Shown here: positions 1-64,000 of the stretch, in pieces | Position numbering within the stretch: the stretch's first letter is position 1 | Layout of the letters: every line of letters begins with the position of its first letter | Virus record (IMG/VR): IMGVR_UViG_3300021426_000084 | Source of the DNA: a virus | Taxonomy: Duplodnaviria; Heunggongvirae; Uroviricota; Caudoviricetes | DNA: 64,000 nucleotides | Strand: one strand, 5' to 3' | Program-made: the position numbers and the translations under genes | Notes under the pieces: model-generated | What the model was told of the DNA's origin: nothing | Database searches by the model: none | Seen by the model: the letters and a program-made list of their open reading frames with translations, nothing else

Positions 1-4
1 AGGG

Positions 5-280
5 TTGTTGAAGATGAATAAGATTAGATTTTTATTAGGCCGCTACGCTTCAGTATATACGGATTACAGTGCCTGTATGTACTGGGGAATAGATAAAGAC
101 GCCCGGATTACGCAACGGGATTACTGGCTTAAGAGATTGGCGCGAAAAGGTGTTGATGGCGCAGCATTGAAATACATTGAGCTATTATGTGATTATGACC
201 CCGGCAATATGAGTGATGTTTCAGAAGAAATAATCTGTGAAGCCTGTGATAAAGTTGCTGCAGACATAGTGGCGGCATAA
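5..280 (+). CDS. hypothetical protein (frame open to window start; first ATG at 14)
   Basis: 91-aa ORF in track; no recognisable motif. Confidence 0.45.
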   Translation: MLKMNKIRFLLGRYASVYTDYSACMYWGIDKDARITQRDYWLKRLARKGVDGAALKYIELLCDYDPGNMSDVSEEIICEACDKVAADIVAA

Positions 281-358
281 AATATTGACACCTATGAAAT
301 GTTGAGTTGCCGTCTAGTTTTGAAGAGCTAGGCGGTTGTAATTAGGGAGGTTTTTCAA

Positions 359-691
359 ATGAAATTGACAAATTCCAACGGTGCAATATTTGAAATTAAC
401 CCGCTCGATTTAATGGAACGGGTCAACAAGGAAGGCATCGACCGGTTCTTTCATCCGAAAGAACTCTTCATAAAGAATGCCCAGGAGGGCGACTGGGCAG
501 AATATTTTGTAGTTCCTACTTCGAACGGGATTTATAATCCCGAAAGCAATAAAGTAGAATTCTGCACCCCGTTTTGGAATGGGGAGCTTACGGATGTAAG
601 AATAAAAAGGGTAGTATTTAGGAACGGTCAATGGCATTATGACCGCCATGCAGAAAGGGAAGCTTTTCCCGGCTGCACTTCCGAATACTGA
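359..691 (+). CDS. hypothetical protein
   Basis: 110-aa ORF with SD agggagg 8 nt upstream. Confidence 0.6.
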   Translation: MKLTNSNGAIFEINPLDLMERVNKEGIDRFFHPKELFIKNAQEGDWAEYFVVPTSNGIYNPESNKVEFCTPFWNGELTDVRIKRVVFRNGQWHYDRHAEREAFPGCTSEY

Positions 692-736
692 GTTTCACCA
701 CCTGAAGAAGCAGATAAAAAGCAGGGAGGCGAGAAT

Positions 737-901
737 ATGAACGAAGAGGAAGCAATTAAAATGCTGGAAGCTTGCCAGAGTAGTCCCGACATCGAAACTG
801 CCCATGAAGAAGCAGATGAAATTATCGCAGAGTTTCTTGTGGACGCAGGTTACAAAGAAGTAGCCGAGGCTTATGACAGAGTTCATAAGTGGTACTCTTA
901 A
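737..901 (+). CDS. small acidic hypothetical protein (54 aa)
   Basis: not in track (<60 aa); SD gcagggagg before ATG 737; fills the intergenic gap on the coding strand. Confidence 0.4.
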   Translation: MNEEEAIKMLEACQSSPDIETAHEEADEIIAEFLVDAGYKEVAEAYDRVHKWYS

Positions 902-972
902 AAGGATCTTGGGAAGTACCGGCGGTTTGGAGAGTTGTTGCAAACTGATTTAAGAAGGTGAAGGGTGAGAAA

Positions 973-1506
973 ATGAGCGTTTTTGTTATGCAGAGAATCA
1001 AAGTGGCAGACGGAGGTGTAACGATTAAGGATTTACTGGGAAGCCTTGTCCGCCCGCATGAAGTGTTCCGTTACGATCGTGATGATGAAGTGACAAGCAG
1101 AATACTGGAGGAAGTTATTGACCTTCGCGAACTCGGCGTAAACTACGATGAGGAGATTAAGAAAGGTTATCGCGTAAAAGCTTTCCTGAAAGACAAAGAA
1201 AAATTTCTTAGCAAGGGATTTTCGGTAGCTGAGCCGGCTAAAGATGATGCGCCGGACACTTACGTTACTTATTCCCGCCCTTGGGATATGCATGTAGCAG
1301 ATTGTCTGGGCATGGAACAGGTTGAATACAGCGATGACGGTACGGAACTTAATTGGTGGGGAAATTACATTTGCAATGAAGATATTGCGCCGGCCATTAG
1401 TAAAAAGTTTCCGAAAGTCAAATTTGAGCTGGAAGAAATCGTAGAGTATGAATTGACAAGCAAAGTTGTTATCCAAAACGGCAAGCTGATTGAGCGCATA
1501 AAATAA
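973..1506 (+). CDS. hypothetical protein
   Basis: ORF 958-1506; ATG 973 preceded by aaggtgaagggtgag. Confidence 0.55.
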   Translation: MSVFVMQRIKVADGGVTIKDLLGSLVRPHEVFRYDRDDEVTSRILEEVIDLRELGVNYDEEIKKGYRVKAFLKDKEKFLSKGFSVAEPAKDDAPDTYVTYSRPWDMHVADCLGMEQVEYSDDGTELNWWGNYICNEDIAPAISKKFPKVKFELEEIVEYELTSKVVIQNGKLIERIK

Positions 1507-1548
1507 ACGCCCATGAACTGACGGTATGAATAAGAAAGGAAAATAAAA

Positions 1549-1881
1549 ATGAACGAAACTATCAGTAAGTGGATAGAAGAACATAGCCGGAATACAGAAT
1601 TGGCGCCGGCTAAGATTGCTGCGCTGTTAAAAGATAGCGGCGTAAGCGCGATCGATGCATATGAAGCGGTTAAAGCCTTTAGGATTATTGGCGAGCTCAA
1701 AATGAAGTCGCTGCGAGCTGAAGAAGGGCTTCTGAGAGATGGTGAAGATGGCACCGGCGTAAGCGAAGAAGTCATCAGGGAGTGCATTGACACTATATTG
1801 ATATATCCGGCTTTCATTAATTATCGGGTAGGACAAGAAGTGGTAAAAGCATATAATATTGACGATAAAAAGACTGCGTAA
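1549..1881 (+). CDS. hypothetical protein
   Basis: 110-aa ORF with SD aagaaagga. Confidence 0.55.
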   Translation: MNETISKWIEEHSRNTELAPAKIAALLKDSGVSAIDAYEAVKAFRIIGELKMKSLRAEEGLLRDGEDGTGVSEEVIRECIDTILIYPAFINYRVGQEVVKAYNIDDKKTA

Positions 1882-1897
1882 GAAAGGACGAGTTGAA

Positions 1898-2452
1898 ATG
1901 AATAAAAAAGACGCTATCGAAACAGCGAAGGGAATTGGGGAAGTGGCCGCCCGCCGCCACAATTATAACATGTTAAGCGGCAAGGTAAATGAACTTTGGC
2001 AGCTTAAAGCAACATATGGCACAATCGTTCGCAATCTTGAAAGTGGAAAGTGCTCGGCTGAAGAAAATAAGGAAGCCGTCGAAACCGAGACAAAAATCCT
2101 CCACCTCCTTGAAGATATGGTAGCAAAAGAAAGATTTGCTATTGACTGCATCGGTATGTACAACTTTATCTGCAAAGAGCTGTTTGGTGAAGACTCTATT
2201 GATGGCGATAACAATCCGGATCCCGATGACAAGTATAAGGCAGCGAAGGAAGAAATTGAGCGATTAAAAGCAGAGAATAAAGACCTGCGACAGAAAATGA
2301 CAGAACGTGACCTTAGCTGGACAGATATGTACCGCAAAAACGGCGACCTTAGAAAAAAACTGGCCGTCCAGGATAGATACCGTAAACACTGGAAAGAAAA
2401 GTATGAAAACCTGCTTAAGGAAGTAGGGCAGCGGGACGCCAAAGTGGCGTAA
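1898..2452 (+). CDS. coiled-coil hypothetical protein
   Basis: K/E-rich heptad-like C-terminus; SD gaaagga before ATG 1898. Confidence 0.55.
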   Translation: MNKKDAIETAKGIGEVAARRHNYNMLSGKVNELWQLKATYGTIVRNLESGKCSAEENKEAVETETKILHLLEDMVAKERFAIDCIGMYNFICKELFGEDSIDGDNNPDPDDKYKAAKEEIERLKAENKDLRQKMTERDLSWTDMYRKNGDLRKKLAVQDRYRKHWKEKYENLLKEVGQRDAKVA

Positions 2453-2469
2453 AAAAAGGAGGGTTTTCG

Positions 2470-2808
2470 TTGAAAAAGAAAATTATTGCTTCATTTATAG
2501 CTGCCGGCATTATGAGCGCGAGCGTAGCGAGCGCAGGCCAAGTTACGACACACGCAGAAATGCCCGGTAAGACGGACTACATCTACTGCATGGAAACCTA
2601 TAAAGCGGATTCCTTAAAAGCAGAATCGCTTGATGATATCGTGGACTACTATCTCACCAAAAACACCTATGGTGAAAGAGCTCATGAGGAATTCAAGGAA
2701 GGAATTCTGGAAGTCAACCCATGGTTGTGTGACCGTAAGAAGGAACATGGCCAGATAATGGTTGGCGCCGGCGAAGAAATTGTGGTATACTACTGGAAGA
2801 AGAAGTAA
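2470..2808 (+). CDS. secreted small protein (N-terminal signal peptide)
   Basis: MKKKIIASFIAAGIMSASVASA signal-like N-terminus; TTG start after aaaggaggg. Confidence 0.55.
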   Translation: MKKKIIASFIAAGIMSASVASAGQVTTHAEMPGKTDYIYCMETYKADSLKAESLDDIVDYYLTKNTYGERAHEEFKEGILEVNPWLCDRKKEHGQIMVGAGEEIVVYYWKKK

Positions 2809-2859
2809 GTAGTTACCGCAAAACATGTAAGAAGTAAACTGAAAAGAAAGGTTAACGCC

Positions 2860-3306
2860 TTGGCCAATTGGAAGATTACAACCCCCTCCATTTACTGGAG
2901 CATAAAAAAAGAGCAAAAAGACAAAGAGCAGGAGCGGCATAAGAAGACAGCTGCACGCCTGTATCGCCAGCGAAATAGAGCCCGAAATATGGCTAAGCGG
3001 CATGAAGCTACTACAGATAGAAGGGCTAATGAACTGCGTCAGCTGGTTCTTAAAATAAAGGATTTGCGCAAGCGTAAGTTCAAGTGGAGAGAAATTGACA
3101 TTTTAATTAAGAAGCCCCGCAGCGCAACATTTTACTACCGGAATAAGTACCTGTGTGAAGGCGAAGATAGTGAAGTTGTGCGTGAATTTTTGTGCGCGCA
3201 GTGCCATGCGCCGGTTATCGTTACTAGCAAAGTAGACCGCAGAAGAAAGTTCTGCAGCAAGATTTGCGAAAAGCGCTACTGGCGCCACAGAAAAAATAAA
3301 AATTAA
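2860..3306 (+). CDS. basic protein with C-terminal Cys4 zinc-finger-like motif
   Basis: R/K-rich; CAQCHAP...CSKIC pairs. Confidence 0.5.
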   Translation: MANWKITTPSIYWSIKKEQKDKEQERHKKTAARLYRQRNRARNMAKRHEATTDRRANELRQLVLKIKDLRKRKFKWREIDILIKKPRSATFYYRNKYLCEGEDSEVVREFLCAQCHAPVIVTSKVDRRRKFCSKICEKRYWRHRKNKN

Positions 3307-3330
3307 AGAAGCTATAGAAAGGAAATCAAA

Positions 3331-3894
3331 ATGTTTGATGAATCCAAACTCAAGTTTGACCACTTCGTTGCTCTGACGGGAGCAGGCTGCAGCAAAGCAT
3401 CCGGTATCCCCACATTCGAGGAAGTCGACGGTTTGAAGCAGAAGCTTACCGTTGACTACAAGAAGTCAGAGCCGGAAAAGTTCAAGGCTGCTATGGAAGC
3501 GCTTAAAGCTTCTGTAAGAGACAAAGAGCCGAACGATGCGCATCTTGCTCTTGTAGAATATAATGTCCCCATCATTACTATGAATGTTGATGGCCTGCAC
3601 CAGAAAGCCGGCAGTAAGGTAGTTTATGAACTTCACGGTTCTGCAGCCGAAGATAACATCGTTCTTTACGGCGAAAATGTTCATTGTTATGATGAAGCTT
3701 ACGACCTCTTAAATGCCAACGTCGGGACACCAGATAATCATGTGTGCTTACTGATTATTGGTACATCCATGCAGACGCAGCTGGCAAATGAATTGAAATG
3801 GCACGCCATGACGTTCTGCAATATGTATGTCAAGACCATCAGTGAAGACGCAGAACATAAGGTTCGTGAGTTTTTGGAAAAGCATCATGTATAA
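3331..3894 (+). CDS. compact Sir2-family (sirtuin-like) NAD-binding protein
   Basis: GAGCSKASGIPTF (GAGIS-x-SGIP-F-like), LHGS and GTS motifs; no Zn-ribbon module; 187 aa. Confidence 0.55.
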   Translation: MFDESKLKFDHFVALTGAGCSKASGIPTFEEVDGLKQKLTVDYKKSEPEKFKAAMEALKASVRDKEPNDAHLALVEYNVPIITMNVDGLHQKAGSKVVYELHGSAAEDNIVLYGENVHCYDEAYDLLNANVGTPDNHVCLLIIGTSMQTQLANELKWHAMTFCNMYVKTISEDAEHKVREFLEKHHV

Positions 3895-3934
3895 AAATTA
3901 AGAAAATCAGATACAATTTAAGAAAGGAAAACAC

Positions 3935-4120
3935 ATGTTAGACGTATTAAGTGGATTAAAGAGGCTAACGTATCGTATACAGCCTATATCTCATATTCAG
4001 AAGAGAGAAAAGCGAAAGAAGCAACAGGAAGACCGCAAAACATATCACGAAGTCCAGAACTATATCAGCAAAATCCGGAAGGACATGGGATATAGCGATG
4101 GTGGAGAATGGCAGGCATAA
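3935..4120 (+). CDS. small basic hypothetical protein
   Basis: 61-aa ORF with SD aagaaagga. Confidence 0.4.
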   Translation: MLDVLSGLKRLTYRIQPISHIQKREKRKKQQEDRKTYHEVQNYISKIRKDMGYSDGGEWQA

Positions 4121-4145
4121 GCTAAAAAGAAAGGAATTTTCTATC

Positions 4146-4859
4146 ATGCAGAAAGAAGTCACTAGGAATGAGGCCATAGCATTGATAACTGCCGCAGTCG
4201 GTGCAGTTTACAGCGAATGTTTTGGGGAAAAGAAACATAAGCTTAGCAACTACGTTAGGCGGGCGGCAACGGTTGCCGGCCAGATAAGAAACACGGAAGA
4301 GAAAAGCCAATATATTCTTAGCCAAATGACCGAACTCAATTCTGAAATCGGAGAGCTGAGCTCGGAAGCACAACAAGTGCTTGCCATTTTTGATACTATG
4401 GTAAGTATGAGCAGTGTAGAGACTGAAGAATTGTGGGCGCGCATCAGGGATCTTGAGCAAAGAAATGATTCTAAGACCAGGGTTATTGAAGCCAATAACA
4501 ATCTTCAGAAGCGATTGGAAGTAGCACAGAGGGCACTGGGTGAGCTGCAAATCAAGCATGCGAAACTCCAGCAATCCTACAACACAATGGATAAAAATTT
4601 CCGCAGCAATGCGAATAAACTCATCGAACGAGTCAAAGAGGTTAACCAACTCAAAGAAAAGATGTCTAAGAGCAGCGTAAGAAGCTTAAAAAAAGAGCTG
4701 GAGGCTGCCAAATCAGAAATCTGCCGACTCCAGTGCAAGGTGGGTTCCGAAGACTGGGCACGCAGAGAATGGAAACGCAAATACGCAGAGCTTCTGCAGA
4801 AATATAAGGAACTGTCAAAAACAAGCGGCTTAACAGGCCGCAAAAGAAAAGCAGCGTAA
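4146..4859 (+). CDS. coiled-coil hypothetical protein
   Basis: long heptad-rich ORF; ATG 4146 after aaagaaagga. Confidence 0.55.
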   Translation: MQKEVTRNEAIALITAAVGAVYSECFGEKKHKLSNYVRRAATVAGQIRNTEEKSQYILSQMTELNSEIGELSSEAQQVLAIFDTMVSMSSVETEELWARIRDLEQRNDSKTRVIEANNNLQKRLEVAQRALGELQIKHAKLQQSYNTMDKNFRSNANKLIERVKEVNQLKEKMSKSSVRSLKKELEAAKSEICRLQCKVGSEDWARREWKRKYAELLQKYKELSKTSGLTGRKRKAA

Positions 4860-4909
4860 CCCCAACGAATGTTTTTGTAGGGGGTGAAAAAGAAAGGAAG
4901 TTGATTTAG

Positions 4910-5272
4910 ATGAAGTATGTAGTTAGAACGATGGAACGTCCGTACAGTGGTGGAGAATTTAAGTTGTACACCCGTCAGATGAACAGAGAGAAGTTTAATC
5001 TGATGATTAATATGCGCGGCTTTCACATTACACCGGAATATAGCGAGACAATTGTTGATAAAAATGGCAATCCGGCATTTATGCAGTACGGAATGACCTT
5101 TAACAGCAGCCTTCGGCACACGGCCTGCCGCGTAGTATCTATTGAACTGGACAATCAGCTCATTTACCAGTACGGTAATGAAGCTACCAAGTTTGTAGAT
5201 GAGATATTTAATAACGAACTTAGTATGCTCTGCAACATCAAGAAAGAGAAGGAGCAGGAGGCAGCAGCATGA
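4910..5272 (+). CDS. hypothetical protein
   Basis: 120-aa ORF with SD gaaaggaag. Confidence 0.55.
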   Translation: MKYVVRTMERPYSGGEFKLYTRQMNREKFNLMINMRGFHITPEYSETIVDKNGNPAFMQYGMTFNSSLRHTACRVVSIELDNQLIYQYGNEATKFVDEIFNNELSMLCNIKKEKEQEAAA

Positions 5273-5637
5273 TTGATATTGCGGGCAGAGAAATTGTTAC
5301 TGGCGATATTGTCATGGTGGGTGGTGCGTATTGCCAGTGTCACAATGGCTATTGGGTGGTAACACGTTCGCCTGGTGATGAGAACTGGATAGGCGAAGAC
5401 CATAGCCTCACAAAACTAAGTCGGTATGGTAAGGTAAGCTACGCAAAATATAATCTCAGCTCGTGGCCACTTATGCATTTTATTGCAAGCCAGAAGGTAG
5501 CAGACGAAGCGCGGATACATGATGAAAAATATGCATACATTCGCGTTATTGGACATACCGACATGCAGCCGGATGATTTTGAGAAGAGTAACCCAGAGCA
5601 TGTCGAGCGTATCGATTTTGGGAAGGCGCTGTTCTAA
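5269..5637 (+). CDS. hypothetical protein
   Basis: ATGA overlap with the upstream stop suggests coupling. Confidence 0.5.
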   Translation: MIDIAGREIVTGDIVMVGGAYCQCHNGYWVVTRSPGDENWIGEDHSLTKLSRYGKVSYAKYNLSSWPLMHFIASQKVADEARIHDEKYAYIRVIGHTDMQPDDFEKSNPEHVERIDFGKALF

Positions 5638-5658
5638 AAAAAGAAAGTGGGGAGAAAA

Positions 5659-6555
5659 ATGCAAAACGAGGAACTGGTCAAAAGCTGGCTAAAACTCAAG
5701 TATCCGCATGGCTATATGTTATATGCGGATTACAATGACCGCTTAAGCGATGAATCCATTTATGGGATTATAAGCTCAGATAATCCCCAGGCGGCATTAA
5801 ATGAAAAAATGTATTATACTTATATCGGCGATTGCGACTGTCGATATGAGCAGTACAAGGAAATCGCTAAAGAAGCGGCGGCAGAAATACCTGCAATTGC
5901 TAAAGAAGACATTGATGATGTGATTGAATGTGTGCAGGATAATCTTGAGATGACTTATCCGGTAGAACATTTTCTTAATCAGCGTGTACGCACGGATATT
6001 TATGTGGATACCGGCGACAGCGATCGTGATTTTACCTGTAATGCCATGTATCCGCATTACAATGGTAGAAAAGAGTGGCTGGAAGACCCGGATATTATAG
6101 AAGATGAATACAAGGACGCATCACTATTCTGGCTTGCAGAAACTCAGGGGTATAGCCGAGAAGATTTTGTAAAGTTTCTTCTGACTAATACAGACGATAC
6201 TACTTACAAAAAGAGCGGCTTTCTTAATAGCGTGTTCCAGGAAATGGCAAACATGCCTAGTCATATGCCGGCATTAGTTTTCTTACAGACTTATACTTTG
6301 CGGGAGCTCATTGATATTGTTCAGAATAAGAAAGATATCAGCATTATCCCCGGAACAATGTGTGGGCTGTATGATAACTGGCAGGGTGGCGGCGGCCCGT
6401 TAGGAATCGAAATTGAGAAGCCGATAACATTACCATACGATAAAGTATTCCGGATTTACCCGGCAACCTCTTATAGCTATAGCATTGACCAATGTTATAG
6501 CTTGATTGGTGAAGCATGGGACTATGCTAATGCGAAGCGGAGGAGAGTAGCTTGA
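5659..6555 (+). CDS. hypothetical protein (300 aa)
   Basis: ATG 5659 after aaagtgggga. Confidence 0.55.
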   Translation: MQNEELVKSWLKLKYPHGYMLYADYNDRLSDESIYGIISSDNPQAALNEKMYYTYIGDCDCRYEQYKEIAKEAAAEIPAIAKEDIDDVIECVQDNLEMTYPVEHFLNQRVRTDIYVDTGDSDRDFTCNAMYPHYNGRKEWLEDPDIIEDEYKDASLFWLAETQGYSREDFVKFLLTNTDDTTYKKSGFLNSVFQEMANMPSHMPALVFLQTYTLRELIDIVQNKKDISIIPGTMCGLYDNWQGGGGPLGIEIEKPITLPYDKVFRIYPATSYSYSIDQCYSLIGEAWDYANAKRRRVA

Positions 6556-6770
6556 TGATTACCGACAATGTACTTCAGTTTGAGGTTATGCTCAATATTT
6601 GTTTGATTCTTTTAGTTGTGTGTCTTTCTATGTATATTGTTGTACAAGGAAGAAAGCTTCAGCGCTGTGAGGCAAGAATAGAAGAGATGCGCTGTGTCGC
6701 AAGAAGACACAGGGAAGCTGAGAAGAATCGAGAGCGAGAACAACTCCGCAATGATTCGATAGCTGCATAA
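6552..6770 (+). CDS. small membrane protein
   Basis: one hydrophobic helix plus basic tail; ATGA overlap. Confidence 0.45.
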   Translation: MMITDNVLQFEVMLNICLILLVVCLSMYIVVQGRKLQRCEARIEEMRCVARRHREAEKNREREQLRNDSIAA

Positions 6771-6821
6771 TATTGCGGCTAGGCGCAGGATATTGTAAAA
6801 TAGGACAGGGAGGTGATTTGC

Positions 6822-7010
6822 ATGATTATCGGAGGTATAGGCATTTTAATTATATTCTTTATCTTCGTCAATATCATGGCACTGTTTGGCAATGAAGATG
6901 CACAGGACTGGGTAAAACAGGATCAGGAAAAAGCCGACGGGTGTCTCGCACCTGTTCTGTTGCTTGTTTTCTGTATCGGATTTGTTTTCTGGTGGTTCAC
7001 ACATCATTGA
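6822..7010 (+). CDS. small membrane protein (two TM helices)
   Basis: hydrophobic; SD gacagggaggtg. Confidence 0.5.
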   Translation: MIIGGIGILIIFFIFVNIMALFGNEDAQDWVKQDQEKADGCLAPVLLLVFCIGFVFWWFTHH

Positions 7011-7138
7011 TTTTTTACCCCACTCTTGGCGAGAAGGCTCCCGCTTCTTAAGCGGGAGGTGAATCGCCATAGTAAAACACAATTGAATATTATAAAATTG
7101 TATGATATAATAATCTTTACGAGAAAGGCTTGAAAATA

Positions 7139-7966
7139 ATGAGTTTTGGCAAGAGTAAAATCTATGTGCTGGATATCTTTGGTGAAATTTCTGCAACACC
7201 CGGTAGTTCGCTTGGCGGTAAAGCTACGGACATGCAGAAAGTTATCGACTTTTTGCATAAGGCCGAAATAGAGGGGCCGGAAGAAGTTAGCGGCATAATT
7301 ATCCGCCTCAATACTCCGGGCGGCACAACTGGTACATCTGAAGAAGTTGCCATGATGATTGGCAAAGTGAGACGGGCCGGGATTCCTGTAGTGGCATCCA
7401 TTGCGGATGTGTGCTGTTCTGGTGGTTACTGGATTGCATCGGCCTGCGACTATATCTTTGCCAACAGAACATCGATGACCGGCAGTATCGGTGTTATCAT
7501 GATGTTGCCGAACTACAAAGGACTTTCCGAAAAGGTCGGCGTTCATTATGTCACGGTCAAGGCTGGTAAAATGAAGGATATCGGGAATCCGTTCCGCGAA
7601 CTCAGCGAAGAAGAATCTGAGTTCTTACATCAGCATGCGGCCGAGACACATAAAATCTTCATCGATGAAGTGGTTAAGAACCGCCGGTTAACCCCAGGAG
7701 GAGAAGCTTGTACGTTGTTTGATGGCCGCCCATTTTCTGCGGAATTTGCAAAAGAAAACGGCATGATTGATGAAATTGGCACATTCTATGACGCCCTTGA
7801 CTACCTGCTTCTACGAATTGGCAAAAATGAAAAAGAAGTCAAAATCAAGACTGCCGTAAAAAGTAAGGGGGCCATCGCAAAATTATTCTCTGGTGAAATC
7901 AGCGACATCATCATGTCCATAATGCAAAAGTTTTTGGCTGGCGGAAACCAACTCATAATGCGATAA
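7139..7966 (+). CDS. sppA: S49-family serine peptidase (SppA/protease IV-like; ClpP/crotonase fold)
   Basis: SGGYWIASACDYIFANRTSMTGSIGVIM core motif. Confidence 0.7.
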   Translation: MSFGKSKIYVLDIFGEISATPGSSLGGKATDMQKVIDFLHKAEIEGPEEVSGIIIRLNTPGGTTGTSEEVAMMIGKVRRAGIPVVASIADVCCSGGYWIASACDYIFANRTSMTGSIGVIMMLPNYKGLSEKVGVHYVTVKAGKMKDIGNPFRELSEEESEFLHQHAAETHKIFIDEVVKNRRLTPGGEACTLFDGRPFSAEFAKENGMIDEIGTFYDALDYLLLRIGKNEKEVKIKTAVKSKGAIAKLFSGEISDIIMSIMQKFLAGGNQLIMR

Positions 7967-7997
7967 AGAATAAAATTAAGAAAGGATATAGCATATA

Positions 7998-8795
7998 ATG
8001 TCAAGAGAATTGCCGAAGGCCGGAGAAATCTGGCATCATTTTAAGAACCACGACTACAAAATCATCGCCTGCCCGGTATTGCATACTGAAACGGATGAGC
8101 GTATGGTTTGCTATCAGGCTCTTTATGGAGCTTTCGGGATTTATGTCCGCCCGCTTCAGATGTTCATGAGCGAAGTTGACCATGATAAGTATCCAGAGGT
8201 CAAGCAGAAGTACCGTTTCGAGAAAAAGGAAGAAGAAAAGACGAATATGAAAAAGGTTCGGTATGCAACCGTACATCCTTTTAACAACTTTCTTGCTTGT
8301 TATACCGAAATCGCGGAAGATAGTACTCTGGACGAGATATTCGATAAAATCCAGCAGCCCCATAAGATGGTTTGGTTCTACTGCGTATGTCCGCATTTGT
8401 CGGATGCTGATTATGGCAGAATGCTGAAGAAAAGCTGGATAATAGAAGGAAATCCAAATCAGGACGAACGCATTACTCAGGAAACGTCCGTGATGCTTTT
8501 CAGACATGCGAAAAAAGATTGCATCATGAATAAGGAAGAACTGGAATATTATCAGAGTCTGCCCGATGTATTGACAGTATATCGCGGTGTAAGTCCGGGC
8601 CGGGCGCGTATCGGTCTTTCTTGGACAAACAATAAAGAAGTGGCTTTGCGGTATAAGAAGCGCTTCGAAGAAGAAGACAAAGAGGGATTTATCTTAAAGG
8701 CCAGGGTCGCAAAGGAGCATGTCCTTGCTTATTTCAAGCAGGACGACGAGTTGATTATAAATCCATACGAGCTGGAAGACCTCGTGGAATTATAA
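7998..8795 (+). CDS. hypothetical protein with N-terminal DUF1653-like domain
   Basis: [15 protein letters not shown]...[20 protein letters not shown] pattern typical of DUF1653. Confidence 0.45.
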
Positions 8796-8836
8796 TCTGG
8801 CTGGCTCAAAAACCTGAGACTTGGAAGGAGAGCGCA

Positions 8837-9418
8837 ATGAAAAAAGAAATCATCTTTCCCTGTGGGGATAATTTGACGGCGAAGGCTGATTACGGCTATG
8901 CCTATGGCCGGCTTGTAAGGCATATCCCCATTGACGGCAAGGGTAAGCCGCAAATTATCGGGCCGTGCGGCGTATGTACAAAGTGCGACAAGATTACTCA
9001 TACTGCAAAGTATATGGATACTGAAACCGGTGAAGAGAGAAGGTACGAAGACACTTTCTGTATCGGCTATTCACAGGAATATCTTGATAACAAAGATAAG
9101 CCTACGGCTGATTATGTTGATATGGACGGCGGCATAATCGGGCCATATACTATCGAAGTTATCATCCAGTCCGAAGATTATCGCCGTGTAGAATATATCA
9201 AAGGCAAATCCGAAGGCTGTAGCATGCTTGACTTAATGGATTTTGACATCGATGAGCTATTAGAAACAGCTAAGGAAAAAGATGGCCCGTGCTATCACCT
9301 CATTATGTTCAATATTTATACCGGCCGGCTTCAGGATATTGAATTTGAGAATGAGGAGCAAGTGAAGAACAGTATCATATCTGTACGCCTTCTGAAAGAA
9401 GAGGAAGATGCAGCATGA
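8837..9418 (+). CDS. hypothetical protein
   Basis: 193-aa ORF with SD ggaaggagag. Confidence 0.55.
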   Translation: MKKEIIFPCGDNLTAKADYGYAYGRLVRHIPIDGKGKPQIIGPCGVCTKCDKITHTAKYMDTETGEERRYEDTFCIGYSQEYLDNKDKPTADYVDMDGGIIGPYTIEVIIQSEDYRRVEYIKGKSEGCSMLDLMDFDIDELLETAKEKDGPCYHLIMFNIYTGRLQDIEFENEEQVKNSIISVRLLKEEEDAA

Positions 9419-9855
9419 AAGACTGGAAAGAAGTCAAAGGTGTAATAACCCCCGGCGGCGACGCGGCATGGATATGTCCGGTGTGTGGCGATGAAAGCCG
9501 GGAGTCGTATCACGTCTATGGTATTGAGTGTCCGGAGAACAAGCTCAATCGCTGCCCGCATTGCGGTGAGATGCTGAAATACCCCTGGGAGAAAAATAAA
9601 ACCAATATTGACCATTTTCCTCTGTTGGTAGTAACCAAAGGGAATACGGATGGTTCTTTGGTCAAAGACGATATTGTCCACTATGATGCAAAGGGCAATC
9701 TTGTTCTACATCTGCCATCCGCATATGGCGGCGGCTGGATGAGCAAGGAAGAACTAACGCCGGAGATAACCGACTTTGAATACGTTGAACATGAAAAATA
9801 TGCCGTTAAAAGCATCAATGGCAGAGAGTTCATTGTAGGGAAGGACATGATATAA
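9415..9855 (+). CDS. zinc-ribbon protein
   Basis: CPVCG...CPHCGE; ATGA overlap. Confidence 0.5.
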   Translation: MKDWKEVKGVITPGGDAAWICPVCGDESRESYHVYGIECPENKLNRCPHCGEMLKYPWEKNKTNIDHFPLLVVTKGNTDGSLVKDDIVHYDAKGNLVLHLPSAYGGGWMSKEELTPEITDFEYVEHEKYAVKSINGREFIVGKDMI

Positions 9856-10328
9856 TGGGATATATTTTTAGACTTCGCAATGCTGACAAAGGGGGCGAAA
9901 TAGTCGCCCAAGCACGAGCCGAAGAATATCCATCTAAAGAATCTATTGAAGATAATCTGCGGCTTTTCAAGATTGATGATTATGAGCCGGACGACTTCAA
10001 GGAAAACTTATTTGACGTTCGCAGCAGTATCGAAGATTGTGACTATGTGGTATCTATCTACAAAGAGGATGAGCCAGACCCGTATGAAGATATGGCCAGA
10101 AGATGCCAGGAAACTCGCGAGAGACTGCAAAGATACGTCGTCAGGCCGAGAAAACGTGTGCCGCAGAAAAAGACGGAAAAACAGAAGGTCTTGGAAGAAG
10201 CGGCGACCATGCTAACGTCTGAAGGCTGCCTTTCCATTTACCCGGACGATATCGAAGACCTGTACGAAGATGGAATGAACACAGAAGATATCATCAAGCG
10301 TTTCAACGAAAGAGGTACGTGGCTGTAA
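9855..10328 (+). CDS. acidic hypothetical protein
   Basis: 157-aa ORF. Confidence 0.5.
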   Translation: MGYIFRLRNADKGGEIVAQARAEEYPSKESIEDNLRLFKIDDYEPDDFKENLFDVRSSIEDCDYVVSIYKEDEPDPYEDMARRCQETRERLQRYVVRPRKRVPQKKTEKQKVLEEAATMLTSEGCLSIYPDDIEDLYEDGMNTEDIIKRFNERGTWL

Positions 10329-10345
10329 GAAGGAGGAATCAAACA

Positions 10346-10633
10346 ATGTCAGTATATGCTATAAGCGGATTCAATAACAGCAATTATGAAGGCATTTTTA
10401 CGCTTCTTTTTGACAGCGAAGAAAAGATGATAGCCGAAGTAGAGGATATGATTGCCAGCGATATGGGATTGTCGCGGGCAGCCTTTATCCGGTTACGGCG
10501 AGAAGATAAAACCAAATTTGACGACTGGTTCACAGATAGCGGCGACCGGACTTATGAAAAGTGTCTTGAAGAAGGCGCTTATTACTGCAGTAATGGCTAT
10601 GAGCTCTCATGGGGAGAGTATGAAGTAAGATAA
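10346..10633 (+). CDS. hypothetical protein
   Basis: ATG 10346 after aaggagg. Confidence 0.55.
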   Translation: MSVYAISGFNNSNYEGIFTLLFDSEEKMIAEVEDMIASDMGLSRAAFIRLRREDKTKFDDWFTDSGDRTYEKCLEEGAYYCSNGYELSWGEYEVR

Positions 10634-10645
10634 GGATTTTGAATA

Positions 10646-11320
10646 ATGATAAAGTTTAAAGGCGCAAATATTGAAAAGATTATGTTGGCAACGTCCAACA
10701 AGGGCAAGATTCGCGAACTTCGGGAACTGTTTTCGGACGTTCCCGTAGAAATTGTTTCTATTGAAGACTTCTTCGGCGACAATCTGCCTACCGAGCCAGA
10801 AGAAAATGCAAAAACATTTGCCGGCAACGCAAAAATCAAAGCTGATTATTACGCCCGCCTCTCAGGGATGCCTTGCATCGCTGACGATTCTGGATTGCTG
10901 GTCAGTGAACTAAACGGAGCACCTGGACTGTATTCCCATCGTTTTGCCGCCACGGAAACCAATCCTAACCCAACTGACGACGACAAGAACAAGAAGCTTA
11001 TCGAATTGCTTCATCTTAATGGCTTATCAGAGTCCGACGCTGAGTACTATTGCGCCATAACAATGATTATTCCTAAAAGCATTGGCGTAGATTGTGATTA
11101 TGAGTTCCCGAATATAGGCAGCCTGTATGGCAAGTTCAAAGATGTTGCCTCTGGTACAAACGGATTCTCTTTCGATAAGCACTTTTATCTGAAGGAATAC
11201 GATTATAAGAAAACGGCAGCTGATATTTCTCCTGAAGAAAAGAATCGAATCAGTCACCGTGCCATTGCTATGAACAGGCTAAAAGACGACATCAAACGCT
11301 TTTTTGAGTTTGGAGGATAA
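10646..11320 (+). CDS. rdgB: non-canonical purine NTP pyrophosphatase (RdgB/Ham1, ITPase family)
   Basis: ATSNKGKIRELRELF ... ADDSGL ... NGAPGLYSHRFA motifs. Confidence 0.75.
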   Translation: MIKFKGANIEKIMLATSNKGKIRELRELFSDVPVEIVSIEDFFGDNLPTEPEENAKTFAGNAKIKADYYARLSGMPCIADDSGLLVSELNGAPGLYSHRFAATETNPNPTDDDKNKKLIELLHLNGLSESDAEYYCAITMIIPKSIGVDCDYEFPNIGSLYGKFKDVASGTNGFSFDKHFYLKEYDYKKTAADISPEEKNRISHRAIAMNRLKDDIKRFFEFGG

Positions 11321-11321
11321 T

Positions 11322-11603
11322 ATGACAAAAGACAAATTTTCGCCAAAAATTGGCGAGACGTATTTCACGATTGCGAAGTACTGCAGTAAGCCTTGGAAAG
11401 TTTGCGAGTTTGTATTCAAAAATAATATTGAAGACAGAATACGCATAAACCAGGGCGGTTGCTATAAAACCAGAGAAGAAGCTGAGGCAAAATGCAAAAA
11501 AATTGAAGAAATGCGCAATAACGGAGACCTTGCCGGTGAAATAAGCGCTGAATACGGACTGAACTTTAGTCCGGAAGACAAAGAATGGCTTAATAATCTT
11601 TAA
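11322..11603 (+). CDS. hypothetical protein
   Basis: ATG 11322 after ggagga. Confidence 0.5.
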   Translation: MTKDKFSPKIGETYFTIAKYCSKPWKVCEFVFKNNIEDRIRINQGGCYKTREEAEAKCKKIEEMRNNGDLAGEISAEYGLNFSPEDKEWLNNL

Positions 11604-11615
11604 GGGGCATGAACG

Positions 11616-12113
11616 GTGAAAGTAACGATTAATGGCCATGAGTTCAACTACTCTGGCTCAGGAAGTATATCCGTCAATGGTAACCATGTGGTAATCAACG
11701 GCCAGACTATTGATGGCGAATTCATGGAAAGCAAGGTCATCGATATTTGTGTCGAGGGTAATGTAGAGCACATCGAATCGACCGGTTCCGTAGCTGTCAA
11801 TGGTAACGTAGACCGCGTGGAGGCCGGCGGCACGGTTAAAGTCAGCGGTGACGCTGCTAGTGTTAATGCCGGTGGCAGCGTACTTGTTGAAGGTCAGGTA
11901 CATGGCGATATCAATGCGGGCGGAAGCGTGCATTGTGAAGAATGCAAATCATCCCAGACGAATGACCGGCAGTATTATGAAAAGGTCATTAAAGATGCTT
12001 ATGAGAGCAAAAAGGGTTTAGAAACCGTAGAAGAAGGCATACATTTTACAGATGCGCTTCGAGCCCTGTTCGGTACAAAATTGTATAATAAAAAGGGAAG
12101 TGGCAGGATATGA
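11616..12113 (+). CDS. beta-helical repeat protein (bactofilin-like)
   Basis: repeated V-N-G-N / A-G-G-S-V segments. Confidence 0.4.
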   Translation: MKVTINGHEFNYSGSGSISVNGNHVVINGQTIDGEFMESKVIDICVEGNVEHIESTGSVAVNGNVDRVEAGGTVKVSGDAASVNAGGSVLVEGQVHGDINAGGSVHCEECKSSQTNDRQYYEKVIKDAYESKKGLETVEEGIHFTDALRALFGTKLYNKKGSGRI

Positions 12114-12331
12114 CTAAAGAGGACAAAGAGCAGTTGTTTTGGGACGAATTGGGTTTTGCGCTTGAAGAAGCCAAACGGCACAATAAAAACTTCTGTGAAT
12201 ACTGCCCCGCTTTTCCTGGTAAGTTTACAACAAGCGCTTGTCAAGGCCCAGAGAGCAGTTGTCGCAATGGAATTAAGTATCTATACGAGGTGATGACAAA
12301 TGACAAGAGAAGAACATTTAGCAGCTATTAA
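12110..12331 (+). CDS. small Cys-rich protein (C-x2-CPA family member 1)
   Basis: CEYCPAFPGKFTTSAC; paralogs at 51012, 51897 and 59865. Confidence 0.45.
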   Translation: MTKEDKEQLFWDELGFALEEAKRHNKNFCEYCPAFPGKFTTSACQGPESSCRNGIKYLYEVMTNDKRRTFSSY

Positions 12332-14228
12332 ACAGGCTGACCACGAATACTACGACCTGGATAATCCTACTCTGTCCGATGCAGAGTATGACGAACTTCG
12401 CCGCAGTTATATCGACCAGTACGGCGCCGAGGATTTGAACTATATTCCCGGCAATGCAACGGATGGCTTTGAAAAATTTCGCCATCCGACGCCGGTCACT
12501 TCCCTTGGTAAGTGGACCAAAGGCGTAGATAGCGAAGAAAATCTCAAGAAGAAAATTGATGAACTCTGGCCCGCCATCATCGAGCCTAAGTATGACGGCT
12601 TGACGGTTGTTGCTTATCCGAACGAGGACGGTTCCTGTAAATTTGTGACCCGTGGCTTGGGCGGCGAAGTAGGCGAAGTCCTGCCAAACTTCATTCCTGA
12701 GTACGAAGGGGCGGAAGTTAACAACTCCGGCTATCCGTTCCGCGGCGAAGTATTCATCACGCCGGCAAATTTCGAGAAGCTGAACCAGATGCTGATTGAA
12801 GCTGGCGAAGAGCCCATGAAGAACATGCGCAACGCGGCAGCAGGCTTATTGCGCCGTAAAGAGCGCAGCCCGTATCTGAATCTGCTCAGCTATATTGTCT
12901 ATGAAATCCCCGGCTTTGATGGCTCCATAGAAAAAGTAGAAGGGCTGTCATTCAAGACCAAATTCAATTTCACGGAATATCATTGGAAGGACACCGTAAA
13001 TGAAACGGTTGACTTCATTCCGCGGTGGTATGCAGATATCGTGACGAACGATACTTTTCCAATTGACGGAATGGTTATTAAATACCGTCTTGAGGGCGGC
13101 TTGAAGAAGTTTGGTAGCACGGGGCATCATCCCAAGAATGCCGTGGCCTGGAAGCCGGACAGAACTGTTTTCACGACGGTAGTCCGTGATGTTATCTGGC
13201 AGATGGGCCGAAGTAAAGCAACGCCCGTGGCTATCGTAGACCCCGTGGAAATCGACGGGGCGACAGTTACAAAAGCGTCTCTGCATAATGCGGAACAGAT
13301 TCGTAGGCTCGGCCTTAAAATTGGAGCTAAAGTCACAATTTTCAAGGCAAATGAGATAATTCCCCAAATCGGCGAGGTGCTTGAGCCGGGCGATAAGGAC
13401 ATTGTGCTTGATGTATGTCCTGCCTGTGGCGGCCCGTTGAAAACCGTCAATGGCCAGCAATTCTGCACAAATCCGGACTGCACTGAACGTATTGCTCAAA
13501 ACATCGCTTTTCTCGGTCAGAAAGATGTGCTAGACATCCCCGGCCTGTCTATTCAGACCGCCCGCAAGATGGTTGAAACATATCCTGACATTCTGGATTT
13601 GAAGCAGAACATCATCTTTGAGCTCAGCGTAGCAGAAATCAAGAAACTCCCCGGTTTTGCCGAAAAGTCAGCTCAAAAGTTATATGATGCTATTCAGGCC
13701 GCCCGCAAAGACGTAGAACTGCCGCGGTTTATCAAAGCACTCTGCATTCCTGGCATCGGTAATAATATCGGCAAACTTTTGGCCGATAAATATGGCAGCA
13801 TTGAGAAGATGATAGACTGGATTGAAGGCTCAAAAGAATGCAATACCAGTGATATTGTTGAGGAACAATTGAAGCAGATTAATGGCATCGGCCCAGTCGC
13901 CGCGAAAACCATCATGTCAGACGAATTTTGGGAAGCTGTGGAAACCATAAGACCTGTGTTCACTATTGCTCCGTATAAGAAGTCCGAAGTTGCGGTAGGT
14001 GAATTCGCCGGAAAAATTTTCGTGCTGACCGGCAAGATGGAGCATCCGCGCAGCTATTATGTCGAGAAAATCGAAGCGGCAGGTGGCAAGGAAGGTTCCT
14101 CTGTCAACAGCAAGACTGATTACTTGGTTATTGCTGACGTTAATAGCCAAAGCACTAAGGCAAAGAAGGCCCGTGAGCTTGGGACTAAGCTGATTTCTCC
14201 TGAAGAACTGGAAGAAATGCTGGAATAA
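12300..14228 (+). CDS. ligA: NAD-dependent DNA ligase
   Basis: KYDG adenylation motif, C-x2-C...C-x4-C Zn finger, HhH region and BRCT-like C-terminus; 642 aa. Confidence 0.85.
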   Translation: MTREEHLAAIKQADHEYYDLDNPTLSDAEYDELRRSYIDQYGAEDLNYIPGNATDGFEKFRHPTPVTSLGKWTKGVDSEENLKKKIDELWPAIIEPKYDGLTVVAYPNEDGSCKFVTRGLGGEVGEVLPNFIPEYEGAEVNNSGYPFRGEVFITPANFEKLNQMLIEAGEEPMKNMRNAAAGLLRRKERSPYLNLLSYIVYEIPGFDGSIEKVEGLSFKTKFNFTEYHWKDTVNETVDFIPRWYADIVTNDTFPIDGMVIKYRLEGGLKKFGSTGHHPKNAVAWKPDRTVFTTVVRDVIWQMGRSKATPVAIVDPVEIDGATVTKASLHNAEQIRRLGLKIGAKVTIFKANEIIPQIGEVLEPGDKDIVLDVCPACGGPLKTVNGQQFCTNPDCTERIAQNIAFLGQKDVLDIPGLSIQTARKMVETYPDILDLKQNIIFELSVAEIKKLPGFAEKSAQKLYDAIQAARKDVELPRFIKALCIPGIGNNIGKLLADKYGSIEKMIDWIEGSKECNTSDIVEEQLKQINGIGPVAAKTIMSDEFWEAVETIRPVFTIAPYKKSEVAVGEFAGKIFVLTGKMEHPRSYYVEKIEAAGGKEGSSVNSKTDYLVIADVNSQSTKAKKARELGTKLISPEELEEMLE

Positions 14229-14240
14229 GGAGGAATTTTC

Positions 14241-14495
14241 ATGTATGCAATAAAAGAGTGGGCAGATGAAATAAAGGATATTGTAGCTAAATATCCTACA
14301 GCTAAGTTTGACGACGAATGCGATGAGATACTTTGCGACAGCGAAGAAGTTGCAGTTTCCATGGCAAATGAAATCGAAGAACGCATGGAAGAATTATGCG
14401 TCAACTGTTCAGTTCATACTTGTTATTACAATTCCGAGGAAGACAAAATATCAGACCCAGAATCATATAACGTATGGGCTGTGTATATCATGTAA
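14241..14495 (+). CDS. hypothetical acidic protein
   Basis: SD ggaggaat. Confidence 0.5.
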   Translation: MYAIKEWADEIKDIVAKYPTAKFDDECDEILCDSEEVAVSMANEIEERMEELCVNCSVHTCYYNSEEDKISDPESYNVWAVYIM

Positions 14496-14521
14496 AAGTG
14501 GGTTATAAACAGGGGCACAGG

Positions 14522-14713
14522 ATGTCACAAGAGAATAGTAAGCCAAAATTTGAAGTCGACCAGCCAGTTCGTGTAAAAGCGACCGGCTATGTCGGCGAAG
14601 TATACAGCCGCATTCTGGATTTAGATGGTGATTCATATTGCTATAAGCTCATTCATGGTATTGACTATGAATGGTATAAAGAAAATGAGCTGGAAGCAGT
14701 ACAAGAAGCTTAG
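14522..14713 (+). CDS. hypothetical protein
   Basis: ORF 14474-14713, trimmed to ATG 14522. Confidence 0.4.
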   Translation: MSQENSKPKFEVDQPVRVKATGYVGEVYSRILDLDGDSYCYKLIHGIDYEWYKENELEAVQEA

Positions 14714-14729
14714 GAGAAAATGCTGTAAA

Positions 14730-15083
14730 ATGAAAATCATAACTGTTTCAAATAATGTATTTCGGGAAGAACTTATCGAGAAGGTTCGGGCTGAACTTGG
14801 TACAATGCGCCCTCATAGTAAGGCACTTGTTCTTCTTGACGGCAAAACTACTCCTTATAGTAGCAAAACGGTTCAAGTAGATGGGCATATAATTCGGTAT
14901 GCACGAATTGGGCAAACCCTGCCTGTGGCTTTACGCGGCGCAATGGCAGACGTTATTGCGATTGAAACAACATATCGGCTCCCTAAAGAAGCTGTAGCAA
15001 TGGCACTTGTTATATTAAATGACCATGCAAATGACCATGGAGTATTGATATGCCCGGAAGAACTGGAGGAAATGCTAAAGTGA
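14730..15083 (+). CDS. hypothetical protein ending in PEELEEMLK
   Basis: ATG 14730 with AGGAG upstream; C-terminal tail shared with ligA and the next gene. Confidence 0.45.
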   Translation: MKIITVSNNVFREELIEKVRAELGTMRPHSKALVLLDGKTTPYSSKTVQVDGHIIRYARIGQTLPVALRGAMADVIAIETTYRLPKEAVAMALVILNDHANDHGVLICPEELEEMLK

Positions 15084-15469
15084 GCGATAAGATAAAAGTA
15101 GGACAGGAATTGTACGTCATTCCTGTGGGCGGTTTAATACGCTCCTACGGGAATTATGTCCGTAAAGGTGTAGTTACCAAAGTTGGCCGCAAATACCTGT
15201 ATGTCGAAATTGAGGGCGTATATTATGGAGAACATGGTGCCCGATTCGATAAAGAGACTTTGCGCAGTGAATCAGAGTACGGCTCTCCTTGGATTGCGTT
15301 TCATTCAATGCAGGAAATTAAGGACAGAGAAGAAGCCAGCCGGCTCCGTGAAGAACTCCGAAAGTTCTTTGACTGGACTGGAAAGAGTCATAAGCTTACA
15401 CTAAAGCAGTTAAAAGCTATCGAGAAGATTATAAAATGCCCCGAAGAGTTGGAGGATATGCTGGAATGA
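15080..15469 (+). CDS. hypothetical protein ending in PEELEDMLE
   Basis: GTG 15080 overlaps the upstream stop (GTGA) with GGAGGA 7 nt upstream. Confidence 0.45.
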   Translation: MSDKIKVGQELYVIPVGGLIRSYGNYVRKGVVTKVGRKYLYVEIEGVYYGEHGARFDKETLRSESEYGSPWIAFHSMQEIKDREEASRLREELRKFFDWTGKSHKLTLKQLKAIEKIIKCPEELEDMLE

Positions 15470-15696
15470 TTAAGTCGTGGAAAACACGAGCCAGGTTAGA
15501 TATCTTGAAACTCAAGAGAAGACATTGCCGCTTCGGAGAAATGGGCATAAATGCCTTAGCCATAGGCACAAGACAAACAATAGCGCACAATCAGCCTCTT
15601 TCCTATATTCATATGAAGACGAAACGCAGAAGAGCTTATATTGCTGCGCGGATATTGCTAACCGGTTATGCTCATAAAGTTTGGAGGAAATACTAA
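15466..15696 (+). CDS. small basic protein
   Basis: ATGA overlap; R/K-rich. Confidence 0.4.
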   Translation: MIKSWKTRARLDILKLKRRHCRFGEMGINALAIGTRQTIAHNQPLSYIHMKTKRRRAYIAARILLTGYAHKVWRKY

Positions 15697-15987
15697 ATGA
15701 CAGAGTGGATACCAGGGTATGAGTCCATTGAGGCACACATACTTATTTCTGGAATAGAAAACAAGAATCTTCGACATTATAATCCAGATTGTAGTAAAAC
15801 AAAATGGCTTCCTTTCCCGCGTAGGATTGGAAAAACTAATATGCTTTTGGCAGAACTTAAAGAGCGCCGACATCTTCGGCAACTGCAACCGATATTATTT
15901 GTGCCGCGTAATTTCTATGCGACAGACATGAGAATACCGTTAGAACGCAAAGTGCTAACTGATTTGGCTTTAAGAAATTGGTGGTAA
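15697..15987 (+). CDS. hypothetical protein
   Basis: 96-aa ORF abutting the upstream stop. Confidence 0.45.
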   Translation: MTEWIPGYESIEAHILISGIENKNLRHYNPDCSKTKWLPFPRRIGKTNMLLAELKERRHLRQLQPILFVPRNFYATDMRIPLERKVLTDLALRNWW

Positions 15988-15992
15988 TAACA

Positions 15993-16235
15993 ATGACCAA
16001 ATTTGATGGTAAAGAATATCCAGCTAAACCGTTGAATACCCCCTGTTTTGAGAAAAAGCCTGTCAATGTGGAAAGTTTAGAAAAATCTTTTTCTAATACT
16101 GAAGACTTTTATGCGTTCGACGAAGCACAAATTGTAGACGAAAAGACTTTCTCCTATATCCTGGACGACATTATTAATCGTAATAGGGAAAGTCTGGTAA
16201 AATTATCGAGGAAGCAATGCAATGAACCAGGTTAA
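15993..16235 (+). CDS. hypothetical protein
   Basis: 80-aa ORF. Confidence 0.45.
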   Translation: MTKFDGKEYPAKPLNTPCFEKKPVNVESLEKSFSNTEDFYAFDEAQIVDEKTFSYILDDIINRNRESLVKLSRKQCNEPG

Positions 16236-16635
16236 GGCAGGCGATTTGGTTGGCACTATTGTTGCCGCCAGCGAAAAATATCATACAGCGTTAACTCCGC
16301 TAAGGCTGCAAGCGATGCTTTTCTTTATCCAGAAAGAGTCGTTGTGGCGCCGGTTTATGCCGGCGTTTGACGACGATATTTGCGCTTGGGACTTTGGACC
16401 AGTTGTACCTGACGTATATTATGAGTATAGTCACTATGCCAGCATTCCAATAATCAACGTCGAGGAGAAAGAAATCGACAAGGAGCTTAGGGAAATTATA
16501 GATTGTGTGGCATACAGATACAGCGGCATTGCAACATGGAGACTCGTGGAGGCAATGATAAAAGACAAGGCATATATTAAGGCCCGTACGAGAGGAGATA
16601 ACATCGTCAAATTGGAGGGGATGCTTTATGGCTAA
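16222..16635 (+). CDS. hypothetical protein
   Basis: 137-aa ORF. Confidence 0.5.
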   Translation: MNQVKAGDLVGTIVAASEKYHTALTPLRLQAMLFFIQKESLWRRFMPAFDDDICAWDFGPVVPDVYYEYSHYASIPIINVEEKEIDKELREIIDCVAYRYSGIATWRLVEAMIKDKAYIKARTRGDNIVKLEGMLYG

Positions 16636-16864
16636 GATTGAGAATCAATTCATCGGTATGAATGATGATACATTGGCAACAACGATGAAAGAGTATGAAG
16701 AATGGTGTGACACCGGATTCATTCCTGAAGGCGGCCCGCTCGCAAAAGCTCGCGACAAATATTGCGACGCTTATGATGTCCATGGATTGCTCATCATGGA
16801 AAAAGAGTTGCTTTATGCCGGCACAAAGCGGTGGTTGGAAACTAAAGAAAAGGGAATAAAATAG
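16628..16864 (+). CDS. hypothetical protein
   Basis: 78-aa ORF. Confidence 0.45.
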   Translation: MAKIENQFIGMNDDTLATTMKEYEEWCDTGFIPEGGPLAKARDKYCDAYDVHGLLIMEKELLYAGTKRWLETKEKGIK

Positions 16865-16880
16865 GATTGGAGAAAGCGCC

Positions 16881-17216
16881 ATGACTTACGCAAAATGCAT
16901 AACTATTAGCAAGGAAAAAGCAAAGTTTATCAATTATGCTTTAACTCATGAACCGAAATGCAAGGAAGATATGGTTATTGGGGAAGACAGTACGATTGTA
17001 AATTATGTGAACTTCCCCAATGGCTATTCGATGGATATTAAATGCTGCGGCGTCAAATTTGACCCAAGCACGAGTAATACGGCCTGGACAGAAGCTGTGC
17101 TATTTGATGAAAATGGGGTTGAGGTTGCACGCTCAGATGCCGAAGAACAGTATACAGGCAAATGGGAACTGAAAGATGATAATACAACTTACATTGTAGA
17201 TGTAATGGTTGCTTGA
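16881..17216 (+). CDS. hypothetical protein
   Basis: 111-aa ORF with SD ttggagaaag. Confidence 0.5.
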   Translation: MTYAKCITISKEKAKFINYALTHEPKCKEDMVIGEDSTIVNYVNFPNGYSMDIKCCGVKFDPSTSNTAWTEAVLFDENGVEVARSDAEEQYTGKWELKDDNTTYIVDVMVA

Positions 17217-17240
17217 GTAAGGAAAAGGAATGAAATAAGA

Positions 17241-17681
17241 TTGGACATCAATATTAACAACTTAAAGAAATATGATACCGAACATGCTAAAGCGGGCGAT
17301 ATGCTGATTTCAGCTTATCGTTCCAGCTATAGCAGCCGTTGGGCCTTTAGTCAACATATCATTAAATCTGTATCTGATAAACGCGGCGACATTACGTTTG
17401 ATAATGGAAAACGGTTTGATCGCCAAGGACGGAGATACGGCAGACAAAGGTACGATACCAGTAATGATGTGCTGCTGGAGGTCAATGAGGATAATGTGAT
17501 AGAGATTAACGCCTATGCAAAACATCAGTCTTTGGTGTTTAAGACACGTAAGGCCCTGGAGGCTCTACTCAAAAATGGATGCAGCCGGTTAGACGATATG
17601 CCAACAGAAAAGATTGAGCAATTCTATGAAGTGGTAAAAGATTTTGCAGGAGGGGAATCAAATGAACTATTGGAGTGCTAA
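17241..17681 (+). CDS. hypothetical protein
   Basis: TTG start after aaggaaaagga. Confidence 0.45.
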   Translation: MDININNLKKYDTEHAKAGDMLISAYRSSYSSRWAFSQHIIKSVSDKRGDITFDNGKRFDRQGRRYGRQRYDTSNDVLLEVNEDNVIEINAYAKHQSLVFKTRKALEALLKNGCSRLDDMPTEKIEQFYEVVKDFAGGESNELLEC

Positions 17682-18420
17682 GCAGCAAAATGCCGAACGT
17701 GCCAGACGGCGCACAGAGGAATTCGAAGCGAACTTTACGCCGTCAATGAACTATGCGTTGGTCAGCACTACCGTATATGGCGGCAAAGACCAGAATGTCA
17801 TCGGCAACCCATTTACCGATATCTGTGAAGAATTTGAAGTGGTACAGATGTCTACGGCCGAAGCCATTTATGAGCTAGGGAATAACAACTGCATTGCTCT
17901 GAATTTCGCGTCATATAAAAATCCGGGCGGCGCGTACCTGAATGGCAGCTGCGCGCAGGAAGAATCTTTGTGTCACGAAAGCTGGTTGTATAACATTTTG
18001 GCTCGATTCCAGAGCTATTATGACTGGAACAAAAAGAATCTGAATCGCGGCTTATATAAAGACCGCGCTCTTTACACGCCGGATGTATATTTTAGCGACG
18101 GCGAAAGAAATGCCATAGCTGACATTCTTACCTGCGCTGCCCCGAATCGCAGTATCATTGTCAAAGGATACACCAACTTTACGGAGGAAGAGAACTATAA
18201 AGTTCTGCATGACCGTATGCTGTTCATGTCCAAGATTTGTTCTTTGAAAAAGAAGGACACACTTATTCTCGGCGCATGGGGATGCGGCGTGTTTAAACAG
18301 GACCCGAAAATTGTGGCAAGACTCATTCGCAATACTACATGGCGCGGCGTAAAGAAAATCGTACTGGCTGTCATTGATAAGCCAACGTATGAAGTATTCA
18401 AGAAAGTTTTTGAGGAATAA
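17662..18420 (+). CDS. PARG-like macrodomain protein (DUF2263/TIGR02452-type ADP-ribose hydrolase fold)
   Basis: NFASYKNPGGAYLNGSCAQEESLCHESWLY matches the bacterial-type PARG signature (G-G..QEE..C(R/H).S.LY); ATG 17662 after gcaggagggg. Confidence 0.6.
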   Translation: MNYWSAKQQNAERARRRTEEFEANFTPSMNYALVSTTVYGGKDQNVIGNPFTDICEEFEVVQMSTAEAIYELGNNNCIALNFASYKNPGGAYLNGSCAQEESLCHESWLYNILARFQSYYDWNKKNLNRGLYKDRALYTPDVYFSDGERNAIADILTCAAPNRSIIVKGYTNFTEEENYKVLHDRMLFMSKICSLKKKDTLILGAWGCGVFKQDPKIVARLIRNTTWRGVKKIVLAVIDKPTYEVFKKVFEE

Positions 18421-18437
18421 AGTCAGGAGGGATTATT

Positions 18438-19706
18438 GTGGCAGATATTCTATTGAAGAGTTTCTTTGAAAAATCGCGGTGGGAATCTGCCATTGATACG
18501 GGCGTAGCTAAACGTCTGGACAGATGCATGCTGAAAGAAATGTGTACTAAAGAAGGGCGCCTTGACCTTTACCATCGCATTCGTGATAACAAGTATTACA
18601 TCCGCCCACCGCATGAAGCACTTATCCCCAAGGATAACGGGGAATTTCGAACGGTTTACGTTAACGAAAATGAAGACCGAATTATCCTGTCCATCATCAA
18701 TGACATGCTGTTCGACCTGTATCCACAGAAAGTACATCCGGCCTGCCGTTCTTACCAGAAAGGTATCGGATGCGGCAAGATAGTGCAGGAGGCATCCAAA
18801 GTCCTGGCCGGTATTCATAGCAGCATCGTAGGCTACAAGGTTGACCTTAGTAAGTATTTCGACTCTGTACCTCGCCAGTATATCGATGAAGTATTTGATG
18901 ATGTCGAAAGTAAATTCGGCGCATCCAAAATCATCGATATCCTGCGTGAGTATTATCATACGGATATGGTATATAATCTGCAGAAAAAGCTGATTGAAAA
19001 ATACTCAAGCTTAAGACAGGGATGTGCCGTGGCCGCATATCTTGCCGATGCCGTTCTTTATGACATTGACGATTGCTTATCCAAAATGCCGGGTATTTAC
19101 TACGTCCGTTACTCCGACGACATTCTTATCCTGGGTGAACAAAACAGAACCGGAAAAGCCTTTGACAAACTCAGTGAACTTCTGACGCAGAAAGAGCTGA
19201 AGCTAAATCCAAAGAAGGTGGAAGTCCTGCAAAAAGACCGCTGGTTTAAGTTCCTGGGTTTCACACTGAAGGAAAATCATATCAGCCTGTCTAAGTCACG
19301 AATTAAGAGATTCCAAAAGGCAATTGATGAGCATACATTCAAAGGCAAGTCAAGGAATGAATACCAGCTGGTCAAGAATGTGTTCCGCGCCTTATATCAG
19401 GGCGAAGATGATTACAGTTGGGGAACTAGCGTATTGCCCATCATTAATGTTCAGAAGGACATCGATACCCTGAATTCTTATGTCATGGATGCTATTCGGG
19501 CGGCCATAACCGGGAAAACCCGTATTGGCGGCCTTGGCGTCACAATAAATCAAAGAGATTGTACTATTGCCAGAGGCAAGGGGCGTAACGTTAAGATGAA
19601 TCGGATAAAAAATCCTGTATTGGAATCTTATCTGAGTATCGGTTGCATGCGTAATGCCCTTCTAACTTCGAAAGAGGCTTATTTGACTTTGGCTATGTCA
19701 ATCTGA
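18438..19706 (+). CDS. reverse transcriptase (free-standing, group-II-intron-like/unclassified lineage)
   Basis: RT motifs 1-7: IPKDNGEFRTV, SYQKGIG, GYKVDLSKYFDSV, LRQGCAVAAYLAD, YYVRYSDDILIL (YxDD), LNPKKVEV, FKFLGF; about 110-aa thumb-like C-terminus; GTG start after aggaggg. Confidence 0.85.
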   Translation: MADILLKSFFEKSRWESAIDTGVAKRLDRCMLKEMCTKEGRLDLYHRIRDNKYYIRPPHEALIPKDNGEFRTVYVNENEDRIILSIINDMLFDLYPQKVHPACRSYQKGIGCGKIVQEASKVLAGIHSSIVGYKVDLSKYFDSVPRQYIDEVFDDVESKFGASKIIDILREYYHTDMVYNLQKKLIEKYSSLRQGCAVAAYLADAVLYDIDDCLSKMPGIYYVRYSDDILILGEQNRTGKAFDKLSELLTQKELKLNPKKVEVLQKDRWFKFLGFTLKENHISLSKSRIKRFQKAIDEHTFKGKSRNEYQLVKNVFRALYQGEDDYSWGTSVLPIINVQKDIDTLNSYVMDAIRAAITGKTRIGGLGVTINQRDCTIARGKGRNVKMNRIKNPVLESYLSIGCMRNALLTSKEAYLTLAMSI

Positions 19707-20156
19707 AAAAAAGTGAGCACACACTTTGACAGATATCCAGCCTATCTTTATCTATAAAGGCTGGGTCTGGAGGAATCTGGATAACTCCAGATCCATCCGA
19801 GACCAGCCTCTTATAGATTGGAAACAAATAAATAAATGTGCGAAAGGATTGTGTATCTGCAAAAAAATGAGCACACATTCTATATGTATGAGCTTGCGCA
19901 ATCAACTATTATGACATATCCTGAACACTGCTGCTGACCAAGCAGCTGAGTTCAGGATATGTCATCGTATATTGAGTCAATTAAAGAAATGTGCCAGCAA
20001 GCGTGTACATATTGGCGAGCATACGCCAGTTAAACATATTGGTTCCAGACCTTTAATATCGCTGATGAGAAGATGTCTCAGCTGCCGATAGCAGCTCCGA
20101 GACATCTTCTCATCTGGATATATTGAGCAAATAAAGAACTATGCAAAGGAGCATGT
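19707..20156. other. 450-bp structured non-coding region immediately 3' of the RT: three tandem units, each a long perfect hairpin plus a conserved ~40-nt motif
   Basis: 21-mer direct repeat ctg(a/c)aaaaaa(g/a)tgagcacaca at 19703 and 19857; hairpins 19775-19792, 19911-19975 (16-bp arms), 20064-20114 (16-bp arms); conserved tatattgagYcaaWtaaagaa..tgYRc..aRg..gtgta after each. Confidence 0.5.
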
Positions 20157-20540
20157 ATGTTATCGGTAAATCTTAATACAAAGACAGCCAAGAAAAACGG
20201 GAAGGTCATTATTAAAAACGGTATTCCACAAAACGGCTATAAAATAAGCGAAGCTCCGATATCGTTTGAAGATATTGAAACTTTATATACTGCTTATAAA
20301 CATTCTGTTCCTAATGGAATGCGACGGCAGCGCAAATTCTTTCGTGCCCTGTCAGAGAATGAGTTAAGCACGGAGGACTTAATTGCCGGCGAAAATCGAC
20401 AGAAAACAAAAGAAAGGCTGGAAATGGCTATCTTGGAAGGCGGCCTCAATGGCAGCCTGAAATGGCCAGATAGCACGAAATGGTTTTGGCAATCAGAAAA
20501 AGACCCAGATTTAATTGTATTGAAAAAGTGGATTGCTTAA
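20157..20540 (+). CDS. hypothetical protein
   Basis: 127-aa ORF with SD aaaggagc. Confidence 0.55.
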   Translation: MLSVNLNTKTAKKNGKVIIKNGIPQNGYKISEAPISFEDIETLYTAYKHSVPNGMRRQRKFFRALSENELSTEDLIAGENRQKTKERLEMAILEGGLNGSLKWPDSTKWFWQSEKDPDLIVLKKWIA

Positions 20541-20552
20541 GGAGAAAAAATA

Positions 20553-21644
20553 ATGAATGAAAATTTACATGTATACTGCCCGAAATGCGGTTCTGAAGTA
20601 ATGCTGGCCGATGAAAACGGCAAGGCAATTATGCCGAAAAGCGGTGATTTCTTTCTGCGGTTAAAGAATAACGACCCGGAAAAGGCTAAGAGACTGAAAA
20701 ACGTCATCAATGCCCTGTACGGTAACGACGTAGAGGTTAAGAATGTTGGTGTAGTAACGGAAAAATCCCGGCATCGCAATCCGTTTACAGATTTAGCAAT
20801 GTTTCATAAGGAACAGGACAAAGACGATATTGAAGAATCCATCCTGAAAGATGGTGATATCAATTCAAAGTTCTTGTGGCGCCGCTGGATTATGGCGCAA
20901 GTTCTTCGCCATTACAAAACTGCTGATGGTCAGGAAAATTTCCACAATTATTTCATTAAGAGCAAGAGTATGCACTATGTTTTTAAAACCTGTATCGCAG
21001 AAGCTAAAGCGTTGAGCAATCTCTCTGGCCAGGAACTGGAAGAGCGAAAAATGTTCTTCAACGGAGAGGTCTTTCAGCAGATCATTGGAGATTATTTTAC
21101 GCAATATCGCAATGAGATTACGGCGAAATTGGAAGAATTGGATCAGGCCAATCGCCGGACTGTCCTTAAAAAGGGCTTCAATGCAAAATTGGAAGACACC
21201 TTTGTTATCGGTAAGAAAGCTTACGGGGAATGTGACGTTGTGGTGGCTCAGAAATACATGGATGATTTCATGTATAAGATGACAACGTTTGTAAACGATG
21301 ACAACTACAAAGCCGTGGCAAAAACGATGTTCGAGATTTACCTCGCATTTCCGCCGTTCAAACATTGCAAAAAGAGCAAGGCTTGGATGGACGCATTTAA
21401 GGGCGCCGGCGCATTCTATACCTTGGACAATCTGCTTCGTTGGCATCATTGCACAATTCGTGACGAAAATACCAATGAAGTATATTCCGGCGACCGTGCG
21501 CTGAAATATCTGCGTGACAGAACAAAGGCTCTGCCATCCAAAGAATACTATAAACTCTATGCCATTATGAAGCGTGTGGTTGAGGAAAACAACTTTGATT
21601 TCAACAAGCGTATGGAAGAACTGCGCAATAAGGGGATAGCGTAA
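20553..21644 (+). CDS. hypothetical protein with N-terminal zinc ribbon
   Basis: CPKCGSEV; 363 aa; SD aaggagaaaaaat. Confidence 0.55.
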   Translation: MNENLHVYCPKCGSEVMLADENGKAIMPKSGDFFLRLKNNDPEKAKRLKNVINALYGNDVEVKNVGVVTEKSRHRNPFTDLAMFHKEQDKDDIEESILKDGDINSKFLWRRWIMAQVLRHYKTADGQENFHNYFIKSKSMHYVFKTCIAEAKALSNLSGQELEERKMFFNGEVFQQIIGDYFTQYRNEITAKLEELDQANRRTVLKKGFNAKLEDTFVIGKKAYGECDVVVAQKYMDDFMYKMTTFVNDDNYKAVAKTMFEIYLAFPPFKHCKKSKAWMDAFKGAGAFYTLDNLLRWHHCTIRDENTNEVYSGDRALKYLRDRTKALPSKEYYKLYAIMKRVVEENNFDFNKRMEELRNKGIA

Positions 21645-22006
21645 TGCGTACAATAATAGCGGGCGGCCGCGACTTTACCAATACAAGTGTAGCCTTTGCC
21701 TGTTTGGAGTCATTGGTCGAAGCCGGAGATATCATTATCTCCGGCCATGCCTCCGGCGCCGACCATATCGGAGAACTCTATGCGGAGAAGCATGGATTAG
21801 AGTGTGAGCTCTATCCGGCAGACTGGAAAACTTATGGCCGGGCGGCAGGGCCTATCCGCAACGAGCAGATGGCCAAAGTAGCCGACAGACTCATTGCTTT
21901 TTGGGACGGTAGGTCCCGTGGCACAAAGTCTATGATAAACCTGGCCAAGAAGCATGACTGCGAGGTAATCGTGTTTGATTACTACGGAAACGAGGTGTCG
22001 ATATGA
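21644..22006 (+). CDS. SLOG-fold protein (DprA/Smf/LOG-like Rossmann domain, DUF2493-type)
   Basis: IIAGGRDF...SGHASGADHIGE...GPIRNEQM...FWDGRSRGT pattern. Confidence 0.45.
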   Translation: MRTIIAGGRDFTNTSVAFACLESLVEAGDIIISGHASGADHIGELYAEKHGLECELYPADWKTYGRAAGPIRNEQMAKVADRLIAFWDGRSRGTKSMINLAKKHDCEVIVFDYYGNEVSI

Positions 22007-22380
22007 TTGATACAATAAAAGAAGTGCTCGAAAAAGAGCTGGGGGAAAAATTAAACATCTGCGGTGTCGAAATCCAAAATGGTGAATACTATGCAGAACT
22101 GGAATTTGGCAGTGATGCCGGCGAAGACTTTGTTTTCGATGTTTGGTTTGACGGTACATGGAATGATTTTGTAACAAAGTTCCGTCAATATGCTGCCGAT
22201 TTCGACCCGGATGAACATGCTGCAATGTGGGTTGACTCACGAGGGAAAAATGGTGTTCCGGATTCCATAAGAGCACTCATTAACGATGCAGATAGTATCC
22301 AAGAATATCTCGAACAGTTTTCAGATGGCCTGAAATACGACAAATATGATGACGAATGGAACGAGGTAGAACAATCATGA
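22003..22380 (+). CDS. acidic hypothetical protein
   Basis: 125-aa ORF with ATGA coupling. Confidence 0.5.
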   Translation: MIDTIKEVLEKELGEKLNICGVEIQNGEYYAELEFGSDAGEDFVFDVWFDGTWNDFVTKFRQYAADFDPDEHAAMWVDSRGKNGVPDSIRALINDADSIQEYLEQFSDGLKYDKYDDEWNEVEQS

Positions 22381-22553
22381 AAATCAGCGAAGTAATCAGC
22401 AGCCTCCAAAAATGGAAGAATACCATCGGTGATGCTGAAGTGATGATTGTCGTCGATGATAATGGTTCAACAGCGGCTACATTTGACTACCATTTTGAGC
22501 ATGGCCGTAATCCCTATGGCGATGAGATTCTGGTCATAAACGGAAGGAATTAA
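22377..22553 (+). CDS. small hypothetical protein
   Basis: ATG 22377 overlaps the upstream stop. Confidence 0.4.
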   Translation: MKISEVISSLQKWKNTIGDAEVMIVVDDNGSTAATFDYHFEHGRNPYGDEILVINGRN

Positions 22554-22555
22554 CA

Positions 22556-23002
22556 ATGAAGTATCTATTTCTTGACATTGATGGGGTGATGAACTCCGCT
22601 GCAGACTGGTTCTCTACAAAGCTCATAAGCGATAAGCCATTTGAGCTCCTAAAGAAAATCATAGATGAAACCGGCGCGAAAATCATCTTATCTTCGTCAT
22701 GGCGCGCCGGTTATGAGCGTGGTACTTGTGACCTGCTTAAACAGCGTTTAGCTGAGTACGGTTTATTCATAGAGGATGTAACACCGCAAAGTGGCCGGCG
22801 CGGAAAAGAAATTCAGGAATGGCTTACTGCGCATGACTACGATGAGAATGTAGATACCTTTGTCATTCTGGATGACGAAGATTTCGACATCCTGGCAATC
22901 TATCCAGAGCAGTTGGTTAAGACTGATGCCCTGATCGGCCTATCAGGCTATAACGCTTGGCAATGCATTAGCAAGCTAAATCGAAAGAAGCGAGTTGTAT
23001 GA
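22556..23002 (+). CDS. HAD-superfamily hydrolase-like protein
   Basis: FLDIDGVM motif I; 148 aa. Confidence 0.5.
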   Translation: MKYLFLDIDGVMNSAADWFSTKLISDKPFELLKKIIDETGAKIILSSSWRAGYERGTCDLLKQRLAEYGLFIEDVTPQSGRRGKEIQEWLTAHDYDENVDTFVILDDEDFDILAIYPEQLVKTDALIGLSGYNAWQCISKLNRKKRVV

Positions 23003-23310
23003 ATAAACTTGAAAAACAGTTGGCCTATCTTCGGCCTCCGAAAGAAAATTTAAATCAAGCGAACAAGTTAAGGAAGAAACTGGAAATGGCCCAATTGACT
23101 AAACGTGTTTTGGGCCGCCGCATTTGTTGCGACTACATGTACGACGTCTTTGATTCTACAGGCAAGATAGACGAAGCCGCCCGTCAAATGAAAGGCGTAT
23201 GCGGTACGGTTGAATCTGTGGATGATGCCTGCCAATTACATGTCAAATGGGATAACGGCAGTACGCTGGCTTTGAATCCTGATGTAGACGAGTTTACCAT
23301 ACTGGATTGA
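22999..23310 (+). CDS. hypothetical protein
   Basis: 103-aa ORF with ATGA overlap. Confidence 0.45.
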   Translation: MNKLEKQLAYLRPPKENLNQANKLRKKLEMAQLTKRVLGRRICCDYMYDVFDSTGKIDEAARQMKGVCGTVESVDDACQLHVKWDNGSTLALNPDVDEFTILD

Positions 23311-23311
23311 G

Positions 23312-23653
23312 GTGGAGAATTTGAATAGATTAAAAGCTTTAAGAGTCGCCGCTGGTTACAACAGCCAAAGAGAACTGGCGGCGGCAATTAGCCGTTGGGC
23401 CAATGGAAATACAGACAAAGAAGTTTCTTACGCTTCAATCGCACGCATGGAAGCAGGAAGCGATAATCCATGGTGGAGCAATGTAAATGCGCTTGCTCGT
23501 TTCTTCCAAGTATCAGCCGATTATCTCATGGGTACAGAGCGCGAAGGAGTAAAACCTGATTCTGGAACAAGGGAAGAAATCCGGTTGGCAGCGGAAGATT
23601 TCGCACATAGACTTGCCGACATTCTTGGAGGACAGCCCTGTGAGAATCGGTAA
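23312..23653 (+). CDS. XRE-family helix-turn-helix transcriptional regulator
   Basis: QRELAAAISRWANG..SYASIARMEAG HTH pattern. Confidence 0.55.
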   Translation: MENLNRLKALRVAAGYNSQRELAAAISRWANGNTDKEVSYASIARMEAGSDNPWWSNVNALARFFQVSADYLMGTEREGVKPDSGTREEIRLAAEDFAHRLADILGGQPCENR

Positions 23654-23858
23654 CGCAATCATCAATCCGCGGCATATATGTTATGCGGAGATAATCGAAA
23701 ACAATGATTGGCTTGGTATTCAGGACGGCTATCTTATCCAGTGTAAAATGGATGATGGCAGAAAAATCAAGATAAAAGATTCAGATGGCAGAGGCTTTTC
23801 TTGTCTTGAAGCCGACGATGCTCTGGATGAGATTAATGATGCATTGGAGGAAGAATAA
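23640..23858 (+). CDS. small protein, paralog of 47758-48027 (RIGNAxINPR family)
   Basis: GTG 23640 with GGAGGA 7 nt upstream; shared RIGNA(I/V)INPR...CKM.DG..I.IKDS.G motif. Confidence 0.45.
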   Translation: MRIGNAIINPRHICYAEIIENNDWLGIQDGYLIQCKMDDGRKIKIKDSDGRGFSCLEADDALDEINDALEEE

Positions 23859-23861
23859 CAA

Positions 23862-24203
23862 ATGGCAATTAAACAGATTGCAGAACATATTTACGAAGCT
23901 GATGAAGATACGACACGAAAAGAACTAAAGGAAGCCGGCTGGATTTCTTCTGTTAAACTTTCACGTATGGAAGATATGTGGGCCGTCGCGTTATTGAAGC
24001 GGGATATCAATGGTCTTGCAGCGGCAGGCTTAGAAATTCTCAGCTTTCATGGTGGCTGCGGTAAAAAGTATTACTACCACAAAGAACAGATAGTGCCGGC
24101 GCTTCGGGCACTGCAGGAATATCTGTGCAACAGAGATATTAACCATGCGTATGAAACGAGGATAGAACGCATAAGAGACTTTTGGAGGCAGTATAATGGC
24201 TGA
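23862..24203 (+). CDS. hypothetical protein
   Basis: 113-aa ORF. Confidence 0.5.
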   Translation: MAIKQIAEHIYEADEDTTRKELKEAGWISSVKLSRMEDMWAVALLKRDINGLAAAGLEILSFHGGCGKKYYYHKEQIVPALRALQEYLCNRDINHAYETRIERIRDFWRQYNG

Positions 24204-24696
24204 GATATACAGAGATAAGCGCGGCTGGCTTTATACGATTGATAAAGCATTTGCAATATATACCGCACTTTATCGTAAGCCCGAACAAGATAAATGGCAT
24301 GTAGCAAGATCTGTACTAACTAGCTCTAACTTTAAAGAAGTAGAAGTGATGCTTATGTCGAAGTTAGACCTTAGTAGTACCGGTATCGTGGGTTGGTATA
24401 ATGGCGAGAACACTCGCCCCAATCCTATTCTGACTGAAGAAGGCTTGCGGCACATCAATGAGTATATCCGTGAACTCTGGGCCAAGCGGATAGAGCTCCT
24501 AGACGCCAAGAAAGATACTGCTGATGATACTGAAATCGCTACCGTAGCTGACATCTTAAGTGATATGGACAAATATACCGTTAAGGACGTAGGCGATGGC
24601 TTGGAGTATCTGAATGGCTGGCCTGTAACGGACAATTATGAAGCCGACTATGCGCTGCGGCTGGAATACGGAAAGGATTTTACGTGGTTAAAATAG
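24196..24696 (+). CDS. hypothetical protein
   Basis: 166-aa ORF. Confidence 0.5.
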   Translation: MAEIYRDKRGWLYTIDKAFAIYTALYRKPEQDKWHVARSVLTSSNFKEVEVMLMSKLDLSSTGIVGWYNGENTRPNPILTEEGLRHINEYIRELWAKRIELLDAKKDTADDTEIATVADILSDMDKYTVKDVGDGLEYLNGWPVTDNYEADYALRLEYGKDFTWLK

Positions 24697-24730
24697 AATG
24701 CTATAATAAAGGCTAGAAAGGGGGATGTAG

Positions 24731-25372
24731 ATGGTTCGTTGGAAAAATGGTTTCCCAATCATGGCCGATATCCTTAACCCATCTAAGCATGGCAAAGCTT
24801 GTCTGGAAAAGTACAGGGTTAACGCATGTGATTTCCGTGCCCGCTTTTACGACCATATGGAAGTTGGCGAAGAATATATGGTGCTCAAAGTAGACGAGCA
24901 GCTTATGATGAGCGACACACCAATGGAGCGCGAAAGCAACCAGAAAATCTTAGACATGGCTTATGGAGATGTCCTGATTGGTGGGCTTGGACTTGGGATG
25001 ATACTTTTTGCATTGCAACAGAATCCGGGCGTAAAATCTATTCATGTTATTGAACAAAGCGCCGACGTTATTGAGCTAGTCGGTAAACAGATTGTCCATT
25101 TATTGGATGTTTCTTTACCAGCTGTACATATTGTGCAGGGGGACGTATTCGATTACCCCGCTGCTCATCCCACGGAACGTTACGATACTATCTATATGGA
25201 TATCTGGCCATATTACGGGCATGGAATGCAAGATGATATGATAAAACTCAAGCAGGCATATGCGCCTCTGCTTAAGAAAGACGGCTGGTTTGGCTGCTGG
25301 CAGGAAGATATTGCATTTGGAGCAGAATATTCCATGGAGAATGAGAGCTATTATTTTGGCGCTATGAATTGA
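24731..25372 (+). CDS. class I SAM-dependent methyltransferase-like protein
   Basis: VLIGGLGLGMI glycine-rich motif I and YDTIYMDIW motif. Confidence 0.5.
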   Translation: MVRWKNGFPIMADILNPSKHGKACLEKYRVNACDFRARFYDHMEVGEEYMVLKVDEQLMMSDTPMERESNQKILDMAYGDVLIGGLGLGMILFALQQNPGVKSIHVIEQSADVIELVGKQIVHLLDVSLPAVHIVQGDVFDYPAAHPTERYDTIYMDIWPYYGHGMQDDMIKLKQAYAPLLKKDGWFGCWQEDIAFGAEYSMENESYYFGAMN

Positions 25373-25624
25373 AAAACTCTCATGAGAAGGATAGCCAGAC
25401 TTGTTATTCTTTAACAACGCAAAAGGCCGCCCGAAGGCGGCCAGCTGCGTGTTAGATAATAAAAAAAGAAAATATTTCAATCCACTCCCAGTTTTCATAC
25501 TGGGAGACAACAACCGTGATGGTTGATGCCTTAATAGTAGCAAATATTTTTCTTCTTGTCTAGCAGGAATCCCAAAGGTTACGCTAGAATAGATTTAAGA
25601 AGTGCACAAAAGGAGGAATTAGTT

Positions 25625-25930
25625 ATGAAAAAGATTATTAACGGCAAAAAATATGATACCGAAACAGCCAAAGAACTCGGCAGTAGCTGGAATGGCTTAA
25701 GCCCGACAGACTTCAACTACTGTTCGGAAAAGCTTTACCGGAAAAAGACCGGCGAGTTCTTCTTGTATGGGAAGGGTGGTGCGCGCTCCCAGTACGCAGA
25801 ACAGGTAGGGAATGCCTGGTGCGGTGGCGAAGACATCACTCCCTACACAGAAGACAAGGCTAAACGTTGGTGCGAGAACCACTTATCTGTGGACGAGTAT
25901 GAAGCTATCTTTGGTGAAGTTGAGGAGTAA
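25625..25930 (+). CDS. small protein, paralog of 27320-27610
   Basis: MKKIINGKKYDTETAK... and shared ending EYE(A/S)IFGEVEE; SD aaaaggagg. Confidence 0.55.
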   Translation: MKKIINGKKYDTETAKELGSSWNGLSPTDFNYCSEKLYRKKTGEFFLYGKGGARSQYAEQVGNAWCGGEDITPYTEDKAKRWCENHLSVDEYEAIFGEVEE

Positions 25931-26407
25931 CTGCTTAGTAACTGAAAACGTACTCAGGTATGTAAAAATGTGTAGCAATATGCTAAAGACTCAAGAAATC
26001 CATTGAGTTAGTTCGTGCTGACTTTATAGCAGTCGGAATGGCTGGAAATAAACCAGAGGCGGTTGAAACAGTCCGTCTAACTACGGGATAGCACCCTGAT
26101 GGTAGCCGTTGGACAGTGGTAAATGCGAGAACCAAGCAAAGGCTGGCGAGCCTAAACGCAAAACAATATCACGAAAGGAGAAAGCTACTAGATGTAATCG
26201 GCAGAATATCATAAACAAGATACTGTCGATATGTACCGATGGCTAGTCGGGAATTTACGTCTTCGGAGTATCACACAAACGTTAGTAGCCTGTCTTTCGG
26301 GACGGCGAGAACGGATACGATGAACAAGGAACTACAAATCGTGAGATTGTAGCGATACATCTTGATATAGGCATATTTGTCTATATTTTAAGTAGCAGTA
26401 ACTGCCG

Positions 26408-26953
26408 ATGGGGAACTATAGTTATATGTGCAAGTGCGGACAACCAATCCGCGCAGGTGAAAAGGTTCACCTCATGCATGTTCGCCATGGAGAAGTGTTG
26501 GGTCACGCAGAAGGCGAGTTTGACGGCTATGGCAGTGTCATAGAAAACGAAGGTTTTAATAATGCCTCATTTGATAAGTGGGATGGCGTTAGCAAAAATG
26601 ACCCGAATTGCCATGATGAAATTATGAAATCTCGTTACAACTTCAATGATTCTGAACATGTATGCCAAGAGAAAATGAAAATTTATCAAGACGAACCAGT
26701 CAGCATTGAAGAATATTGCACTGCATTGAGTATTGCAACAAAATGGCCCGATGCAAATATCAAAAGTTTCAACGACGCTTGCGCAGCTTACAGAGAACTG
26801 GAAGATGCACCTAAAGTTACTCCGCAGAGCGGCGTGGCAGCTTATCATAAAGCTTGTTATGATGAAGCCGTAAAGCAGAATGCTGTAGATATTGTTCCAT
26901 CTGAAGCCGACCCGAATCAAGGTTGGGGAGAGCCGCAGAAAAGATTCATGTAA
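26408..26953 (+). CDS. hypothetical Cys/His-rich protein
   Basis: 181-aa ORF. Confidence 0.45.
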   Translation: MGNYSYMCKCGQPIRAGEKVHLMHVRHGEVLGHAEGEFDGYGSVIENEGFNNASFDKWDGVSKNDPNCHDEIMKSRYNFNDSEHVCQEKMKIYQDEPVSIEEYCTALSIATKWPDANIKSFNDACAAYRELEDAPKVTPQSGVAAYHKACYDEAVKQNAVDIVPSEADPNQGWGEPQKRFM

Positions 26954-27043
26954 CGCAAAAGGCCCCCAAAAGGGGGCCAACTGCGTGTTAGGTAACAAAA
27001 AAAGAAAGTGTTTCAATCCACTCCCGGTCAAAGCCAGGAGACA

Positions 27044-27205
27044 AGCCGCCTATTCGGCGGTAAACATGATATTCCAAATTCATAGATTTCTAAGCCGCCT
27101 ATCCGGCGGGAAAAAGGAACCACCAATTTGATAGATTTCTAAGCCACCTACTCGGCGGTAAACAAAACCAAGAAAAATATAAATTTCTAAGCCGCCTATG
27201 CGGCG
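27044..27205. repeat. four direct repeats of a 16-bp GC hairpin (gccRcctaYNcggcgg) at exact 49-bp spacing; copies 2-4 share the 5' flank atttctaa
   Basis: copies at 27044, 27093, 27142 and 27190; AT-rich variable spacers of about 25 bp. Confidence 0.7.
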
Positions 27206-27319
27206 GTGAACTGGAATATCATGATATAATGATATCAGAAATTTTTTTCTTTGTCTAGCAGGAGTCTTAAAGGATATGCTAGAATAAAGAAAGAAGATTG
27301 TGTAAAAGGGGGATTAATT

Positions 27320-27610
27320 ATGAAGAAGATTATTGGTGGCAAAAAGTATGATACGGATACGGCGAAGCGCCTGGCAGGTTACGACAACATCGGAAAGAAA
27401 AATATCGCTTCCTGTACCGATTTTGATTATTGGTGTACTTCGCTATACCGGAAGAAAACCGGTGAGTATTTCATTTACAAGCAAGATACAGCTTGGAATG
27501 ATAGAGAAGAAACCATTACCCCCGCTACGGAGGAAGAAGCCAAGGCGTGGGCTGAAAATTACTTAGACGGCGATGAATATGAGAGTATTTTTGGTGAAGT
27601 AGAAGAATGA
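27320..27610 (+). CDS. small protein, paralog of 25625-25930
   Basis: MKKIIGGKKYDTDTAK...; duplicated upstream region as well. Confidence 0.55.
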   Translation: MKKIIGGKKYDTDTAKRLAGYDNIGKKNIASCTDFDYWCTSLYRKKTGEYFIYKQDTAWNDREETITPATEEEAKAWAENYLDGDEYESIFGEVEE

Positions 27611-27777
27611 ACATTTGTGATATATGTTTGATAATAGAGCTAGGGCTGCTTGGGATGATAATGTTAATAACTATAGTAGCAGCTGTAATAGCAACAATAG
27701 ACAATTGGCTGGACGGCGCAATCCGCAAAAAGCTAAAAAAGATGATAGATTGATGTAACAAGGAAGGCGATTTTTAA

Positions 27778-28281
27778 TTGCAGATAAAAATAGCAGGAAT
27801 TCAGGACGATTCCGTAGTAGACGGTGAGGGCATCCGCATGACCGTGTTCGGGCAGGGATGCCCTCACCATTGTCACGGTTGTCACAATCCCGCCACATGG
27901 AATAGCGCGGGCGGCTATGTAACAACTACAGAAGAAATTCTGGAGCAATACAAGAACAATCCGTTACTGGATGGTATGACATTTAGCGGCGGCGAACCAT
28001 TTATACAGCCATTTGCTTTTATGGAGCTGGCTGATAAGGTGCATGAAATGGGCGGCAATGTGTGGTGCTATACTGGATTTACATTAAACCAGCTTATGCA
28101 GTATGGCTTCGGCCCACATAAGTTGTTACTGGATAAGATAGATGTACTGGTAGATGGCGAATTCATGGAGGAGCTGAAAGACCTTACACTGCAATTCCGT
28201 GGCAGCCGCAATCAGCGCATCTGGAGGCGCCGGGGAGATACCTGGAGCTTATGGATGAAGGAAGGAGTAATGGCAGCATGA
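27778..28281 (+). CDS. nrdG: anaerobic ribonucleotide reductase activating protein (radical SAM)
   Basis: VDGEGIRMTVFGQGCPHHCHGCHN cluster motif; 167 aa. Confidence 0.7.
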   Translation: MQIKIAGIQDDSVVDGEGIRMTVFGQGCPHHCHGCHNPATWNSAGGYVTTTEEILEQYKNNPLLDGMTFSGGEPFIQPFAFMELADKVHEMGGNVWCYTGFTLNQLMQYGFGPHKLLLDKIDVLVDGEFMEELKDLTLQFRGSRNQRIWRRRGDTWSLWMKEGVMAA

Positions 28282-28439
28282 ATAAAGGTGGGTTCTCCTG
28301 GAAAACTTTTCTTGGTATTACAAATGTTAAACGACAGTTCGCCCAAAAAACAGGTATTCCGACATCAAAAACGGGGCTGGAAGCAAAAATCGGCAGATTG
28401 GTTCTACAGACAATATTCGGCACCAAGAAAAAGTCTTGA
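28278..28439 (+). CDS. small basic hypothetical protein
   Basis: ATG 28278 after gaaggagtaa. Confidence 0.4.
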   Translation: MNKGGFSWKTFLGITNVKRQFAQKTGIPTSKTGLEAKIGRLVLQTIFGTKKKS

Positions 28440-28509
28440 CTAAAATGTAAGAAGAGACTATACTTTGGTGTAAGTAGTAATTAAGTAGTTTTTTTTTGGA
28501 GGATTCTCG

Positions 28510-29352
28510 ATGAAAATAGTATATCAACCGGGCGACGAAGTATATTGCGTAAACAATGGACGCATTTTTACCGTTTCTGCTTATAACGAAACGACGGGGA
28601 TGTATAACCTTAAATCTGGCAATCTTGATGCAAATGATATTCCAGAGGAATGTCTTACGCCTGTAATACTTAACAAAACAGACGTGACAAGATGGCTTGG
28701 CGCTCAGTTTGGTCTGGACAGTATGTTGTTTTGGCCTAAAAGCAGCAACATCCCGAAAACGAAAGACGACTTATTAAGAGAAGGGTATACTCTTGAGGAT
28801 ATCCTCTGCAATGACTGTGAATTAGTAAAAGTTCCTGTTACGTTATGGAAGAAATGCGAAGCCGCAGGCATTGTGGCAGATAAAGAATTTTTCATTGATA
28901 GTGGTGCTGAGGGGGAATGTCCGCGCGGCCCATTTGTTTTCCGTAATGGAATTTTATCTAGCGCATTAAAACCTGAAATCGAGTACAATATTGATTCGCT
29001 TGTAAGCCTGATTGAAGCAGGGGAGAAGGTCGTGGATGCTGAAAAAGCTCTGGGGAAGATCGGATTTATCCGTCCTGACCGCAAGAGCAGCGACATGGCT
29101 ATAATCCGGGACAATACTCAATCTAAAAAGAATGACACTGTATCTGACACTAACAATGCTTCTTACCCCCGTAAGGCGTCAGAAGCACATAGCCAGGCCG
29201 CAGAGATTTTTAGCGACTACAATACTGGCGAATACTCTATAAGAGCTCTCGCTAAAAAATACAATACCTCTATATCGACAACCTATCGCATCATCAAGAA
29301 AGAACAATCCAATCTCCGCTCTCGCATACAGAGTGCCATCGATGCTGCGTAA
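28510..29352 (+). CDS. hypothetical protein with C-terminal HTH-like segment
   Basis: 280 aa; SIRALAKKYNTSISTTYRIIKK resembles an HTH. Confidence 0.5.
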   Translation: MKIVYQPGDEVYCVNNGRIFTVSAYNETTGMYNLKSGNLDANDIPEECLTPVILNKTDVTRWLGAQFGLDSMLFWPKSSNIPKTKDDLLREGYTLEDILCNDCELVKVPVTLWKKCEAAGIVADKEFFIDSGAEGECPRGPFVFRNGILSSALKPEIEYNIDSLVSLIEAGEKVVDAEKALGKIGFIRPDRKSSDMAIIRDNTQSKKNDTVSDTNNASYPRKASEAHSQAAEIFSDYNTGEYSIRALAKKYNTSISTTYRIIKKEQSNLRSRIQSAIDAA

Positions 29353-29429
29353 CTCCCTCTCATCATTTTTTCGCCCGCTTCGCGGGCAGTTGTCTTGTTT
29401 TCTTTGTCTTTTTCTATGGAGTACTCATT

Positions 29430-29777
29430 ATGCGATATTTTAACGAAACTCTCCTCGTTCGCAGCCGCAATATTGCTGTTAATCGCGTTTACGGATTAAC
29501 GTATCGCGATTTAAAAGCAGGGGACTGTTATACATTTTATGGGTTTGGAGCAACCGGGCGTGTAACTCTTAAAGTCAATCGGCATCCAGGATATGACCCG
29601 GCAACAGGAGATAACGATTATGTGAGCATCACAGCAACGCACGAAGACCTTTTTAACGAAAAGGTAACGAGGGTGTATGAAAAGGAACAGATCTGTATGG
29701 CAAACGGAGATTATCAAAAAGAGCTGGAATATATCTGGGAAAAGTATTCAAAGCCCAGATTATCCGAAAATATGTAA
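29430..29777 (+). CDS. hypothetical protein
   Basis: 115-aa ORF. Confidence 0.5.
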   Translation: MRYFNETLLVRSRNIAVNRVYGLTYRDLKAGDCYTFYGFGATGRVTLKVNRHPGYDPATGDNDYVSITATHEDLFNEKVTRVYEKEQICMANGDYQKELEYIWEKYSKPRLSENM

Positions 29778-29815
29778 GAAGGAAAAAATTTTCAACTTCT
29801 TACATATTTTCTCTT
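29773..29815 (+). terminator. rho-independent terminator
   Basis: tgtaagaag/cttcttaca stem followed by a T-rich run. Confidence 0.6.
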
Positions 29816-29842
29816 GACATTTTATGTAAGAAGCTGTATAAT
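29814..29842 (+). promoter_or_regulatory. sigma70-type promoter facing the tRNA cluster
   Basis: TTGACA, 17 nt, TATAAT (perfect consensus). Confidence 0.65.
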
Positions 29843-30289
29843 TAAATCATCGTCAAGGAAGACGATAAGACATCTCCTACATAAATCATTTCAATCACAT
29901 CCAAGAAGGGCAAGACGCCTCTTGCGCTTCTACAATCTCCCCACAGTTTCTCCTATACCATATTTTCAAATCTCTCATAAGTATCAAATCTCCTTTCAAC
30001 CAGTCTTTATAGGCTGGTCGGTGCAAAGACCAAAGAGAAGTTTTTCAGTCTTCGTGTTCACCCCCATGAGCCTGTTCTTTGTACCGATGAACCTATAAGG
30101 TCACATCGGCCGGTTCTTAAACTGGTTAGTGTGTAGAAGTCAAACACCTCCGTTTCGCAGAACCCCAACCGCGAAACGTACTTCTACCCGCTAACGAGTC
30201 CAAGAACAGGGCTCAAGCCAATTTTTGGCTATATTTTCATGATAATGACTCCTTTCATACGACGTCCGGCCTTTACCGGGCGCCGTAAT

Positions 30290-30364
30290 TCCCCAGTAGC
30301 TCAGCTGGTAGAGCATCTGACGATTAATCAGGTGACGCAGGTTCGAGTCCTGCCTGGGGAGCCA
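30290..30364 (+). tRNA. tRNA, anticodon unresolved (loop CGATTAA lacks U33)
   Basis: 7-bp acceptor stem tccccag/ctgggga, D-arm gctc/gagc, T-loop ttcgagt, CCA encoded. Confidence 0.6.
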
Positions 30365-31018
30365 ATTTAATATTAACAAACAGAAAACTATGGCAAAGCA
30401 TACCTCGGTTATAAAACGCAATATCATGCGTCCGAGAATGGCCCCGTAATTGATACTGACAAACTGCAGTAGATATGCCTGCAGCGAGTACGTCCTTTCT
30501 TAGCGATAAGAGTAGGGTGATGCGTAAAGTGTAAGCGCATGTATCTTGAGGTTATGTGCATGCAATGCCGAGCGTTAAAGCAGGAACTGATAGGGTTTCA
30601 TAAGTGTATGAGTACAAATGGTGTGCTCCGCTGCCGCCAGTAAAGACTAAAGCGTGATAAACTTTAGGTACACGAGGTATTTATCAAGATGGAACTTTGC
30701 CGTGATGTCTTCAAAAGAGACTATAACTGTCAGTCGCCGTATGAGTAGCCCAAGGCAATGATACAGATCAAGTATGTAGCTTTATAGCAATCTATAATTC
30801 TGAATGACGGGTGAAAGTTGGAAGTCTTAATCTTCTCGGAGCTAGAAAGAGGCAAGAAGCGCGTGTCGACGGGCGCGTTGCTCAGACTTGTCTTCTCCGT
30901 GGCTGAATAAATGCAGAGCATCAAGTTGTGTACAGGGAAACCTGATGTTTTGCCGTAGTTTTGTGTTTGTTAATAACACAACTAAAAATGCGCCCAAGCG
31001 GCGCGGTTACAATTTTGT

Positions 31019-31094
31019 GTACCTTTGGTGTAATTGGTAACACGGCAGTCTCCAAAACTGTAAGATGTTGGTTCGAGTCCAGCAGGGTATGCCA
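31019..31094 (+). tRNA. tRNA-Trp (CCA)
   Basis: cloverleaf with anticodon loop ctCCAaa; CCA end. Confidence 0.75.
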
Positions 31095-31099
31095 TCTAT

Positions 31100-31173
31100 G
31101 CCGGTATAGCTCAATGGGGATAGAGCACCGAAACGTAACCTCGGCGACTCAGGTTCGAGTCCTGATACTGGCT
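31100..31173 (+). tRNA. tRNA or tRNA-like, anticodon unresolved (loop ACGTAAC)
   Basis: acceptor gccggta/tactggc, D-arm gctc/gagc, T-loop ttcgagt; no encoded CCA. Confidence 0.45.
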
Positions 31174-31556
31174 TAGCTAATTTAGTCTTACTGGTCTGAT
31201 CAACCGGTTAGGCGAAACACTACATGTAGTGCCGCGTAAAAGCGGTGTCCTTCGCGGTCGAGGGACATTAAAATTGACGGCCGCCTGTTTACGTCCCAGT
31301 ATCAGGTTAACGTCTGATCAGAGGCATACATTTTTCAGGGCGCCCACCGCAGCGCGGCACCACCGTTAATTATACGCCTAATGCCAAATGCGGTTAACTT
31401 GAATAATCCCCGTAAGGGATTAGATATATTGTTGTTAGACCCAGACGGTCGGCGACAAAGCACTGGTCACTATCCGACCACTCCGTAACTAAAATCCGTC
31501 AGCTACCGGAGGGAAACAGGACAGGTCCTGGGTAAGACATAACTGCCCACGCAAAA

Positions 31557-31632
31557 GCGGAAATAGCTCAGTTGGTAGAGCTTCTGCCTTCCAAGCAGAA
31601 TGTCGCGAGTTCGAGTCTCGTTTTCCGCTCCA
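31557..31632 (+). tRNA. tRNA-Gly (UCC)
   Basis: acceptor gcggaaa/tttccgc; anticodon loop ctTCCaa; CCA. Confidence 0.75.
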
Positions 31633-31638
31633 TATTAT

Positions 31639-31725
31639 GCCCCTGTCGCATAGAGGCCGATTGCACCGGTTTTGTAAACCGGTTCCGAAAAGGACACGTC
31701 AGTTCGAATCTGACCGGGGGCTCCA
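31639..31725 (+). tRNA. type II (long variable arm) tRNA, anticodon unresolved (loop TTTGTAA, apparent UGU)
   Basis: acceptor gcccctg/cgggggc, T-arm gtcag-ttcgaat-ctgac, 15-nt variable arm, CCA. Confidence 0.5.
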
Positions 31726-31773
31726 TAAAAACAAAAAAGCAAGACTATAAAAACATAAGGAAGGTAACAAACA

Positions 31774-32046
31774 TTGACATCTCTTGAATGGAATGACCTT
31801 GCCTCAAAATTCTATAGCTTCAAATCCGAGGCAGAAAAACATGGTTTCTATGTGCCAGAACTGGCCGGCATGGAAAACAGCCTGAATATCATTCGTCCCT
31901 ACCAGGAAAACGAAGAACTGCATAAGAAAACGGCAAGTGGATTTGTATCTCGTATGCAGAGTAAGGCTGATGATGTTAAGGCCTGGGCGTTGGCAAAGTT
32001 CAGCGCGCCGAAGTATAATGACGATGATGAGCTGGTGCATGCCTGA
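31774..32046 (+). CDS. hypothetical protein
   Basis: TTG start after taaggaaggtaa. Confidence 0.5.
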   Translation: MTSLEWNDLASKFYSFKSEAEKHGFYVPELAGMENSLNIIRPYQENEELHKKTASGFVSRMQSKADDVKAWALAKFSAPKYNDDDELVHA

Positions 32047-32288
32047 TGTTTAATTTTTCTAAATACGATATGCTGACTCTACTTGATGAGTATGTCACAT
32101 ACATTATGGCAACATGCGCAATTTTTACGGTAACAATCTTCGTCGCAATGGTAAAACATTCCCTTGAAACGGCGGTGATAATCGCTATCATGATTTTTAT
32201 CATAGGTCCAGCCGCGGGTTTCTTAGGTAGAACTATATATGACTTTATTTTAGAGAGGTTTGGTGGCAATGGTAAAGACTTATTCTAA
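32046..32288 (+). CDS. small membrane protein
   Basis: two hydrophobic helices. Confidence 0.45.
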   Translation: MFNFSKYDMLTLLDEYVTYIMATCAIFTVTIFVAMVKHSLETAVIIAIMIFIIGPAAGFLGRTIYDFILERFGGNGKDLF

Positions 32289-32513
32289 CACTAAAAAGGC
32301 AAAAGCGCTGTTTTATCCGAAGGCTAAGTGTTGCGCACACACCAATGTTATGATTGGCGGCGGCCGTTTGATGGGCCGCTACGTAGGATCGACCGGTAAA
32401 CGATGATAGCGTTAATGCTTGCTGTCGTGGTCTGGTGTTGTACGGATAACGGCTACGCAGCATTAGCAGCGTTCTTTGCTTGCTTAGCTTTGGAAAAATA
32501 AATGAGGAAAAAC

Positions 32514-33140
32514 ATGAACAATTGTCTTAAAAAGGAAATTATCTGCAGCTATAAACCTGGCGATTGGTTCGATAGGATTCCACTTGCGCATCTTTGCGAC
32601 GGCGGTATAACAGCAATCAATGTAGACCGCCGTTTTGGAAAGTCCACATTCGTCGCCAATGCAGCCAAAAAGATTTTGTCGCAAGATATGGCTGACATCA
32701 TTGTTGTTGAGTGTGGCGGCAAAAACAGAATAAAACTCATGAAAACGGTCTTTAAGGAAGTTTTCGGCGATAATTTCGAAAAACAGTACCCGCAGATTGA
32801 GATAAGGCCTCATGGCAATAGAGCACTAAGTAAGCGGCGTACAGTAATATTTATTGATGAATTTTCGTATACGGCAACCGACGATGACATCCATGAAATT
32901 CTGAAAAGCGAGCTCATCAGCGATGCACAAACCTGGATTCTTCTGGATACTTCTTATGAAGGTTCAACCGATATGAAAGACAAGAATCCGTTCGCTGGCT
33001 TACTAGAAATGCCCTTCGTAAGAACCTACGAAGTGGTTGGTCGCATTCCTGAAGAATGTCTCGCTTATTATAGCGATGAACAGCAGCAAGCGATTAAAAA
33101 GCGTCAAGAAGCATTTCATCTCCAGTGTTTCATGTTTTAA
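32514..33140 (+). CDS. P-loop NTPase-like protein
   Basis: Walker A-like VDRRFGKSTF and Walker B-like VIFIDEF. Confidence 0.5.
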   Translation: MNNCLKKEIICSYKPGDWFDRIPLAHLCDGGITAINVDRRFGKSTFVANAAKKILSQDMADIIVVECGGKNRIKLMKTVFKEVFGDNFEKQYPQIEIRPHGNRALSKRRTVIFIDEFSYTATDDDIHEILKSELISDAQTWILLDTSYEGSTDMKDKNPFAGLLEMPFVRTYEVVGRIPEECLAYYSDEQQQAIKKRQEAFHLQCFMF

Positions 33141-33223
33141 ACAAATCCCCCTCCATGTGACCGGCTAGGACGAGGCCATAGAATATCGTCCACTTTATTA
33201 AAATTCTGTTATAGGAGAGAAAA

Positions 33224-33451
33224 ATGACAGTATATATGGTTATTCACCAAACTTTGTGCGATGATTATGACCAGGACGTTATGGGTGTTTTTTCAAACGC
33301 CGAAGCCGCCCAGGCGTGCTATGACGACTGGATTAATGAATACGGCCTTGAGGGTTGTGACAATGGCGCGTATTACAATGATGGTGAACATCGCTTAGAA
33401 ATTCACTCATATAAAATTGAGGAAACTTACGAGCGAGATTCAGATTTTTAA
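33224..33451 (+). CDS. small acidic hypothetical protein
   Basis: 75-aa ORF with SD aggagagaaaa. Confidence 0.45.
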   Translation: MTVYMVIHQTLCDDYDQDVMGVFSNAEAAQACYDDWINEYGLEGCDNGAYYNDGEHRLEIHSYKIEETYERDSDF

Positions 33452-34102
33452 ATTTTGCGACCGACACTAATGTCGGCCATAAAACATGCGTGACCTGACT
33501 GCTGGTTGCCAAGAGAACCATGCAGCGAATAAAGAATGCGAAGAAGACTGACGTCATTCATCGCAAGCCTCGGAGAGCCCTGAAAGAAACTTGGCCTGTG
33601 GCAGAAATCTCCAATGAGGACACCGTAAACGCAAAATGAATTACGGTACAATCCGGCCCTAGAGAACAAGCCGGATAGACGCAAAGACCCTTACGGGTCT
33701 GAAAGATTATAGGAATAAGTGGGTCATCACCAAACCACCTATAACTGACGTTAGGCGCAGCGGAAAGACAAGTGCGATAGATGGTATGCCCAAGCCGAAT
33801 AAAAGTGAGGTCGTTCCTTATCGGAGCGAAGAAAAGTAGAGGCTTAGTCAGCACGGCGACAATGCAAAGAAAAGTTCGTGTAAAGCCGCGTTGTAAAATC
33901 AAAAGATTCAGCCCAGACCAGGCTCATAGCAGGAGGGGTTGACGCGCAATAATGACTTCATACCTTCTGGTATGGTCGCTGGACAAGGAAAAGTCTAAAA
34001 ACCCGGCACGAGAGAGGCTACACCGATGCTGAGTAGCTGAGCTGTTTGAGACGAGCAGTCATCCCGTGACGGCAGGATGTAAAATGAAGCCGCCCCTATA
34101 AT

Positions 34103-34185
34103 GAGGCAGTAGCTTAAATGGCTAGAGCAGACGGGAAAGCAAATGGGGCTTTCTTATGATGGTGGTTCGACTCCTCCCTGCCTCC
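34103..34185 (+). other. tRNA-like element (perfect acceptor pair, D- and T-arms, non-canonical anticodon region)
   Basis: gaggcag...ctgcctc acceptor pair; T-loop ttcgact; the middle 33 nt does not form a standard anticodon arm. Confidence 0.4.
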
Positions 34186-34198
34186 CCTATATCATACA

Positions 34199-34269
34199 TC
34201 CCCAAAGCTCCTCCGGCAGGGCTCGTAAGGCTACGGCCTGCGGCGAAGGTTCGAATCCTTCTTGGGGAT
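34199..34269 (+). other. tRNA-like element (acceptor pair plus T-arm, no canonical D/anticodon arms)
   Basis: tccccaa...ttgggga; gaagg-ttcgaat-ccttc. Confidence 0.35.
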
Positions 34270-35996
34270 ATCATGCTCATAGTCTGGGGGACACCGGCCG
34301 GTAGACAGGTTCGATTCCTGTAATGGGCAAAAACAAAATGCTTTCACGGAAAGTGTGCTCACCGCGAAAGAAGTTTTAGCCGCAGCAGACCGCACACCCT
34401 GGTAAATACGGCAAAAACGATGTTTCCCGATATCAAAGAATCGGGCATCAATGACTGTGGATGCGTATAAATAGACAGTCAGCTTGAGTCACCGTGGACC
34501 CCGGATACCCCAAAAGGAGTATGCCGGCTAACGCCTAGCCGAAATGGCGGGCGGCCCTGTGGGGCGCGATCCACGACACAAAAGCTTTCCTGCAGGCGGT
34601 GGGTTAACCTAGCGTATAGAAGGGGCTCCATTACCCCTGAGACAAAAGTCTCGAAGAGATGACCATTGAAGAAGGGTCTCCATTAACCCTGGCTGTAACC
34701 AGAATAGGCCAACCGTGTTTTCGGGCTCGCATCGTTATGAGCGTCCCGATTACCCGGCGCCAACAGCCGAAGAGATGACCTTTATCGGAGCGTTCGCTAT
34801 CGGACAATTACTGGGGAAGTAAGAACTAAAGGCCACGGTTTTTAGCACCCAGAATAACGACGCGAAGGCATTCCTTTCGGTGGAGGTATACCGAAGAACA
34901 ATATGAAACCTGGGCCGTCCCGATAACGCCATAAAGTACAAATGGTAGCTCGGTCAAACGGTAGCAAGGTTGCACCAAGCGTACCTGGATTACCTTCGCC
35001 TGGACGGACTAAAGTACACGGTCTATCAATTTAAGGGCGATAACAGGCACGAAGGCGATTTAGCCCCGGACAAGGCGAAAAACTGTTTAGTAGGCACCGA
35101 TTACTACTTAATAAGACAGTCGGGAACAGTGAAGACTCACTCTAAACAGGCTAGATGAGCATGGGTATCGCCCATGCCGAAGTTATCGGCCACTTCGCTG
35201 AAGACGACCGATGTGTTTGCGGGACGACCGCAACTGGGAGTGCATCCTCTCAGGATAAACCTGCAGAAGATACCTGTCCGAAACAGGATAGGGAAACCGG
35301 TGGCCAAGGCAATAATCCGGTAAACACCGATATATGTAGGACTCCCCTGCGGGGCGAGTAAGTTCATCGGTGGCCGCAAAAAGAAAACATCTCATAAGCG
35401 AGAGTCCGGTCATGAAAGCTAATCCCTTTCAGGCTCTCCCGATGCTGCTTATCTTTTCGGGCATTAAAAACACCAGACCTCGTAAGCGAAGACAGAGAGG
35501 ACGCTCTCGTTCAAATCGGTGAAGCTTGCCATCACCTATGTACAAAAAGCCTTGCCATGTAGAGCGAGCATGATGCTGCTGTAGAGTAGGTCGGGCATCA
35601 AAGATTTTAGACCTCGTAAGCAAAGACAGAGGAAACGTCCTCGTTCAAATCGGTATGAAGCTTACCCCAGATGACGGGCATTTGCCAAAGCTTGGATGGG
35701 TTAATCCGACATAGCGCTGCTACACTTCGGGCGCTAAATTAATCACACAACTGCTTGTATAAGTGCGTGTATGACTGCCGTGGAGGGGCTGCGCGTGATG
35801 GGAGAGGTTCTGCCTGATAGTGACCAAAAGAGTTCAACTACCGTGAGTCCCACGGGGAAACAACAAGCCCTGTACCTTACGAAACAGGCATGGCGCCGCT
35901 TTATGATAGTTGTTCGGGCGCTAAAAACCTGCACTGGCAACTTCATCTTTCATTGTCAGTAAAAGCGTTTGATAACCCGACCCGAAAGGGTCATAT

Positions 35997-36399
35997 GGGG
36001 CTGTAAAGGTTTCGACAGGATATTGAAGCCGTAAGATTCGCAGGCCGATGGTTATGAAGCCTAACTCATTAACCGCTAAATTCAACTGACGAAGCTGAAT
36101 ATCGTCTCGCTGCCTAATCTGCCTTAACGGTAGATTGGTTAGCCCCTATCGTATCACTAGCTGTGAGCAGGGCGATAGGTTTCAAATAAACACAGCAAAA
36201 CGTCAGGAGGCCCGCTCGACGTAAACAACACGGGGAGTTTTCCTGCTTTCTCAAAAGCAGGTGGTGGAGGTGTAGACCATTGCATCGTTGTTCGGCTGGT
36301 TACACCCTAGAGAATGGCGCTCTTAAAAATGCCTATTGCGATAATGTCTTACAGGTGGATGTATTTTGGACAGGAGTTCGATTCTCCTCAGCTCCACCA
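35997..36399 (+). ncRNA. ssrA: tmRNA (ssrA)
   Basis: 5' ggggctgtaaaggtttcgacagg and 3' ggacaggagttcgattctcctcagctccacca match tmRNA tRNA-like domain consensus; internal tag frame ends ...DEAEYRLAA-TAA. Confidence 0.8.
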
Positions 36400-36582
36400 T
36401 CGTTTCAACGAGGTTAGCGTCTCGAAGAAGCGGATTGAGAAGCTAAAATCAGCCATATCGGCTGATTGAAGTAAATCTGTGATTCTGCAGAATCTCTGGA
36501 AGCTTGCGCCAGACTTGGAATACAGCAAGACAGGTTTACTTCAGTGAACCGATATGGAAAGTAAAAATAGGGGGTACATATC

Positions 36583-36918
36583 ATGACAATTGAAGAGTTT
36601 TCTGAAAAGATAAAACTCAAAGAAGAAAACGTAGGACGATTAAAAGAATACATCAAACAGGCAGATAGAATGGACTCGGTTGTATTTTGGTATCGCAAAA
36701 CGGAAGAATACATGGGCAATCATGGTTACGCCGAAGGCGACAATAGTTTTTCCGTTGCTATTAAAGATAATAGCGGCCTCTTTGGCCCTGATTTTAATGA
36801 GTTAAAGACGCATTATCTTCAGATATTAGAAGACGAATTAGCTAAAGCTGAAAATGAACTGAAAGCCATGAAAGAGAAAAAGATAAAAATAGAAGAGTGG
36901 CTTTCTGAAGAATTATGA
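36583..36918 (+). CDS. coiled-coil hypothetical protein
   Basis: 111-aa ORF with SD aaaatagggggt. Confidence 0.5.
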   Translation: MTIEEFSEKIKLKEENVGRLKEYIKQADRMDSVVFWYRKTEEYMGNHGYAEGDNSFSVAIKDNSGLFGPDFNELKTHYLQILEDELAKAENELKAMKEKKIKIEEWLSEEL

Positions 36919-37472
36919 ACAAGACAGTAAAGTTATATCTTCTCGGTGGTACTGCTGTCGTAGACTTTGTTTATTCGGCAACATCACCAATTATTCATAT
37001 ATATTTCATAAGTCTGATAAGTTCCAGCGTTTTGGCCATGGCCAATATCCTGACCACCGCTTTAGCAGCAGGTGTAAATGCTTCGATTCAGTCTGACAAA
37101 CTTAAGGATTTTTATCGGCATCATTTTCTCTGGATAATTACAATAGATATTATCTGCTTCGCGCTTATCAGTTTCGAAGGTATATCTATACCGGAAGTCA
37201 GGTTTCTCGGCTTAGCAGTTTTAAATGCTGTGTCATCAACACTCTGGTTTACGGTAATAAACGACGCGATTAATCATCAAATTGAAGGCGATAGATTGAC
37301 AAAATGGAATAGCTTATCTAAAACGGTTAACCTTACAGCCGCCCTCGCCGGCAGCGTAATCGCGATAATCTTTACAAATATCGGCGTAGAGTATTGTATC
37401 GCGGCCCAGTGCATAGCAAATCTTGTCATGGGTGCAACTGATTGGCTGGCTTATAAGAGGATAAGATATTGA
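36915..37472 (+). CDS. integral membrane protein (about 5 TM helices)
   Basis: hydrophobic throughout; ATGA overlap. Confidence 0.55.
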   Translation: MNKTVKLYLLGGTAVVDFVYSATSPIIHIYFISLISSSVLAMANILTTALAAGVNASIQSDKLKDFYRHHFLWIITIDIICFALISFEGISIPEVRFLGLAVLNAVSSTLWFTVINDAINHQIEGDRLTKWNSLSKTVNLTAALAGSVIAIIFTNIGVEYCIAAQCIANLVMGATDWLAYKRIRY

Positions 37473-37618
37473 TTAATCTGCTTGATTTTATTATATACTT
37501 TTTTATTTTCATCACGTTACTGTGTATAATAAAAGCCACTATTGTTCTTGGCTTCACAATAACTTTTCCGGCAATTTTGATGTTTGTAGCTATTGTTTTG
37601 GCAATGATGGAGGAAGAA

Positions 37619-37818
37619 TGAGTAAAAGAAATTTACGCATTGGCGATAATGCTTATCTGGCTAATTGTGAAGACTGGTCAAATAGCTATTATCCTTGCAA
37701 AGTCATCAAGGTAAGGGATGACAACACGTATGACTTGTACGAACCTAGTATTGGCAAAACTCATTACGGTGTTCATCGTGATGCTATTGTGGATCAGATT
37801 GAATTCGATGCCGGATGA
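37619..37818 (+). CDS. small hypothetical protein
   Basis: ATG 37619 after ggaggaaga. Confidence 0.45.
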
Positions 37819-37845
37819 TGAGATATTAAAAGGGGATAGAATTAC

Positions 37846-38094
37846 ATGATAGCGAAAAAGACGTGGAATGAGTTTAGAGAGACAGGCTTATTCCTTCTGG
37901 TAAATCAGTTCCTGCACATTTTTGGATGGGCGTTGGTTGTTGAGGCAACGGAAGACGGAGAAGTAATTGAATGTTATCCCGCCCGCACTAAATTCAGAGG
38001 ATTTGGCGAGAAAAGCGTTTCGGCAGCTTACCAAAAAGTAAGCAAATATATGGCAGATAACGCCGCCGAGTTATACGAAGAAGCAAAGCGATAA
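37846..38094 (+). CDS. hypothetical protein
   Basis: 82-aa ORF with SD aaaggggat. Confidence 0.5.
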   Translation: MIAKKTWNEFRETGLFLLVNQFLHIFGWALVVEATEDGEVIECYPARTKFRGFGEKSVSAAYQKVSKYMADNAAELYEEAKR

Positions 38095-38219
38095 TGGAGA
38101 AAAAATCGAATGATAGCAATAGATGACAGTTTTGTGGCGGCCATGCTTATATTCGCCTTCGCAATGATTTGGGTAATAGCGATTGGAGCTGTATCCATGT
38201 TGAATGATGAAGATAGAAC

Positions 38220-38417
38220 ATGAATAAAGTCATTGATTTACAAAAGTACAGAGAAGAAAACAACCCACATGAAGTGGCCGAAGTAATCTGTTTGCATTGT
38301 ATGAACCGTTGGATATCCGTGCATGAGCAAGGTGAATGGCTTGCTAAATGGGAATGTCCTAAATGTAGTAAAGTGGGCGGCATTATATATACGGGACAAC
38401 CATTGCCAGAGGAGTGA
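38220..38417 (+). CDS. small zinc-ribbon protein
   Basis: CLHC...CPKC. Confidence 0.45.
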   Translation: MNKVIDLQKYREENNPHEVAEVICLHCMNRWISVHEQGEWLAKWECPKCSKVGGIIYTGQPLPEE

Positions 38418-38484
38418 ATAAATAATGAATGATGAATGGACGTAAAAGCTAACAACAGATAGCACTAGATGAGGAGTGATAAGC

Positions 38485-38712
38485 TTGAAAAAATATATGA
38501 TTGGAGTCCTGATGGGGCTAATCATTGGCTTAACAGCTACGGCGTTTGCCGGTTATTGGAGTCAGAGTGTTACTGTTTATACTGACCCAGACACGCAGGT
38601 GCAATACCTTATCGTCGAAGAAAATAGCAGTGATGGCATGGGTGTTGGTATCTGCCCGCGTTACACGTCTTCCGGCAACATTATGTATGTTGGCAGTGAG
38701 ATAGTAGAATGA
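38485..38712 (+). CDS. small membrane/secreted protein
   Basis: TTG start after gaggag; hydrophobic N-terminus. Confidence 0.45.
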   Translation: MKKYMIGVLMGLIIGLTATAFAGYWSQSVTVYTDPDTQVQYLIVEENSSDGMGVGICPRYTSSGNIMYVGSEIVE

Positions 38713-38921
38713 TTAGGTCAAAAAAGCTTCGATATTACAACAAGAAAATGTGGCGCGCATTATATGTTTGCCATAATTCGAGAAATACATTACTCGATAG
38801 TATAACGGGAGTTTTTGGAAATCCTCCGCACCGTCCTGAGCGGGGATTAAAATTTGCCGCTGAACTATATCAATGTCTAGGATTAAAACTTCCGACATTT
38901 TATGCGAGAGAAGACAGATGA
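38709..38921 (+). CDS. hypothetical protein
   Basis: 70-aa ORF with ATGA overlap. Confidence 0.4.
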   Translation: MIRSKKLRYYNKKMWRALYVCHNSRNTLLDSITGVFGNPPHRPERGLKFAAELYQCLGLKLPTFYAREDR

Positions 38922-39103
38922 TGGAATTCAAATTAAATCCAAAGCTTGAAGAATGGATAAATGAGCATAACAAAATCTGTCATTCCAATGCTTCGGCCGG
39001 CGAACATTATCAATTTGAATTTCTACCAACAGGCATTATGGAAATCCAAACCGTTAAATGTCTTTGCTGCGGAGAAGAAAGGACAGAATATGATGGCTGG
39101 TGA
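38918..39103 (+). CDS. small zinc-ribbon protein
   Basis: CHS...C...CLCCGE. Confidence 0.4.
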   Translation: MMEFKLNPKLEEWINEHNKICHSNASAGEHYQFEFLPTGIMEIQTVKCLCCGEERTEYDGW

Positions 39104-39299
39104 ATGGGCGCAAAAATTGACAACAGAACGAGTAATTAAACATATTCAAGATGGTATAAAGAAAGCGCACAAAGCATTTTTGGCTCAACAAGCTATCCTT
39201 TCAATGAATAAATCTCACAGAAGGCGTCGGCAAATAGCAAAAGCTTATAAGCTGATTTACCCAATGGCAACGATAAATTTGACAAGGAAAAGTCATTAA
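39090..39299 (+). CDS. small basic protein
   Basis: ATG 39090 after gaaaggacag. Confidence 0.4.
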   Translation: MMAGEWAQKLTTERVIKHIQDGIKKAHKAFLAQQAILSMNKSHRRRRQIAKAYKLIYPMATINLTRKSH

Positions 39300-39860
39300 A
39301 ACCCATCACAGCAGGAGCGTCTGTGGATACGTTGAGCTCGCACCCAGGAGTCAATAGCCGTGTTAAAGTCAGGCAACGTAGAGGCCAAATACTTAGATAT
39401 AATAGTAGTATCACCCCGTCGCGCAGGGGAGGTGTACGGTGCAAGTCCGTACAGACATTGGCAAGAGAGCTTCATAATCTGCAGTAAAGCAGCAAAAATC
39501 CTCCGCCCATGTTCGCAACAGGTAAAGGGCGTAAAAGATGTAAACCTGTCCGGCCGAACGCAAAACCTGTGATGCATGCTGTAACAGGAAGGTCACTGCC
39601 GCCTTAAGAGAAGAAAAGTGATTCCCATGGAGAACTCCAGTGTGGTCCGTTCCGCTCCATGGTATAGCTATTGCGTTATGCTATGTAAAAAGTACGCACG
39701 TTCGGGTGAATGTGAGACCCCGCGTGAGGAACAACGAAAGAGATTCCTGTTTTCCCAGCATTTTTGGTACAAAAATGTTGCGCCAGCCTTTGACCTGACC
39801 AGTCAATAAAAAGTCAGCGATATGACCAGGGGGGCAGTTAGCTTGAGCCCCCACCATTAT

Positions 39861-39953
39861 GGGAGATTGGACCTGGATTGGAGCCAGGGCAGCATTTAGC
39901 GCTGCGCAGGGTACGCGCCCTCAACGTAAGTTCGAATCTTACATCTCCCGCCA
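39861..39953 (+). tRNA. type II tRNA (93 nt), anticodon loop ATTTAGC (apparent UUA or UAG; unresolved)
   Basis: acceptor gggagat/atctccc, T-arm gtaag-ttcgaat-cttac, long variable arm, CCA encoded. Confidence 0.5.
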
Positions 39954-40121
39954 AAAGAAAAAAACAGGTGATAAATATGTCTCCTCTCGATTGGCTTGAT
40001 GATGAAGAAGATAAAATTGATCATCATTAAGGGGCCATCCGTAGTCCACTGCAAAGGACGAGCCGGTAGAATGATGGGTTGGCATCCTCCGTTTCGGGCT
40101 TCGTAAAAAGTACCACAAGGG

Positions 40122-40160
40122 CTGCGGCGTGATTTGCAGACGCCGCAGAATTACTCTTGT
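40122..40160 (+). terminator. hairpin, possible terminator
   Basis: ctgcggcg ... cgccgcag stem followed by a partly T-rich tract. Confidence 0.35.
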
Positions 40161-40169
40161 TATTATTAT

Positions 40170-40246
40170 GCGCCACTTAGCTTAACAGGAAGAGCCTATG
40201 GGTCTAGCTCATAGAGATTCTGGTTCAAATCCAGAGGGGCGCACCA
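40170..40246 (+). tRNA. type I tRNA with apparent CUA anticodon (amber-suppressor-like)
   Basis: acceptor gcgccac/ggggcgc (one mismatch), D gctt/gagc, anticodon stem tatgg/tcata with loop gtCTAgc, T-arm tctgg-ttcaaat-ccaga, ACCA. Confidence 0.5.
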
Positions 40247-40544
40247 ATATCATGTCCCTAATGAGGTTAGCGTCTCAGCGGGGAGGAATCCGTTTTAGTT
40301 TACCCTGAGGAATAGGCAATGATGAGTGCGCAATTATCTAGCTGAAACGAGGGGTAAATGAGGGCCTGCAGGGCAACCAGGTGCGGATATAGTATGCAGA
40401 GAACTACAACCTGCCGGAAACTTGACTGCCGTTATAGATGTCAAGCGTAGAATACCACGTTAGGTGTATCGAGGGAGCCGGCAATCTCCCGACGTCAGCC
40501 AAAAACTTACCAGAGGCGGCAAATTGCCATGCCGTCTCGATTAA

Positions 40545-40621
40545 GGACCCCTAGCTCAGTTGGTCAGAGCATCCGGCTCATAACCGGCGGGTCCTCGGTT
40601 CAAGTCCGAGGGGGTCCACCA
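40545..40621 (+). tRNA. tRNA-Met/Ile2 (CAU)
   Basis: acceptor ggacccc/ggggtcc; loop ctCATaa; CCA. Confidence 0.7.
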
Positions 40622-41285
40622 TAATGGAACAGGCAAGGCGAAAGTCTTGTAAGTTCCTCTCCTTTTCTAAACCAATGAACTACAAAAACAGCGAGTGTCC
40701 TGAACTTCGGTTCAGGCGCCCGTAGAGCCCTTAATGAAGGTTGAGGGTTGTACGGGCGAAAGCCCGACCAAGAATATTACAATAACTGCGCGGGGACAGT
40801 ATAACAGCCCTGTAGTGCTTCGGTGGTCTGTGCACGAAAGAAATACAGCCTTCCACTTATGAGGGGTCGTTGAGAGGTGGGCGCATCGTCGTCGTAGGTT
40901 CGAACCCTACCGTCCCTCATCTATTATGGCAGCGTTGGCTATATCGGGTATCTGGTTGCAAACGGATACTTTGATGAATGGGTGGGCCAATGAAACTGGA
41001 AGAGGTTGCAAACTCCGAAGGGTACGCGGGTTCAACTCCCGCCGCTGTCTCTATCATGTCAGTGTCGGCATAATGGTAATGCCAGGGCCGCAAGCCTGAT
41101 ATGCGGGTTCAACTCCCGCCGCTGACCGTATACGTAAAGTCATGTGACTTGTCATTCTTTCCGAGGGTTATCAAGACTCAAACAAGAAACCCTTCGCAAC
41201 ATTTCAAGCTTTGGCTGGCGTCTGTCTTACGACAGGAACACTGGAGGCAAAGCTAGGGGCAGTTGGCAACAGCTGCTCCGGTACT

Positions 41286-41360
41286 AGGGGTATCGCCAAG
41301 CGGTTAAGGCACCGGGTTTTGATCCCGGCATCTTCAGTTCAAATCTGAATACCCCCGCCA
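41286..41360 (+). tRNA. tRNA-Gln (UUG)
   Basis: anticodon stem ccggg/cccgg with loop ttTTGat; T-arm ttcag-ttcaaat-ctgaa; GCCA end. Confidence 0.6.
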
Positions 41361-41364
41361 TTAT

Positions 41365-41469
41365 GGGAAGCAATCTGGTGGTTTGTAAGTGCAAATGCAG
41401 GTTCGACTCCTGCCACCTCGTAAGAGGTTTGGGGAAAACAAGGGCCCGGTTCGATTCCGGGGCTTCCCG
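41365..41469 (+). other. tRNA-like element with two T-arm-like hairpins inside one acceptor pair
   Basis: gggaagc ... gcagg-ttcgact-cctgc ... cccgg-ttcgatt-ccggg ... gcttccc. Confidence 0.4.
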
Positions 41470-41771
41470 CCTTAATCATGAAGCTAATATGTTGGCGTCA
41501 GCTTTCCTCGTATGATAAAGATACGGATAAGCTATATGGCCGTATATTGGCACCGGTAAAAGCTCGAAACAAAAGTAAGTAGCCGGGGCAAGACCGGGAC
41601 ACCTCCTGGAATTTATTGTGAACATCGAGATTATTATGCATATACTTTTTGTCCAAAAAGCCAGGTGTGGCTTCCGACTCGATGCGGTTAAAAGAGGATG
41701 AAAAGTATAGTGAAGATATCTACAAAGGGCAACCGCTTAGTCGAGCTCCCTGCGAATCGGATATCTATCAT

Positions 41772-41846
41772 GGCTTGGTAGTCTAGTGGTTAGGCAACGG
41801 TCTGCAAAACCGTTTTACGCCGGTTCGATTCCGGCCCAAGCCTCCA
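41772..41846 (+). tRNA. tRNA-Cys (GCA)
   Basis: acceptor ggcttgg/ccaagcc; loop ctGCAaa; CCA. Confidence 0.75.
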
Positions 41847-41852
41847 TATCAT

Positions 41853-41949
41853 GGGAAACGTCATGGTGGCGGAAAAGAGCATTCGGGTTCGATTCCCGAC
41901 GCCCTGCGGGGTCCGTGGTGGTCAGCCTGGTTCGAGTCCAGGGTTTCCT
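41853..41949 (+). other. second tRNA-like element with two T-arm-like hairpins
   Basis: gggaaac ... tcggg-ttcgatt-cccga ... cctgg-ttcgagt-ccagg ... gtttcct. Confidence 0.4.
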
Positions 41950-42289
41950 TTACATTGCCGTAGTAACTCTGCGTATGTATACCTTCCGTTAAAGGCGACT
42001 CAAACGCCGGAAGCCGGGCCTACAGCCCGAGGCAGCGAAATCCCTCCGATTTGAGCGGAGAACCTGACAGCCAGCTCGAAGTTTTAGTAGGGCAGGTTCA
42101 TGTCGAAATGGTAGCGGTGGCGAAGTCCTTGGGGTGGATGAGTAGCCGATATTGGAGTTCCTATATTGGACAGTAAAAGCGGGTTCGATTCCCGACACGC
42201 CGACGGGCGTCCTGGTGGTAAAGTGCCGGTGCGTGCAGGCTTCAAATCCGGATTGAGCCTGTGCAATTCCGGCAGCTCCAAACTATTAT

Positions 42290-42382
42290 GGAGATGTACC
42301 CAAGTGGTTTAAGGGGGCTGCTTTGAAAGCAGATAGGCCGCAGTGATGCGACGCGCGGGTTCGAATCCTGCCATCTCCTCCA
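42290..42382 (+). tRNA. tRNA-Ser (UGA), type II
   Basis: acceptor ggagatg/catctcc; loop ttTGAaa; long variable arm; CCA. Confidence 0.7.
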
Positions 42383-42388
42383 TATTAC

Positions 42389-42476
42389 GGAGAGGTGTCC
42401 GAGTGGCTAAAGGAACCGGTTTCGAAAATCGGCGTACTGAAAAGTACCGTGGGTTCGAATCCCACTCTCTCCGCCA
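42389..42476 (+). tRNA. tRNA-Ser (CGA), type II
   Basis: acceptor ggagagg/tctctcc; loop ttCGAaa; long variable arm; CCA. Confidence 0.7.
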
Positions 42477-42503
42477 GCAATTATATAAGGGGGAGTTTTC
42501 ATT

Positions 42504-42629
42504 ATGATGAGAGCAATGATTCTTTGTCTTGCAGTTGCTTTTATTGGCTTGTTTGTATTCTTTGGAATTCATTATGCTGATGAAGTAGGACGTGAGATTA
42601 AGAATACCCTAAAAAAGTTATTCGGCTAA
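42504..42629 (+). CDS. 41-aa membrane micro-protein upstream of the SPFH gene
   Basis: not in track; strong SD aagggggag 7 nt before ATGATG; one TM helix. Confidence 0.5.
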   Translation: MMRAMILCLAVAFIGLFVFFGIHYADEVGREIKNTLKKLFG

Positions 42630-42655
42630 AAGCCGAAAAAAGGAGGAATTATATT

Positions 42656-43543
42656 TTGGAAAACAAAGGTCTTGGGCTCGTAGGTATTTTGGTGGTCATG
42701 GGTATCGCATTAGCCGGTATGCTGATGTGTGTAACTCGTATCGGCCCCGGTTATGCAGGTGTTATTTACAACATGGACGGCGGCATTGAGGATGAAACGC
42801 TTGGTCAGGGCTTCCATATGGTTGCACCGTGGAAGCATGTGAGCGAATATCCGATTTCCACGGAAACGGTCTACTATACAAAAAATTCTGTAGACGGTAA
42901 TGACGATGACAAGGATAAGAAGACCGACAAGTCGGTGAATGTAAATACGAAAGACGGCAAGCAGGTCAATGTGAGCGTGACGTACGCCTACCACATGGAT
43001 CCGGAGAAGCTTCCGACCGTTTTTGCCAAATTCCGTGGCCAGGACATCAAGTCTATTGAATCCGGTTACATGAAGAATGCTATGTACGAAGCGCTCAACA
43101 ATGTTACCAGCCAGTATAGCTTGATGGAACTTGTTGGCGATAAGCGCCCGGAAATCAATCAGAAGATTTTCGAAGCGTTTAAGGCTGACTTAGAAGAATG
43201 CGGCATTGTAATTGAAACTTTCAACTTGTCCGACGTAGTTCCGGATGATGCAACGGCGACAGCCATTCAGAATGTTGTAAATGCTCAGAACGCTTTGATG
43301 CAGGCGAAAATCGAGAAGGAGCAGGCGGAAGTAGAAGCCGAAAAGGCTCGTGTTACTGCCAAAGGTAAAGCAGACGCAGCTCTTATCGAAGCTGAAGGCC
43401 AGGCACAGGCTAACGCAAAACTGCAGCAGTCCCTGACTCCGGGAGTACTCCAGCAGAATGCAATCTCTAAGTGGGACGGAAAGCTCCCGCAGATTAGCGG
43501 TCAGAACGGCGGTTTCATTCTTGGAGCCGACTTCTTGAAGTAA
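42656..43543 (+). CDS. SPFH/band-7 (prohibitin/HflKC-like) membrane protein
   Basis: N-terminal TM helix, IGPGYAGVIY...GQGFHMVAPW SPFH core, Ala/Glu-rich coiled-coil C-terminus. Confidence 0.75.
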   Translation: MENKGLGLVGILVVMGIALAGMLMCVTRIGPGYAGVIYNMDGGIEDETLGQGFHMVAPWKHVSEYPISTETVYYTKNSVDGNDDDKDKKTDKSVNVNTKDGKQVNVSVTYAYHMDPEKLPTVFAKFRGQDIKSIESGYMKNAMYEALNNVTSQYSLMELVGDKRPEINQKIFEAFKADLEECGIVIETFNLSDVVPDDATATAIQNVVNAQNALMQAKIEKEQAEVEAEKARVTAKGKADAALIEAEGQAQANAKLQQSLTPGVLQQNAISKWDGKLPQISGQNGGFILGADFLK

Positions 43544-43576
43544 TATTGAAGTTATATTGAAGTTATATTGAAGTAG
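43544..43576. repeat. 11-bp tandem repeat tattgaagtta x3 (a fourth partial copy overlaps the SPFH stop)
   Basis: direct reading. Confidence 0.7.
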
Positions 43577-43957
43577 CTTCAAACCAACTCTTTTTGGGTT
43601 GGTTGATGTTCAGATAGCCTTATCTGGGTATCAACGGGCCCAAAAGGTTCGACTAAAACTACACATAGCTATCCGCAGCTAGGAGCCAGTCGCAGGTGGC
43701 TGGCTGCCAAAAGTGGAGTCCTCAGCAAGACATAACTGCTGATTTGCTTCCAGGGCCGAAAGCTGATACTTGACCGTTCAGCCTTAGTAAGCGGGCGCAT
43801 TGATGTCCGCGCCCATGACCTGTAAGTCAACCTGGAAGCATAATGCCTTAGCCGCTTAATAGTGAGATAGTGGTTATCACGAAGCCGGTGCAATTCCGGG
43901 GCGAGGCACATATTTTGTAAGCAAAAAAAAGAATATATAAGGACATCAAACACGCAC

Positions 43958-44005
43958 AGAGACTACTGGCTTATTTTGTATGCCCTTAGTCTCTTTTTTT
44001 GTTTC
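43958..44005 (+). terminator. hairpin plus T-run, probable terminator
   Basis: agagacta/tagtctct stem followed by tttttttgttt. Confidence 0.45.
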
Positions 44006-44040
44006 GCGTATACATTTATCAAGAGAGGAATGATTTCAAA

Positions 44041-44442
44041 ATGACCGGGACAGAAGAGTATAACGAATTCGGCGTATACAACAACATATATGATAAGATT
44101 GAAGAAGCGGCGAAAGCTGTTAGAGGAGTAATGGGGCAGAAAGATACGCTGGCAAGGCGACAATCACAGCTCGATAACCAAATCAACGATATCTTGCATG
44201 AAATCGAGATTGATAATCTTGATGCTGTCAGTCTTATGCACTGGGCTTCAATGCTCAGAAAGGCTCTGAGAGAACGGCGCAAAGTAAAGACATCGCAGGC
44301 AATGCTTCGCAGCTTGCAGGATATGCGAATCTCCTCATCGCTTGACCGCTGTGTTGCAAATGCTCAGAAGCGCCCGGAAAAGATGGAATACGCATATCGG
44401 GACATTGAAGTACCCATTGCAAAATGTAAGAAGATTGCTTAA
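44041..44442 (+). CDS. coiled-coil hypothetical protein
   Basis: ATG 44041 after agagagga. Confidence 0.5.
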   Translation: MTGTEEYNEFGVYNNIYDKIEEAAKAVRGVMGQKDTLARRQSQLDNQINDILHEIEIDNLDAVSLMHWASMLRKALRERRKVKTSQAMLRSLQDMRISSSLDRCVANAQKRPEKMEYAYRDIEVPIAKCKKIA

Positions 44443-44528
44443 TGGTACGTAAGAAGGGAAGAAAATACCGTAAAGAGCAGAGTTATTAGCATAAAGCATT
44501 TGATAATAACTCCGGACGGTAGCTATCA

Positions 44529-44563
44529 GGGCTTGACCTCAAAACTCAAGCCCTTTTTGTTTT
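44529..44563 (+). terminator. rho-independent terminator
   Basis: gggcttga-cctcaaaac-tcaagccc followed by tttttgtttt. Confidence 0.7.
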
Positions 44564-44653
44564 ACGGAAATCTGGGAATGGAAGGTGTAGTTTGGCTTCA
44601 GAACCAAGCTACTAACAAAATGTCCAAATGAAATCTTTCCAAACAAAAAACGG

Positions 44654-44682
44654 TTGACGGCAAGGTTGTTTGGGTCTATACT
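44654..44682 (+). promoter_or_regulatory. sigma70-type promoter
   Basis: TTGACG, 17 nt, TATACT. Confidence 0.55.
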
Positions 44683-44856
44683 GTATTAAGAAGTATGTAA
44701 GTAAGTTCCCAAATCTTGTAAGTAAGACATTCGCAGTCACCTTTGTTTTGCGGCAGAAGTCACGTTTCGCAAAGAGAAAGCGGGCTGATCTTGTCAAAAC
44801 AAAAGGCTTGAAGAAGCGGGAATTAGCAGAAAAACAGAAAAGGACTGATGTAACTG

Positions 44857-45609
44857 GTGTTTAAGTCTGGAGATAAGGTATGCCATATAGCATACGGTAT
44901 TGGTGAAATCGTATCGGTTGAACATACGACAAACGGAACGATTCGTTATGAAGTGAATTTTCGACGGTATCCGCAAAAGCTTATCACGGTAGTTGGTGAT
45001 GATGACATGCACAAGTTAGATGCATCGGAAAAAAGTGTAAGAAGCGGCCAATCGGAAACAGATAAGGAGAAAAAGGAAAATATCCGGCAGCTTGTCGATA
45101 ATATTTTTGAAATTTATGACAATGATTTTGCTAAGATATTGAAGAAAAGTTTAGACAATGCGACAACAGATAAGAAGGAGAACACTGTAATGGCAAATGA
45201 ACGAAAACTGACAATGGATAATAACGGCAATGTAATCGGCGGCGCAATCCTTGGCGGCCCCACCCCGGAAATCACCCCTACGTTTGGAACTGTATCGACA
45301 AGTCGTAAGTCAGAACCGGATAACGTAGCCCGGCATCGCAAGATTGTCATGGGGCTTAACGAGCTTTATGCCCGCAAAAATGCTGATTATGGCGACAGTT
45401 TCCATGATACCTATATTGAAGAAGGCATGGCCATGGCCCGCATTCGCCTGTCAGATAAGCTCAATCGTTTTAAGAGCTTGACTCGCAACAATCAGCAGCA
45501 GGTGAAGGATGAAAGCATCCGCGACACCCTTCTTGATTTGGCTAACTATGCCATCATGACGGTTATCGAAATGGATAGAGAAGCTGACGTGAAAGTGAAG
45601 GCGGTATAA
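44857..45609 (+). CDS. hypothetical protein, possible MazG-like/DUF1599-like C-terminal domain
   Basis: GTG start; KNADYGDSF...RIRLSDKLNRFKSL motif. Confidence 0.4.
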   Translation: MFKSGDKVCHIAYGIGEIVSVEHTTNGTIRYEVNFRRYPQKLITVVGDDDMHKLDASEKSVRSGQSETDKEKKENIRQLVDNIFEIYDNDFAKILKKSLDNATTDKKENTVMANERKLTMDNNGNVIGGAILGGPTPEITPTFGTVSTSRKSEPDNVARHRKIVMGLNELYARKNADYGDSFHDTYIEEGMAMARIRLSDKLNRFKSLTRNNQQQVKDESIRDTLLDLANYAIMTVIEMDREADVKVKAV

Positions 45610-45709
45610 GAATTTTGGAAACAACAGCAGGTATCATAATTAATTCGTGTATCGGATTTGCAGCGACAATATATTTTGTCCGTAGATTGCTAGAGGAGCG
45701 TAAAGGTTA

Positions 45710-45985
45710 ATGAATCTCATTACAAAGAAAAAGCTGCTCAATCTTCTGCAGGAGTATGCAAAAGAAAAATGTACAGAGTATGGTGGTGATGGGGATGGCT
45801 GCCCCTTCAACGACGGAGAAAACGAGGGGATGCACTGGTGTGCTTTTGATTCCCTCTTTGATAAACTAGGTGAAGAAACTGGCCAGGGCCAGAAGATATC
45901 CGACGATTTTGCAGATTTTCAGCACGAGCTGAGAGAAAAGGAATATGCAAATCAGAAGGGTGATAAAGATGGAACCTATTATTAA
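45710..45985 (+). CDS. acidic hypothetical protein
   Basis: 91-aa ORF. Confidence 0.45.
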   Translation: MNLITKKKLLNLLQEYAKEKCTEYGGDGDGCPFNDGENEGMHWCAFDSLFDKLGEETGQGQKISDDFADFQHELREKEYANQKGDKDGTYY

Positions 45986-46310
45986 CCCATGGATTGTTTA
46001 TGGCATAGATGTGATAAGCAAACTGTCCGTAGTAGCCTTTATTACGGTCATTGCGTCCCTCATAGGTATGCTTATATTCGCCATGAATGATTCAACATAT
46101 GGAAACGACGAACAAGAAAATAGGATTTTCAAGATACTGCTCATCGTTTTTCTGGTAGCTACGGTATTTTTGGTGATATTGCCTTCTAAGGACACCATGC
46201 TTACTATGCTGGCTCTTCATTATGTAACACCTGACAACATTCAAGCTGTACAGGGCAATATCGTAGATTTTGTAAATCAGATTGCGCACGCCGTTAAGGA
46301 CGCGAAGTAA
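45969..46310 (+). CDS. membrane protein, tandem paralog A
   Basis: MEPIINPW...; two TM helices; shared C-terminus YVTPDN(I/V)QAVQGNIVDFV. Confidence 0.55.
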   Translation: MEPIINPWIVYGIDVISKLSVVAFITVIASLIGMLIFAMNDSTYGNDEQENRIFKILLIVFLVATVFLVILPSKDTMLTMLALHYVTPDNIQAVQGNIVDFVNQIAHAVKDAK

Positions 46311-46348
46311 TAAAAAAAGAATATGTAGAGAACAGAAAGAGTGATAAA

Positions 46349-46693
46349 GTGGAACCAATTATTTCGCCGTGGCTTGTCTACGGAATAAGTGTCTTAGCAA
46401 AATTTCAAATGGCTATTCATTTCCTCCTCTGCCTATCAATTGTCGGTTTATGTATAATGGTGCCGGCATTTCTTGATGGTGATGATGTGTCAGATGACGT
46501 AAAAAGAGCGCGGACAAAAGCATTAAAGGCCGTACTGATATTTGGCACAATAGAAATCTTGTTGCCGGATAAAGATACCCTCATGACCATGTTAGCTCTG
46601 CAGTATGTAACACCTGACAATGTGCAGGCTGTACAGGGTAACATTGTCGACTTTGTAGGCCAGATTGCGGAAGCTGTTAAAAACGCGAAATAA
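46349..46693 (+). CDS. membrane protein, tandem paralog B
   Basis: MEPIISPW...; GTG start; same C-terminal motif. Confidence 0.55.
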   Translation: MEPIISPWLVYGISVLAKFQMAIHFLLCLSIVGLCIMVPAFLDGDDVSDDVKRARTKALKAVLIFGTIEILLPDKDTLMTMLALQYVTPDNVQAVQGNIVDFVGQIAEAVKNAK

Positions 46694-46707
46694 TCAGAGG
46701 TAAGCAG

Positions 46708-47049
46708 ATGAATTTTCAAAAGCGCAAGCAATTGGTTAGGCAGTGCATAGCTGGTGCAAGAAACAACTGTCTTTGTCTGCCGCAGTTTATCTCCGGCTGG
46801 TTGGAAGTAGTCAACGAATCGAATAGCAAATGCGCGCCAGAAGACAAAATAATCATAGCCATCTGGAAAAACAGTGAAGGATACTGTGTTCACAGCGTTG
46901 ATGTTAAGGTCGACGAAGATACTGTTTTTGGCGGCTGGGAACTTGGCAGAGAACTTAGTGTGGCAGAAGAAGAGTATAAGAACAAGGACGATGCCATCAA
47001 ATGCATTGAGGAATACACGCGCCAATATCGGACGTTACTAAAAGCATAA
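46708..47049 (+). CDS. hypothetical protein
   Basis: 113-aa ORF. Confidence 0.5.
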   Translation: MNFQKRKQLVRQCIAGARNNCLCLPQFISGWLEVVNESNSKCAPEDKIIIAIWKNSEGYCVHSVDVKVDEDTVFGGWELGRELSVAEEEYKNKDDAIKCIEEYTRQYRTLLKA

Positions 47050-47068
47050 AAATGTGGAGGTAGTATAA

Positions 47069-47800
47069 ATGTTTAATGCAGGAGATATGATTGATGGCCA
47101 TACTATCTGCTTAAAGGCATTAGTGGGCAGCCATAATTACAATCTCAACACACCGGAATCCGACAGGGATTACAAATACTTCGTGTGGCCGACGTTCAGT
47201 GACCTGTACGACAATAAAATGTATCACAAAGAAGTGGTCACGGATGCCGAGGACTATACTGTCCATGATGTTCGTAAGCTCCCGATGCTTCTTTGGAAAG
47301 CCAATCTGAATTTTATTGAGATTCTGTATTCCAAGGAACTTACCGGTGATTCAAGCTTGCTGGAGTATCTGGAAGAACATAAAGAAGAACTGGCAACAAT
47401 GAATTTGCCAGGCTTATATATGGCTGCCATGAACATGTCTCTTGATAAAGAAAAGCTTATGACAAAGGATTCGCCGGCGCGGCATGACGCCATCGAAAAA
47501 TATGGTTACGATCCGAAAAGCGCCTGTCATGCATTGAGAGTCGTTGACTTTTTGAGAAAGTACCATGTGTTCCGGGATATGTCTGACGCATTCTGGTATC
47601 CAACGGGTTCATTGGATTACGCTGGCATCATGGATATCAAGCAAGGAAAGTTGTCTCTTCAGGATTTCAAAGACTGCCTGTATGATATCAGAGAAACAGC
47701 TAAATCCTTTAAATACAGTTTTTCCGCGCCAAAGGATGAACTCGCTTATAATGATTTTTGCATAGTCCTGAAGCAGAAAGTGAGACAGAGACTTTGCTAA
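47069..47800 (+). CDS. Pol-beta-superfamily nucleotidyltransferase
   Basis: LVGSHNYNLNTPESDRDYKYFV matches hG[GS]-x(9-13)-D-x-[DE]h; 243 aa with helical C-terminal half. Confidence 0.55.
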   Translation: MFNAGDMIDGHTICLKALVGSHNYNLNTPESDRDYKYFVWPTFSDLYDNKMYHKEVVTDAEDYTVHDVRKLPMLLWKANLNFIEILYSKELTGDSSLLEYLEEHKEELATMNLPGLYMAAMNMSLDKEKLMTKDSPARHDAIEKYGYDPKSACHALRVVDFLRKYHVFRDMSDAFWYPTGSLDYAGIMDIKQGKLSLQDFKDCLYDIRETAKSFKYSFSAPKDELAYNDFCIVLKQKVRQRLC

Positions 47801-48027
47801 GAATAGGTAACGCTGTTATTAATCCCAGACTTGTTCAGAGCGCTACTATTGAAGAAAAGACGGGCTTCCTGGGATTGTGGGACGGTTGGTATATCGAATG
47901 CAAAATGACGGACGGCAAAACCATTGCAATTAAAGACAGTAATGGCGAATGTTTTCCGTCACCGATCCCTGCCGGCTTGGAATTAGATAAGATTGTAAGA
48001 AGAACAAACAACGCCATTGTTGCATAA
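47758..48027 (+). CDS. small protein, paralog of 23640-23858 (start uncertain; overlaps the 3' end of the NTase gene)
   Basis: RIGNAVINPR...CKMTDGKTIAIKDSNG. Confidence 0.4.
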   Translation: MHSPEAESETETLLRIGNAVINPRLVQSATIEEKTGFLGLWDGWYIECKMTDGKTIAIKDSNGECFPSPIPAGLELDKIVRRTNNAIVA

Positions 48028-48557
48028 TGGAAAGGGTGATAAGATTGCTCGACATTAGTATAGGCGATATTGTCAGCTTCAAAGAAGACAAGAAGCATAC
48101 TCCTTATACTGTGAGCTGGCTCATTAATGGAAAAGACATTGAGTTGAAGGAAGTTGGAAGCGATTATTACTTTCCGTCAAAAATGTTCAATGTAGTGGCA
48201 AAATGCCGCTACCAAAACGGCGACCGAGTAAAACTCATAGCTGTATTCTGGCACGATGAAAAGAAAGAGTTCCAGGAAGAAGAAATTATGGGCACGGTAA
48301 GAGGTGGGTTTATCGATTTTGATAAGCGCACATATGACCATTATCGTGTCTGCAAGGTTAATCTCAATGAGGTGTATCCAGCAGACCGTGATGGAGTTGA
48401 TTATGACTGTGCTTTTTGCGAGCCCAGCGAAGAGAACATTCGAAAGGCAAAGCTGTCATATCTGAGACGGTTAACATCCAAGGTGGAAGACCTCAAAGAA
48501 GATTATGAAGATGCCAATAGTCAGTTACTGGCCATGCGGCAGCAGATTGGAGGTTAA
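48027..48557 (+). CDS. hypothetical protein
   Basis: 176-aa ORF. Confidence 0.5.
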   Translation: MERVIRLLDISIGDIVSFKEDKKHTPYTVSWLINGKDIELKEVGSDYYFPSKMFNVVAKCRYQNGDRVKLIAVFWHDEKKEFQEEEIMGTVRGGFIDFDKRTYDHYRVCKVNLNEVYPADRDGVDYDCAFCEPSEENIRKAKLSYLRRLTSKVEDLKEDYEDANSQLLAMRQQIGG

Positions 48558-48560
48558 GCT

Positions 48561-48791
48561 ATGCCACCGGAAAACTATAAAGAAAATTGGCAGGATATGC
48601 CTATGAAGGTATATCTTGACGATAAAGAAATTGGAGTAACCGTAGGGGATACCGCCATGACGATTAGTATGGAGGCTAATTTCCAGGGGAAACGCCGCCG
48701 CATGAAAGAGCGCGCCATGAAACTGTTATGGCATCATGTGCGCGATTTAAGCGGCAAGGGTATTCTCTCACTGAAGGCAGGTGTCTTATGA
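48561..48791 (+). CDS. hypothetical protein
   Basis: 76-aa ORF. Confidence 0.45.
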   Translation: MPPENYKENWQDMPMKVYLDDKEIGVTVGDTAMTISMEANFQGKRRRMKERAMKLLWHHVRDLSGKGILSLKAGVL

Positions 48792-49042
48792 GCAAGAATA
48801 AATTTGTTTGGTTGGGCAGCAATACTTATGTACCCTATACAGATGTCTTGATGCTGACGGACTACAATGAGCCGCAGACAAAAAAGATTGTCAAGAAAGC
48901 CAAGGAAGAAAATATGCTGCTCGACTATTCCCGCGGGCAGGGCAAAGAAACCGTATGTATGCTTAAGGATAATACGGTTATCGTAACCAGCGCAGAGTTG
49001 TATGAAGTGCTGCGCCCGTACGAAGAGCCGGAACAGGCCTAA
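48788..49042 (+). CDS. hypothetical protein
   Basis: ATGA overlap; SD gaaggcaggtg. Confidence 0.45.
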   Translation: MSKNKFVWLGSNTYVPYTDVLMLTDYNEPQTKKIVKKAKEENMLLDYSRGQGKETVCMLKDNTVIVTSAELYEVLRPYEEPEQA

Positions 49043-49059
49043 AAGCGAGGTGCTTTTCA

Positions 49060-49434
49060 ATGACGCCACAGGAGTATTTAGCCTACAGGACGCAGATAGA
49101 TGTTCGGCGTCTGAGTAATAATGATGTCTTCTATCTGCTGGATGCCGCGGTGGCTGAAATCCTCGAACGATATGGCAAAGAGGAAGCTGCCAGAGCGTTG
49201 GAAAGGCGCGCCATTCAAACAGACCAGGTTACATCCATTGAAGAAATGGGTCTTTCGGTAAGGGCATTCAATGTGCTATGGCGCAATAAAATCTATACGC
49301 TTGAACAGTTACTGACAACAAAGGCTTTAGACGTATATACAGCCAGAAACTGCGGCAAAAAAACCTTTCAGAACATTGTTGACGCCGTAAGGCGCTACGG
49401 AAACCAAGAATGGGGTAAACATTTGGTTAAGTGA
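49060..49434 (+). CDS. protein with RNA-polymerase alpha-CTD-like helix-hairpin-helix domain
   Basis: GLSVRAFNVLWRNKIYTLEQLL...NCGKKTFQNI resembles LSVRSANCLK..I.TV.EL...NLGKKSL.EI of RpoA CTD. Confidence 0.45.
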   Translation: MTPQEYLAYRTQIDVRRLSNNDVFYLLDAAVAEILERYGKEEAARALERRAIQTDQVTSIEEMGLSVRAFNVLWRNKIYTLEQLLTTKALDVYTARNCGKKTFQNIVDAVRRYGNQEWGKHLVK

Positions 49435-49445
49435 GGTGTTGCGCA

Positions 49446-49658
49446 ATGGCCGGTAAATATGAACCAAGAGAGCGTATAGCTCTGGACGGTGTTGTATGGT
49501 GGGTGCCGTACAATGTACAAACACAGCGGTATTCTACAATGCTGTGTCATGGCAAATACCGCACGAAAAAAGCATGTGCGGTGGCGATTGAATTTGCTGA
49601 TAAGAAATACCGCGATTTCCTTTATAAGAGAGGTGAATTAAGTGATTATCGCCGTTGA
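49446..49658 (+). CDS. small hypothetical protein
   Basis: ATG 49446 after gaggtg. Confidence 0.4.
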   Translation: MAGKYEPRERIALDGVVWWVPYNVQTQRYSTMLCHGKYRTKKACAVAIEFADKKYRDFLYKRGELSDYRR

Positions 49659-50001
49659 TTTCGATGGTACGATCAGCCACGCAAAATATCCGGGCGTAAA
49701 ACTGGATGATATGGCTGTTGACATACTGCGGCGCGCCAAAGAAAACGGCCACAAGCTTATTCTTTGGACATGCCGTATTGATAACGCACTGATAGCAGCA
49801 GTAGAAGCCTGTCTTGAAGAAGGATTGGACTTTGATGCTATCAATGATAATATCCCGGAGCAAGCTGCAGAATGGACAGCTCTTACGGGCGAAACGGATT
49901 TTAGCCCCAAGGTTTACGCCGATTATTATATTGACGAAAAAGCCTACCCGAACAAAAAGGTAGATTGGAAAACCTGGGATAGGATTCTCAACCGAAACTA
50001 A
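49642..50001 (+). CDS. small HAD-like hydrolase
   Basis: VDFDGTI motif I; 119 aa. Confidence 0.45.
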   Translation: MIIAVDFDGTISHAKYPGVKLDDMAVDILRRAKENGHKLILWTCRIDNALIAAVEACLEEGLDFDAINDNIPEQAAEWTALTGETDFSPKVYADYYIDEKAYPNKKVDWKTWDRILNRN

Positions 50002-50026
50002 AAACTTAAGAAGGGGGCCAGTGGCT

Positions 50027-50194
50027 ATGCAATATATCGTAACCTACGAGTGCAAAGGTAAGAGAGGGATATGCGTCGTAGAAGCCGACGACATCGAAAA
50101 TGCGGAAGAAGTATTTCGGCGCGAAAATCCTCAGCTTGAGAACGTATTTATAACGTCTGTAACCAGAGGCTACAAAACGACGCCGGAGGAATAA
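50027..50194 (+). CDS. 55-aa hypothetical protein
   Basis: not in track; SD aagaagggggcc before ATG 50027. Confidence 0.4.
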   Translation: MQYIVTYECKGKRGICVVEADDIENAEEVFRRENPQLENVFITSVTRGYKTTPEE

Positions 50195-50199
50195 AAACA

Positions 50200-50736
50200 G
50201 TGAATAAATGTGGTTGCCTTATTGTAATCATTTTTCTCGTGTTCATTGGTTATCTGTGTTATCCCAAACCAGCGACAGTTGAAGTAATTGATATTGGCTG
50301 GGAATGCGAGGTTCAGCTTCAGGAGTTGAAAACGGTAACGGAGTCCGATTGGTCAGTTCCGTCAGGAGCAAGGGTGCGTGATTCGTACAGCGATATTTAC
50401 ACGTATACGTACGTGAATAATATACCCATTCCCATATACGAGACAAAGTATGATTACGATGTTGAGCGGTGGGTGAAAGGCCGAACCATAAAAACTTCCG
50501 GCAATAATAAGTCACCCTATTATGGTGAGGTAGAACTTGCACCGGCATCGGGCGAATATGGCGTTGGAGAAGAAAGAGAATATCGCAGAACAACCACACG
50601 TACAGTCACTGGGAAAGTAAATGGTGAATACAGGACATTGGTTGTTGATAACGATTCCTGGTGGCAGGAAATAAATATCGGCGACAGAATTAGCGGAGAC
50701 ATTACGTTTTTTGACCACTTAAAAAGAGAAGGGTGA
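50200..50736 (+). CDS. membrane-anchored hypothetical protein
   Basis: GTG start; N-terminal TM helix. Confidence 0.5.
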   Translation: MNKCGCLIVIIFLVFIGYLCYPKPATVEVIDIGWECEVQLQELKTVTESDWSVPSGARVRDSYSDIYTYTYVNNIPIPIYETKYDYDVERWVKGRTIKTSGNNKSPYYGEVELAPASGEYGVGEEREYRRTTTRTVTGKVNGEYRTLVVDNDSWWQEINIGDRISGDITFFDHLKREG

Positions 50737-50738
50737 AA

Positions 50739-50981
50739 ATGATGGCTAATGAATTTTTCCGTTTTTTTGATGAAGTAATTAAACGCAGTTACTATATACA
50801 TTTGGATGTTGGCTATAATAAGGCTGCAGATTATTGCATTAAAGTTTATCGCAAGGGTTGCGGAGAAGATGGCAAGGATTTGGTGCTATGTAGGGCACAG
50901 GACAGCGATATGGAGCTTGCTTTTGCAAAGGCCTATGTCGAGTTGAAGCAATGGCTTTGTGATAACAAGGTTGGCTATTGA
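50739..50981 (+). CDS. hypothetical protein
   Basis: ATG 50739 after agaagggtga. Confidence 0.45.
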   Translation: MMANEFFRFFDEVIKRSYYIHLDVGYNKAADYCIKVYRKGCGEDGKDLVLCRAQDSDMELAFAKAYVELKQWLCDNKVGY

Positions 50982-51011
50982 TGACAAGAAAAGAAACGAG
51001 GATGATGACTA

Positions 51012-51194
51012 ATGCTGACCGAAAATGAATTTTGGAAACAGCTAGGCAGCATGATAGAGTGCAAGTCCATGTGCCATCTTTGCCCTGCAAATACTATCTG
51101 CATACCATCCAGTCCATGTAAAGTAGTTTTGCAGGAAATGTATGAACGGGTTAAGCAGGCAGAAAGGGAGTGTAAAAATGTTAACAAATCTTGA
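51012..51194 (+). CDS. small Cys-rich protein (C-x2-CPA family member 2)
   Basis: CHLCPANTIC. Confidence 0.4.
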   Translation: MLTENEFWKQLGSMIECKSMCHLCPANTICIPSSPCKVVLQEMYERVKQAERECKNVNKS

Positions 51195-51900
51195 TACTAC
51201 TATTATGGTTTTTGCTTATCGTTATGCTGTTGAGCATTATATGTCGTATACTCTCGAACCTGTCTGTGATTACATCATTGACAAAGTACCGGAGATGACT
51301 GACCAGCAGATTACAACTCTCAAGAATGAAGTTAAGTACGCGCTGGAAAACAATAAATATACTGACGATATTGTTTTCAGCAAAGCTAATAAACTTTTTC
51401 AGCGGCTGCTTCACGGCAATATCCATGTTGATGATTGGTTTTACGATATTGCAGGTGGCGAACAGGTATGGGCGCGTGTTGTCCACAATAATCGTTATTG
51501 CTATTGGGGCTGCGAAACAAAAGATGTCTTTCCTGATAGCCAGGATTTTTACGATGGTTGTGAACAGGGAAATAAGTTGTTGTTGGACAAAATCATCCGT
51601 GACAGCTTTGACCCGGCCAAGCTTCCGCGCATTGAAGACGCTTCACCGGCTATGCAGTATCTTTGGCACAATATTACAGACAGCGATAACTGCATGTGGT
51701 TTGTCGATAACGATGAATTCGAGTTTAGCAGCTATTATGAAGACCTGAAACTTACCAAAGAAGAATTTCAGAAACAGGTTGATGCTGATATCAAGAAGTA
51801 TCATCTGGAAGATGTCATTACAAAATATGAGGATGCAACAGCAATGTACACCTGTTATGGCGACTTGCAGAGTAAGTTCTCAGGAAGTAATGCTGCATGA
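51178..51900 (+). CDS. hypothetical protein
   Basis: ATG 51178 after aaagggagtg. Confidence 0.5.
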   Translation: MLTNLDTTIMVFAYRYAVEHYMSYTLEPVCDYIIDKVPEMTDQQITTLKNEVKYALENNKYTDDIVFSKANKLFQRLLHGNIHVDDWFYDIAGGEQVWARVVHNNRYCYWGCETKDVFPDSQDFYDGCEQGNKLLLDKIIRDSFDPAKLPRIEDASPAMQYLWHNITDSDNCMWFVDNDEFEFSSYYEDLKLTKEEFQKQVDADIKKYHLEDVITKYEDATAMYTCYGDLQSKFSGSNAA

Positions 51901-52118
51901 CAAAGTTTGATAAACAGGTTATGATAGCCGCTTTAGGTGCCATACAAAATATCTGCGAAGAAAATTACAAAAAGAAGGATGGCTGTGCCAACTGCCCCGC
52001 CAACGGGAAAGGAAAACTCTGTCATTCAGGTTCCATTTCCTGTTGCGCGCCGCATGGCTGGTACGGCTTCAACGAAAAAGAAGAACGCTTGAAATTGGGC
52101 AAGGAAGTGGAGCAATGA
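51897..52118 (+). CDS. small Cys-rich protein (C-x2-CPA family member 3)
   Basis: CANCPANGKGKLC. Confidence 0.45.
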   Translation: MTKFDKQVMIAALGAIQNICEENYKKKDGCANCPANGKGKLCHSGSISCCAPHGWYGFNEKEERLKLGKEVEQ

Positions 52119-52324
52119 CCAACATGGAATATGCAAAAAGCCTCTTGCCGTCATCCTTGTCGCTCCCCATCTCCGATGAAACATTGGATAACTTGATTGA
52201 CGCACAATCATTGAAGCTTTGTTTGATGAAAGGCGTTCCACTAGAAGAGTGTGGTTCAGGAGCTATGGATATGGTAATTTTGGCGGCTTTGCTTGAGTTA
52301 AAAGAGAAAAGAGGAAATGAATAA
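52115..52324 (+). CDS. small protein, module-1 small subunit (paralog of 56451-56825)
   Basis: AKSLLPSSL..P..DET.D.LI..Q...ALLAALLELKE shared pattern. Confidence 0.45.
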   Translation: MTNMEYAKSLLPSSLSLPISDETLDNLIDAQSLKLCLMKGVPLEECGSGAMDMVILAALLELKEKRGNE

Positions 52325-52836
52325 TGGCAGAAACTGCTGTCTCTTTGAGACTAGAAGACTGGAGTCAGCTATTGGTTAAGCTTAAAAACGCTATCGGCTT
52401 AGAAAAAGCCGATAGCTTTATCAAGGAAGCCGATATCGTGCTGACTCCCAAGAAACATCCGAAAATGATTACGCTTCGGTGGATTGATTTTGACTTAAAC
52501 GAGCCGGCGACAGAGGCGCAGGATATGTTTAGAATGTTCCTGCAGTCTTACAAATATAACGCCATCAGCATACCGGATTATGTCGAAGGCATTACGGAAA
52601 ATTACGATTACCGTAATGAGGTAAATGATTTTAATTGGCAGTGGCCAATGATCGTGTTACCAACGGAAGAAGCTTATATGAGAGAGCTTGAACGTATCCT
52701 GCCTAAAGTCATTAAGCTGGCAATGGATGCAGGCGTTACCAAAGAACAGCTGCTTCCGGTATTTGAAAATGCCTTGAATTGGCGCAAGAGCAAGGAAGAA
52801 GTGCTTGACGCGTACATCGAAAAAAGCAGGCATTAA
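52324..52836 (+). CDS. module-1 large subunit (paralog of 55920-56447)
   Basis: MAETAVSLRLEDWSQLLVKLKNAIGLEKAD vs MSETAITMRLEDWSQVLVQFKNAVGLEKAD. Confidence 0.55.
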   Translation: MAETAVSLRLEDWSQLLVKLKNAIGLEKADSFIKEADIVLTPKKHPKMITLRWIDFDLNEPATEAQDMFRMFLQSYKYNAISIPDYVEGITENYDYRNEVNDFNWQWPMIVLPTEEAYMRELERILPKVIKLAMDAGVTKEQLLPVFENALNWRKSKEEVLDAYIEKSRH

Positions 52837-52868
52837 CATCACTGAGTATGAAGAAAGGTGTGTGGATA

Positions 52869-53087
52869 ATGATGCTTAAGTACAGTGTTCGCGCTTATCC
52901 AGTAAATTACATCAATGACTTCCCTGTTGTTGAAAAGGAAATTGTTGTAAAAAAAGTATCACCTTATACAATCATTGAAGACTTTTACGGACGCAGAGTA
53001 ACCTATGTCCGTAAGATGTCTGATGGTTATATAGCTACAAGCGGTTACGTCAACTTCAGGATTGAAGCAACCAAGATAAAAGATTGA
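52869..53087 (+). CDS. small hypothetical protein
   Basis: ATG 52869 after aaaggtg. Confidence 0.4.
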   Translation: MMLKYSVRAYPVNYINDFPVVEKEIVVKKVSPYTIIEDFYGRRVTYVRKMSDGYIATSGYVNFRIEATKIKD

Positions 53088-53109
53088 TTTTTTAAAGGAG
53101 AGATTTAAA

Positions 53110-53865
53110 ATGGCAAACGAATTGACGGTAGTAAATGAAAAAGAACGTGCTATCCTGCTGTCCGTAGTGGGCGGCAAACTGGCGCAGGAAATCGAATTCA
53201 CGCAGCTTGACAACGCAATCGAAAAGATTGCGGCCCACACCACGGCGCTCACCGATGGTGAGCGTGAAAGCGCGGCAAACCTTATCGACAAGTTCGAAAA
53301 CCGTGTCGTATACGCGATTGGCGAAAAGAGCCAGACTCTGCATGATTTCGCGGCTAACTTCAAACTGGAGACGAATGCCTCGTATCATAGAATCACCGAT
53401 GCGCTGGATGAATACGGCCCGCAGATTCATGCTGTGCTTGCCAGTCAGGAACTCAGCGAACTTGACGAGGCTCTGACCGCGATTGAAACGAGTATCGAGA
53501 AAATTGATGACTATAAGCTCGAAAACGAGCCGGAAAAGCCTTTTATCGATGAAGATGTGATGACTCGGATTGAAGTATCCGAAATCAACATGGAATACAA
53601 CATGAACAAGGCCAAGTTCGAGAATGCTGTTCATAAGCTGGAATATAGCGTCCGTAGTCAGTTCCATGATTTCATGGTTGCGTTGAGAAAGGACAAGAAA
53701 ATCAAGCGCTTCCTGAAGATTTTGGACGAACAGGCTAAAAACGCTCAGCAGGCAAAAGGCATTGTTGAAGAAAAGGCAGAAGCCGCCAAAATGGCCATTA
53801 TGATTAGCGACGGCGATATCCGTGCAGCGCTGCAGGATTTCCATGATTTCGCATCAACCCTGTAA
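53110..53865 (+). CDS. acidic helical hypothetical protein
   Basis: 251-aa ORF with SD aaaggagag. Confidence 0.55.
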   Translation: MANELTVVNEKERAILLSVVGGKLAQEIEFTQLDNAIEKIAAHTTALTDGERESAANLIDKFENRVVYAIGEKSQTLHDFAANFKLETNASYHRITDALDEYGPQIHAVLASQELSELDEALTAIETSIEKIDDYKLENEPEKPFIDEDVMTRIEVSEINMEYNMNKAKFENAVHKLEYSVRSQFHDFMVALRKDKKIKRFLKILDEQAKNAQQAKGIVEEKAEAAKMAIMISDGDIRAALQDFHDFASTL

Positions 53866-53957
53866 CCGGTAAATAAGGCCAAGAGCACTCAAATGGTTTG
53901 TCTGTTTGAGTGTTGCTACGCTTTATTTACCGGAGCGCGCAAGAAAAGGAGAGAGAA

Positions 53958-55139
53958 ATGATGAACAACAAAGAAAAGCTGAAAATGCTTACCGGAGATG
54001 ATGTAACTATAGTATGGCATACTCTGGAGATACTAAAAATATTGGCAACAGTACCGGAAGATATGATGACGCCGGAAATTAAGAAGACAAAAGTAGCATG
54101 CACCAGTTTTATAAATAAGTATGTTGACACTTTGGAAGAAACAGTAGACAAAACTGGCATTAAAAAGAAATCAGAGCGTCATAATACTTATTTTTATCCC
54201 AGCGGAATGATAGGTATGTCATATAGTAGCTCGTCGTATTATGACATTGGATTAAAACCGTGGACGCCTAGTAAAAAAGCGCTGGAAGAATATGAACGGT
54301 TGAAATCCGGCAATACCAAAACCGTTACAGAGTTGACTGCAGAAGAACAGCAGAAAAAAGACAAGTTGGAAGCACAACGCCAAAAAAGAAAGGCAAATCT
54401 TAGCCAGGGAAAACTTAATTTAGGCGCTATAAAGAAAGTTTCTTCTATAATTTATTGGCAGCTTAAGGATTCCTGTGGCAAGAAATACAAGTTCCCGGTT
54501 AACGAAGGGAAACCTCTGGCAACGATTATCCAAAAGATGGGCGAATGTAGTCGTGCTCTTGAAGATGTTGACTCGGAATCGCAGAAAGCTGCAGTCTTGA
54601 GTAAAGTATGCCAAAAGTACGAAGACCAGATTAACGATTGCATTAAGTTATACATGGGAGATAGGCGCTTGTTTGTGTATACTTATCATTACTGGGATAA
54701 TGACTGTAGGAAAGAAAAGCATGACATAAGTTGTCATGAAAAGTGGACGAATATTATTCCGGGAAAAGAAAAAGAATTTTCAACTTTGCTTTCTTCTCTA
54801 GCGGCCAAAGTCTTTCAGTATAATGAAAACCCTGAAAATCGTTGGAAAAGCAATATTTCTATGGCAGATGTAATACGCACCATAATTAAAAAGTCATTAT
54901 CTAAAAGCAACTTAGGATATCGTATTGTAGATAACCTCGATGCGAAAAATGAATTTGACGAAGCAGCGAAAATGCTGGAAGTCAGCACAAATGTAAAAGA
55001 CGCTATTGTGCAGAACAATCCAAATGTTGACGGGGTAACTCCGTTTATGCGCAATATGCTGATTCGTATGAATTTCTGCGATGGTGAAATCGTAGAAGCG
55101 CAGGAAGAATCCGAACAGGAAGAAGAGGTGGCTGTATGA
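53958..55139 (+). CDS. hypothetical protein (about 393 aa)
   Basis: ATG 53958 after aaaaggagagagaa. Confidence 0.55.
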   Translation: MMNNKEKLKMLTGDDVTIVWHTLEILKILATVPEDMMTPEIKKTKVACTSFINKYVDTLEETVDKTGIKKKSERHNTYFYPSGMIGMSYSSSSYYDIGLKPWTPSKKALEEYERLKSGNTKTVTELTAEEQQKKDKLEAQRQKRKANLSQGKLNLGAIKKVSSIIYWQLKDSCGKKYKFPVNEGKPLATIIQKMGECSRALEDVDSESQKAAVLSKVCQKYEDQINDCIKLYMGDRRLFVYTYHYWDNDCRKEKHDISCHEKWTNIIPGKEKEFSTLLSSLAAKVFQYNENPENRWKSNISMADVIRTIIKKSLSKSNLGYRIVDNLDAKNEFDEAAKMLEVSTNVKDAIVQNNPNVDGVTPFMRNMLIRMNFCDGEIVEAQEESEQEEEVAV

Positions 55140-55534
55140 TACCCGGAGTTAGAAGCTTGGAAGAAGCTATTGAATATGTAAAAGATCCAGATGTAAAGGA
55201 AGAACTTCTGCATCAATATTCATTTTCAATTATACCAAAGCTCGAAAAACTTGAAGAGATGACCAATCTTGAGGACGACCTGGAAGATGCTCAGGACGAA
55301 ATTGACGACTTAAGACGGGAATGCGAGAGTCTGGAGGACAATGTTGCTGAGCTGGAATGCGCAGAAGAAACATTGGATATAGTCAGGTCAAGGCTTATCG
55401 GGTGTGTTGGTAAACTAACGGCAGAAAAAGCTGTAGATTACCTCAATGAAGTTTTGAGAGCTTTGGATGAGAGAACAGTTGAAATCGTATCAAAAGAAGA
55501 ATATGACGAATGCTGCGGCAAGATACCGTTTTGA
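55136..55534 (+). CDS. acidic coiled-coil protein
   Basis: 132-aa ORF with ATGA overlap. Confidence 0.5.
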   Translation: MIPGVRSLEEAIEYVKDPDVKEELLHQYSFSIIPKLEKLEEMTNLEDDLEDAQDEIDDLRRECESLEDNVAELECAEETLDIVRSRLIGCVGKLTAEKAVDYLNEVLRALDERTVEIVSKEEYDECCGKIPF

Positions 55535-55548
55535 GGAGATGATTGACA

Positions 55549-55899
55549 ATGGGGCCATGGATTCGTACCGACGGGCTACAGATTGTGCGGCAACTTGGCT
55601 CTCGGGTTTTTGAGCTGGCAGAAGTTCAGCAAGCAGAACCGGGAAAATACGTCGTGGTTAAGACTATAATCGACCTCGATGATTACCTTGAAGAAGATAT
55701 TCTTGATTACATTCAGGGATATGGTTACAAAAGCATTGCGGATATGAAGAGACAATACGGCGAGGATACAAATCAGGTCATAGCAGAATGTATATTTGAA
55801 TGTCTGCAGCTTATCGATTATGATTTTGTTTCTTTCCTGTATCCATCCGAAAGTAGTGCTGAGTCATCGCTCCGAGCAATTGAAGGAAAACCATTGTGA
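55549..55899 (+). CDS. hypothetical protein
   Basis: ATG 55549 after gaggag. Confidence 0.45.
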   Translation: MGPWIRTDGLQIVRQLGSRVFELAEVQQAEPGKYVVVKTIIDLDDYLEEDILDYIQGYGYKSIADMKRQYGEDTNQVIAECIFECLQLIDYDFVSFLYPSESSAESSLRAIEGKPL

Positions 55900-55919
55900 T
55901 AAAAGAAAGGATGATATAA

Positions 55920-56447
55920 ATGTCAGAAACCGCTATTACCATGCGGCTTGAAGATTGGAGCCAGGTATTGGTTCAGTTCAAAAACGCCGTAGGCTTGGAA
56001 AAAGCGGATCGCTTGATTCGCGAATTGGAATTCGTGTTAATTCCGCGCAAAAATCCTCATTCGATTGCTTTTCGTGCGGATTTCGATATGGAAATCCCGA
56101 ACGATGAAATTGAAGAAGAGTTCATGGATATCGTAGAAGGGTTCAAGTACTACCTCATTGCCTGTACCGAAGACGCTACCGGTGAAACTGCCGGCTATCT
56201 TACTTACGAGGGTGATTGCGGCGACGGATATATCGGCCTGCAATCTCCGGAAGTTGTTCTTACGTCCAAGGAAATGTACATGACTGAACTGGAACGTGCG
56301 CTGCCGAAGATGATGGCACTGGCCGATAAGTTGGGCGCCACTAAGCAAGAAATCAGTGACATTCTCGATGAATCGGTAAATTATCGCGACAACAGGAAAG
56401 ACTTATTCGCGGCTTACTTTGAGAAGGCCGGCATTAAGGAGGTATGA
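55920..56447 (+). CDS. module-2 large subunit (paralog of 52324-52836)
   Basis: see 52324. Confidence 0.55.
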   Translation: MSETAITMRLEDWSQVLVQFKNAVGLEKADRLIRELEFVLIPRKNPHSIAFRADFDMEIPNDEIEEEFMDIVEGFKYYLIACTEDATGETAGYLTYEGDCGDGYIGLQSPEVVLTSKEMYMTELERALPKMMALADKLGATKQEISDILDESVNYRDNRKDLFAAYFEKAGIKEV

Positions 56448-56450
56448 GTT

Positions 56451-56825
56451 ATGATAAATACTACAGTAGATCCGGAACATGCAAAATCTTTTTTGCCGAG
56501 TCAATTAAAGTTCCCACTGCCGGATGAGACTGTGGATGCGCTTATCACTACCCAAGAAATTGCTATTCATTTGCCTGAAGATGATGATATCGATACAACG
56601 AATAATCATAATTACGCTTTGTTGGCGGCGCTTATCGAACTCAAAGAGTTGAGAGCCGAGAAAGATAACGTGCTTGACGACCAGGCCCAAAAAGACCTGT
56701 ATCGTCTCTATAAAGAAGAAGTTGCGTATAGCACTACCACAAAACAATGGTTCTTCTGGTCTGTTTTGGAATGTATTGGCTGTGAAGAAGAATTTAAGAA
56801 ATACAAGGAGGGCCGGGAATGTTAA
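56451..56825 (+). CDS. module-2 small subunit (paralog of 52115-52324)
   Basis: see 52115. Confidence 0.5.
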   Translation: MINTTVDPEHAKSFLPSQLKFPLPDETVDALITTQEIAIHLPEDDDIDTTNNHNYALLAALIELKELRAEKDNVLDDQAQKDLYRLYKEEVAYSTTTKQWFFWSVLECIGCEEEFKKYKEGREC

Positions 56826-57100
56826 GAGTAACAGTTTGGTATTGCCAGAATAAAGATGGCTCTTGGAGCCATAATCATATCGAAGATGGTTGGGCTATTG
56901 ACCTGGATATGCCGACGGCCATCAACGAACATCAGAAAGCAGCATGGGCCGGCAAGAAGTGGAAAGCGATGTATGCATACAAAACATCTGACGGCCTTGT
57001 AAGTGAAAAGGCGGCTTGCATTACTGCCCTGCGAATGTCAATAGCAAATATCAATTTTCCCGACGATTTGTTTGTGAAAAGTATGGAAGGAAAGATTTGA
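56819..57100 (+). CDS. hypothetical protein
   Basis: 93-aa ORF. Confidence 0.45.
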   Translation: MLRVTVWYCQNKDGSWSHNHIEDGWAIDLDMPTAINEHQKAAWAGKKWKAMYAYKTSDGLVSEKAACITALRMSIANINFPDDLFVKSMEGKI

Positions 57101-57102
57101 CA

Positions 57103-57372
57103 ATGACCGAAGAGAAGGATTTTACAAAAGAAGCGCTGAAAGGTATGGGCGCAACGGCCGTAGTAGGCTTGATTGTTTTTGCGGTGTCGGCCTTAATTAT
57201 TGGAACGCCTGTAGCGGTGGCTGCCGTATTAGGCTTGGACTGCGAAAATGCTTTTTGCATAGGTTACATCCTGCTCATTTTCATTGTGGTCCTACTACTT
57301 TGGTTTGTAGCTGAATACGATGCCGCCGAAAGAAAATATCGCGACCGAGGCACTTATCGGGAGGGGCTATAA
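57103..57372 (+). CDS. membrane protein (two TM helices)
   Basis: ATG 57103 after ggaaggaaag. Confidence 0.5.
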   Translation: MTEEKDFTKEALKGMGATAVVGLIVFAVSALIIGTPVAVAAVLGLDCENAFCIGYILLIFIVVLLLWFVAEYDAAERKYRDRGTYREGL

Positions 57373-57674
57373 TGCAACCGTCTGATACACAGATGGCTGC
57401 CGCCATGGATGTAATCAAAGCATATTATCGAAACATCATAGAAAATCCGAACGAAAATGCTACGATTTCCACGATGGTAGCCACCACGCTGGCTGTGATT
57501 GAATGGAAACGGTATGTGCCCGAAGAAACCGTGTACTGTTCAGAGTTTAATAGCATTACTTTGAACGATGCTCTTGATAAACTATTGACAGACGTTAAAA
57601 AAGCCACTGCCAGTCAAGATAAAGCCGTGGCGGACGTAGCTCGCAAATGTTTCCGGGCGCTAATGCTTTTATAG
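57372..57674 (+). CDS. hypothetical protein
   Basis: 100-aa ORF with ATGA-type overlap. Confidence 0.45.
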   Translation: MQPSDTQMAAAMDVIKAYYRNIIENPNENATISTMVATTLAVIEWKRYVPEETVYCSEFNSITLNDALDKLLTDVKKATASQDKAVADVARKCFRALMLL

Positions 57675-57690
57675 AGTGAAGGTGGTAAAA

Positions 57691-57849
57691 GTGAAGGAGT
57701 TAAGAGTAGAAACTGTTCTGTACCTTCCCATGGAAGAAGGAGAAACTCAGGATGATGCCGAGTTAAGATTCCTTGGACTTTTGGACGAAGTAGGCATCGA
57801 ATGTTCCTATGGCGCTTCAAAGTTTGAAGAAAGGGATTTGGATGAATAA
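57691..57849 (+). CDS. 52-aa acidic hypothetical protein
   Basis: not in track; GTG 57691 after gaaggtgg. Confidence 0.35.
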   Translation: MKELRVETVLYLPMEEGETQDDAELRFLGLLDEVGIECSYGASKFEERDLDE

Positions 57850-58123
57850 ATATATCAAGTTCAAAAAGCGTTATCCGGCAGAATATCATTTCGGTATTTC
57901 GGCGCTCAAAACGTGTCCCATTACAGGAAAATTTGATCGAAATGAGATTTACAGCAATAAATGGATAAACGAAGTGCGTGCGCAGCATTTAACAGAAAGA
58001 ACGCATCCTGATTGGAAAAAATTTCGCAGATATGATTTAGAACTGGCATGGGGTAAACATCGCGGCATCAAAGAATGGGTGAGCGCTTTAATCATTAACG
58101 GAAAGGTAGTTGACGTGCATTGA
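57842..58123 (+). CDS. hypothetical protein
   Basis: ATG 57842 after gaagaaaggg. Confidence 0.45.
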   Translation: MNKYIKFKKRYPAEYHFGISALKTCPITGKFDRNEIYSNKWINEVRAQHLTERTHPDWKKFRRYDLELAWGKHRGIKEWVSALIINGKVVDVH

Positions 58124-58467
58124 TTTACACAAGTTACTTTGCCAAAATGCGTAAGATGACGCCGGAGCAGCAGGCTAAATGTATGAGCATCGCCCGCTTT
58201 ACTCCGAAAGGCGTCAATATTCCTATCAATACGATGCTGGCACCGGGATGGGAAATTCTTAAAGCTTACAAGGAAGATGGCAACGAAGAAAAGTACACGA
58301 AGGCTTACCAGGAATACCTTAAGACCCTCAACGTACATAAAGTCGGCGCCAGTATGCAGGACAGAATTCTCCTGTGTTATGAGAAGCCAGAGACTTTTTG
58401 TCACCGTCATATATTGGCCAAATGGCTAAGCGACCACGGTTATAAATGCGAGGAGCTGGAGGTTTGA
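58120..58467 (+). CDS. hypothetical protein
   Basis: 115-aa ORF with ATGA overlap. Confidence 0.5.
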   Translation: MIYTSYFAKMRKMTPEQQAKCMSIARFTPKGVNIPINTMLAPGWEILKAYKEDGNEEKYTKAYQEYLKTLNVHKVGASMQDRILLCYEKPETFCHRHILAKWLSDHGYKCEELEV

Positions 58468-58778
58468 TGGAACTAATAATAGCTATCTGGTTCAGTCTTC
58501 TAGTAACGGTGCCTATATGGTCAAGAGAACTTGGAACGAACGAAGCTATAAGCGGAATAATCTATGCCATAATGTTCACCATAACGTTTGTTGTAGGATA
58601 TTGGCTCGATGAAGCTGACCGTGCTGATAAAGAAAGAATAAATCAGTTATTCGATAAAATAGACAAGGATATGTATAATTTAGCATGTAGGCCTAGCGAC
58701 GAAGAAATGAAAAAAGATATTGAAGAAGCCAAAAAGATTGTTATCGGGCAATCAGAAAGGGAAAAATTAATGTTATGA
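58467..58778 (+). CDS. membrane protein
   Basis: ATG 58467 overlaps the upstream stop; two TM helices. Confidence 0.5.
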   Translation: MELIIAIWFSLLVTVPIWSRELGTNEAISGIIYAIMFTITFVVGYWLDEADRADKERINQLFDKIDKDMYNLACRPSDEEMKKDIEEAKKIVIGQSEREKLML

Positions 58779-59008
58779 GTAGCTTTGGCAGTTATGAAGC
58801 TTGTTCAACAGTATGTCAATGTCACGATTGCAGGTTGCAGAATAGTGTTCCTTGTAATCCATGTATCTGTTGTGAAGGAATACACGAAAGCGAATTGACC
58901 GATTATGACATTGAATGTGGCAGCTGCGGTTATAAGATGCGCGGCGAATATTGCGAAACAAGAGAAAAATGGGAAAGAAAACATAAAAAATGTGGAGGTG
59001 CAGAATGA
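58775..59008 (+). CDS. Cys-rich small protein
   Basis: 14 Cys in 77 aa (CQCHDC...CNPCICCEG...CGSCG...). Confidence 0.45.
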   Translation: MSSFGSYEACSTVCQCHDCRLQNSVPCNPCICCEGIHESELTDYDIECGSCGYKMRGEYCETREKWERKHKKCGGAE

Positions 59009-59862
59009 AGACAGCAGAACAAATCTTAATGAAATATTACGAACAGCTCAAGAAAGTCAATCCCAATCTTGAAGTAGAAGGGTATTATCCTTATTACTTT
59101 GTTTTTAACCAGGATGTGTTGCATTTTTATTCTACAAAACTTAATAGCGACAGAAAACATGACTGGACGTTTGGCATCTGGGCTCGCTACGACAAGAGTG
59201 GAAACATCACTGGCTGCACGTATTTTGGTGAAGCAAACGAGTTTGTGGATAAGTTTAAGCCGAGCCGTACAAATATCTCCACGGACAGCGCGGAGGTATT
59301 TCTGAGAAAAGTCGCAGAGCTGGAAAAAGACCCCAAGCAAGGGTTTATTGACGAATATTTTGCTGACGATGATACGGACGGCGTGGAAGAATACAACGAA
59401 TATTTTGCCGAGAAAGAGCGCAAGGAAAAAATAAAGGAAAAATGTCTTGAGCTCTTAAAAACAGAGCTTCCCCGCCTTGCAAAAGAAGCCGGATTAGGAC
59501 TTCGTGGCATTGCTATCGAGGACCAAAATTGGAACACCGGATGGTTGGTAAGTCCCCGTTACCGAATTCACGGATGGGAAAGCTGCAAAACGGCTAAGAC
59601 AGCTACCAATAAATACTGGCAGGATTTTGAAGACAGAATTCTTACGCCGTACAACAAAAAGTTGGAGAGTTTGGCGGGAGATTTTGGATGGCTTGTTCGT
59701 AGTGTTTTCGAGATTGATACGTACGAGGTCAAGCTTTGGACAAAACAGGATGATATCTGTCGTCGCGGGCGATACATTACATTCTTTGAACCTCCGATTA
59801 AAAGCCAAAAACATCCGAGAAAAATCATGATTGCAAAAGCAAAGAAGGGAATGCGGCAATAA
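59005..59862 (+). CDS. hypothetical protein
   Basis: ATG 59005 after ggaggtgcagaa. Confidence 0.55.
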   Translation: MKTAEQILMKYYEQLKKVNPNLEVEGYYPYYFVFNQDVLHFYSTKLNSDRKHDWTFGIWARYDKSGNITGCTYFGEANEFVDKFKPSRTNISTDSAEVFLRKVAELEKDPKQGFIDEYFADDDTDGVEEYNEYFAEKERKEKIKEKCLELLKTELPRLAKEAGLGLRGIAIEDQNWNTGWLVSPRYRIHGWESCKTAKTATNKYWQDFEDRILTPYNKKLESLAGDFGWLVRSVFEIDTYEVKLWTKQDDICRRGRYITFFEPPIKSQKHPRKIMIAKAKKGMRQ

Positions 59863-59864
59863 AA

Positions 59865-60047
59865 GTGAGTAATTTAGATACTTCTAGAAGAGAGTTTTGG
59901 GACTTTATAGGTGATGCTGTTAAAAAGAATAATAACATTTATTGTAAGAATTGCCCTGCTTATAGTGCATGTAATGCTAGGTGTCATCTTTCGTGTGCAG
60001 AAGCTCTTAGGTACTATTACGAACATTTGGGTACTGAGGAAATATGA
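59865..60047 (+). CDS. small Cys-rich protein (C-x2-CPA family member 4)
   Basis: CKNCPAYSACNARC. Confidence 0.4.
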   Translation: MSNLDTSRREFWDFIGDAVKKNNNIYCKNCPAYSACNARCHLSCAEALRYYYEHLGTEEI

Positions 60048-60059
60048 GGAGCTGATTTT

Positions 60060-60308
60060 ATGAAATGCATAATCAAAAGCATGCAGTATCGAAAGATAGA
60101 AAATCTTATCGATGAATACGCAAAAACCATTCTTAAAGCTGGCTTCACGTTGGAACGACTTGATGAAGGCGAAAATGCCAAGCTCTTGATTGAACTTGAC
60201 TATATGGAAGATTTAAAGAGATTGGCTGATGCTGTAGAACGTAACATTGTTTTTGAGTCACAGCGTTCTCACAACGACATCTATCCAACTCTTACCATTT
60301 ATTTATGA
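60060..60308 (+). CDS. hypothetical protein
   Basis: 82-aa ORF. Confidence 0.45.
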   Translation: MKCIIKSMQYRKIENLIDEYAKTILKAGFTLERLDEGENAKLLIELDYMEDLKRLADAVERNIVFESQRSHNDIYPTLTIYL

Positions 60309-60323
60309 GAGGAGGAGTAACTT

Positions 60324-60692
60324 ATGGCTATTGTGGTTAAAAACAGTATCGCCCATGCTAATTGGAGACGAATTCTTGCTCGCTACCCGCGTCTTATCGC
60401 CTGCATGATAGAAGAATCTTTGGGGTATTTCACACCGCACGCTGCAGCCGAAGCTATCCGGGCGCATAAAACCAATGGTTATTGGGGGTGCGAATGGTAT
60501 ACCCATATTGACTCAGTTCAAAATCCGGGCAAGACCTGGGATGACAGCTATAATGACCGCATCAAGAAGATTAACCATGAGATTATCAGCGATGCATTTT
60601 CGCGCCGAAAATATTATCGTTCAGAACAGGCACGTCACGTTGTACAACTGAATCTGAACGGGAAAGAATCTGTTGGCGCAGCTTGGTTTTGA
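60324..60692 (+). CDS. hypothetical protein
   Basis: SD gaggaggag. Confidence 0.5.
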   Translation: MAIVVKNSIAHANWRRILARYPRLIACMIEESLGYFTPHAAAEAIRAHKTNGYWGCEWYTHIDSVQNPGKTWDDSYNDRIKKINHEIISDAFSRRKYYRSEQARHVVQLNLNGKESVGAAWF

Positions 60693-60988
60693 AGAAGGAG
60701 AAAAAATTGAAAAAGTTTTTTGCCGCAGTATTATTAACAGCCGCTATTTTTTGCACTGGTTGTGGCGGAGATAAAAAATTGATTGACAATGGGGATACAA
60801 CTTTTATTGACTTACCTGCGGGAGAAAAATTTGTGAATTTTGCTCATAGCAGTGTCAATGGTTATGTTGTCCATCGAAAAAGACGAGCAAGTGAAGAACC
60901 TGAAGAGTATGTAATTGATTTGGTTCATACAGACGGTTTCGGATATAGCGAGCAAACAAGTGAAGTCTTTGTTGTTCGTGAACATTAA
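60683..60988 (+). CDS. putative lipoprotein (alternative TTG start at 60706)
   Basis: KKFFAAVLLTAAIFCTGCGG signal peptide plus lipobox-like Cys. Confidence 0.5.
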   Translation: MVLKKEKKLKKFFAAVLLTAAIFCTGCGGDKKLIDNGDTTFIDLPAGEKFVNFAHSSVNGYVVHRKRRASEEPEEYVIDLVHTDGFGYSEQTSEVFVVREH

Positions 60989-61005
60989 GGAAGGAGAGTT
61001 GAAAT

Positions 61006-61242
61006 ATGAAAGTATATGCATTAGTAAGCTGGGCACACGATGGCGCATCTCTGTGTGATGTTTTTGATTCAAGAGAAAAAGCTCATAAAGCTTTTTACGA
61101 AACTCTTGATAATATGTTCTATTCCGATGAAATAGCAGACGGCGACTTAGTGGATGATATTACCGAACTTCATTTTTGGGACAATAAAGAACACTGCGAA
61201 GCTGAATACGAATTAAAACTTGTCGAAAAAGAACTTAAATGA
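61006..61242 (+). CDS. small protein, paralog of 61720-61965
   Basis: MKVYALVSWAHDGASLCDVFD vs MKVYALVEWGHEGAYLCDVFD. Confidence 0.5.
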   Translation: MKVYALVSWAHDGASLCDVFDSREKAHKAFYETLDNMFYSDEIADGDLVDDITELHFWDNKEHCEAEYELKLVEKELK

Positions 61243-61320
61243 GGTTGTTAACATGTCTTTGGATAAAGTCATTGTTCATGGCAAAGAGTACCACAAGTCT
61301 AATAAGTCATGGGAAAGGGA

Positions 61321-61704
61321 ATGATGAGCATGAATAGCAATTTAACCTGGGTAGAGGCTAAGCTCAAAAAATGTCCCTGCTGTGGCGCTTCTGTAGAATT
61401 CAAGGTCCGCGAGTATGCCGGCTACAATAAGCATGCTCACATTCATTGTCCTGCTTGTGGACTACGTTCTCGTTATGAATGTGTGGATGATCTGAATGAA
61501 ATACGCATGCTGGTTCGTGACTGGAACCAGCGAGTTGACCAGTCAAATGAGAATTATCTGGTATGGCGTAAAGCCAAATATATCGCTTTGTGGCCGGTAT
61601 TTATGATTCCCACGTACGCAATGGCGATAGTAGCTACTATAGGTAAAGTCTGTGATGTAGCTTCTGACAACTTGCTTAAAGCATATAGAGATTTTGTTAG
61701 ATAG
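61321..61704 (+). CDS. Lar-family restriction-alleviation-like zinc-ribbon protein with C-terminal TM helix
   Basis: CPCCGASVEF...CPACGLRS...IRMLVRDWNQRV resembles Lar (CPFCG..., ...WNRR). Confidence 0.45.
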   Translation: MMSMNSNLTWVEAKLKKCPCCGASVEFKVREYAGYNKHAHIHCPACGLRSRYECVDDLNEIRMLVRDWNQRVDQSNENYLVWRKAKYIALWPVFMIPTYAMAIVATIGKVCDVASDNLLKAYRDFVR

Positions 61705-61719
61705 GGAGGCAGTAAGGTT

Positions 61720-61965
61720 ATGAAGGTATACGCATTAGTCGAATGGGGCCACGAAGGCGCCTATCTGTGCGATGTATTTGACACATACACAGAAGCAAGG
61801 AAAGCTTTCTTCGAGCACTTAAAGAATAGCGGCTACGACATTGAAGAGGGCGATCTTCGGGATGGCGACGAAATGTACTTCTGTGATGATCCGGAAGAAG
61901 GGCATTGTAATGCCGAATATGAACTTGAGCTTGTTGAAAGAGAAGTCAAGCAAGCGAAAAAATGA
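61720..61965 (+). CDS. small protein, paralog of 61006-61242
   Basis: see 61006. Confidence 0.5.
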   Translation: MKVYALVEWGHEGAYLCDVFDTYTEARKAFFEHLKNSGYDIEEGDLRDGDEMYFCDDPEEGHCNAEYELELVEREVKQAKK

Positions 61966-61982
61966 TGAAGGGAGCCATAAAA

Positions 61983-62234
61983 ATGACAGAAAACAAGAAA
62001 GTCATTATGATAGATGAGGTTTCCATCTCATATCGCAGTGACGGCACAATCGTGTATGATACAGATGAGCCGACGGACGATTACATGGAAGTTGCCCGCA
62101 AAATGGCGCGAATAATCTATAGCGCTATAAAAATGAAAGAAGCACATGAGGGCGAACTATCAGCTGGAGAATCAGGGGCTCTTAAAGGCGAAATAACAAG
62201 TGCTTTTACAGGCACTATTCTGCTGGAAAAATAG
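61983..62234 (+). CDS. hypothetical protein
   Basis: ATG 61983 after gaagggagcc. Confidence 0.45.
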   Translation: MTENKKVIMIDEVSISYRSDGTIVYDTDEPTDDYMEVARKMARIIYSAIKMKEAHEGELSAGESGALKGEITSAFTGTILLEK

Positions 62235-62247
62235 AGGAGTGCGCCTT

Positions 62248-62427
62248 ATGAGCCTTGACAAAGCAATTCTGCATCATAAAGAACACCGCAAGCCATATCA
62301 CGGCGCCAAAGCGGTAGACCATACCTGCCGCAATCATGGCAGCTGCGAACATTGCAAGAGTAATCGGCTGCATAAATACGAGCGGCAGAAGCCATTGGAG
62401 GAAAAAGATGATAAAATTAATCGATAA
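62248..62427 (+). CDS. small Cys/His-rich basic protein
   Basis: HTCRNHGSCEHCKSNRLH. Confidence 0.4.
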   Translation: MSLDKAILHHKEHRKPYHGAKAVDHTCRNHGSCEHCKSNRLHKYERQKPLEEKDDKINR

Positions 62428-62674
62428 AAATGCCGCAGCAACAGCCTGTAAGAAAGTTTACAAAGACATGATTGATGCCGCTAAGGTTCTAACTCTGGTA
62501 ACGTTATCCTGCTCATTGGTTGCTATGTTAATGGCAGGAGTGTTGCACGGTTTTCTGGGAATGATGGGAGAAACTGCGCAGCTTATTTGCTGGATTATCG
62601 GAGCAATCGTATCGTTGGCGATTTTACTCTTTTTTATCGAGTATGATGTTGCCAGAGAATCCATGAAAAGATAA
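62408..62674 (+). CDS. small membrane protein
   Basis: two TM helices. Confidence 0.45.
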   Translation: MIKLIDKNAAATACKKVYKDMIDAAKVLTLVTLSCSLVAMLMAGVLHGFLGMMGETAQLICWIIGAIVSLAILLFFIEYDVARESMKR

Positions 62675-62701
62675 TTGTAAATTTAAGAAGGTGAAGACAA
62701 A

Positions 62702-63331
62702 ATGCCTAATTGGTGTTCAACCAATATCGAATTCAGAGGCCCCGAAAAAGATATCAAGAAGCTGTACGAGTTCATTGATAATAAAAACGGTGAACAGGTT
62801 CCGAATATCGAAACAGATTTCGGCGCAAGATGGTTAGGATATTATCTTTTGCGAGTCGGCCTTAGCGATGAGCGATATAATTGCCGGGGTACTGTTGCGG
62901 ATTTAAGCAAAATTAGTGCTACCGATAATGCGTTTGAGTTTAAAATCTGGACAGAAACAGCCTGGGGGCCGATGATTCAAATGTGGCTTGCAATCATCAA
63001 AAAGTTGGAGCTTAACGGTATCCAAGTCGCATATAGCGCCGTAGAACCGGGATGCGAAGTCTATCAGACCAACGATCCGGAGCAGGCTAAACTTTACGTC
63101 GTAGACCTTTACGACGAAGATGAGGTTGATAAAAAGATAGTAGATGCTTTAGGCTTTGACGATTTTCAGGACGTAACGGAAGAGCAGCTGCGTGAGGGGC
63201 TGCTTGAAGTATTTCCCGGCGAAGATAATCTTTCGACGGAGGCTCTTATCAAGAAACTGGATAAACTAACCGGTGACGGTGGCATCAATATCTGTAAATG
63301 GAGTTATGTTCCGGCAGAAGAGCAGGGCTAA
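62702..63331 (+). CDS. hypothetical protein
   Basis: 209-aa ORF with SD gaaggtgaagac. Confidence 0.55.
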   Translation: MPNWCSTNIEFRGPEKDIKKLYEFIDNKNGEQVPNIETDFGARWLGYYLLRVGLSDERYNCRGTVADLSKISATDNAFEFKIWTETAWGPMIQMWLAIIKKLELNGIQVAYSAVEPGCEVYQTNDPEQAKLYVVDLYDEDEVDKKIVDALGFDDFQDVTEEQLREGLLEVFPGEDNLSTEALIKKLDKLTGDGGINICKWSYVPAEEQG

Positions 63332-63384
63332 AAACCAACGTCACCAAAAAGTAACTTTAGAGAAAGAAGGACGTTGCGATTTAG

Positions 63385-64000
63385 ATGGAAATAGATAATC
63401 ATATTCAGAGCATGGCTCAACGCATATATCACCTGATGATGGATAAAGAAACATTCACACTAAAAGAGCTGAATGAAGCCATTACAGATAAGCCGGCCTC
63501 AACGCTTCGGGCCAGAGTGTATGATAATCTTGGTACTATGTTCCAGAGAGTTGGCCGCGGAGTATATGCCGTTATAGAAGATAATGGTTCTGCGGTGGTA
63601 GCAATGAACGGTGACGGACGAGATTTAAGTATGCTTAATGATAATTCTTTTGATGCTATCATTACTGACCATCCTTACGAAGACAAGAAAAGTCTTAAAG
63701 GCGGCAGCCGTGATTTTGCCAATTACGAGCTCTTTAAGTACACGCAGGAAGATTTTGATGAAAAGGCTCGAGTACTAAAAGACGGAGCATTTCTTGTCGA
63801 GTTCTTTGCCGAGGAAAATGTTAATAACTATGACTACATTTATCAGTGCAAGAAGATGGCAGAGAAGGCCGGGTTCAAATATTACGCTACCGTGCCGTGG
63901 ACAAAAGGGACTTTTGTGGCCAATACGGGGCGGAAAGCAAAAAATATGGAGCAGGTAGTTATCTTCACAAAAGGTGAGCCGCGCAGACTGCGACCCGACA
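63385..64000 (+). CDS. DNA methyltransferase, N-terminal part (amino-MTase, non-canonical D-H-P-Y motif IV); continues past the window end
   Basis: open frame from ATG 63385 to 64000 (not in track because incomplete); SFDAIITDHPYED resembles S.D.I.TDPPY. Confidence 0.5.
   Translation, partial: MEIDNHIQSMAQRIYHLMMDKETFTLKELNEAITDKPASTLRARVYDNLGTMFQRVGRGVYAVIEDNGSAVVAMNGDGRDLSMLNDNSFDAIITDHPYEDKKSLKGGSRDFANYELFKYTQEDFDEKARVLKDGAFLVEFFAEENVNNYDYIYQCKKMAEKAGFKYYATVPWTKGTFVANTGRKAKNMEQVVIFTKGEPRRLRPD

Follow-up and report, generated by a model that had tools for sequence, protein, structure and literature searches.

The genome of a ~334-kb uncultured phage contains a gene-free block of ~2.5 kb, located at positions 33452-35996 of the window, by which we mean the whole stretch of 64,000 nucleotides that was analysed. 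The block is placed between the phage tRNA/ROOL cluster and the tmRNA gene, and the question that it raises is what such a region encodes. Large structured RNAs of obscure role are rare in bacteria and phages, and ROOL, GOLLD and OLE have repaid study. The locus described here offers several new candidates for large RNAs in one phage with a true ROOL and a tmRNA, and it is a concrete case for asking why phages put ornate RNAs beside tRNA genes.

A non-coding block in a region of RNA genes

Under the standard code, no credible ORF was found in 33452-35996, the longest stop-free stretch overlapping these positions being one of 121 codons on the minus strand. Readthrough of TGA, TAG, TAA, or TAA and TAG together did not open any frame spanning the block. 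Codon periodicity was absent, the period-3 signal of the block being 1.03, compared to values of 7-24 for three individual genes of the window, and no similarity to the block was detected by tblastn with the cassette ORFs of relatives. The block is therefore non-coding, as an earlier note on this DNA had claimed, and this holds under the standard code and all stop recodings, while the frameshifted coding remnant that the same note had envisaged finds no support in periodicity or tblastn. The GC content, estimated there as roughly 50%, was measured as 0.48-0.53 in the block, versus ~0.37-0.43 in the coding flanks. The limits given for the block were also essentially correct; its 3' end abuts exactly the start of the tmRNA gene (35997).

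The tmRNA gene, outside the block at 35997-36399 on the + strand, scored 91.3 bits with Rfam, and ARAGORN assigned it the tag DEAEYRLAA. A ROOL RNA is located 3.5 kb upstream, at 30380-30963 (216 bits in the Rfam scan), and the + strand is common to the tRNAs, ROOL, tmRNA and all long ORFs of the window. On this strand, neither a sigma-70-type promoter scoring above 9 of 12 nor an intrinsic terminator was found inside the block, and strong promoter matches are present upstream of it at 29814 and 31990. Many tRNAs are encoded in the window, including suppressor-like ones with the anticodons tta and cta. The window also carries a CRISPR-repeat mini-array, which is likely an RNA-level counter-defence element. 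A conserved neighbouring gene of 212 aa could be assigned to a family neither in Pfam nor in PHROG. Its product is predicted to fold as a generic RecA-like P-loop domain that weakly resembles PhoH2 and DEAD-box domain 1, at best a hint at an RNA-related ATPase activity.

Modules of the block and their conservation in related phages

The block was compared among seven sequence types from related phage contigs, and its modules are described here from 5' to 3' along the + strand. M1 (33487-33680) is a structured RNA of ~190 nt with hairpins H1-H5, in which the 5' GCGY pairs with RCGC in the loop of H4 and a pseudoknot GCCAAG/CUUGGC is possible. In the alignment of seven types (A2), 97.4% of cells were paired and 8 pairs showed compensatory changes, compared to 2.5 ± 1.1 in shuffles (0/500) and 0-3 in slid controls. 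M1 is missing from type F and is 97% identical to its counterpart in type C, where the adjacent ORF DNA is only 69.5% identical. Its folding z-score is -4.9, and folding of the minus strand is no worse. The following segment, U2 (33681-33950; folding z-score -2.3), is a window-specific spacer without a homologue in any relative compared. In types B and C, ORF cassettes are found between M1 and U3, with ORFs of 188 and 106 aa, or of 92, 128, 119 and 99 aa, in the position of U2. U3 (33951-34102) is a conserved leader 5' of a trio of tRNA-like units. It contains the motif CTGGACAAGGAAAAGTCTAAAAACCC at 33979-34004, a GATGCTG...CAGTCATC hairpin and, immediately ahead of unit 1, CCCCTATAATG. The 3' part of U3, starting at 33982/33984, can be aligned in types B, C, D, F and G and in contig L020, and 33951-34003 aligns in type E. 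In types B and C, CTGGACAAGGAAAAGTCTAAAAACCC occurs twice, flanking the ORF cassettes.

The trio occupies 34103-34329 on the + strand. Unit 1 (34103-34185) has an intact acceptor stem, D-arm and T-arm and was matched by the Rfam tRNA model (RF00005) with 37.1 bits, the gathering score being 29; it was not called by ARAGORN. In place of the expected anticodon arm of 15 nt it has 24 nt, which fold into a stem of 8-10 bp with the loop AAAUGGG, lacking U33. Unit 2 (34199-34269) folds as a cloverleaf with a T-arm and the 7-bp acceptor stem TCCCCAA/TTGGGGA; a UACG tetraloop closes its "anticodon" arm, so that an anticodon is missing. Unit 3 (34274-34329) pairs TGCTCAT with ATGGGCA in a 7-bp acceptor stem, and its T-arm lies at 34305-34321. 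It has no anticodon-type arm and a short middle part, which is longer in some relatives, with a 17-nt insertion in types B and G; the whole unit is missing in type E. Units 2 and 3 were found neither by the Rfam tRNA model nor by ARAGORN. The two tRNA-like units with 7-bp acceptor pairs, T-loops and aberrant anticodon regions that the earlier note had described, and the further T-arm that it had placed at about 34300-34330, are thus real: each of the three units combines a 7-bp acceptor stem with a T-arm bearing a GTTCRAnYC-type T-loop, and a canonical 5-bp anticodon stem with a 7-nt loop, U33 and an anticodon is absent in 3/3.

The same note had suggested degenerate tRNAs, which is right insofar as a usable anticodon loop is lacking. 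Decay, however, is at odds with the conservation of the trio, which is 90-93% identical to that of relatives, versus a protein identity of 62-78% for the neighbouring 212-aa gene, and whose variable pairs have changed via G-U or by a compensatory change. In unit 1, the T-stem GGTGG/CCTCC has become GGCGG/CCGCC in types C and G, and in unit 2 one-sided changes preserve pairs through G-U in the + sense. As judged from these comparisons, the trio is among the best-conserved parts of the block and consists of maintained tRNA-like elements, not of decaying tRNA genes.

Downstream of the trio, a window-specific spacer on the + strand (34330-34416) lacks the P-hairpin copy (P0) that precedes U5 at this place in types B, D, E and F. 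U5 (34417-35115) is a large structured RNA domain of ~700 nt. In an alignment of six types (A3), compensatory changes were observed in 25 of 142 predicted pairs, compared to 12.9 ± 2.3 in shuffles (0/500) and 0-2 in slid controls. Part of U5 consists of internal paralogous repeats (34621-34720 versus 34740-34843), and the loop UAAAGUACA is common to two of its hairpins (34933 and 35011). The repeated words GAGATGACC and CCRATTAMCC showed no window-wide enrichment and are parts of these internal repeats. U6 (35116-35215), a hairpin-rich insertion between U5 and U7, was found among the seven types in this window only and is absent from types B-G. U7 (35216-35437) is a structured domain of ~200 nt, in which 10 of 54 predicted pairs showed compensatory changes (A4), compared to 5.5 ± 1.4 in shuffles (4/500) and 0-2 in slid controls. 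Since there is no P-hairpin between U5 and U7, both may belong to one RNA of ~1 kb. The long-range helices that would define the ends of U5 or join it to U7 are either invariant or change between alignments.

The 3' half of the block is divided by copies of a short hairpin, the P-hairpin (CAU-RRYGC-UGCU...UCGG-GCRYY-AAAA), which were scored with the model R1: P3 (35438-35471, 39.2 bits), P4 (35569-35605, 42.9 bits), P5 (35710-35741, 38.2 bits) and P6 (35889-35928, 47.4 bits), all on the + strand. The copies measure 32-40 nt with loops from ~9 to 21 nt, and in the stems of 12 copies 100% of pairs are kept and 3/5 vary on both sides, G-U being tolerated. All 21 matches of R1 in 152 kb (21/21) fell within homologues of the block and on the + strand only, and the P-hairpin is thus specific to block and strand. 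It was present at the cassette boundaries tested, where it separates the cargo RNAs; a U-tract is absent from it, and it does not correspond to any known nuclease site. The pattern GATGCTG..CGGGCAT, common to both copies of the duplication described next, occurs twice in the window versus 0 times in 100 shuffles.

Between P3 and P4 lies U8a (35472-35568), the first copy of a ~100-nt RNA with a GTAAGC/GCTTAC stem around a covarying hairpin; U8b (35606-35709), between P4 and P5, is the second and has an extra hairpin downstream. The two diverged copies of ~100 nt reported by the earlier note are a true duplication, with 81% identity over 64 nt (35457-35520 versus 35591-35654); the P-hairpin had been seen there only as part of this duplicated element. 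Two U8 copies are found in types B and G and in this window, and one in types C-F. In the U8 alignment (A5), compensatory changes affect 9 of 28 pairs, a raw count without control. U9 (35742-35888), a cassette of ~150 nt shared only by types B, C, G and this window, also shows some compensatory changes, again as a raw count without control, such as CCGTGG/CCACGG to CTGCGG/CCGCAG in type C (A7). The leader from P6 to the tmRNA gene (35929-35996) overlaps a segment, 35913-35976, that is kept in 6/6 covering relatives (types B-G).

Structure is therefore conserved with compensatory changes, and covariation exceeds both controls in M1, U5 and U7, with some in U8 and U9. These counts come from 6-7 types that are 72-98% identical, and some of them represent few independent events. 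The sRNAs that figured among the suggestions of the earlier note, or structured RNAs more broadly, are supported by this result. In a balanced strand test, which is weak, G-U versus A-C on pairs predicted on both strands gave 22 versus 14, and neither such counts nor alifold energies assigned a strand.

Presence and absence in the relatives follow the modules, which are collinear in all types. U9 and P6 are missing in types D-F, where P5 is joined straight to the 3' flank of P6, so that the breakpoints of this gain or loss fall inside P copies. Types E and F have a reduced or substituted tRNA-like trio, the tmRNA, which behaves as a further cassette, is precisely missing (35976-36448) in types C, E and F, a minus-strand ORF lies between P3 and U8 in type C, and ROOL is likewise present in some relatives and missing in others. 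The treatment of the block as a single unit in the earlier note does not survive this comparison, since the relatives reveal separable RNAs arranged as cassettes, with a repeated hairpin between them. Beyond the set compared, blastn of the block against 50,697 GenBank phage records gave no match. When IMG/VR was scanned for exact matches to patterns from U8 and the P-hairpin and to an 18-mer of U5, the same clade only was returned, plus one chance match (L027). In GTDB, a first M1 pattern gave no match and a second one only chance matches of ~22 nt. Through the 212-aa protein, a metagenome scan contributed further contigs, one of them long and four short, and more distant phages with a 185-aa neighbour gene had no island at that position. 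In the searches made, the modules thus appear confined to this phage clade, none being found elsewhere.

Explanations for the block

We consider it fairly probable that the block represents an island of RNA genes in which at least six undescribed RNAs fold independently and share one orientation, and which is likely co-transcribed and cut. Its contents would be M1, the three anticodon-less tRNA-like elements, U5 (possibly with U7) of 0.7-1 kb, the two copies of U8, and U9. Long precursors would be transcribed from the + strand, spanning the island and the RNA genes next to it. Just as tRNAs and the tRNA-like end of tmRNA are cleaved by RNase P and RNase Z, the tRNA-like elements of such a precursor could be cleavage sites for these host enzymes. 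The P-hairpins might be further processing sites or protect 3' ends, and at the DNA level they might provide short repeats for the duplication, loss and exchange of cassettes. Cutting at tRNA-like units and P-hairpins would yield stable RNAs, and, by analogy with what is suspected for ROOL and GOLLD, the mature RNAs would most likely serve the tRNA- and translation-centred programme of the phage. The natural variants, in which single modules are added or removed, offer separable units for study. More tentatively, we can imagine that U5, by itself or combined with U7 into a P-hairpin-bounded RNA of ~1 kb, is a new giant ornate RNA with a job like that of ROOL or GOLLD, and that the P-hairpins form a dedicated system for processing and exchanging RNA cassettes. 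If this were true, jumbo phages would use the P-hairpin array to assemble and swap ROOL, tmRNA, tRNA-like units, M1, U8 and U9.

Compatible with such an array, the tRNA mimics, and perhaps other modules, could be anti-defence decoys that absorb tRNA-targeting nucleases or RNA-sensing immunity; a decoy or tRNA-mimic cluster had been one suggestion of the earlier note. Phage tRNAs can counter tRNA-cleaving defences, and the units keep acceptor stems and T-arms under selection without a usable anticodon loop, in a window that also has a CRISPR-repeat mini-array and many tRNAs, suppressor-like ones included. However, the anticodon loop, the usual recognition site of anticodon nucleases, is the very part missing from the units, and M1, U5, U7, U8 and U9 would be left unexplained, so that we regard decoys as rather unlikely. 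A single giant RNA covering all of the 2.5 kb, or 34417-35996 at the minimum, with indels that are peripheral expansion segments, seems quite unlikely to us. The interior without promoter or terminator, the collinearity of the modules in all types and the conserved predicted helices 34489-97/35053-61 and 34596-600/35373-77 would fit this idea, but the block of relatives is interrupted by protein genes, including one on the opposite strand (type C, P3-U8), tmRNA, M1 and the trio are gained and lost independently, and consistent covariation was seen in no long-range helix linking separate modules.

The repeated hairpins and motifs, the lack of ORFs, the gain and loss of cassettes at repeats and the weak strand test could also be accommodated by an element acting as DNA, that is, an origin of replication, a packaging site or a hot spot of recombination with repeated hairpin sites. 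Such an element is very unlikely, since dozens of compensatory changes preserving helices over ~1.5 kb would be needless for DNA-binding sites, and cloverleaves with T-loops, the adjoining tmRNA and the tolerance of G-U in P-hairpin stems and in the trio point to RNA. Decaying tRNA genes and neutral junk in a tRNA region would account for the aberrant anticodon arms and for the window-specific segments U2, 34330-34416 and U6; with the trio and M1 more conserved than the flanking genes and covariation exceeding both controls, this has scarcely any chance of being correct. A protein-coding region hidden by stop reassignment or frameshifts, for which only the tRNAs with anticodons tta and cta could be invoked, is practically excluded by the lack of a block-wide frame under any recoding, of a period-3 signal and of tblastn similarity.

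Comparison with known RNAs and systems

The island of separate RNAs was compared with known families by a scan of the whole block and of sub-regions against Rfam 15, at gathering thresholds and at E<=10, in which no module matched a family and the sole matches were tRNA-like unit 1 and the tmRNA. Of the families for which the earlier note had recommended an Rfam/Infernal scan, the tRNA model matched unit 1, and group I intron, RNase P and sRNA models were unmatched. Self-splicing intron remnants, another of its suggestions, find no support, neither group I nor group II giving a match even at E<=10. An RNase P RNA was rejected: a CR-I-like string, AGGAAAAGUCU (33986, isolated), and a CR-V-like string are present in the wrong order, one of them in the non-conserved U2, and the model gave no match.

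ROOL (RF03087) and GOLLD are structured non-coding RNAs of ~0.6-0.8 kb that occur typically in phages and in the vicinity of tRNA genes (PMC5737381), and both form multimeric cages (PMC12286853). U5 and U7 resemble them in being large, highly structured, non-coding and near tRNA genes, and ROOL is, like the modules of the block, patchy among relatives. They differ in that U5 and U7 match no family at E<=10, that U5 is partly made of internal repeats, and that both domains come from one narrow phage clade. The ROOL and GOLLD models gave no match at E<=10 in 33100-36500 or in 34330-35480.

In its layout, the P-hairpin array recalls a CRISPR array: a short hairpin in one orientation alternates with unrelated cargo, and it is at the repeats that units are duplicated, acquired or lost. 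However, the loops of the P-hairpins vary, the intervals are ~100-1000 nt long and conserved between phages, unlike spacers of ~32 nt, and no cas-like nuclease is linked to the array, which lacks the constant-length repeats and similar short spacers that define CRISPR. A second parallel is the tRNA region of phage T4, where the species 1 and 2 RNAs, stable RNAs other than tRNAs, are co-transcribed and co-processed with the tRNAs. The block described here is far larger (~2.5 kb), contains several RNAs of 100-1000 nt and includes a tmRNA gene as well as a repeated delimiter hairpin of its own.

A parallel to the trio is provided by the t-elements of plant mitochondria and other tRNA-like processing signals, which consist of an acceptor stem and a T-arm, do not decode, lie within longer transcripts, and are the sites where RNase P and RNase Z make RNA ends (PMC1920247). 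The same anatomy, acceptor stem and T-arm without decoding, is shared by all three units. Those described here belong to a phage of a bacterial host, stand in tandem and are known from predicted folds, whereas t-elements are single and located at gene ends. Since promoters and terminators are absent inside the block, the trio would be embedded in a longer transcript. Together with the delimiter hairpin specific to the block, the trio suggests a multi-RNA precursor that is handled in the manner of organellar tRNA punctuation.

A non-coding block of mosaic organisation

The island between the tRNA/ROOL cluster and the tmRNA gene is a clade-specific set of new structured RNAs, one of them large, arranged as cassettes, and it is more organised than the earlier note on this DNA had supposed. 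The claim made there, that no credible ORF exists in 33452-35996 on either strand, was borne out. The longest stop-free stretch was 121 codons, on the minus strand, no frame opened across the block when TGA, TAG or TAA, or TAA and TAG jointly, were recoded, and the period-3 signal was 1.03 versus 7-24 in three single window genes. The GC content rises to 0.48-0.53 (roughly 50% in the note), and both the tRNA-like trio and the duplication lie at the positions given for them.

A blastn search against GenBank phages gave no match to the block. An exact pattern taken from the duplicated element retrieved four IMG/VR contigs of 147-236 kb, and more contigs were reached in JGI, ENA and Logan assemblies by way of the flanking 212-aa and 185-aa proteins. 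Including the window, seven sequence types were distinguished, namely A (window), B (L016/L005), C (L012), D (L006/L004), E (L018), F (L025) and G (L031), and two further contigs, L026 and L019, covered M1 only. Pattern scans of IMG/VR and GTDB genomes yielded no copies outside the clade, and in more distant phages with the 185-aa gene the corresponding place holds no island. In a more distant relative, L029, an IS605-type pair of a Y1 transposase and a TnpB/Cas12f-like ORF (3667-5186) lies ~1.3 kb downstream of the 185-aa gene homologue.

Comparison of the types revealed a mosaic. Protein-gene cassettes are inserted between 33685 and 33951 in types B and C, and in type C a 171-aa ORF on the minus strand, with an HExxH motif, lies between 35470 and 35475. 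Types C, E and F lack precisely the tmRNA segment 35976-36448, type F lacks M1, and types D-F lack U9 together with one P-hairpin, a repeated 32-40-nt hairpin. Of the tRNA-like trio, type E retains only unit 1 and has a different unit as its second, type F shows other T-arm elements, and U2, 34330-34416 and U6 were seen in the window only among the types compared. These data are difficult to square with one functional RNA of 2.5 kb, since genes, one of them antisense, sit between the parts of the supposed molecule.

In L005 (9456-10332) and L012 (12006-13151), the cassettes at the U2 position include a protein of 188 aa whose match to Tox-MPTase4 is near threshold (E 2e-5). After it comes a small partner ORF (99/106 aa) common to types B and C, and the two may form a toxin-immunity pair.

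Structured RNA modules

Selection has acted on the modules, which are structured RNAs. For U5 (34417-35115), RNAalifold on six types gave 142 pairs, with 96.5% of cells paired; compensatory pairs numbered 25, against 12.9+-2.3 after shuffling of columns (0/500) and 0-2 after sliding of partners by 1-3 columns. Corresponding values were 8 versus 2.5+-1.1 (0/500; slid controls 0-3) for M1 (33487-33680), where one compensatory pair links a 5' GCGY to RCGC in a hairpin loop, and 10 versus 5.5+-1.4 (4/500; slid controls 0-2) for U7 (35216-35437). Compensatory changes affect 9 of the 28 pairs of U8, and in U9 type C has CTGCGG/CCGCAG in place of CCGTGG/CCACGG. Between the window and type C, identity is 97% in M1, whereas the adjacent ORF DNA reaches 69.5%.

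U5 is built in part from internal paralogous repeats, and two of its hairpins have the loop UAAAGUACA in common. U5 and U7 may be one RNA of ~1 kb; no P-hairpin separates them, and the long-range helices that would join them are invariant or alignment-dependent.

Within M1, at 33580-33605, two positions in GCCC[N]GAAAGAAACTTGGCC[N]GTGG covary to the same base (T/T, C/C, A/A) across phages, and no helix or Watson-Crick pairing explains this co-change (GCCC[N]G...GGCC[N]G). The loop GCCAAG of M1 hairpin H1 is complementary to an invariant CUUGGC nearby, so that a pseudoknot is possible.

tRNA-like units and a delimiter hairpin

None of the three tRNA-like units can decode. Unit 1 (34103-34185) keeps acceptor stem, D-arm and T-arm, with an 8-10-bp 'anticodon' stem and the loop AAAUGGG; unit 2 (34199-34269) is a cloverleaf whose 'anticodon' arm is capped by a UACG tetraloop; unit 3 (34274-34329) has an acceptor stem, a T-arm and an expandable middle part. 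Across types, pairs are kept through G-U after one-sided changes, a compensatory change from U-A to C-G is seen in the unit 1 T-stem, and identity is 90-93% versus 62-78% for the 212-aa protein. Short strings resembling a -10 box stand ahead of each unit (34090-34102, 34186-34198 and 34270-34273), namely CCCCTATAATG, CCTATATCATACA and ATATCA. The variants CATAAT and TATGAT retain the A at position 2 and the T at position 6 of TATAAT, and no -35 partner was found for these strings.

The ~100-nt element described earlier as duplicated is a real duplication, resolved here as a small RNA, U8, preceded by a separate recurring hairpin. This P-hairpin (CAU-RRYGC-UGCU...UCGG-GCRYY-AAAA) recurs in the block, starting at 35438, 35569, 35710 and 35889 on the plus strand. 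Its 5-bp stem is paired in 12/12 copies, with three pairs varying on both sides (GAUGC/GCAUC, AGCGC/GCGCU, AGUGC/GCACU, GGUGC/GCACC). A covariance model detected 21 copies in 152 kb of window and relatives, all on the plus strand and within block homologues, showing that this delimiter is both block-specific and strand-specific. At the cassette boundaries tested, copies of the hairpin coincide with the boundary, as in the U8 duplication and the gain or loss of U9 with P6 (35889-35928), and the same holds for the type C ORF insertion and for the P0 copy that types B, D, E and F carry ahead of U5. The block was shown to be an array of non-coding modules that are separable and constrained in structure.

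Genomic setting, proposed expression and known systems

All long ORFs of the window are on the plus strand. The region from ~29.8 to 42.6 kb is rich in RNA genes, with 12 tRNAs called by ARAGORN, a full-length ROOL RNA between tRNAs (30380-30963, 216 bits) and the tmRNA (35997-36399, 91 bits); a RAGATH-18 RNA lies at 26260-26331 (66 bits). Type B and L026 carry ROOL, types C and D lack it within 10 kb, and it therefore behaves as another optional cassette. The upstream protein of 212 aa has a 100% identical counterpart on a 334-kb contig and the window DNA ligase reaches only ~32% identity to any GenBank phage, so the source is an uncultured jumbo phage. The conserved 212-aa neighbour consists of a lone RecA-like P-loop domain that weakly resembles PhoH2 and DEAD-box domain 1, which is a hint at most.

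Other elements were observed in the window. ARAGORN placed tRNAs with ochre- and amber-suppressor-like anticodons (tta, cta) at 39861-39953 and 40170-40246, also found in relatives, although the window ORFs read normally in the standard code. In the second tRNA cluster, a weak tRNA match at 41058-41127 (37.5 bits), lacking an ARAGORN call, may be another tRNA-like element. Four tandem type I-F-like CRISPR repeats, GTTCACCGCCGCATAGGCGGCTTAGAAA and variants (Rfam CRISPR-DR4, 46 bits), occupy 27050-27215 on the minus strand, antisense to all genes and spaced only ~20-24 nt, with no cas gene in view; they may be an RNA anti-CRISPR-like mini-array, and hint that the host carries a type I-F system. 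A 422-aa reverse transcriptase ORF (18438-19706, plus strand; RVT_1, E 6.7e-25) directly follows a microbial PARG-like macro-domain ORF (17644-18420).

The RNAs would be made from the plus strand. The T-loops suggest this, as do G-U pairing in P stems and in the trio and the fact that every neighbouring gene points the same way; a balanced strand test, G-U against A-C, gave 22 to 14, a small margin. Since the plus strand of the block has no sigma-70-type promoter above 9/12 and no intrinsic terminator, and strong sigma-70-type matches lie upstream at 29814 and 31990, co-transcription from upstream promoters seems probable. RNase P and RNase Z might then cut at the tRNA-like units, and the P-hairpins could be sites of processing or 3'-end protection. 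The company of tRNAs, tmRNA and ROOL suggests that the products may act in a translation- or tRNA-related role.

At E<=10, Rfam 15 matched nothing in the block besides tRNA-like unit 1 (the tmRNA was also matched). ROOL and GOLLD occur near tRNAs and in phages (PMC5737381), and the t-elements of plant mitochondria, which are sites of RNase P and RNase Z cleavage, offer a model for the cleavage proposed at the phage units (PMC1920247). The island resembles in kind both the ornate phage RNAs near tRNAs and tRNA-like punctuation, yet it falls outside every family tested.

Follow-up and report, generated by a model that had tools for sequence, protein, structure and literature searches.

A one-piece tmRNA in an uncultured rumen huge-phage clade: intact architecture, conserved tag and a probable role in ribosome rescue

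Introduction

In gamma-proteobacteria, as known from E. coli, transfer-messenger RNA (tmRNA, the product of ssrA) adds a tag of the ANDENYALAA type, whose N-terminal residues are read by SspB and whose C-terminal LAA is needed by ClpX. Phages also carry tmRNAs, which have been reported in 402 of 18,146 phage genomes (~2%), comprising 133 unique tmRNAs, 53 of them two-piece (PMC9004378). Marine phages such as Melnitz encode a two-piece ssrA, for which translation upkeep or the tagging of host proteins has been proposed (PMC9004378). Among huge phages, tmRNA is listed together with SmpB among the translation genes (PMC7162821, Al-Shayeb et al. 2020), and phage G has an annotated tmRNA with the tag AKLNITNNELQVA (PMC12484599).

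The gene analyzed here lies in a 64-kb stretch of viral DNA (64,000 nucleotides of IMG/VR record IMGVR_UViG_3300021426_000084), referred to below as the window. Like the tmRNAs of huge and jumbo phages, it accompanies numerous tRNAs and further translation-related genes in a genome exceeding 200 kb, but it represents a new sequence lineage, carries a tag different from that of phage G, and is embedded in an island with ROOL and structured RNAs; SmpB is reported for some huge phages, whereas none is found in the 64-kb window. It shares with the Melnitz-type two-piece tmRNA the status of a phage-encoded ssrA, differing in that the gene is one-piece, that no riboswitch is detected and that the habitat is the rumen rather than the sea. 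Compared with E. coli SsrA, the common features encompass an alanine tRNA-like domain with a G3:U pair, helix H2, pseudoknot PK1, an A at position -4, a start-less frame, a stop codon in helix H5, pseudoknots PK2-PK4, and a tag ending in -LAA. The differences from E. coli SsrA include the phage location, the length (403 nt versus 363 nt), the resume codon (GAC for Asp versus GCA for Ala), a tag that is one residue shorter, acidic and has R instead of A before LAA, one UAA stop instead of the tandem pair of E. coli, and no adjacent smpB found beside the gene in the window or in the flanks of its relatives.

The best reading of this locus, with a probability of about 0.8, is a functional phage-encoded one-piece tmRNA performing ordinary trans-translation. 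Phage-borne tmRNAs being already known, it is a new example and not a new idea; what is new is the sequence lineage, the clade, the habitat and the tag.

Results

Detection and ends of the gene

ARAGORN and the Rfam model RF00023 agree on a full-length one-piece tmRNA of 403 nt at 35997-36399 on the + strand. ARAGORN calls the tag DEAEYRLAA* with exactly these ends, and the RF00023 match scores 91.3 bits (E 3.3e-34) over model positions 1-374 of 374, a tmRNA signal far beyond chance. The gene reads GGGGCTGTAAAGGTTTCGACAGG at its 5' end and GGACAGGAGTTCGATTCTCCTCAGCTCCACCA at its 3' end. A preliminary description had recognized the tmRNA at these coordinates from its two ends and its internal tag frame and proposed a covariance-model scan, together with folding of the tRNA-like domain with H2 and H5, as checks. 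Both programs recover the same ends, the covariance score is about twice the gathering score of 47 bits, and each of the three elements, tRNA-like domain, H2 and H5, folds, with compensatory changes and 97.5% of pair cells paired in the structure described below, so the tmRNA identity is upheld. A permuted, two-piece form is not supported, as RF04321 yields 25.9 bits against its threshold of 47 and ARAGORN calls the standard type.

Relatives were found through a neighboring 185-aa protein and a degenerate tag pattern; the exact 32-nt tmRNA 3' end has no match in IMG/VR. Orthologues are present in L001-L004, L006, L036, L037 and L038, with RF00023 scores of 85.7-90.7 bits, and the comparison below uses four distinct variants, namely the window, L001 (= L036), L004 (= L037) and a partial L038.

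Anatomy of the RNA

Adding 35996 to a tmRNA position gives the window coordinate. The acceptor stem pairs GGGGCUG at 35997..36003 (+) with CAGCUCC at 36389-36395 (tmRNA 1-7 with 393-399), with 7 of 7 standard pairs in all variants and two compensatory pairs in L001 (C-G to A-U and U-A to C-G). The G3:U wobble, an identity element for alanyl-tRNA synthetase, joins 35999 to 36393 and is invariant; in the alignment it sits at columns 57/453 and is present in each of the three full-length variants, amid neighboring pairs that co-vary. The T arm, AGGAG-UUCGAUU-CUCCU, lies at 36372-36388 (+) (tmRNA 376-392) with two compensatory pairs in its stem, and the block from the T arm through the acceptor 3' strand to the discriminator and CCA spans 36372..36399 (+). 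The discriminator A and an encoded CCA, read from the sequence, occupy 36396-36399 (+). CCA is encoded in the window copy and in L004, while L001 has ACGG instead, so at least the L001 variant needs the host CCA-adding enzyme. Pairing is complete (100%) in the acceptor and T-arm helices (1 and 16), which contain four compensatory pairs between them; there is no anticodon arm, and the D arm is replaced by the D-loop analogue GGUUUCGAC.

Helix H2 begins with a 5' strand in three segments at 36016..36042 (+), pairing with 36337-36368 (tmRNA 20-46 with 341-372). Its 23 pairs, 97-100% paired by segment, include one compensatory change (A-U to G-C), three one-sided changes and a single C-A mismatch in L004. 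Pseudoknot PK1 follows at 36043..36074 (+) (tmRNA 47-78), with stem 1 formed by GGC/GCC, where G-C becomes A-U in L001 and L038, and stem 2 by GGUUAUGA/UCAUUAACC, comprising eight invariant pairs. PK1 is separated from the resume codon by 13 nt of spacer, GCUAAAUUCAACU, in which position -4 is A.

The start-less tag frame at 36088..36117 (+) reads GAC GAA GCU GAA UAU CGU CUC GCU GCC UAA and encodes (A)DEAEYRLAA. Both programs predict GAC at 36088-36090 (tmRNA position 92) as the resume codon, ARAGORN directly and RF00023 by aligning it to the consensus resume codon. The frame from ccg to taa quoted in the preliminary description is correct and open from tmRNA position 77, but its residues NST probably lie outside the tag, given resumption at GAC. 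Resumption at the same-frame ACU or UCA is conceivable and would add T or ST, leaving the C-terminal degron untouched. Another candidate, GCU at tmRNA position 79 (tag AKFN*), was rejected because it abuts PK1 without a spacer and G79 is A in L004 and L038.

The UAA stop at 36115-36117 (+) lies in the 5' strand of H5, a 10-bp helix at 36114..36138 (+) (tmRNA 118-142) that encloses it; every H5 cell is paired, with two one-sided changes (U-G to U-A and C-G to U-G). The PK2-PK4 region, whose helices were assigned by hand from the window sequence, covers 36145..36333 (+). It can be folded into three H-type pseudoknots, PK2 at 36145-36196 (+) (tmRNA 149-200), with two compensatory pairs of stem 1 in L038, PK3 and a hairpin at 36200-36261 (+) (tmRNA 204-265), the variable and weakest part with 86-90% pairing and indels in L004, and the invariant PK4 at 36269-36333 (+) (tmRNA 273-337).

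Selection on structure and tag

The hand-drawn structure comprises 103 pairs in 16 helices with four pseudoknots and was counted on the flank-containing alignment A4. Only alignments with flanks (A1, A4) were used, as MAFFT run without flanks shifts the 5' end of L001 out of register and makes the acceptor stem look broken when it is not. Of 356 pair cells, 97.5% hold standard pairs, compared with 37-42% when the partner is slid by 1-3 columns; derivation of the structure from the window sequence inflates the paired percentage relative to the slid controls and affects the compensatory changes less. Nine pairs are changed on both sides and still paired; shuffling yields 3.8 +/- 1.4, reaching nine in 2 of 500 cases, and the slid controls yield 0-3. 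Since only four related variants contribute, this statistic rests on few independent events. These pairs are distributed over the acceptor stem (two), T stem (two), H2 (one), PK1 stem 1 (one, in two variants), PK2 stem 1 (two) and PK3 (one).

The tag occurs as DEAEYRLAA or DEVEYRLAA, with a conservative A/V exchange at the third residue. The L038 frame bears two synonymous changes (GAA to GAG and GCC to GCU), a pattern that, with the conserved peptide, is consistent with selection on the tag. The sequence comparison as a whole indicates that selection maintains both the tmRNA structure and the tag.

Relationship to other tmRNAs

A BLAST search of INPHARED (50,697 phage records) returns only a 36-nt match at the 3' end, in two human-faecal phage contigs, one of which (MT835879) carries an unrelated tmRNA with the tag ADNRSELVAA. 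No match at E <= 10 is obtained in 5,426 complete E. coli genomes, and aligned identity to E. coli ssrA is ~47%, an approximate value. A scan of a genome collection for the ...EYRLAA* context recovers 18 tmRNAs at 19 sites in Kapaibacteria, Ignavibacteria, Chlorobiota and other metagenome-assembled genomes (MAGs), with tags ADSYEYRLAA or ANSYEYRLAA and close variants. These cellular RNAs share with the phage RNA the last six tag residues and the A at -4, while they resume at GCG and have a tag one codon longer. Their occurrence identifies -EYRLAA as a natural cellular tag ending and a plausible working degron. Permuted tmRNAs of the marine viral contigs L011-L016 also have tags ending in -EYRLAA. 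A full-text literature search for the tag strings found nothing relevant.

Beyond the tag ending, no similarity between the phage RNA and the -EYRLAA MAG tmRNAs is detectable by blastn, and aligned identity amounts to 44-50%, no different from the value for E. coli ssrA. Six of the cellular MAG tmRNAs score 134-154 bits with RF00023 versus 86-91 bits for the phage clade, so the phage RNA is divergent. Absent blastn similarity, baseline identity and the lower RF00023 score together point to a divergent lineage. An origin by capture from Kapaibacteria or Ignavibacteria was considered and rejected, as only the tag ending is common and overall identity is at baseline; the shared -EYRLAA ending looks convergent or ancient and not the result of recent capture.

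Host and the meaning of the tag

Four type I-F-like CRISPR repeat copies in the window match the I-F arrays of many Proteobacteria and no single genus, which suggests a proteobacterial host, with I-F-bearing groups such as Succinivibrionaceae as possible candidates; the window array has short spacers. If the host is proteobacterial, its own tag would probably be of the ANDENYALAA type, and the phage tag would then keep LAA while differing at the N-terminal residues read by SspB and having R for A before LAA.

From these differences it can be argued that the main point of the gene is a different tag, the phage tmRNA out-competing that of the host so that ADE(A/V)EYRLAA replaces the host tag. 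Tagged proteins might then lose SspB-type adaptor enhancement, undergo slower or protease-specific turnover, or be delivered to a phage-encoded protease. The conservation of the tag in all phage variants, its divergence from the presumed host type and the proteobacterial signal of the repeats are compatible with this idea, as is the lack of BLAST-level similarity to E. coli ssrA, so that the gene was not copied recently from a host ssrA of the enterobacterial type. Nevertheless, tag replacement is unlikely as the main purpose, and the suggested fates are equally so: -EYRLAA is a natural cellular ending; the only protease among the window families listed is an S49 peptidase; and the LAA needed by ClpX is retained, which makes ordinary degradation the simplest expectation. 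The broader suggestion of the preliminary description, that a phage ssrA may tune host trans-translation or tagging, is a reasonable hypothesis.

Flanking elements and the RNA island

Directly before G1, the 5' leader at 35979..35996 (+) forms the hairpin GACCCGAAAGGGUC followed by AUAU and is identical in the window, L001 and L004; it is presumably an RNase P substrate leader. L038 retains the AUAU, and there the tmRNA is preceded at a distance of 6 nt by a tRNA-Pro gene whose end ARAGORN places at 1004. Sites resembling sigma-70 promoters or intrinsic terminators around the gene are no more numerous than in shuffled sequence, and none is suitably placed. The leader, the tRNA-Pro at 6 nt and the lack of a flanking promoter or terminator suggest co-transcription with tRNA and processing by RNase P. 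Downstream of the tmRNA and ahead of the next ORF (ATG 36583), a long imperfect hairpin with 35-nt arms occupies 36453..36557 (+); this inverted repeat has a minimum free energy of -48.2 kcal/mol (z -6.4), is conserved in L006 and partly in L001, and is a possible processing or termination element.

The gene forms part of an RNA gene island at 30290..42476 (+) with ROOL RNA at 30380-30963 (216 bits), ~14 tRNA genes in two blocks (30290-31725 and 39861-42476) that include suppressor-type tRNAs, and conserved, ORF-free structured blocks at 33450-35990 that fold strongly and belong to no Rfam family. Some of the noncoding blocks are 98-99% identical between relatives whose genes are ~85% identical. 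The island tRNAs include suppressors of the ochre and amber types and others with altered anticodon loops.

This setting permits a wider interpretation, in which the tmRNA is one part of a co-transcribed ~12-kb RNA island that acts, together with RNA-repair enzymes, as a counter-defence or takeover module. Such a module would keep translation going despite host defences that cut tRNA and mRNA, the tmRNA rescuing ribosomes and applying a phage-specific tag with a different fate. We regard this combined proposal as improbable.

A further proposal, that the tmRNA copes with the suppressor tRNAs of the phage itself by rescuing read-through ribosomes at mRNA 3' ends and tagging the extended proteins, is very unlikely. 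It draws on two tRNA genes found 3.5-4 kb downstream. One, at 39861-39953, is a clean class-II tRNA that has a UUA anticodon and is conserved in L004 with a compensatory change; the other, at 40170-40246, has the anticodon CUA. Moreover, as far as the work is quoted in PMC8012679, suppressor tRNAs raise SsrA tagging in E. coli (Ueda et al. 2002). However, L001-L003 have the tmRNA and no suppressor-type tRNA in the 20-kb locus, and the L004 orthologue of the CUA tRNA has a different anticodon arm. The tag frame itself ends in a single UAA, and the standard code 11 fits the window (covering 87% of the 0-26 kb region). Because 56 of the 96 window ORFs end in TAA (TGA 36, TAG 4), strong suppression at ochre codons would harm proteins that the phage itself makes.

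Genome residence

The window is part of a 334,475 bp contig (ENA assembly ERZ12302851, NODE_8), in which the gene lies mid-way. A neighboring gene is identical in a contig from SRR873600, a number that falls within the run range given for low-methane sheep-rumen metagenomes (PMC4158751). The window is densely filled with short ORFs, nearly all of them on the + strand, cumulative GC skew is monotonic, and small same-strand phage-type genes flank the tmRNA on both sides. Reading TAG, TAA or TGA as a sense codon was tried and brought no specific gain over code 11. The encoded families include the S49 peptidase (PHROG "head maturation protease"), a minor head protein PHROG, Band7/NfeD, NAD ligase, NrdG-like radical SAM, Ham1, PARG, SIR2, reverse transcriptase, Lar restriction alleviation, a phage ProQ-C-like domain, SocA/Panacea, and the RNA-repair-associated domains RlaP and HAD_SAK_2; judged by family assignment, the set is one typical of accessory regions in large phages. 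INPHARED contains no DNA sequence that resembles the region, and the S49 peptidase has <37% identity to its cultured-phage homologues, which come from phages of many hosts.

The 185-aa neighbor protein recurs with 92-94% identity in four IMG/VR viral contigs (147, 207, 211 and 236 kb), and in all four the tmRNA occupies the same relative position ~0.7 kb upstream of its gene. In L005, a fifth and more divergent contig whose copy of the protein is 85% identical, neither tmRNA nor tRNA is present within 10 kb upstream of the shared neighbor gene, so the tmRNA is dispensable for the lineage and accessory. The tmRNA resides in the phage genome, as first proposed, and is not a host ssrA beside a prophage.

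The alternative of a gene without phage function, whether as a host ssrA taken up beside an integration site, as an attP-type piece of ssrA or as a passenger copy undergoing decay, has its basis in the frequent use of ssrA 3' ends as prophage attachment sites and the occurrence of ssrA fragments in prophages (PMC9004378), as well as in the gene-free relative L005, but it is already largely refuted and effectively excluded by a full-length gene instead of a 3' fragment, no integrase family among the best 25 of 31 and 25 of 36 families of window proteins, a mid-window position between same-strand phage-type genes with synteny in four large viral contigs, the ongoing selection seen in compensatory substitutions and a conserved tag, and no similarity to any cellular ssrA tested.

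No SmpB is found in the 64-kb window or in the relatives' fetched flanks, either among the Pfam families listed for the 96 ORFs or by tblastn with an approximate E. coli SmpB query. Activity would therefore depend on a host SmpB that accepts the divergent tRNA-like domain.

Discussion

Under the preferred reading of ordinary trans-translation, the tmRNA would probably share a transcript with the adjacent tRNA and ncRNA genes, and host RNase P would then trim its 5' end. Charging by the host alanyl-tRNA synthetase would rely on the G3:U pair and A73, and SmpB, either that of the host or a phage copy outside the window, would deliver it with EF-Tu to ribosomes stalled at the 3' ends of broken or stop-less mRNAs. 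The nascent chain would pass to the tmRNA alanine, translation would resume at GAC, DEAEYRLAA would be added, and termination would occur at UAA, freeing the ribosome and releasing a product with a C-terminal -LAA degron of the ClpXP-recognized type, presumably destined for degradation. The likely benefit to the phage is ribosome-rescue capacity through a long infection with host transcription off, when mRNAs may be cut by phage nucleases or by host RNA-targeting defences. Such a benefit would fit the company of many tRNAs, RNA-repair domains (RlaP, HAD_SAK_2) and NAD ligase in which the gene is found.

With tmRNAs already documented in ~2% of phages and in huge phages, the gene raises no new question by itself, and the unannotated structured RNAs of the island, its suppressor-type tRNAs and the short-spacer CRISPR-repeat array are more unusual than the tmRNA and more promising subjects of study. 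The value of the tmRNA is that it adds a well-supported lineage with intact structure, from huge phages of the rumen that form an uncultured clade, accompanied by comparative evidence of selection. With the conserved acidic -EYRLAA tag, there is a concrete tool for comparing how phage and host tags are processed, and the finding lends support to the idea that ribosome rescue is among the capacities that very large phages bring with them.

Known and probable structured RNAs around the tmRNA

The stretch directly upstream of the tmRNA (33450-35990, + strand) is GC-rich, spans 2.5 kb and contains no convincing ORF, and its elements are probably unannotated structured RNAs. Two blocks, at 33488-33677 and 35216-35464, exhibit 98-99% identity to the relative L006, compared with ~85% for the adjoining genes. 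Fold z-scores are -4.7 (33450-33720) and -3.0 (35100-35470). The stretch also carries a 64-nt direct repeat, with copies at 35457-35520 and 35591-35654, and a long-range complementarity of 14 nt between 34837-34850 and 35916-35929. Three T-arm-like GGTTCGAnTCC motifs occur near 34160-34330, one of which is called as a weak tRNA (34103-34185).

Strong folding is predicted in two further regions of the + strand. The first, a very stable structure at 29980-30295 (MFE -109 kcal/mol, z -8.2), lies directly upstream of the tRNA-Asn/ROOL block, with no matching Rfam family at E <= 1. The second, at 40400-40900 (z -3.8 to -5.9 in 200-nt windows), is located inside the second tRNA block, past the annotated tRNA-Met gene.

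Known RNA families in the window include a full-length ROOL RNA (30380-30963, + strand; 216 bits, gathering score 99), placed between tRNA genes ~5 kb upstream of the tmRNA. ROOL RNA is kept in the L004/L006 relative, at 2734-3317 of L004, and was not seen in the loci of the relatives L001-L003. A RAGATH-18 motif is found at 26260-26331 (+ strand); it scores 65.9 bits, where the gathering score is 44.9. HEARO RNA is absent from the window; it sits within the RNA island of the three relatives L001, L002 and L003 (14331-14594), scoring 83.7 bits (gathering score 83).

Suppressor-type and altered tRNAs

The RNA island encodes two tRNAs of suppressor type on the + strand. The class-II tRNA(UUA) at 39861-39953 is of the ochre-suppressor type and forms a clean class-II cloverleaf, in which the anticodon loop reads AU-UUA-GC, G occupies position 73 and CCA is encoded in the gene. 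L004 retains this tRNA (12686-12778) with a compensatory change. The tRNA with anticodon CUA at 40170-40246 is of the amber-suppressor type; in its L004 orthologue (12998-13072) the anticodon stem-loop differs (UGC). The standard code fits the window, with TAA as the main stop codon. An altered anticodon stem-loop is also present in tRNA-Asn (30290-30364, + strand), where the loop CGAUUAA places G at position 33 and gives the anticodon AUU, compared with CUGUUAA (GUU) in relatives. This gene is a variant in the anticodon loop or else a copy undergoing decay.

CRISPR-type repeats and accessory proteins

Four tandem copies of a type I-F-like CRISPR repeat occupy 27040-27215 on the - strand, matching Rfam CRISPR-DR4 with scores of 46, 31 and 31 bits; the best copy is GTTCACCGCCGCATAGGCGGCTTAGAAA. 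In PLSDB they match I-F arrays from many Proteobacteria. The spacers measure just ~20-24 nt against the normal 32 nt, and no neighbouring cas genes were seen. This short-spacer array may act as a decoy or in the manner of an RNA anti-CRISPR; alternatively, it may be a degenerate mini-array.

Among the proteins, an RlaP-family nucleotidyltransferase of an RNA-repair pathway is encoded at 47069-47800 (+ strand; Pfam 23.8 bits, PHROG nucleotidyltransferase 2e-26). HAD_SAK_2, a domain of 'Swiss Army Knife' RNA-repair proteins, is encoded elsewhere in the window (6.7e-25), as are PARG, SIR2, SocA/Panacea and Lar domains. A phage accessory region contains a gene for a 422-aa reverse transcriptase (18438-19706, + strand; RVT_1, 6.7e-25).

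tmRNA tags in other lineages

The human faecal phage contig MT835879 carries an unannotated tmRNA (1186-1536 of locus L041) with the tag ADNRSELVAA; the similarity of this RNA to the window's tmRNA is limited to its last 36 nt. Tags ADSYEYRLAA or ANSYEYRLAA are encoded by MAG tmRNAs of Kapaibacteria, Ignavibacteria and Chlorobiota (L018-L035), and the permuted tmRNAs of several small IMG/VR viral contigs (L011-L016) have the tags ANDDYYFGEYRLAA or ...SEYRLAA. Its presence in both the MAG tmRNAs and the permuted viral tmRNAs indicates that the -EYRLAA ending recurs across unrelated tmRNA lineages.

Follow-up and report, generated by a model that had tools for sequence, protein, structure and literature searches.

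Classical nonsense suppressors, such as supD (Ser-CUA) and the ochre suppressors supC and supG of E. coli, together with psu1 (Ser) of phage T4, arise when one mutation alters the anticodon of a sense tRNA, a twin of which stays in the genome. The ochre suppressors of this class read both UAA and UAG, and they are weak and tolerated. Suppressor tRNAs are also well documented in phages, where they are tied to the reassignment of TAG to Gln and to that of TGA, reported as Trp or Gly (10.1101/2021.08.26.457843; PMC13037316). The gain of a suppressor by relatives that keep the standard code has been proposed as the first step toward recoding (Borges et al., 10.1101/2021.08.26.457843). Reassignment of TAA was found in neither phage survey (10.1101/2021.08.26.457843; PMC13037316). 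TAA-reading tRNAs have already been tallied, and one has been reported from the standard-code jumbo phage phiKp24 (PMC8386662).

The locus described here lies in a 64,000-nucleotide stretch of DNA (IMG/VR record IMGVR_UViG_3300021426_000084; hereafter the window) from a sheep-rumen jumbo phage of approximately 330 kb. All genes of the window are on the + strand, and the GC content is approximately 0.43. The window proteins recur unchanged on ENA contig ERZ12302851 NODE_8 (334,475 bp), on SRR873600 contigs, and on ENA scaffolds labelled SHIW14. The run SRR873603, which is cited in a study of the sheep rumen microbiome (Shi et al. 2014, PMC4158751), also carries this phage (L016), and SRR873600 presumably belongs to the same sheep-rumen series. 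Since the IMG/VR relatives are contigs of 207–235 kb, the phage was classified as a jumbo phage; no close relative was found among the GenBank phages. The ENA contig and the SRR873600 contig both end approximately 16 kb upstream of the window, and the SRR873600 assembly breaks at approximately 26.1 kb and 42.4 kb of the window, the borders of an RNA island. These features suggest that the window represents an early region near a genome end and that the island varies from strain to strain. The tRNA and non-coding RNA island (30290–42476, + strand) comprises 13 tRNA or tmRNA genes called by ARAGORN, a ROOL RNA, a tmRNA, and tRNA-like elements, and its gene content varies between strains.

Two tRNA genes of the island carry anticodons complementary to stop codons. 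A sequence-only reading had described the downstream one as a standard 77-nt type I tRNA with the anticodon CUA, and ARAGORN placed it at the same coordinates (40170–40246, + strand), with the anticodon at 40204–40206. The program reports it as tRNA-"Pyl"(cta), in which "Pyl" is merely its label for CTA. The minimum free energy (MFE) fold is a cloverleaf (z = −2.59), and 1 of 200 dinucleotide shuffles folds equally well. The gene narrowly clears the gathering score of the Rfam tRNA model (32.0 versus 29 bits; E = 0.009 for the whole window). As read from the sequence, the 7-nt anticodon loop is GTCTAGC, with U33 and a purine at position 37, and the 3′ end consists of the discriminator A73 and an encoded CCA. 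The acceptor stem contains an invariant A6.G mismatch, and the molecule can be drawn in two ways, either with a 7/5 branch and a 3-nt linker or with an 8/4 branch and a canonical UA linker. The anticodon stem has 5 bp, the variable loop 5 nt, and the D loop 8 nt including GG. This geometry led us to reject tRNA-Pyl, which is characterized by a 6-bp anticodon stem, a 3-nt variable loop, a small D loop without GG, a single base between the acceptor and D stems, and accompanying pylS and pylBCD genes. No Pyl genes were present in the Pfam lists of the assemblies' gene tables.

The upstream gene (39861–39953, + strand) encodes a 93-nt type II tRNA, which ARAGORN reports as tRNA-Stop(tta) with the anticodon at 39896–39898. 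The sequence-only reading had delimited the same gene and left its loop between TTA and TAG. The 7-nt loop is ATTTAGC, again with U33 and a purine at position 37, followed at the 3′ end by the discriminator G73 and an encoded CCA. The MFE fold is a cloverleaf (z = −2.51), which 4 of 200 dinucleotide shuffles equal. In the best fold, the acceptor/T branch is 7/5 and is limited to this length because the eighth acceptor pair would oppose U8 and C, which do not pair. The odd linker previously noted between the acceptor and D stems is real, with a length of four bases (UGGA) in this fold rather than five. The D arm consists of a 5-bp stem and a 7-nt loop, and base 26 is absent; the D stem in the version drawn by ARAGORN is more canonical but badly paired. 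The long variable arm has a 5-bp stem and a 4-nt loop. In both stop-reading tRNAs, the D loop contains GG and the T loop reads TTCRAAT. The only Rfam match of the UUA tRNA is the tRNA-Sec model (RF01852), at 31.5 bits against a threshold of 47, and a tRNA-Sec identity was rejected on this score, the 7/5 instead of 8/5 branch, and the anticodon UUA instead of UCA. Two compensatory changes fix the 5-bp anticodon stem, and UUA therefore occupies positions 34–36; ARAGORN, the MFE fold, and covariation agree on this register and exclude TAG. The same ARAGORN calls and the stem register fixed by covariation ruled out a mis-parsed loop, which the sequence-only reading had kept as an option. ARAGORN thus returned the stop anticodons tta and cta, and no sense anticodon, for the two genes. 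Both are genuine tRNA genes with stop-reading anticodons, beyond what is expected by chance. Their identity as suppressor tRNAs is a reasonable assignment, in which the function itself is predicted.

The intervening sequence contains two further conserved elements. Directly 3′ of the UUA tRNA, a 17-codon micro-ORF (39977–40030, + strand; MSPLDWLDDEEDKIDHH followed by a stop) is preceded by the Shine-Dalgarno sequence AGGTGA; we regard it as context. Its copy in the haplotype L013 shows only synonymous differences, its counterpart in the more divergent L141 (MSYPDWLDDEEDKIDFFV and a stop) shows many synonymous changes, and that in L017 is cut off after KID. Autoregulatory read-through of this micro-ORF through its in-frame series of TAA, TAG, and TGA was considered and rejected, as the series is not kept in L141 and L017. 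Directly 5′ of the CUA tRNA slot lies a long hairpin followed by a T-rich stretch (40115–40160, + strand). The hairpin stems co-vary between the window and L141, from GGCGT/ACGCC to GGTAG/CTACC and from AAG/CTT to GGG/CCC, and the region is highly conserved in the alignment that includes L013. This hairpin may be a terminator or a processing element. HDV-like ribozymes, a kind linked to phage suppressor tRNAs, gave no Rfam match beside the tRNAs at E-values up to 10, and neither did other ribozymes. Diversification of the DGR type by a nearby reverse transcriptase was likewise rejected, with no pair of template and variable repeats found.

Homologues of the two genes occur in five haplotypes of one jumbo-phage clade, including the window (L012). 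The UUA tRNA is present in the window, L015, L013, L017 (a 211 kb IMG/VR contig), and L141 (a 79.7 kb JGI contig). The second tRNA carries CUA in the window, L015, and L141, where it occupies a different array slot, after tRNA-Gln; in L013 and L017, it carries a replaced "UGC" loop. The closest non-carriers, L002 and L003, have neither gene within 10 kb, the region compared. The carriers include IMGVR_UViG_3300019373_000006 and Ga0256405_10001080, and the non-carriers include IMGVR_UViG_3300023713_000001. The adjacency of the two tRNAs emphasized previously holds for the window and is not a conserved feature, as the genes in L141 are separated by 1.2 kb that include tRNA-Met and tRNA-Gln.

Alignment of the CUA tRNA homologues revealed four compensatory pairs, located in the acceptor stem (alignment columns 4:70), the anticodon stem (28:44 and 30:42), and the T stem (52:64), and the observed covariation score was reached by 1 of 500 shuffles. 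In the UUA tRNA, compensatory change affects two pairs of the anticodon stem (29:45 and 31:43), a modest signal that 55 of 500 shuffles match; its alignment also contains two G.U pairs and two acceptor mismatches. Across the homologues of both tRNAs, 95–98% of the cells are paired. The loop AUUUAGC is identical in every UUA copy, and GUCUAGC is identical in the CUA copies of the window and L141, between which 8.6% and 10.4% of the bases of the two tRNAs differ. At 9–10% divergence, an unchanged 7-nt loop arises by chance with P ~0.5 and is non-significant alone. Since an invariant loop is expected about half the time, the real evidence is the structural covariation and not the loop identity. 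The compensatory pairs in the anticodon stems point to more than an RNase P/Z processing signal, which needs no such stem.

This pattern bears on whether the two genes are ordinary phage tRNAs whose anticodons mutated by chance and which are heading for loss. The fast turnover of tRNA content between relatives and the lack of both genes in the compared region of L002 and L003 would accord with such decay, as would our exact-pattern scans, in which no bacterial tRNA had the D arm of the UUA tRNA, or the D arm and T loop of the CUA tRNA. The covariation disfavors it: both genes are kept in L141 despite their divergence, through structure-preserving substitutions. Moreover, no sense-anticodon twin of either tRNA, which could serve as a recent source, was found in any array compared. 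We consider decay highly improbable.

The anticodon loop of the second tRNA is polymorphic within the clade. In L013 and L017, the body of this tRNA differs by at most two bases, and the loop region has changed from GGUCUAGCU to ACUGCAG. ARAGORN reports the resulting allele as "Ala UGC"; it has C33, a 4–5 bp stem, and no G3:U70 pair, and it folds less convincingly (z = −1.47). The presence of CUA in the divergent L141 makes this form the probable ancestral state, and the "UGC" loop would be a derived replacement. No donor for the swapped loop or for the CUA arm was found in the loci compared, and the single 17-mer match in IMG/VR lies inside a gene and reflects chance.

The genetic code of the phage was examined over 84 kb of the 334 kb genome, namely the window with a 10 kb flank at either end. 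Under the standard code, 85% of the window is coding, with tight tiling of + strand ORFs and gaps occupied by RNA genes only. Of the 138 + strand ORFs, 73 end in TAA, 57 in TGA, and 8 in TAG, consistent with the earlier impression of many TAA and some TAG terminators. The gene predictions that accompany the assemblies also run without fragmentation through the window and both 10 kb flanks. All ORFs of the relatives were compared by tblastn with the window and flanks, and the window genes with the other carriers. The real genes of the window and its two flanks yielded no in-frame TAG or TAA and no in-frame stop opposite a sense codon. The matches that did contain in-frame stops were antisense or spurious frames or RNA regions, and an apparent TAA in L141 falls in the non-coding part of an overlapping frame, as judged from the substitution pattern. 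A crude test treating stops as sense codons was uninformative, because neighboring genes simply merge. The 84 kb follow the standard code, with TAA as the main stop. Constitutive and efficient suppression would be costly, as the sequence-only reading had argued, because TAA terminates 53% of the window genes without nearby back-up stops (the next in-frame stop follows after a median of 13 codons) and a single TAA closes the tag ORF of the phage tmRNA.

A code change in late genes is an option raised previously. Structural and lysis genes, which must lie in the other approximately 250 kb of the genome, would then carry in-frame TAG, and possibly TAA, decoded by these tRNAs, while the early region stays standard, a pattern known from crAss-like, Lak, and other gut phages with TAG recoding. 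The window is early-like, with genes on one strand, mostly small, and assemblies that end approximately 16 kb upstream. There are zero in-frame stops in the 84 kb. Suppressor tRNAs are strongly tied to recoding in gut and rumen phages, and it is in late genes that recoded codons cluster (Borges et al., 10.1101/2021.08.26.457843); alternative codes were detected in 8.75% of rumen jumbo phages (PMC13037316). In the present clade, however, the ochre tRNA is the better conserved of the two, yet TAA is the main terminator and is reassigned in neither survey, and two close strains no longer have the CUA anticodon. Among the terminators of the window, TAG is the least frequent (8/138), and it is somewhat rarer in carriers than in non-carriers, but this shortage is non-significant (p = 0.11–0.28). 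L013 contains two true nonsense polymorphisms, TAC to TAA and CAG to TAG, in otherwise conserved genes; the non-carrier controls contain one TGA, a similar rate, so that such changes are no commoner in carriers, and these counts are anecdotal. Furthermore, the gene tables for the window and flanks list no gene for a release factor or an aminoacyl-tRNA synthetase. Taken together, a late-gene code change is a tenable but doubtful explanation. Its most extreme form, a late-infection code in which UAA and UAG are both sense codons and UGA is the sole stop, with the UUA tRNA as the main decoder and the CUA tRNA as an auxiliary, would be very unlikely indeed.

A different possibility is that the two RNAs are kept for their shape and do not decode. 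They might serve as RNase P/Z punctuation of the polycistronic island, or they might engage, as a decoy or a ligand, some protein of the host or the phage that recognizes the anticodon arm, with the stop anticodons being incidental. The island contains a non-decoding tRNA-like element (41058–41127), in which a 5-nt CGCAA loop replaces the anticodon loop, and this element is conserved in L141. Several further tRNAs of the island are non-canonical, the Rfam scores are low, and the "UGC" allele combines C33 with a stem of 4–5 bp. The unusual A36-G37-C38 sequence is common to both suppressors and to a type I "Leu(UAA)" tRNA of the relatives. Phage tRNAs with altered anticodon loops are reported to evade tRNA-targeting defenses (PMC10264068). 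Nevertheless, both RNAs have anticodon loops of the canonical 7 nt, in which U33 is present and position 37 is a purine, as well as an encoded CCA, and their compensatory changes are concentrated in the anticodon stems, which punctuation would not need. No known defense hits a stop-anticodon tRNA, leaving nothing obvious for a decoy to mimic. The host-defense countermeasure raised in the sequence-only reading is speculative. We regard a purely structural role as unlikely.

Considering these results, we favor the interpretation that the two genes encode accessory, strain-variable, and probably weak suppressor tRNAs rather than the agents of a full code change, and we assign it a probability of approximately 40%, ahead of late-gene recoding. 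The U33-containing 7-nt loops, the D- and T-loop motifs, the CCA ends, and the apparent selection on the anticodon stems point to decoding tRNAs. The dispensability of the CUA anticodon, whose loop is replaced in L013 and L017, is in line with an accessory role. How the tRNAs are expressed and charged, how strongly they act, and on which targets, we infer as follows. Both would probably be co-transcribed with the other genes of the + strand RNA island and fold into L-shaped tRNAs. On the ribosome, they would compete with release factors, the UUA tRNA at UAA, and also at UAG via U34 wobble, and the CUA tRNA at UAG. Seryl-tRNA synthetase recognizes the long variable arm and G73, and not the anticodon (PMC5389517). 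Because the UUA tRNA has both features and the enzyme ignores the anticodon, this tRNA would probably be charged by the host seryl-tRNA synthetase and insert Ser at UAA and, through wobble of U34, at UAG. The CUA tRNA has A73 and no G3:U70 pair, and its amino acid is therefore not expected to be alanine. Gln or Lys is typical for CUA suppressors.

The 3′ side of the anticodon loops suggests that suppression would be weak. Both suppressor loops contain A36-G37-C38, and the canonical UNN readers of the island have A37-A38 (Trp, Cys, and both Ser) or A37-C38 (Tyr). Weak suppression is expected because G37-C38 takes the place of these combinations, a prediction that draws on knowledge of the extended anticodon and of the i6A37 modification. 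The tRNAs would then allow a low level of read-through, or buffer nonsense changes, in a genome that in other respects uses the standard code, and weak activity would fit a genome that terminates mostly with TAA. Two observations sit less comfortably with weak suppressors. A weak ochre suppressor brings no obvious benefit to a phage whose main terminator is TAA and whose tmRNA tag ends in TAA. In addition, bacterial decoders do not usually carry G37-C38 after A36, which might indicate that the RNAs do not decode.

Phage suppressor tRNAs are the proposed first step to stop-codon reassignment, and this clade would allow that step to be followed at the strain level. Close strains differ by the wholesale swap of the amber loop, while the ochre reader is kept despite TAA being the main terminator. 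If the tRNAs are active, the question arises of how the phage copes with, or profits from, the read-through of its own genes. If late genes were recoded, the known phage codes would extend to TAA, and if both UAA and UAG were sense codons late in infection, TAA reassignment would be seen for the first time in a bacterial virus. The importance of the locus would be high only if late genes use TAA or TAG as sense codons, and moderate otherwise. Engineers of orthogonal suppressor tRNAs may also find the stop-anticodon tRNA, with its unusual Ser-like 7/5 structure, of interest.

The pair was compared with the nearest described tRNAs. The UUA tRNA has in common with the allo-tRNAs (Mukai et al., PMC5389517), which include a (9/3) allo-tRNA-UUA, a Sec-like appearance, a long variable arm, G73, a presumed anticodon-independent charging by SerRS, a stop or odd anticodon, and a setting in irregular tRNA polycistrons. 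The allo-tRNAs are acidobacterial and have a long D stem with a tetraloop, whereas the UUA tRNA is phage-borne and has a 5-bp D stem with a 7-nt loop. The UUA tRNA shares the long variable arm of allo-tRNAs and, with G73, one of their two discriminators (G73 or U73; Ser identity), but an allo-tRNA assignment was rejected, as its branch is 7/5 instead of the 12 bp split 8/4 or 9/3. The CUA tRNA can be drawn as 8/4 and lacks the long variable arm, and the assignment was rejected for it as well.

The CUA tRNA resembles the tRNA-Sup(CUA) of the TAG-recoded gut phages (crAss-like, Lak, and "gemstone" clades; 10.1101/2021.08.26.457843; PMC9523058), which is likewise borne by a large animal-gut phage, within a tRNA cluster, in a genome with TAG as the rarest terminator. 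Unlike those phages, the present one has no in-frame TAG in the 84 kb examined, and its CUA anticodon is polymorphic and lost in close strains; the G37-C38 loop and the ochre companion are further differences. In the portion of the theta-ribozyme paper's tRNA tables covered here, -UAGC loops were not found as suppressor loops. The tRNA-Sup-TTA of the jumbo Klebsiella phage phiKp24 (PMC8386662) is, like the UUA tRNA, a predicted UAA reader in a standard-code phage that has a large set of tRNAs. It was assigned an Arg identity in a single report, in contrast to the type II, Ser-like UUA tRNA with its odd D region, which is kept across a clade with compensatory changes. The classical bacterial and T4 suppressors share with the UUA and CUA tRNAs an anticodon complementary to a stop codon, and they differ from them in that neither tRNA has a sense twin here and that the 3′ side of the loop is non-canonical. 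What is new at this locus, relative to these systems, is the conserved pair of an ochre and an amber reader, the unusual Ser-like architecture, and the swap of an anticodon loop between strains.

The tRNA slots around the two suppressors, the tRNAs with the stop-reading anticodons UUA (39861–39953, plus strand) and CUA (40170–40246, plus strand), behave like cassettes when the sequences of related genomes are compared. The slot occupied by the CUA tRNA in the window is filled in L141, a more divergent carrier of the suppressor homologues, by a 48-nt hairpin (GAGCAC...GTGCTC; 10859–10906), and the L141 CUA tRNA lies at 11796–11872, 3' of tRNA-Gln. The short flanking motifs TTATTAT and TATCAT are exchanged between the CUA slot and this post-tRNA-Gln location. 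L013 and L017, the carriers with a replaced loop in the second tRNA, also have the 5' half of a truncated tRNA-like element upstream of their UUA tRNA. The GC-rich spacers between the tRNAs (40032–40169 and 40250–40544) are conserved to the same degree as the tRNAs themselves, and a long hairpin at 40115–40160 exhibits co-variation between the window and L141. A search of both spacers against Rfam returned no match, and they are probably uncharacterised structured RNAs. Directly 3' of the UUA tRNA lies a conserved acidic micro-ORF of 15–18 codons (39977–40030; L141 ~10681–10737; L017 ~2552–2505, minus strand), with a Shine-Dalgarno sequence and the core DWLDDEEDKID. Since the differences among strains are mostly synonymous, this micro-ORF is probably translated.

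Other tRNA-related elements depart from the canonical form. The tRNA-like RNA at 41058–41127 (Rfam tRNA, 37.5 bits), which is also retained in L141 (11487–11556), cannot decode; its anticodon arm consists of a 4-bp stem with a loop of 5 nt (CGCAA). The non-canonical set comprises elements at 30290–30364, 31100–31173, 31639–31725, and 34103–34185, together with those in the relatives L002, L013, L015, and L017. It includes an 'Asn(AUU)' tRNA bearing G33 and A34, a CCA-less type I 'Tyr(GUA)' tRNA with C33, a 'Thr(UGU)' tRNA with a long variable arm, and a tRNA-like element detected by Rfam only (34103–34185). In the relatives, a type I 'Leu(UAA)' tRNA bears the loop UUUAAGC, which shares A36-G37-C38 with both suppressors. 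Also within or close to the RNA island (the tRNA and non-coding-RNA gene region, 30290–42476) are a ROOL RNA (30380–30963, 216 bits), a RAGATH-18 RNA (26260–26331), and a phage tmRNA (35997–36399), whose tag ORF, encoding DEAEYRLAA, terminates in a single TAA.

Strain-level nonsense polymorphisms occur in the carriers, at a rate close to that of the non-carrier controls. In L013, the orthologue of window 46708–47049 carries a TAC>TAA change at codon 103 of 113 (position 14355), which is shared by L014; the other differences in this gene are all at synonymous sites. The L013 orthologue of window 35155–35361 carries CAG>TAG at codon 44 of 68 (position 2388).

Assembly end and break positions were derived from contig gene tables. 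Two independent assemblies stop some 16 kb before window position 1, with their ends at most about 800 bp apart, suggesting either a repeat or the end of the genome. The two borders of the RNA island (~26.1 kb and ~42.4 kb) are also break points in one of the assemblies (SRR873600), suggesting that strains differ in this region.

A reverse transcriptase is encoded at 18438–19706 (RVT_1, 88 bits), with neighbouring genes that include SIR2, PARG, a SocA/Panacea-domain protein, and a ProQ-like protein. A search of 16.5–21.8 kb for template/variable repeat pairs of at least 40 nt found none, and the enzyme is therefore not obviously part of a diversity-generating retroelement. A tandem array at 27043–27237 contains four units of 49 nt; in each, a hairpin repeat of ~23 nt, AAGCCGCCTATTCGGCGGTAAAC, precedes a variable segment. 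Rfam places a CRISPR-DR4 match at 27184–27211 on the minus strand (46.4 bits), and the array looks like a CRISPR-like mini-array carried by the phage.
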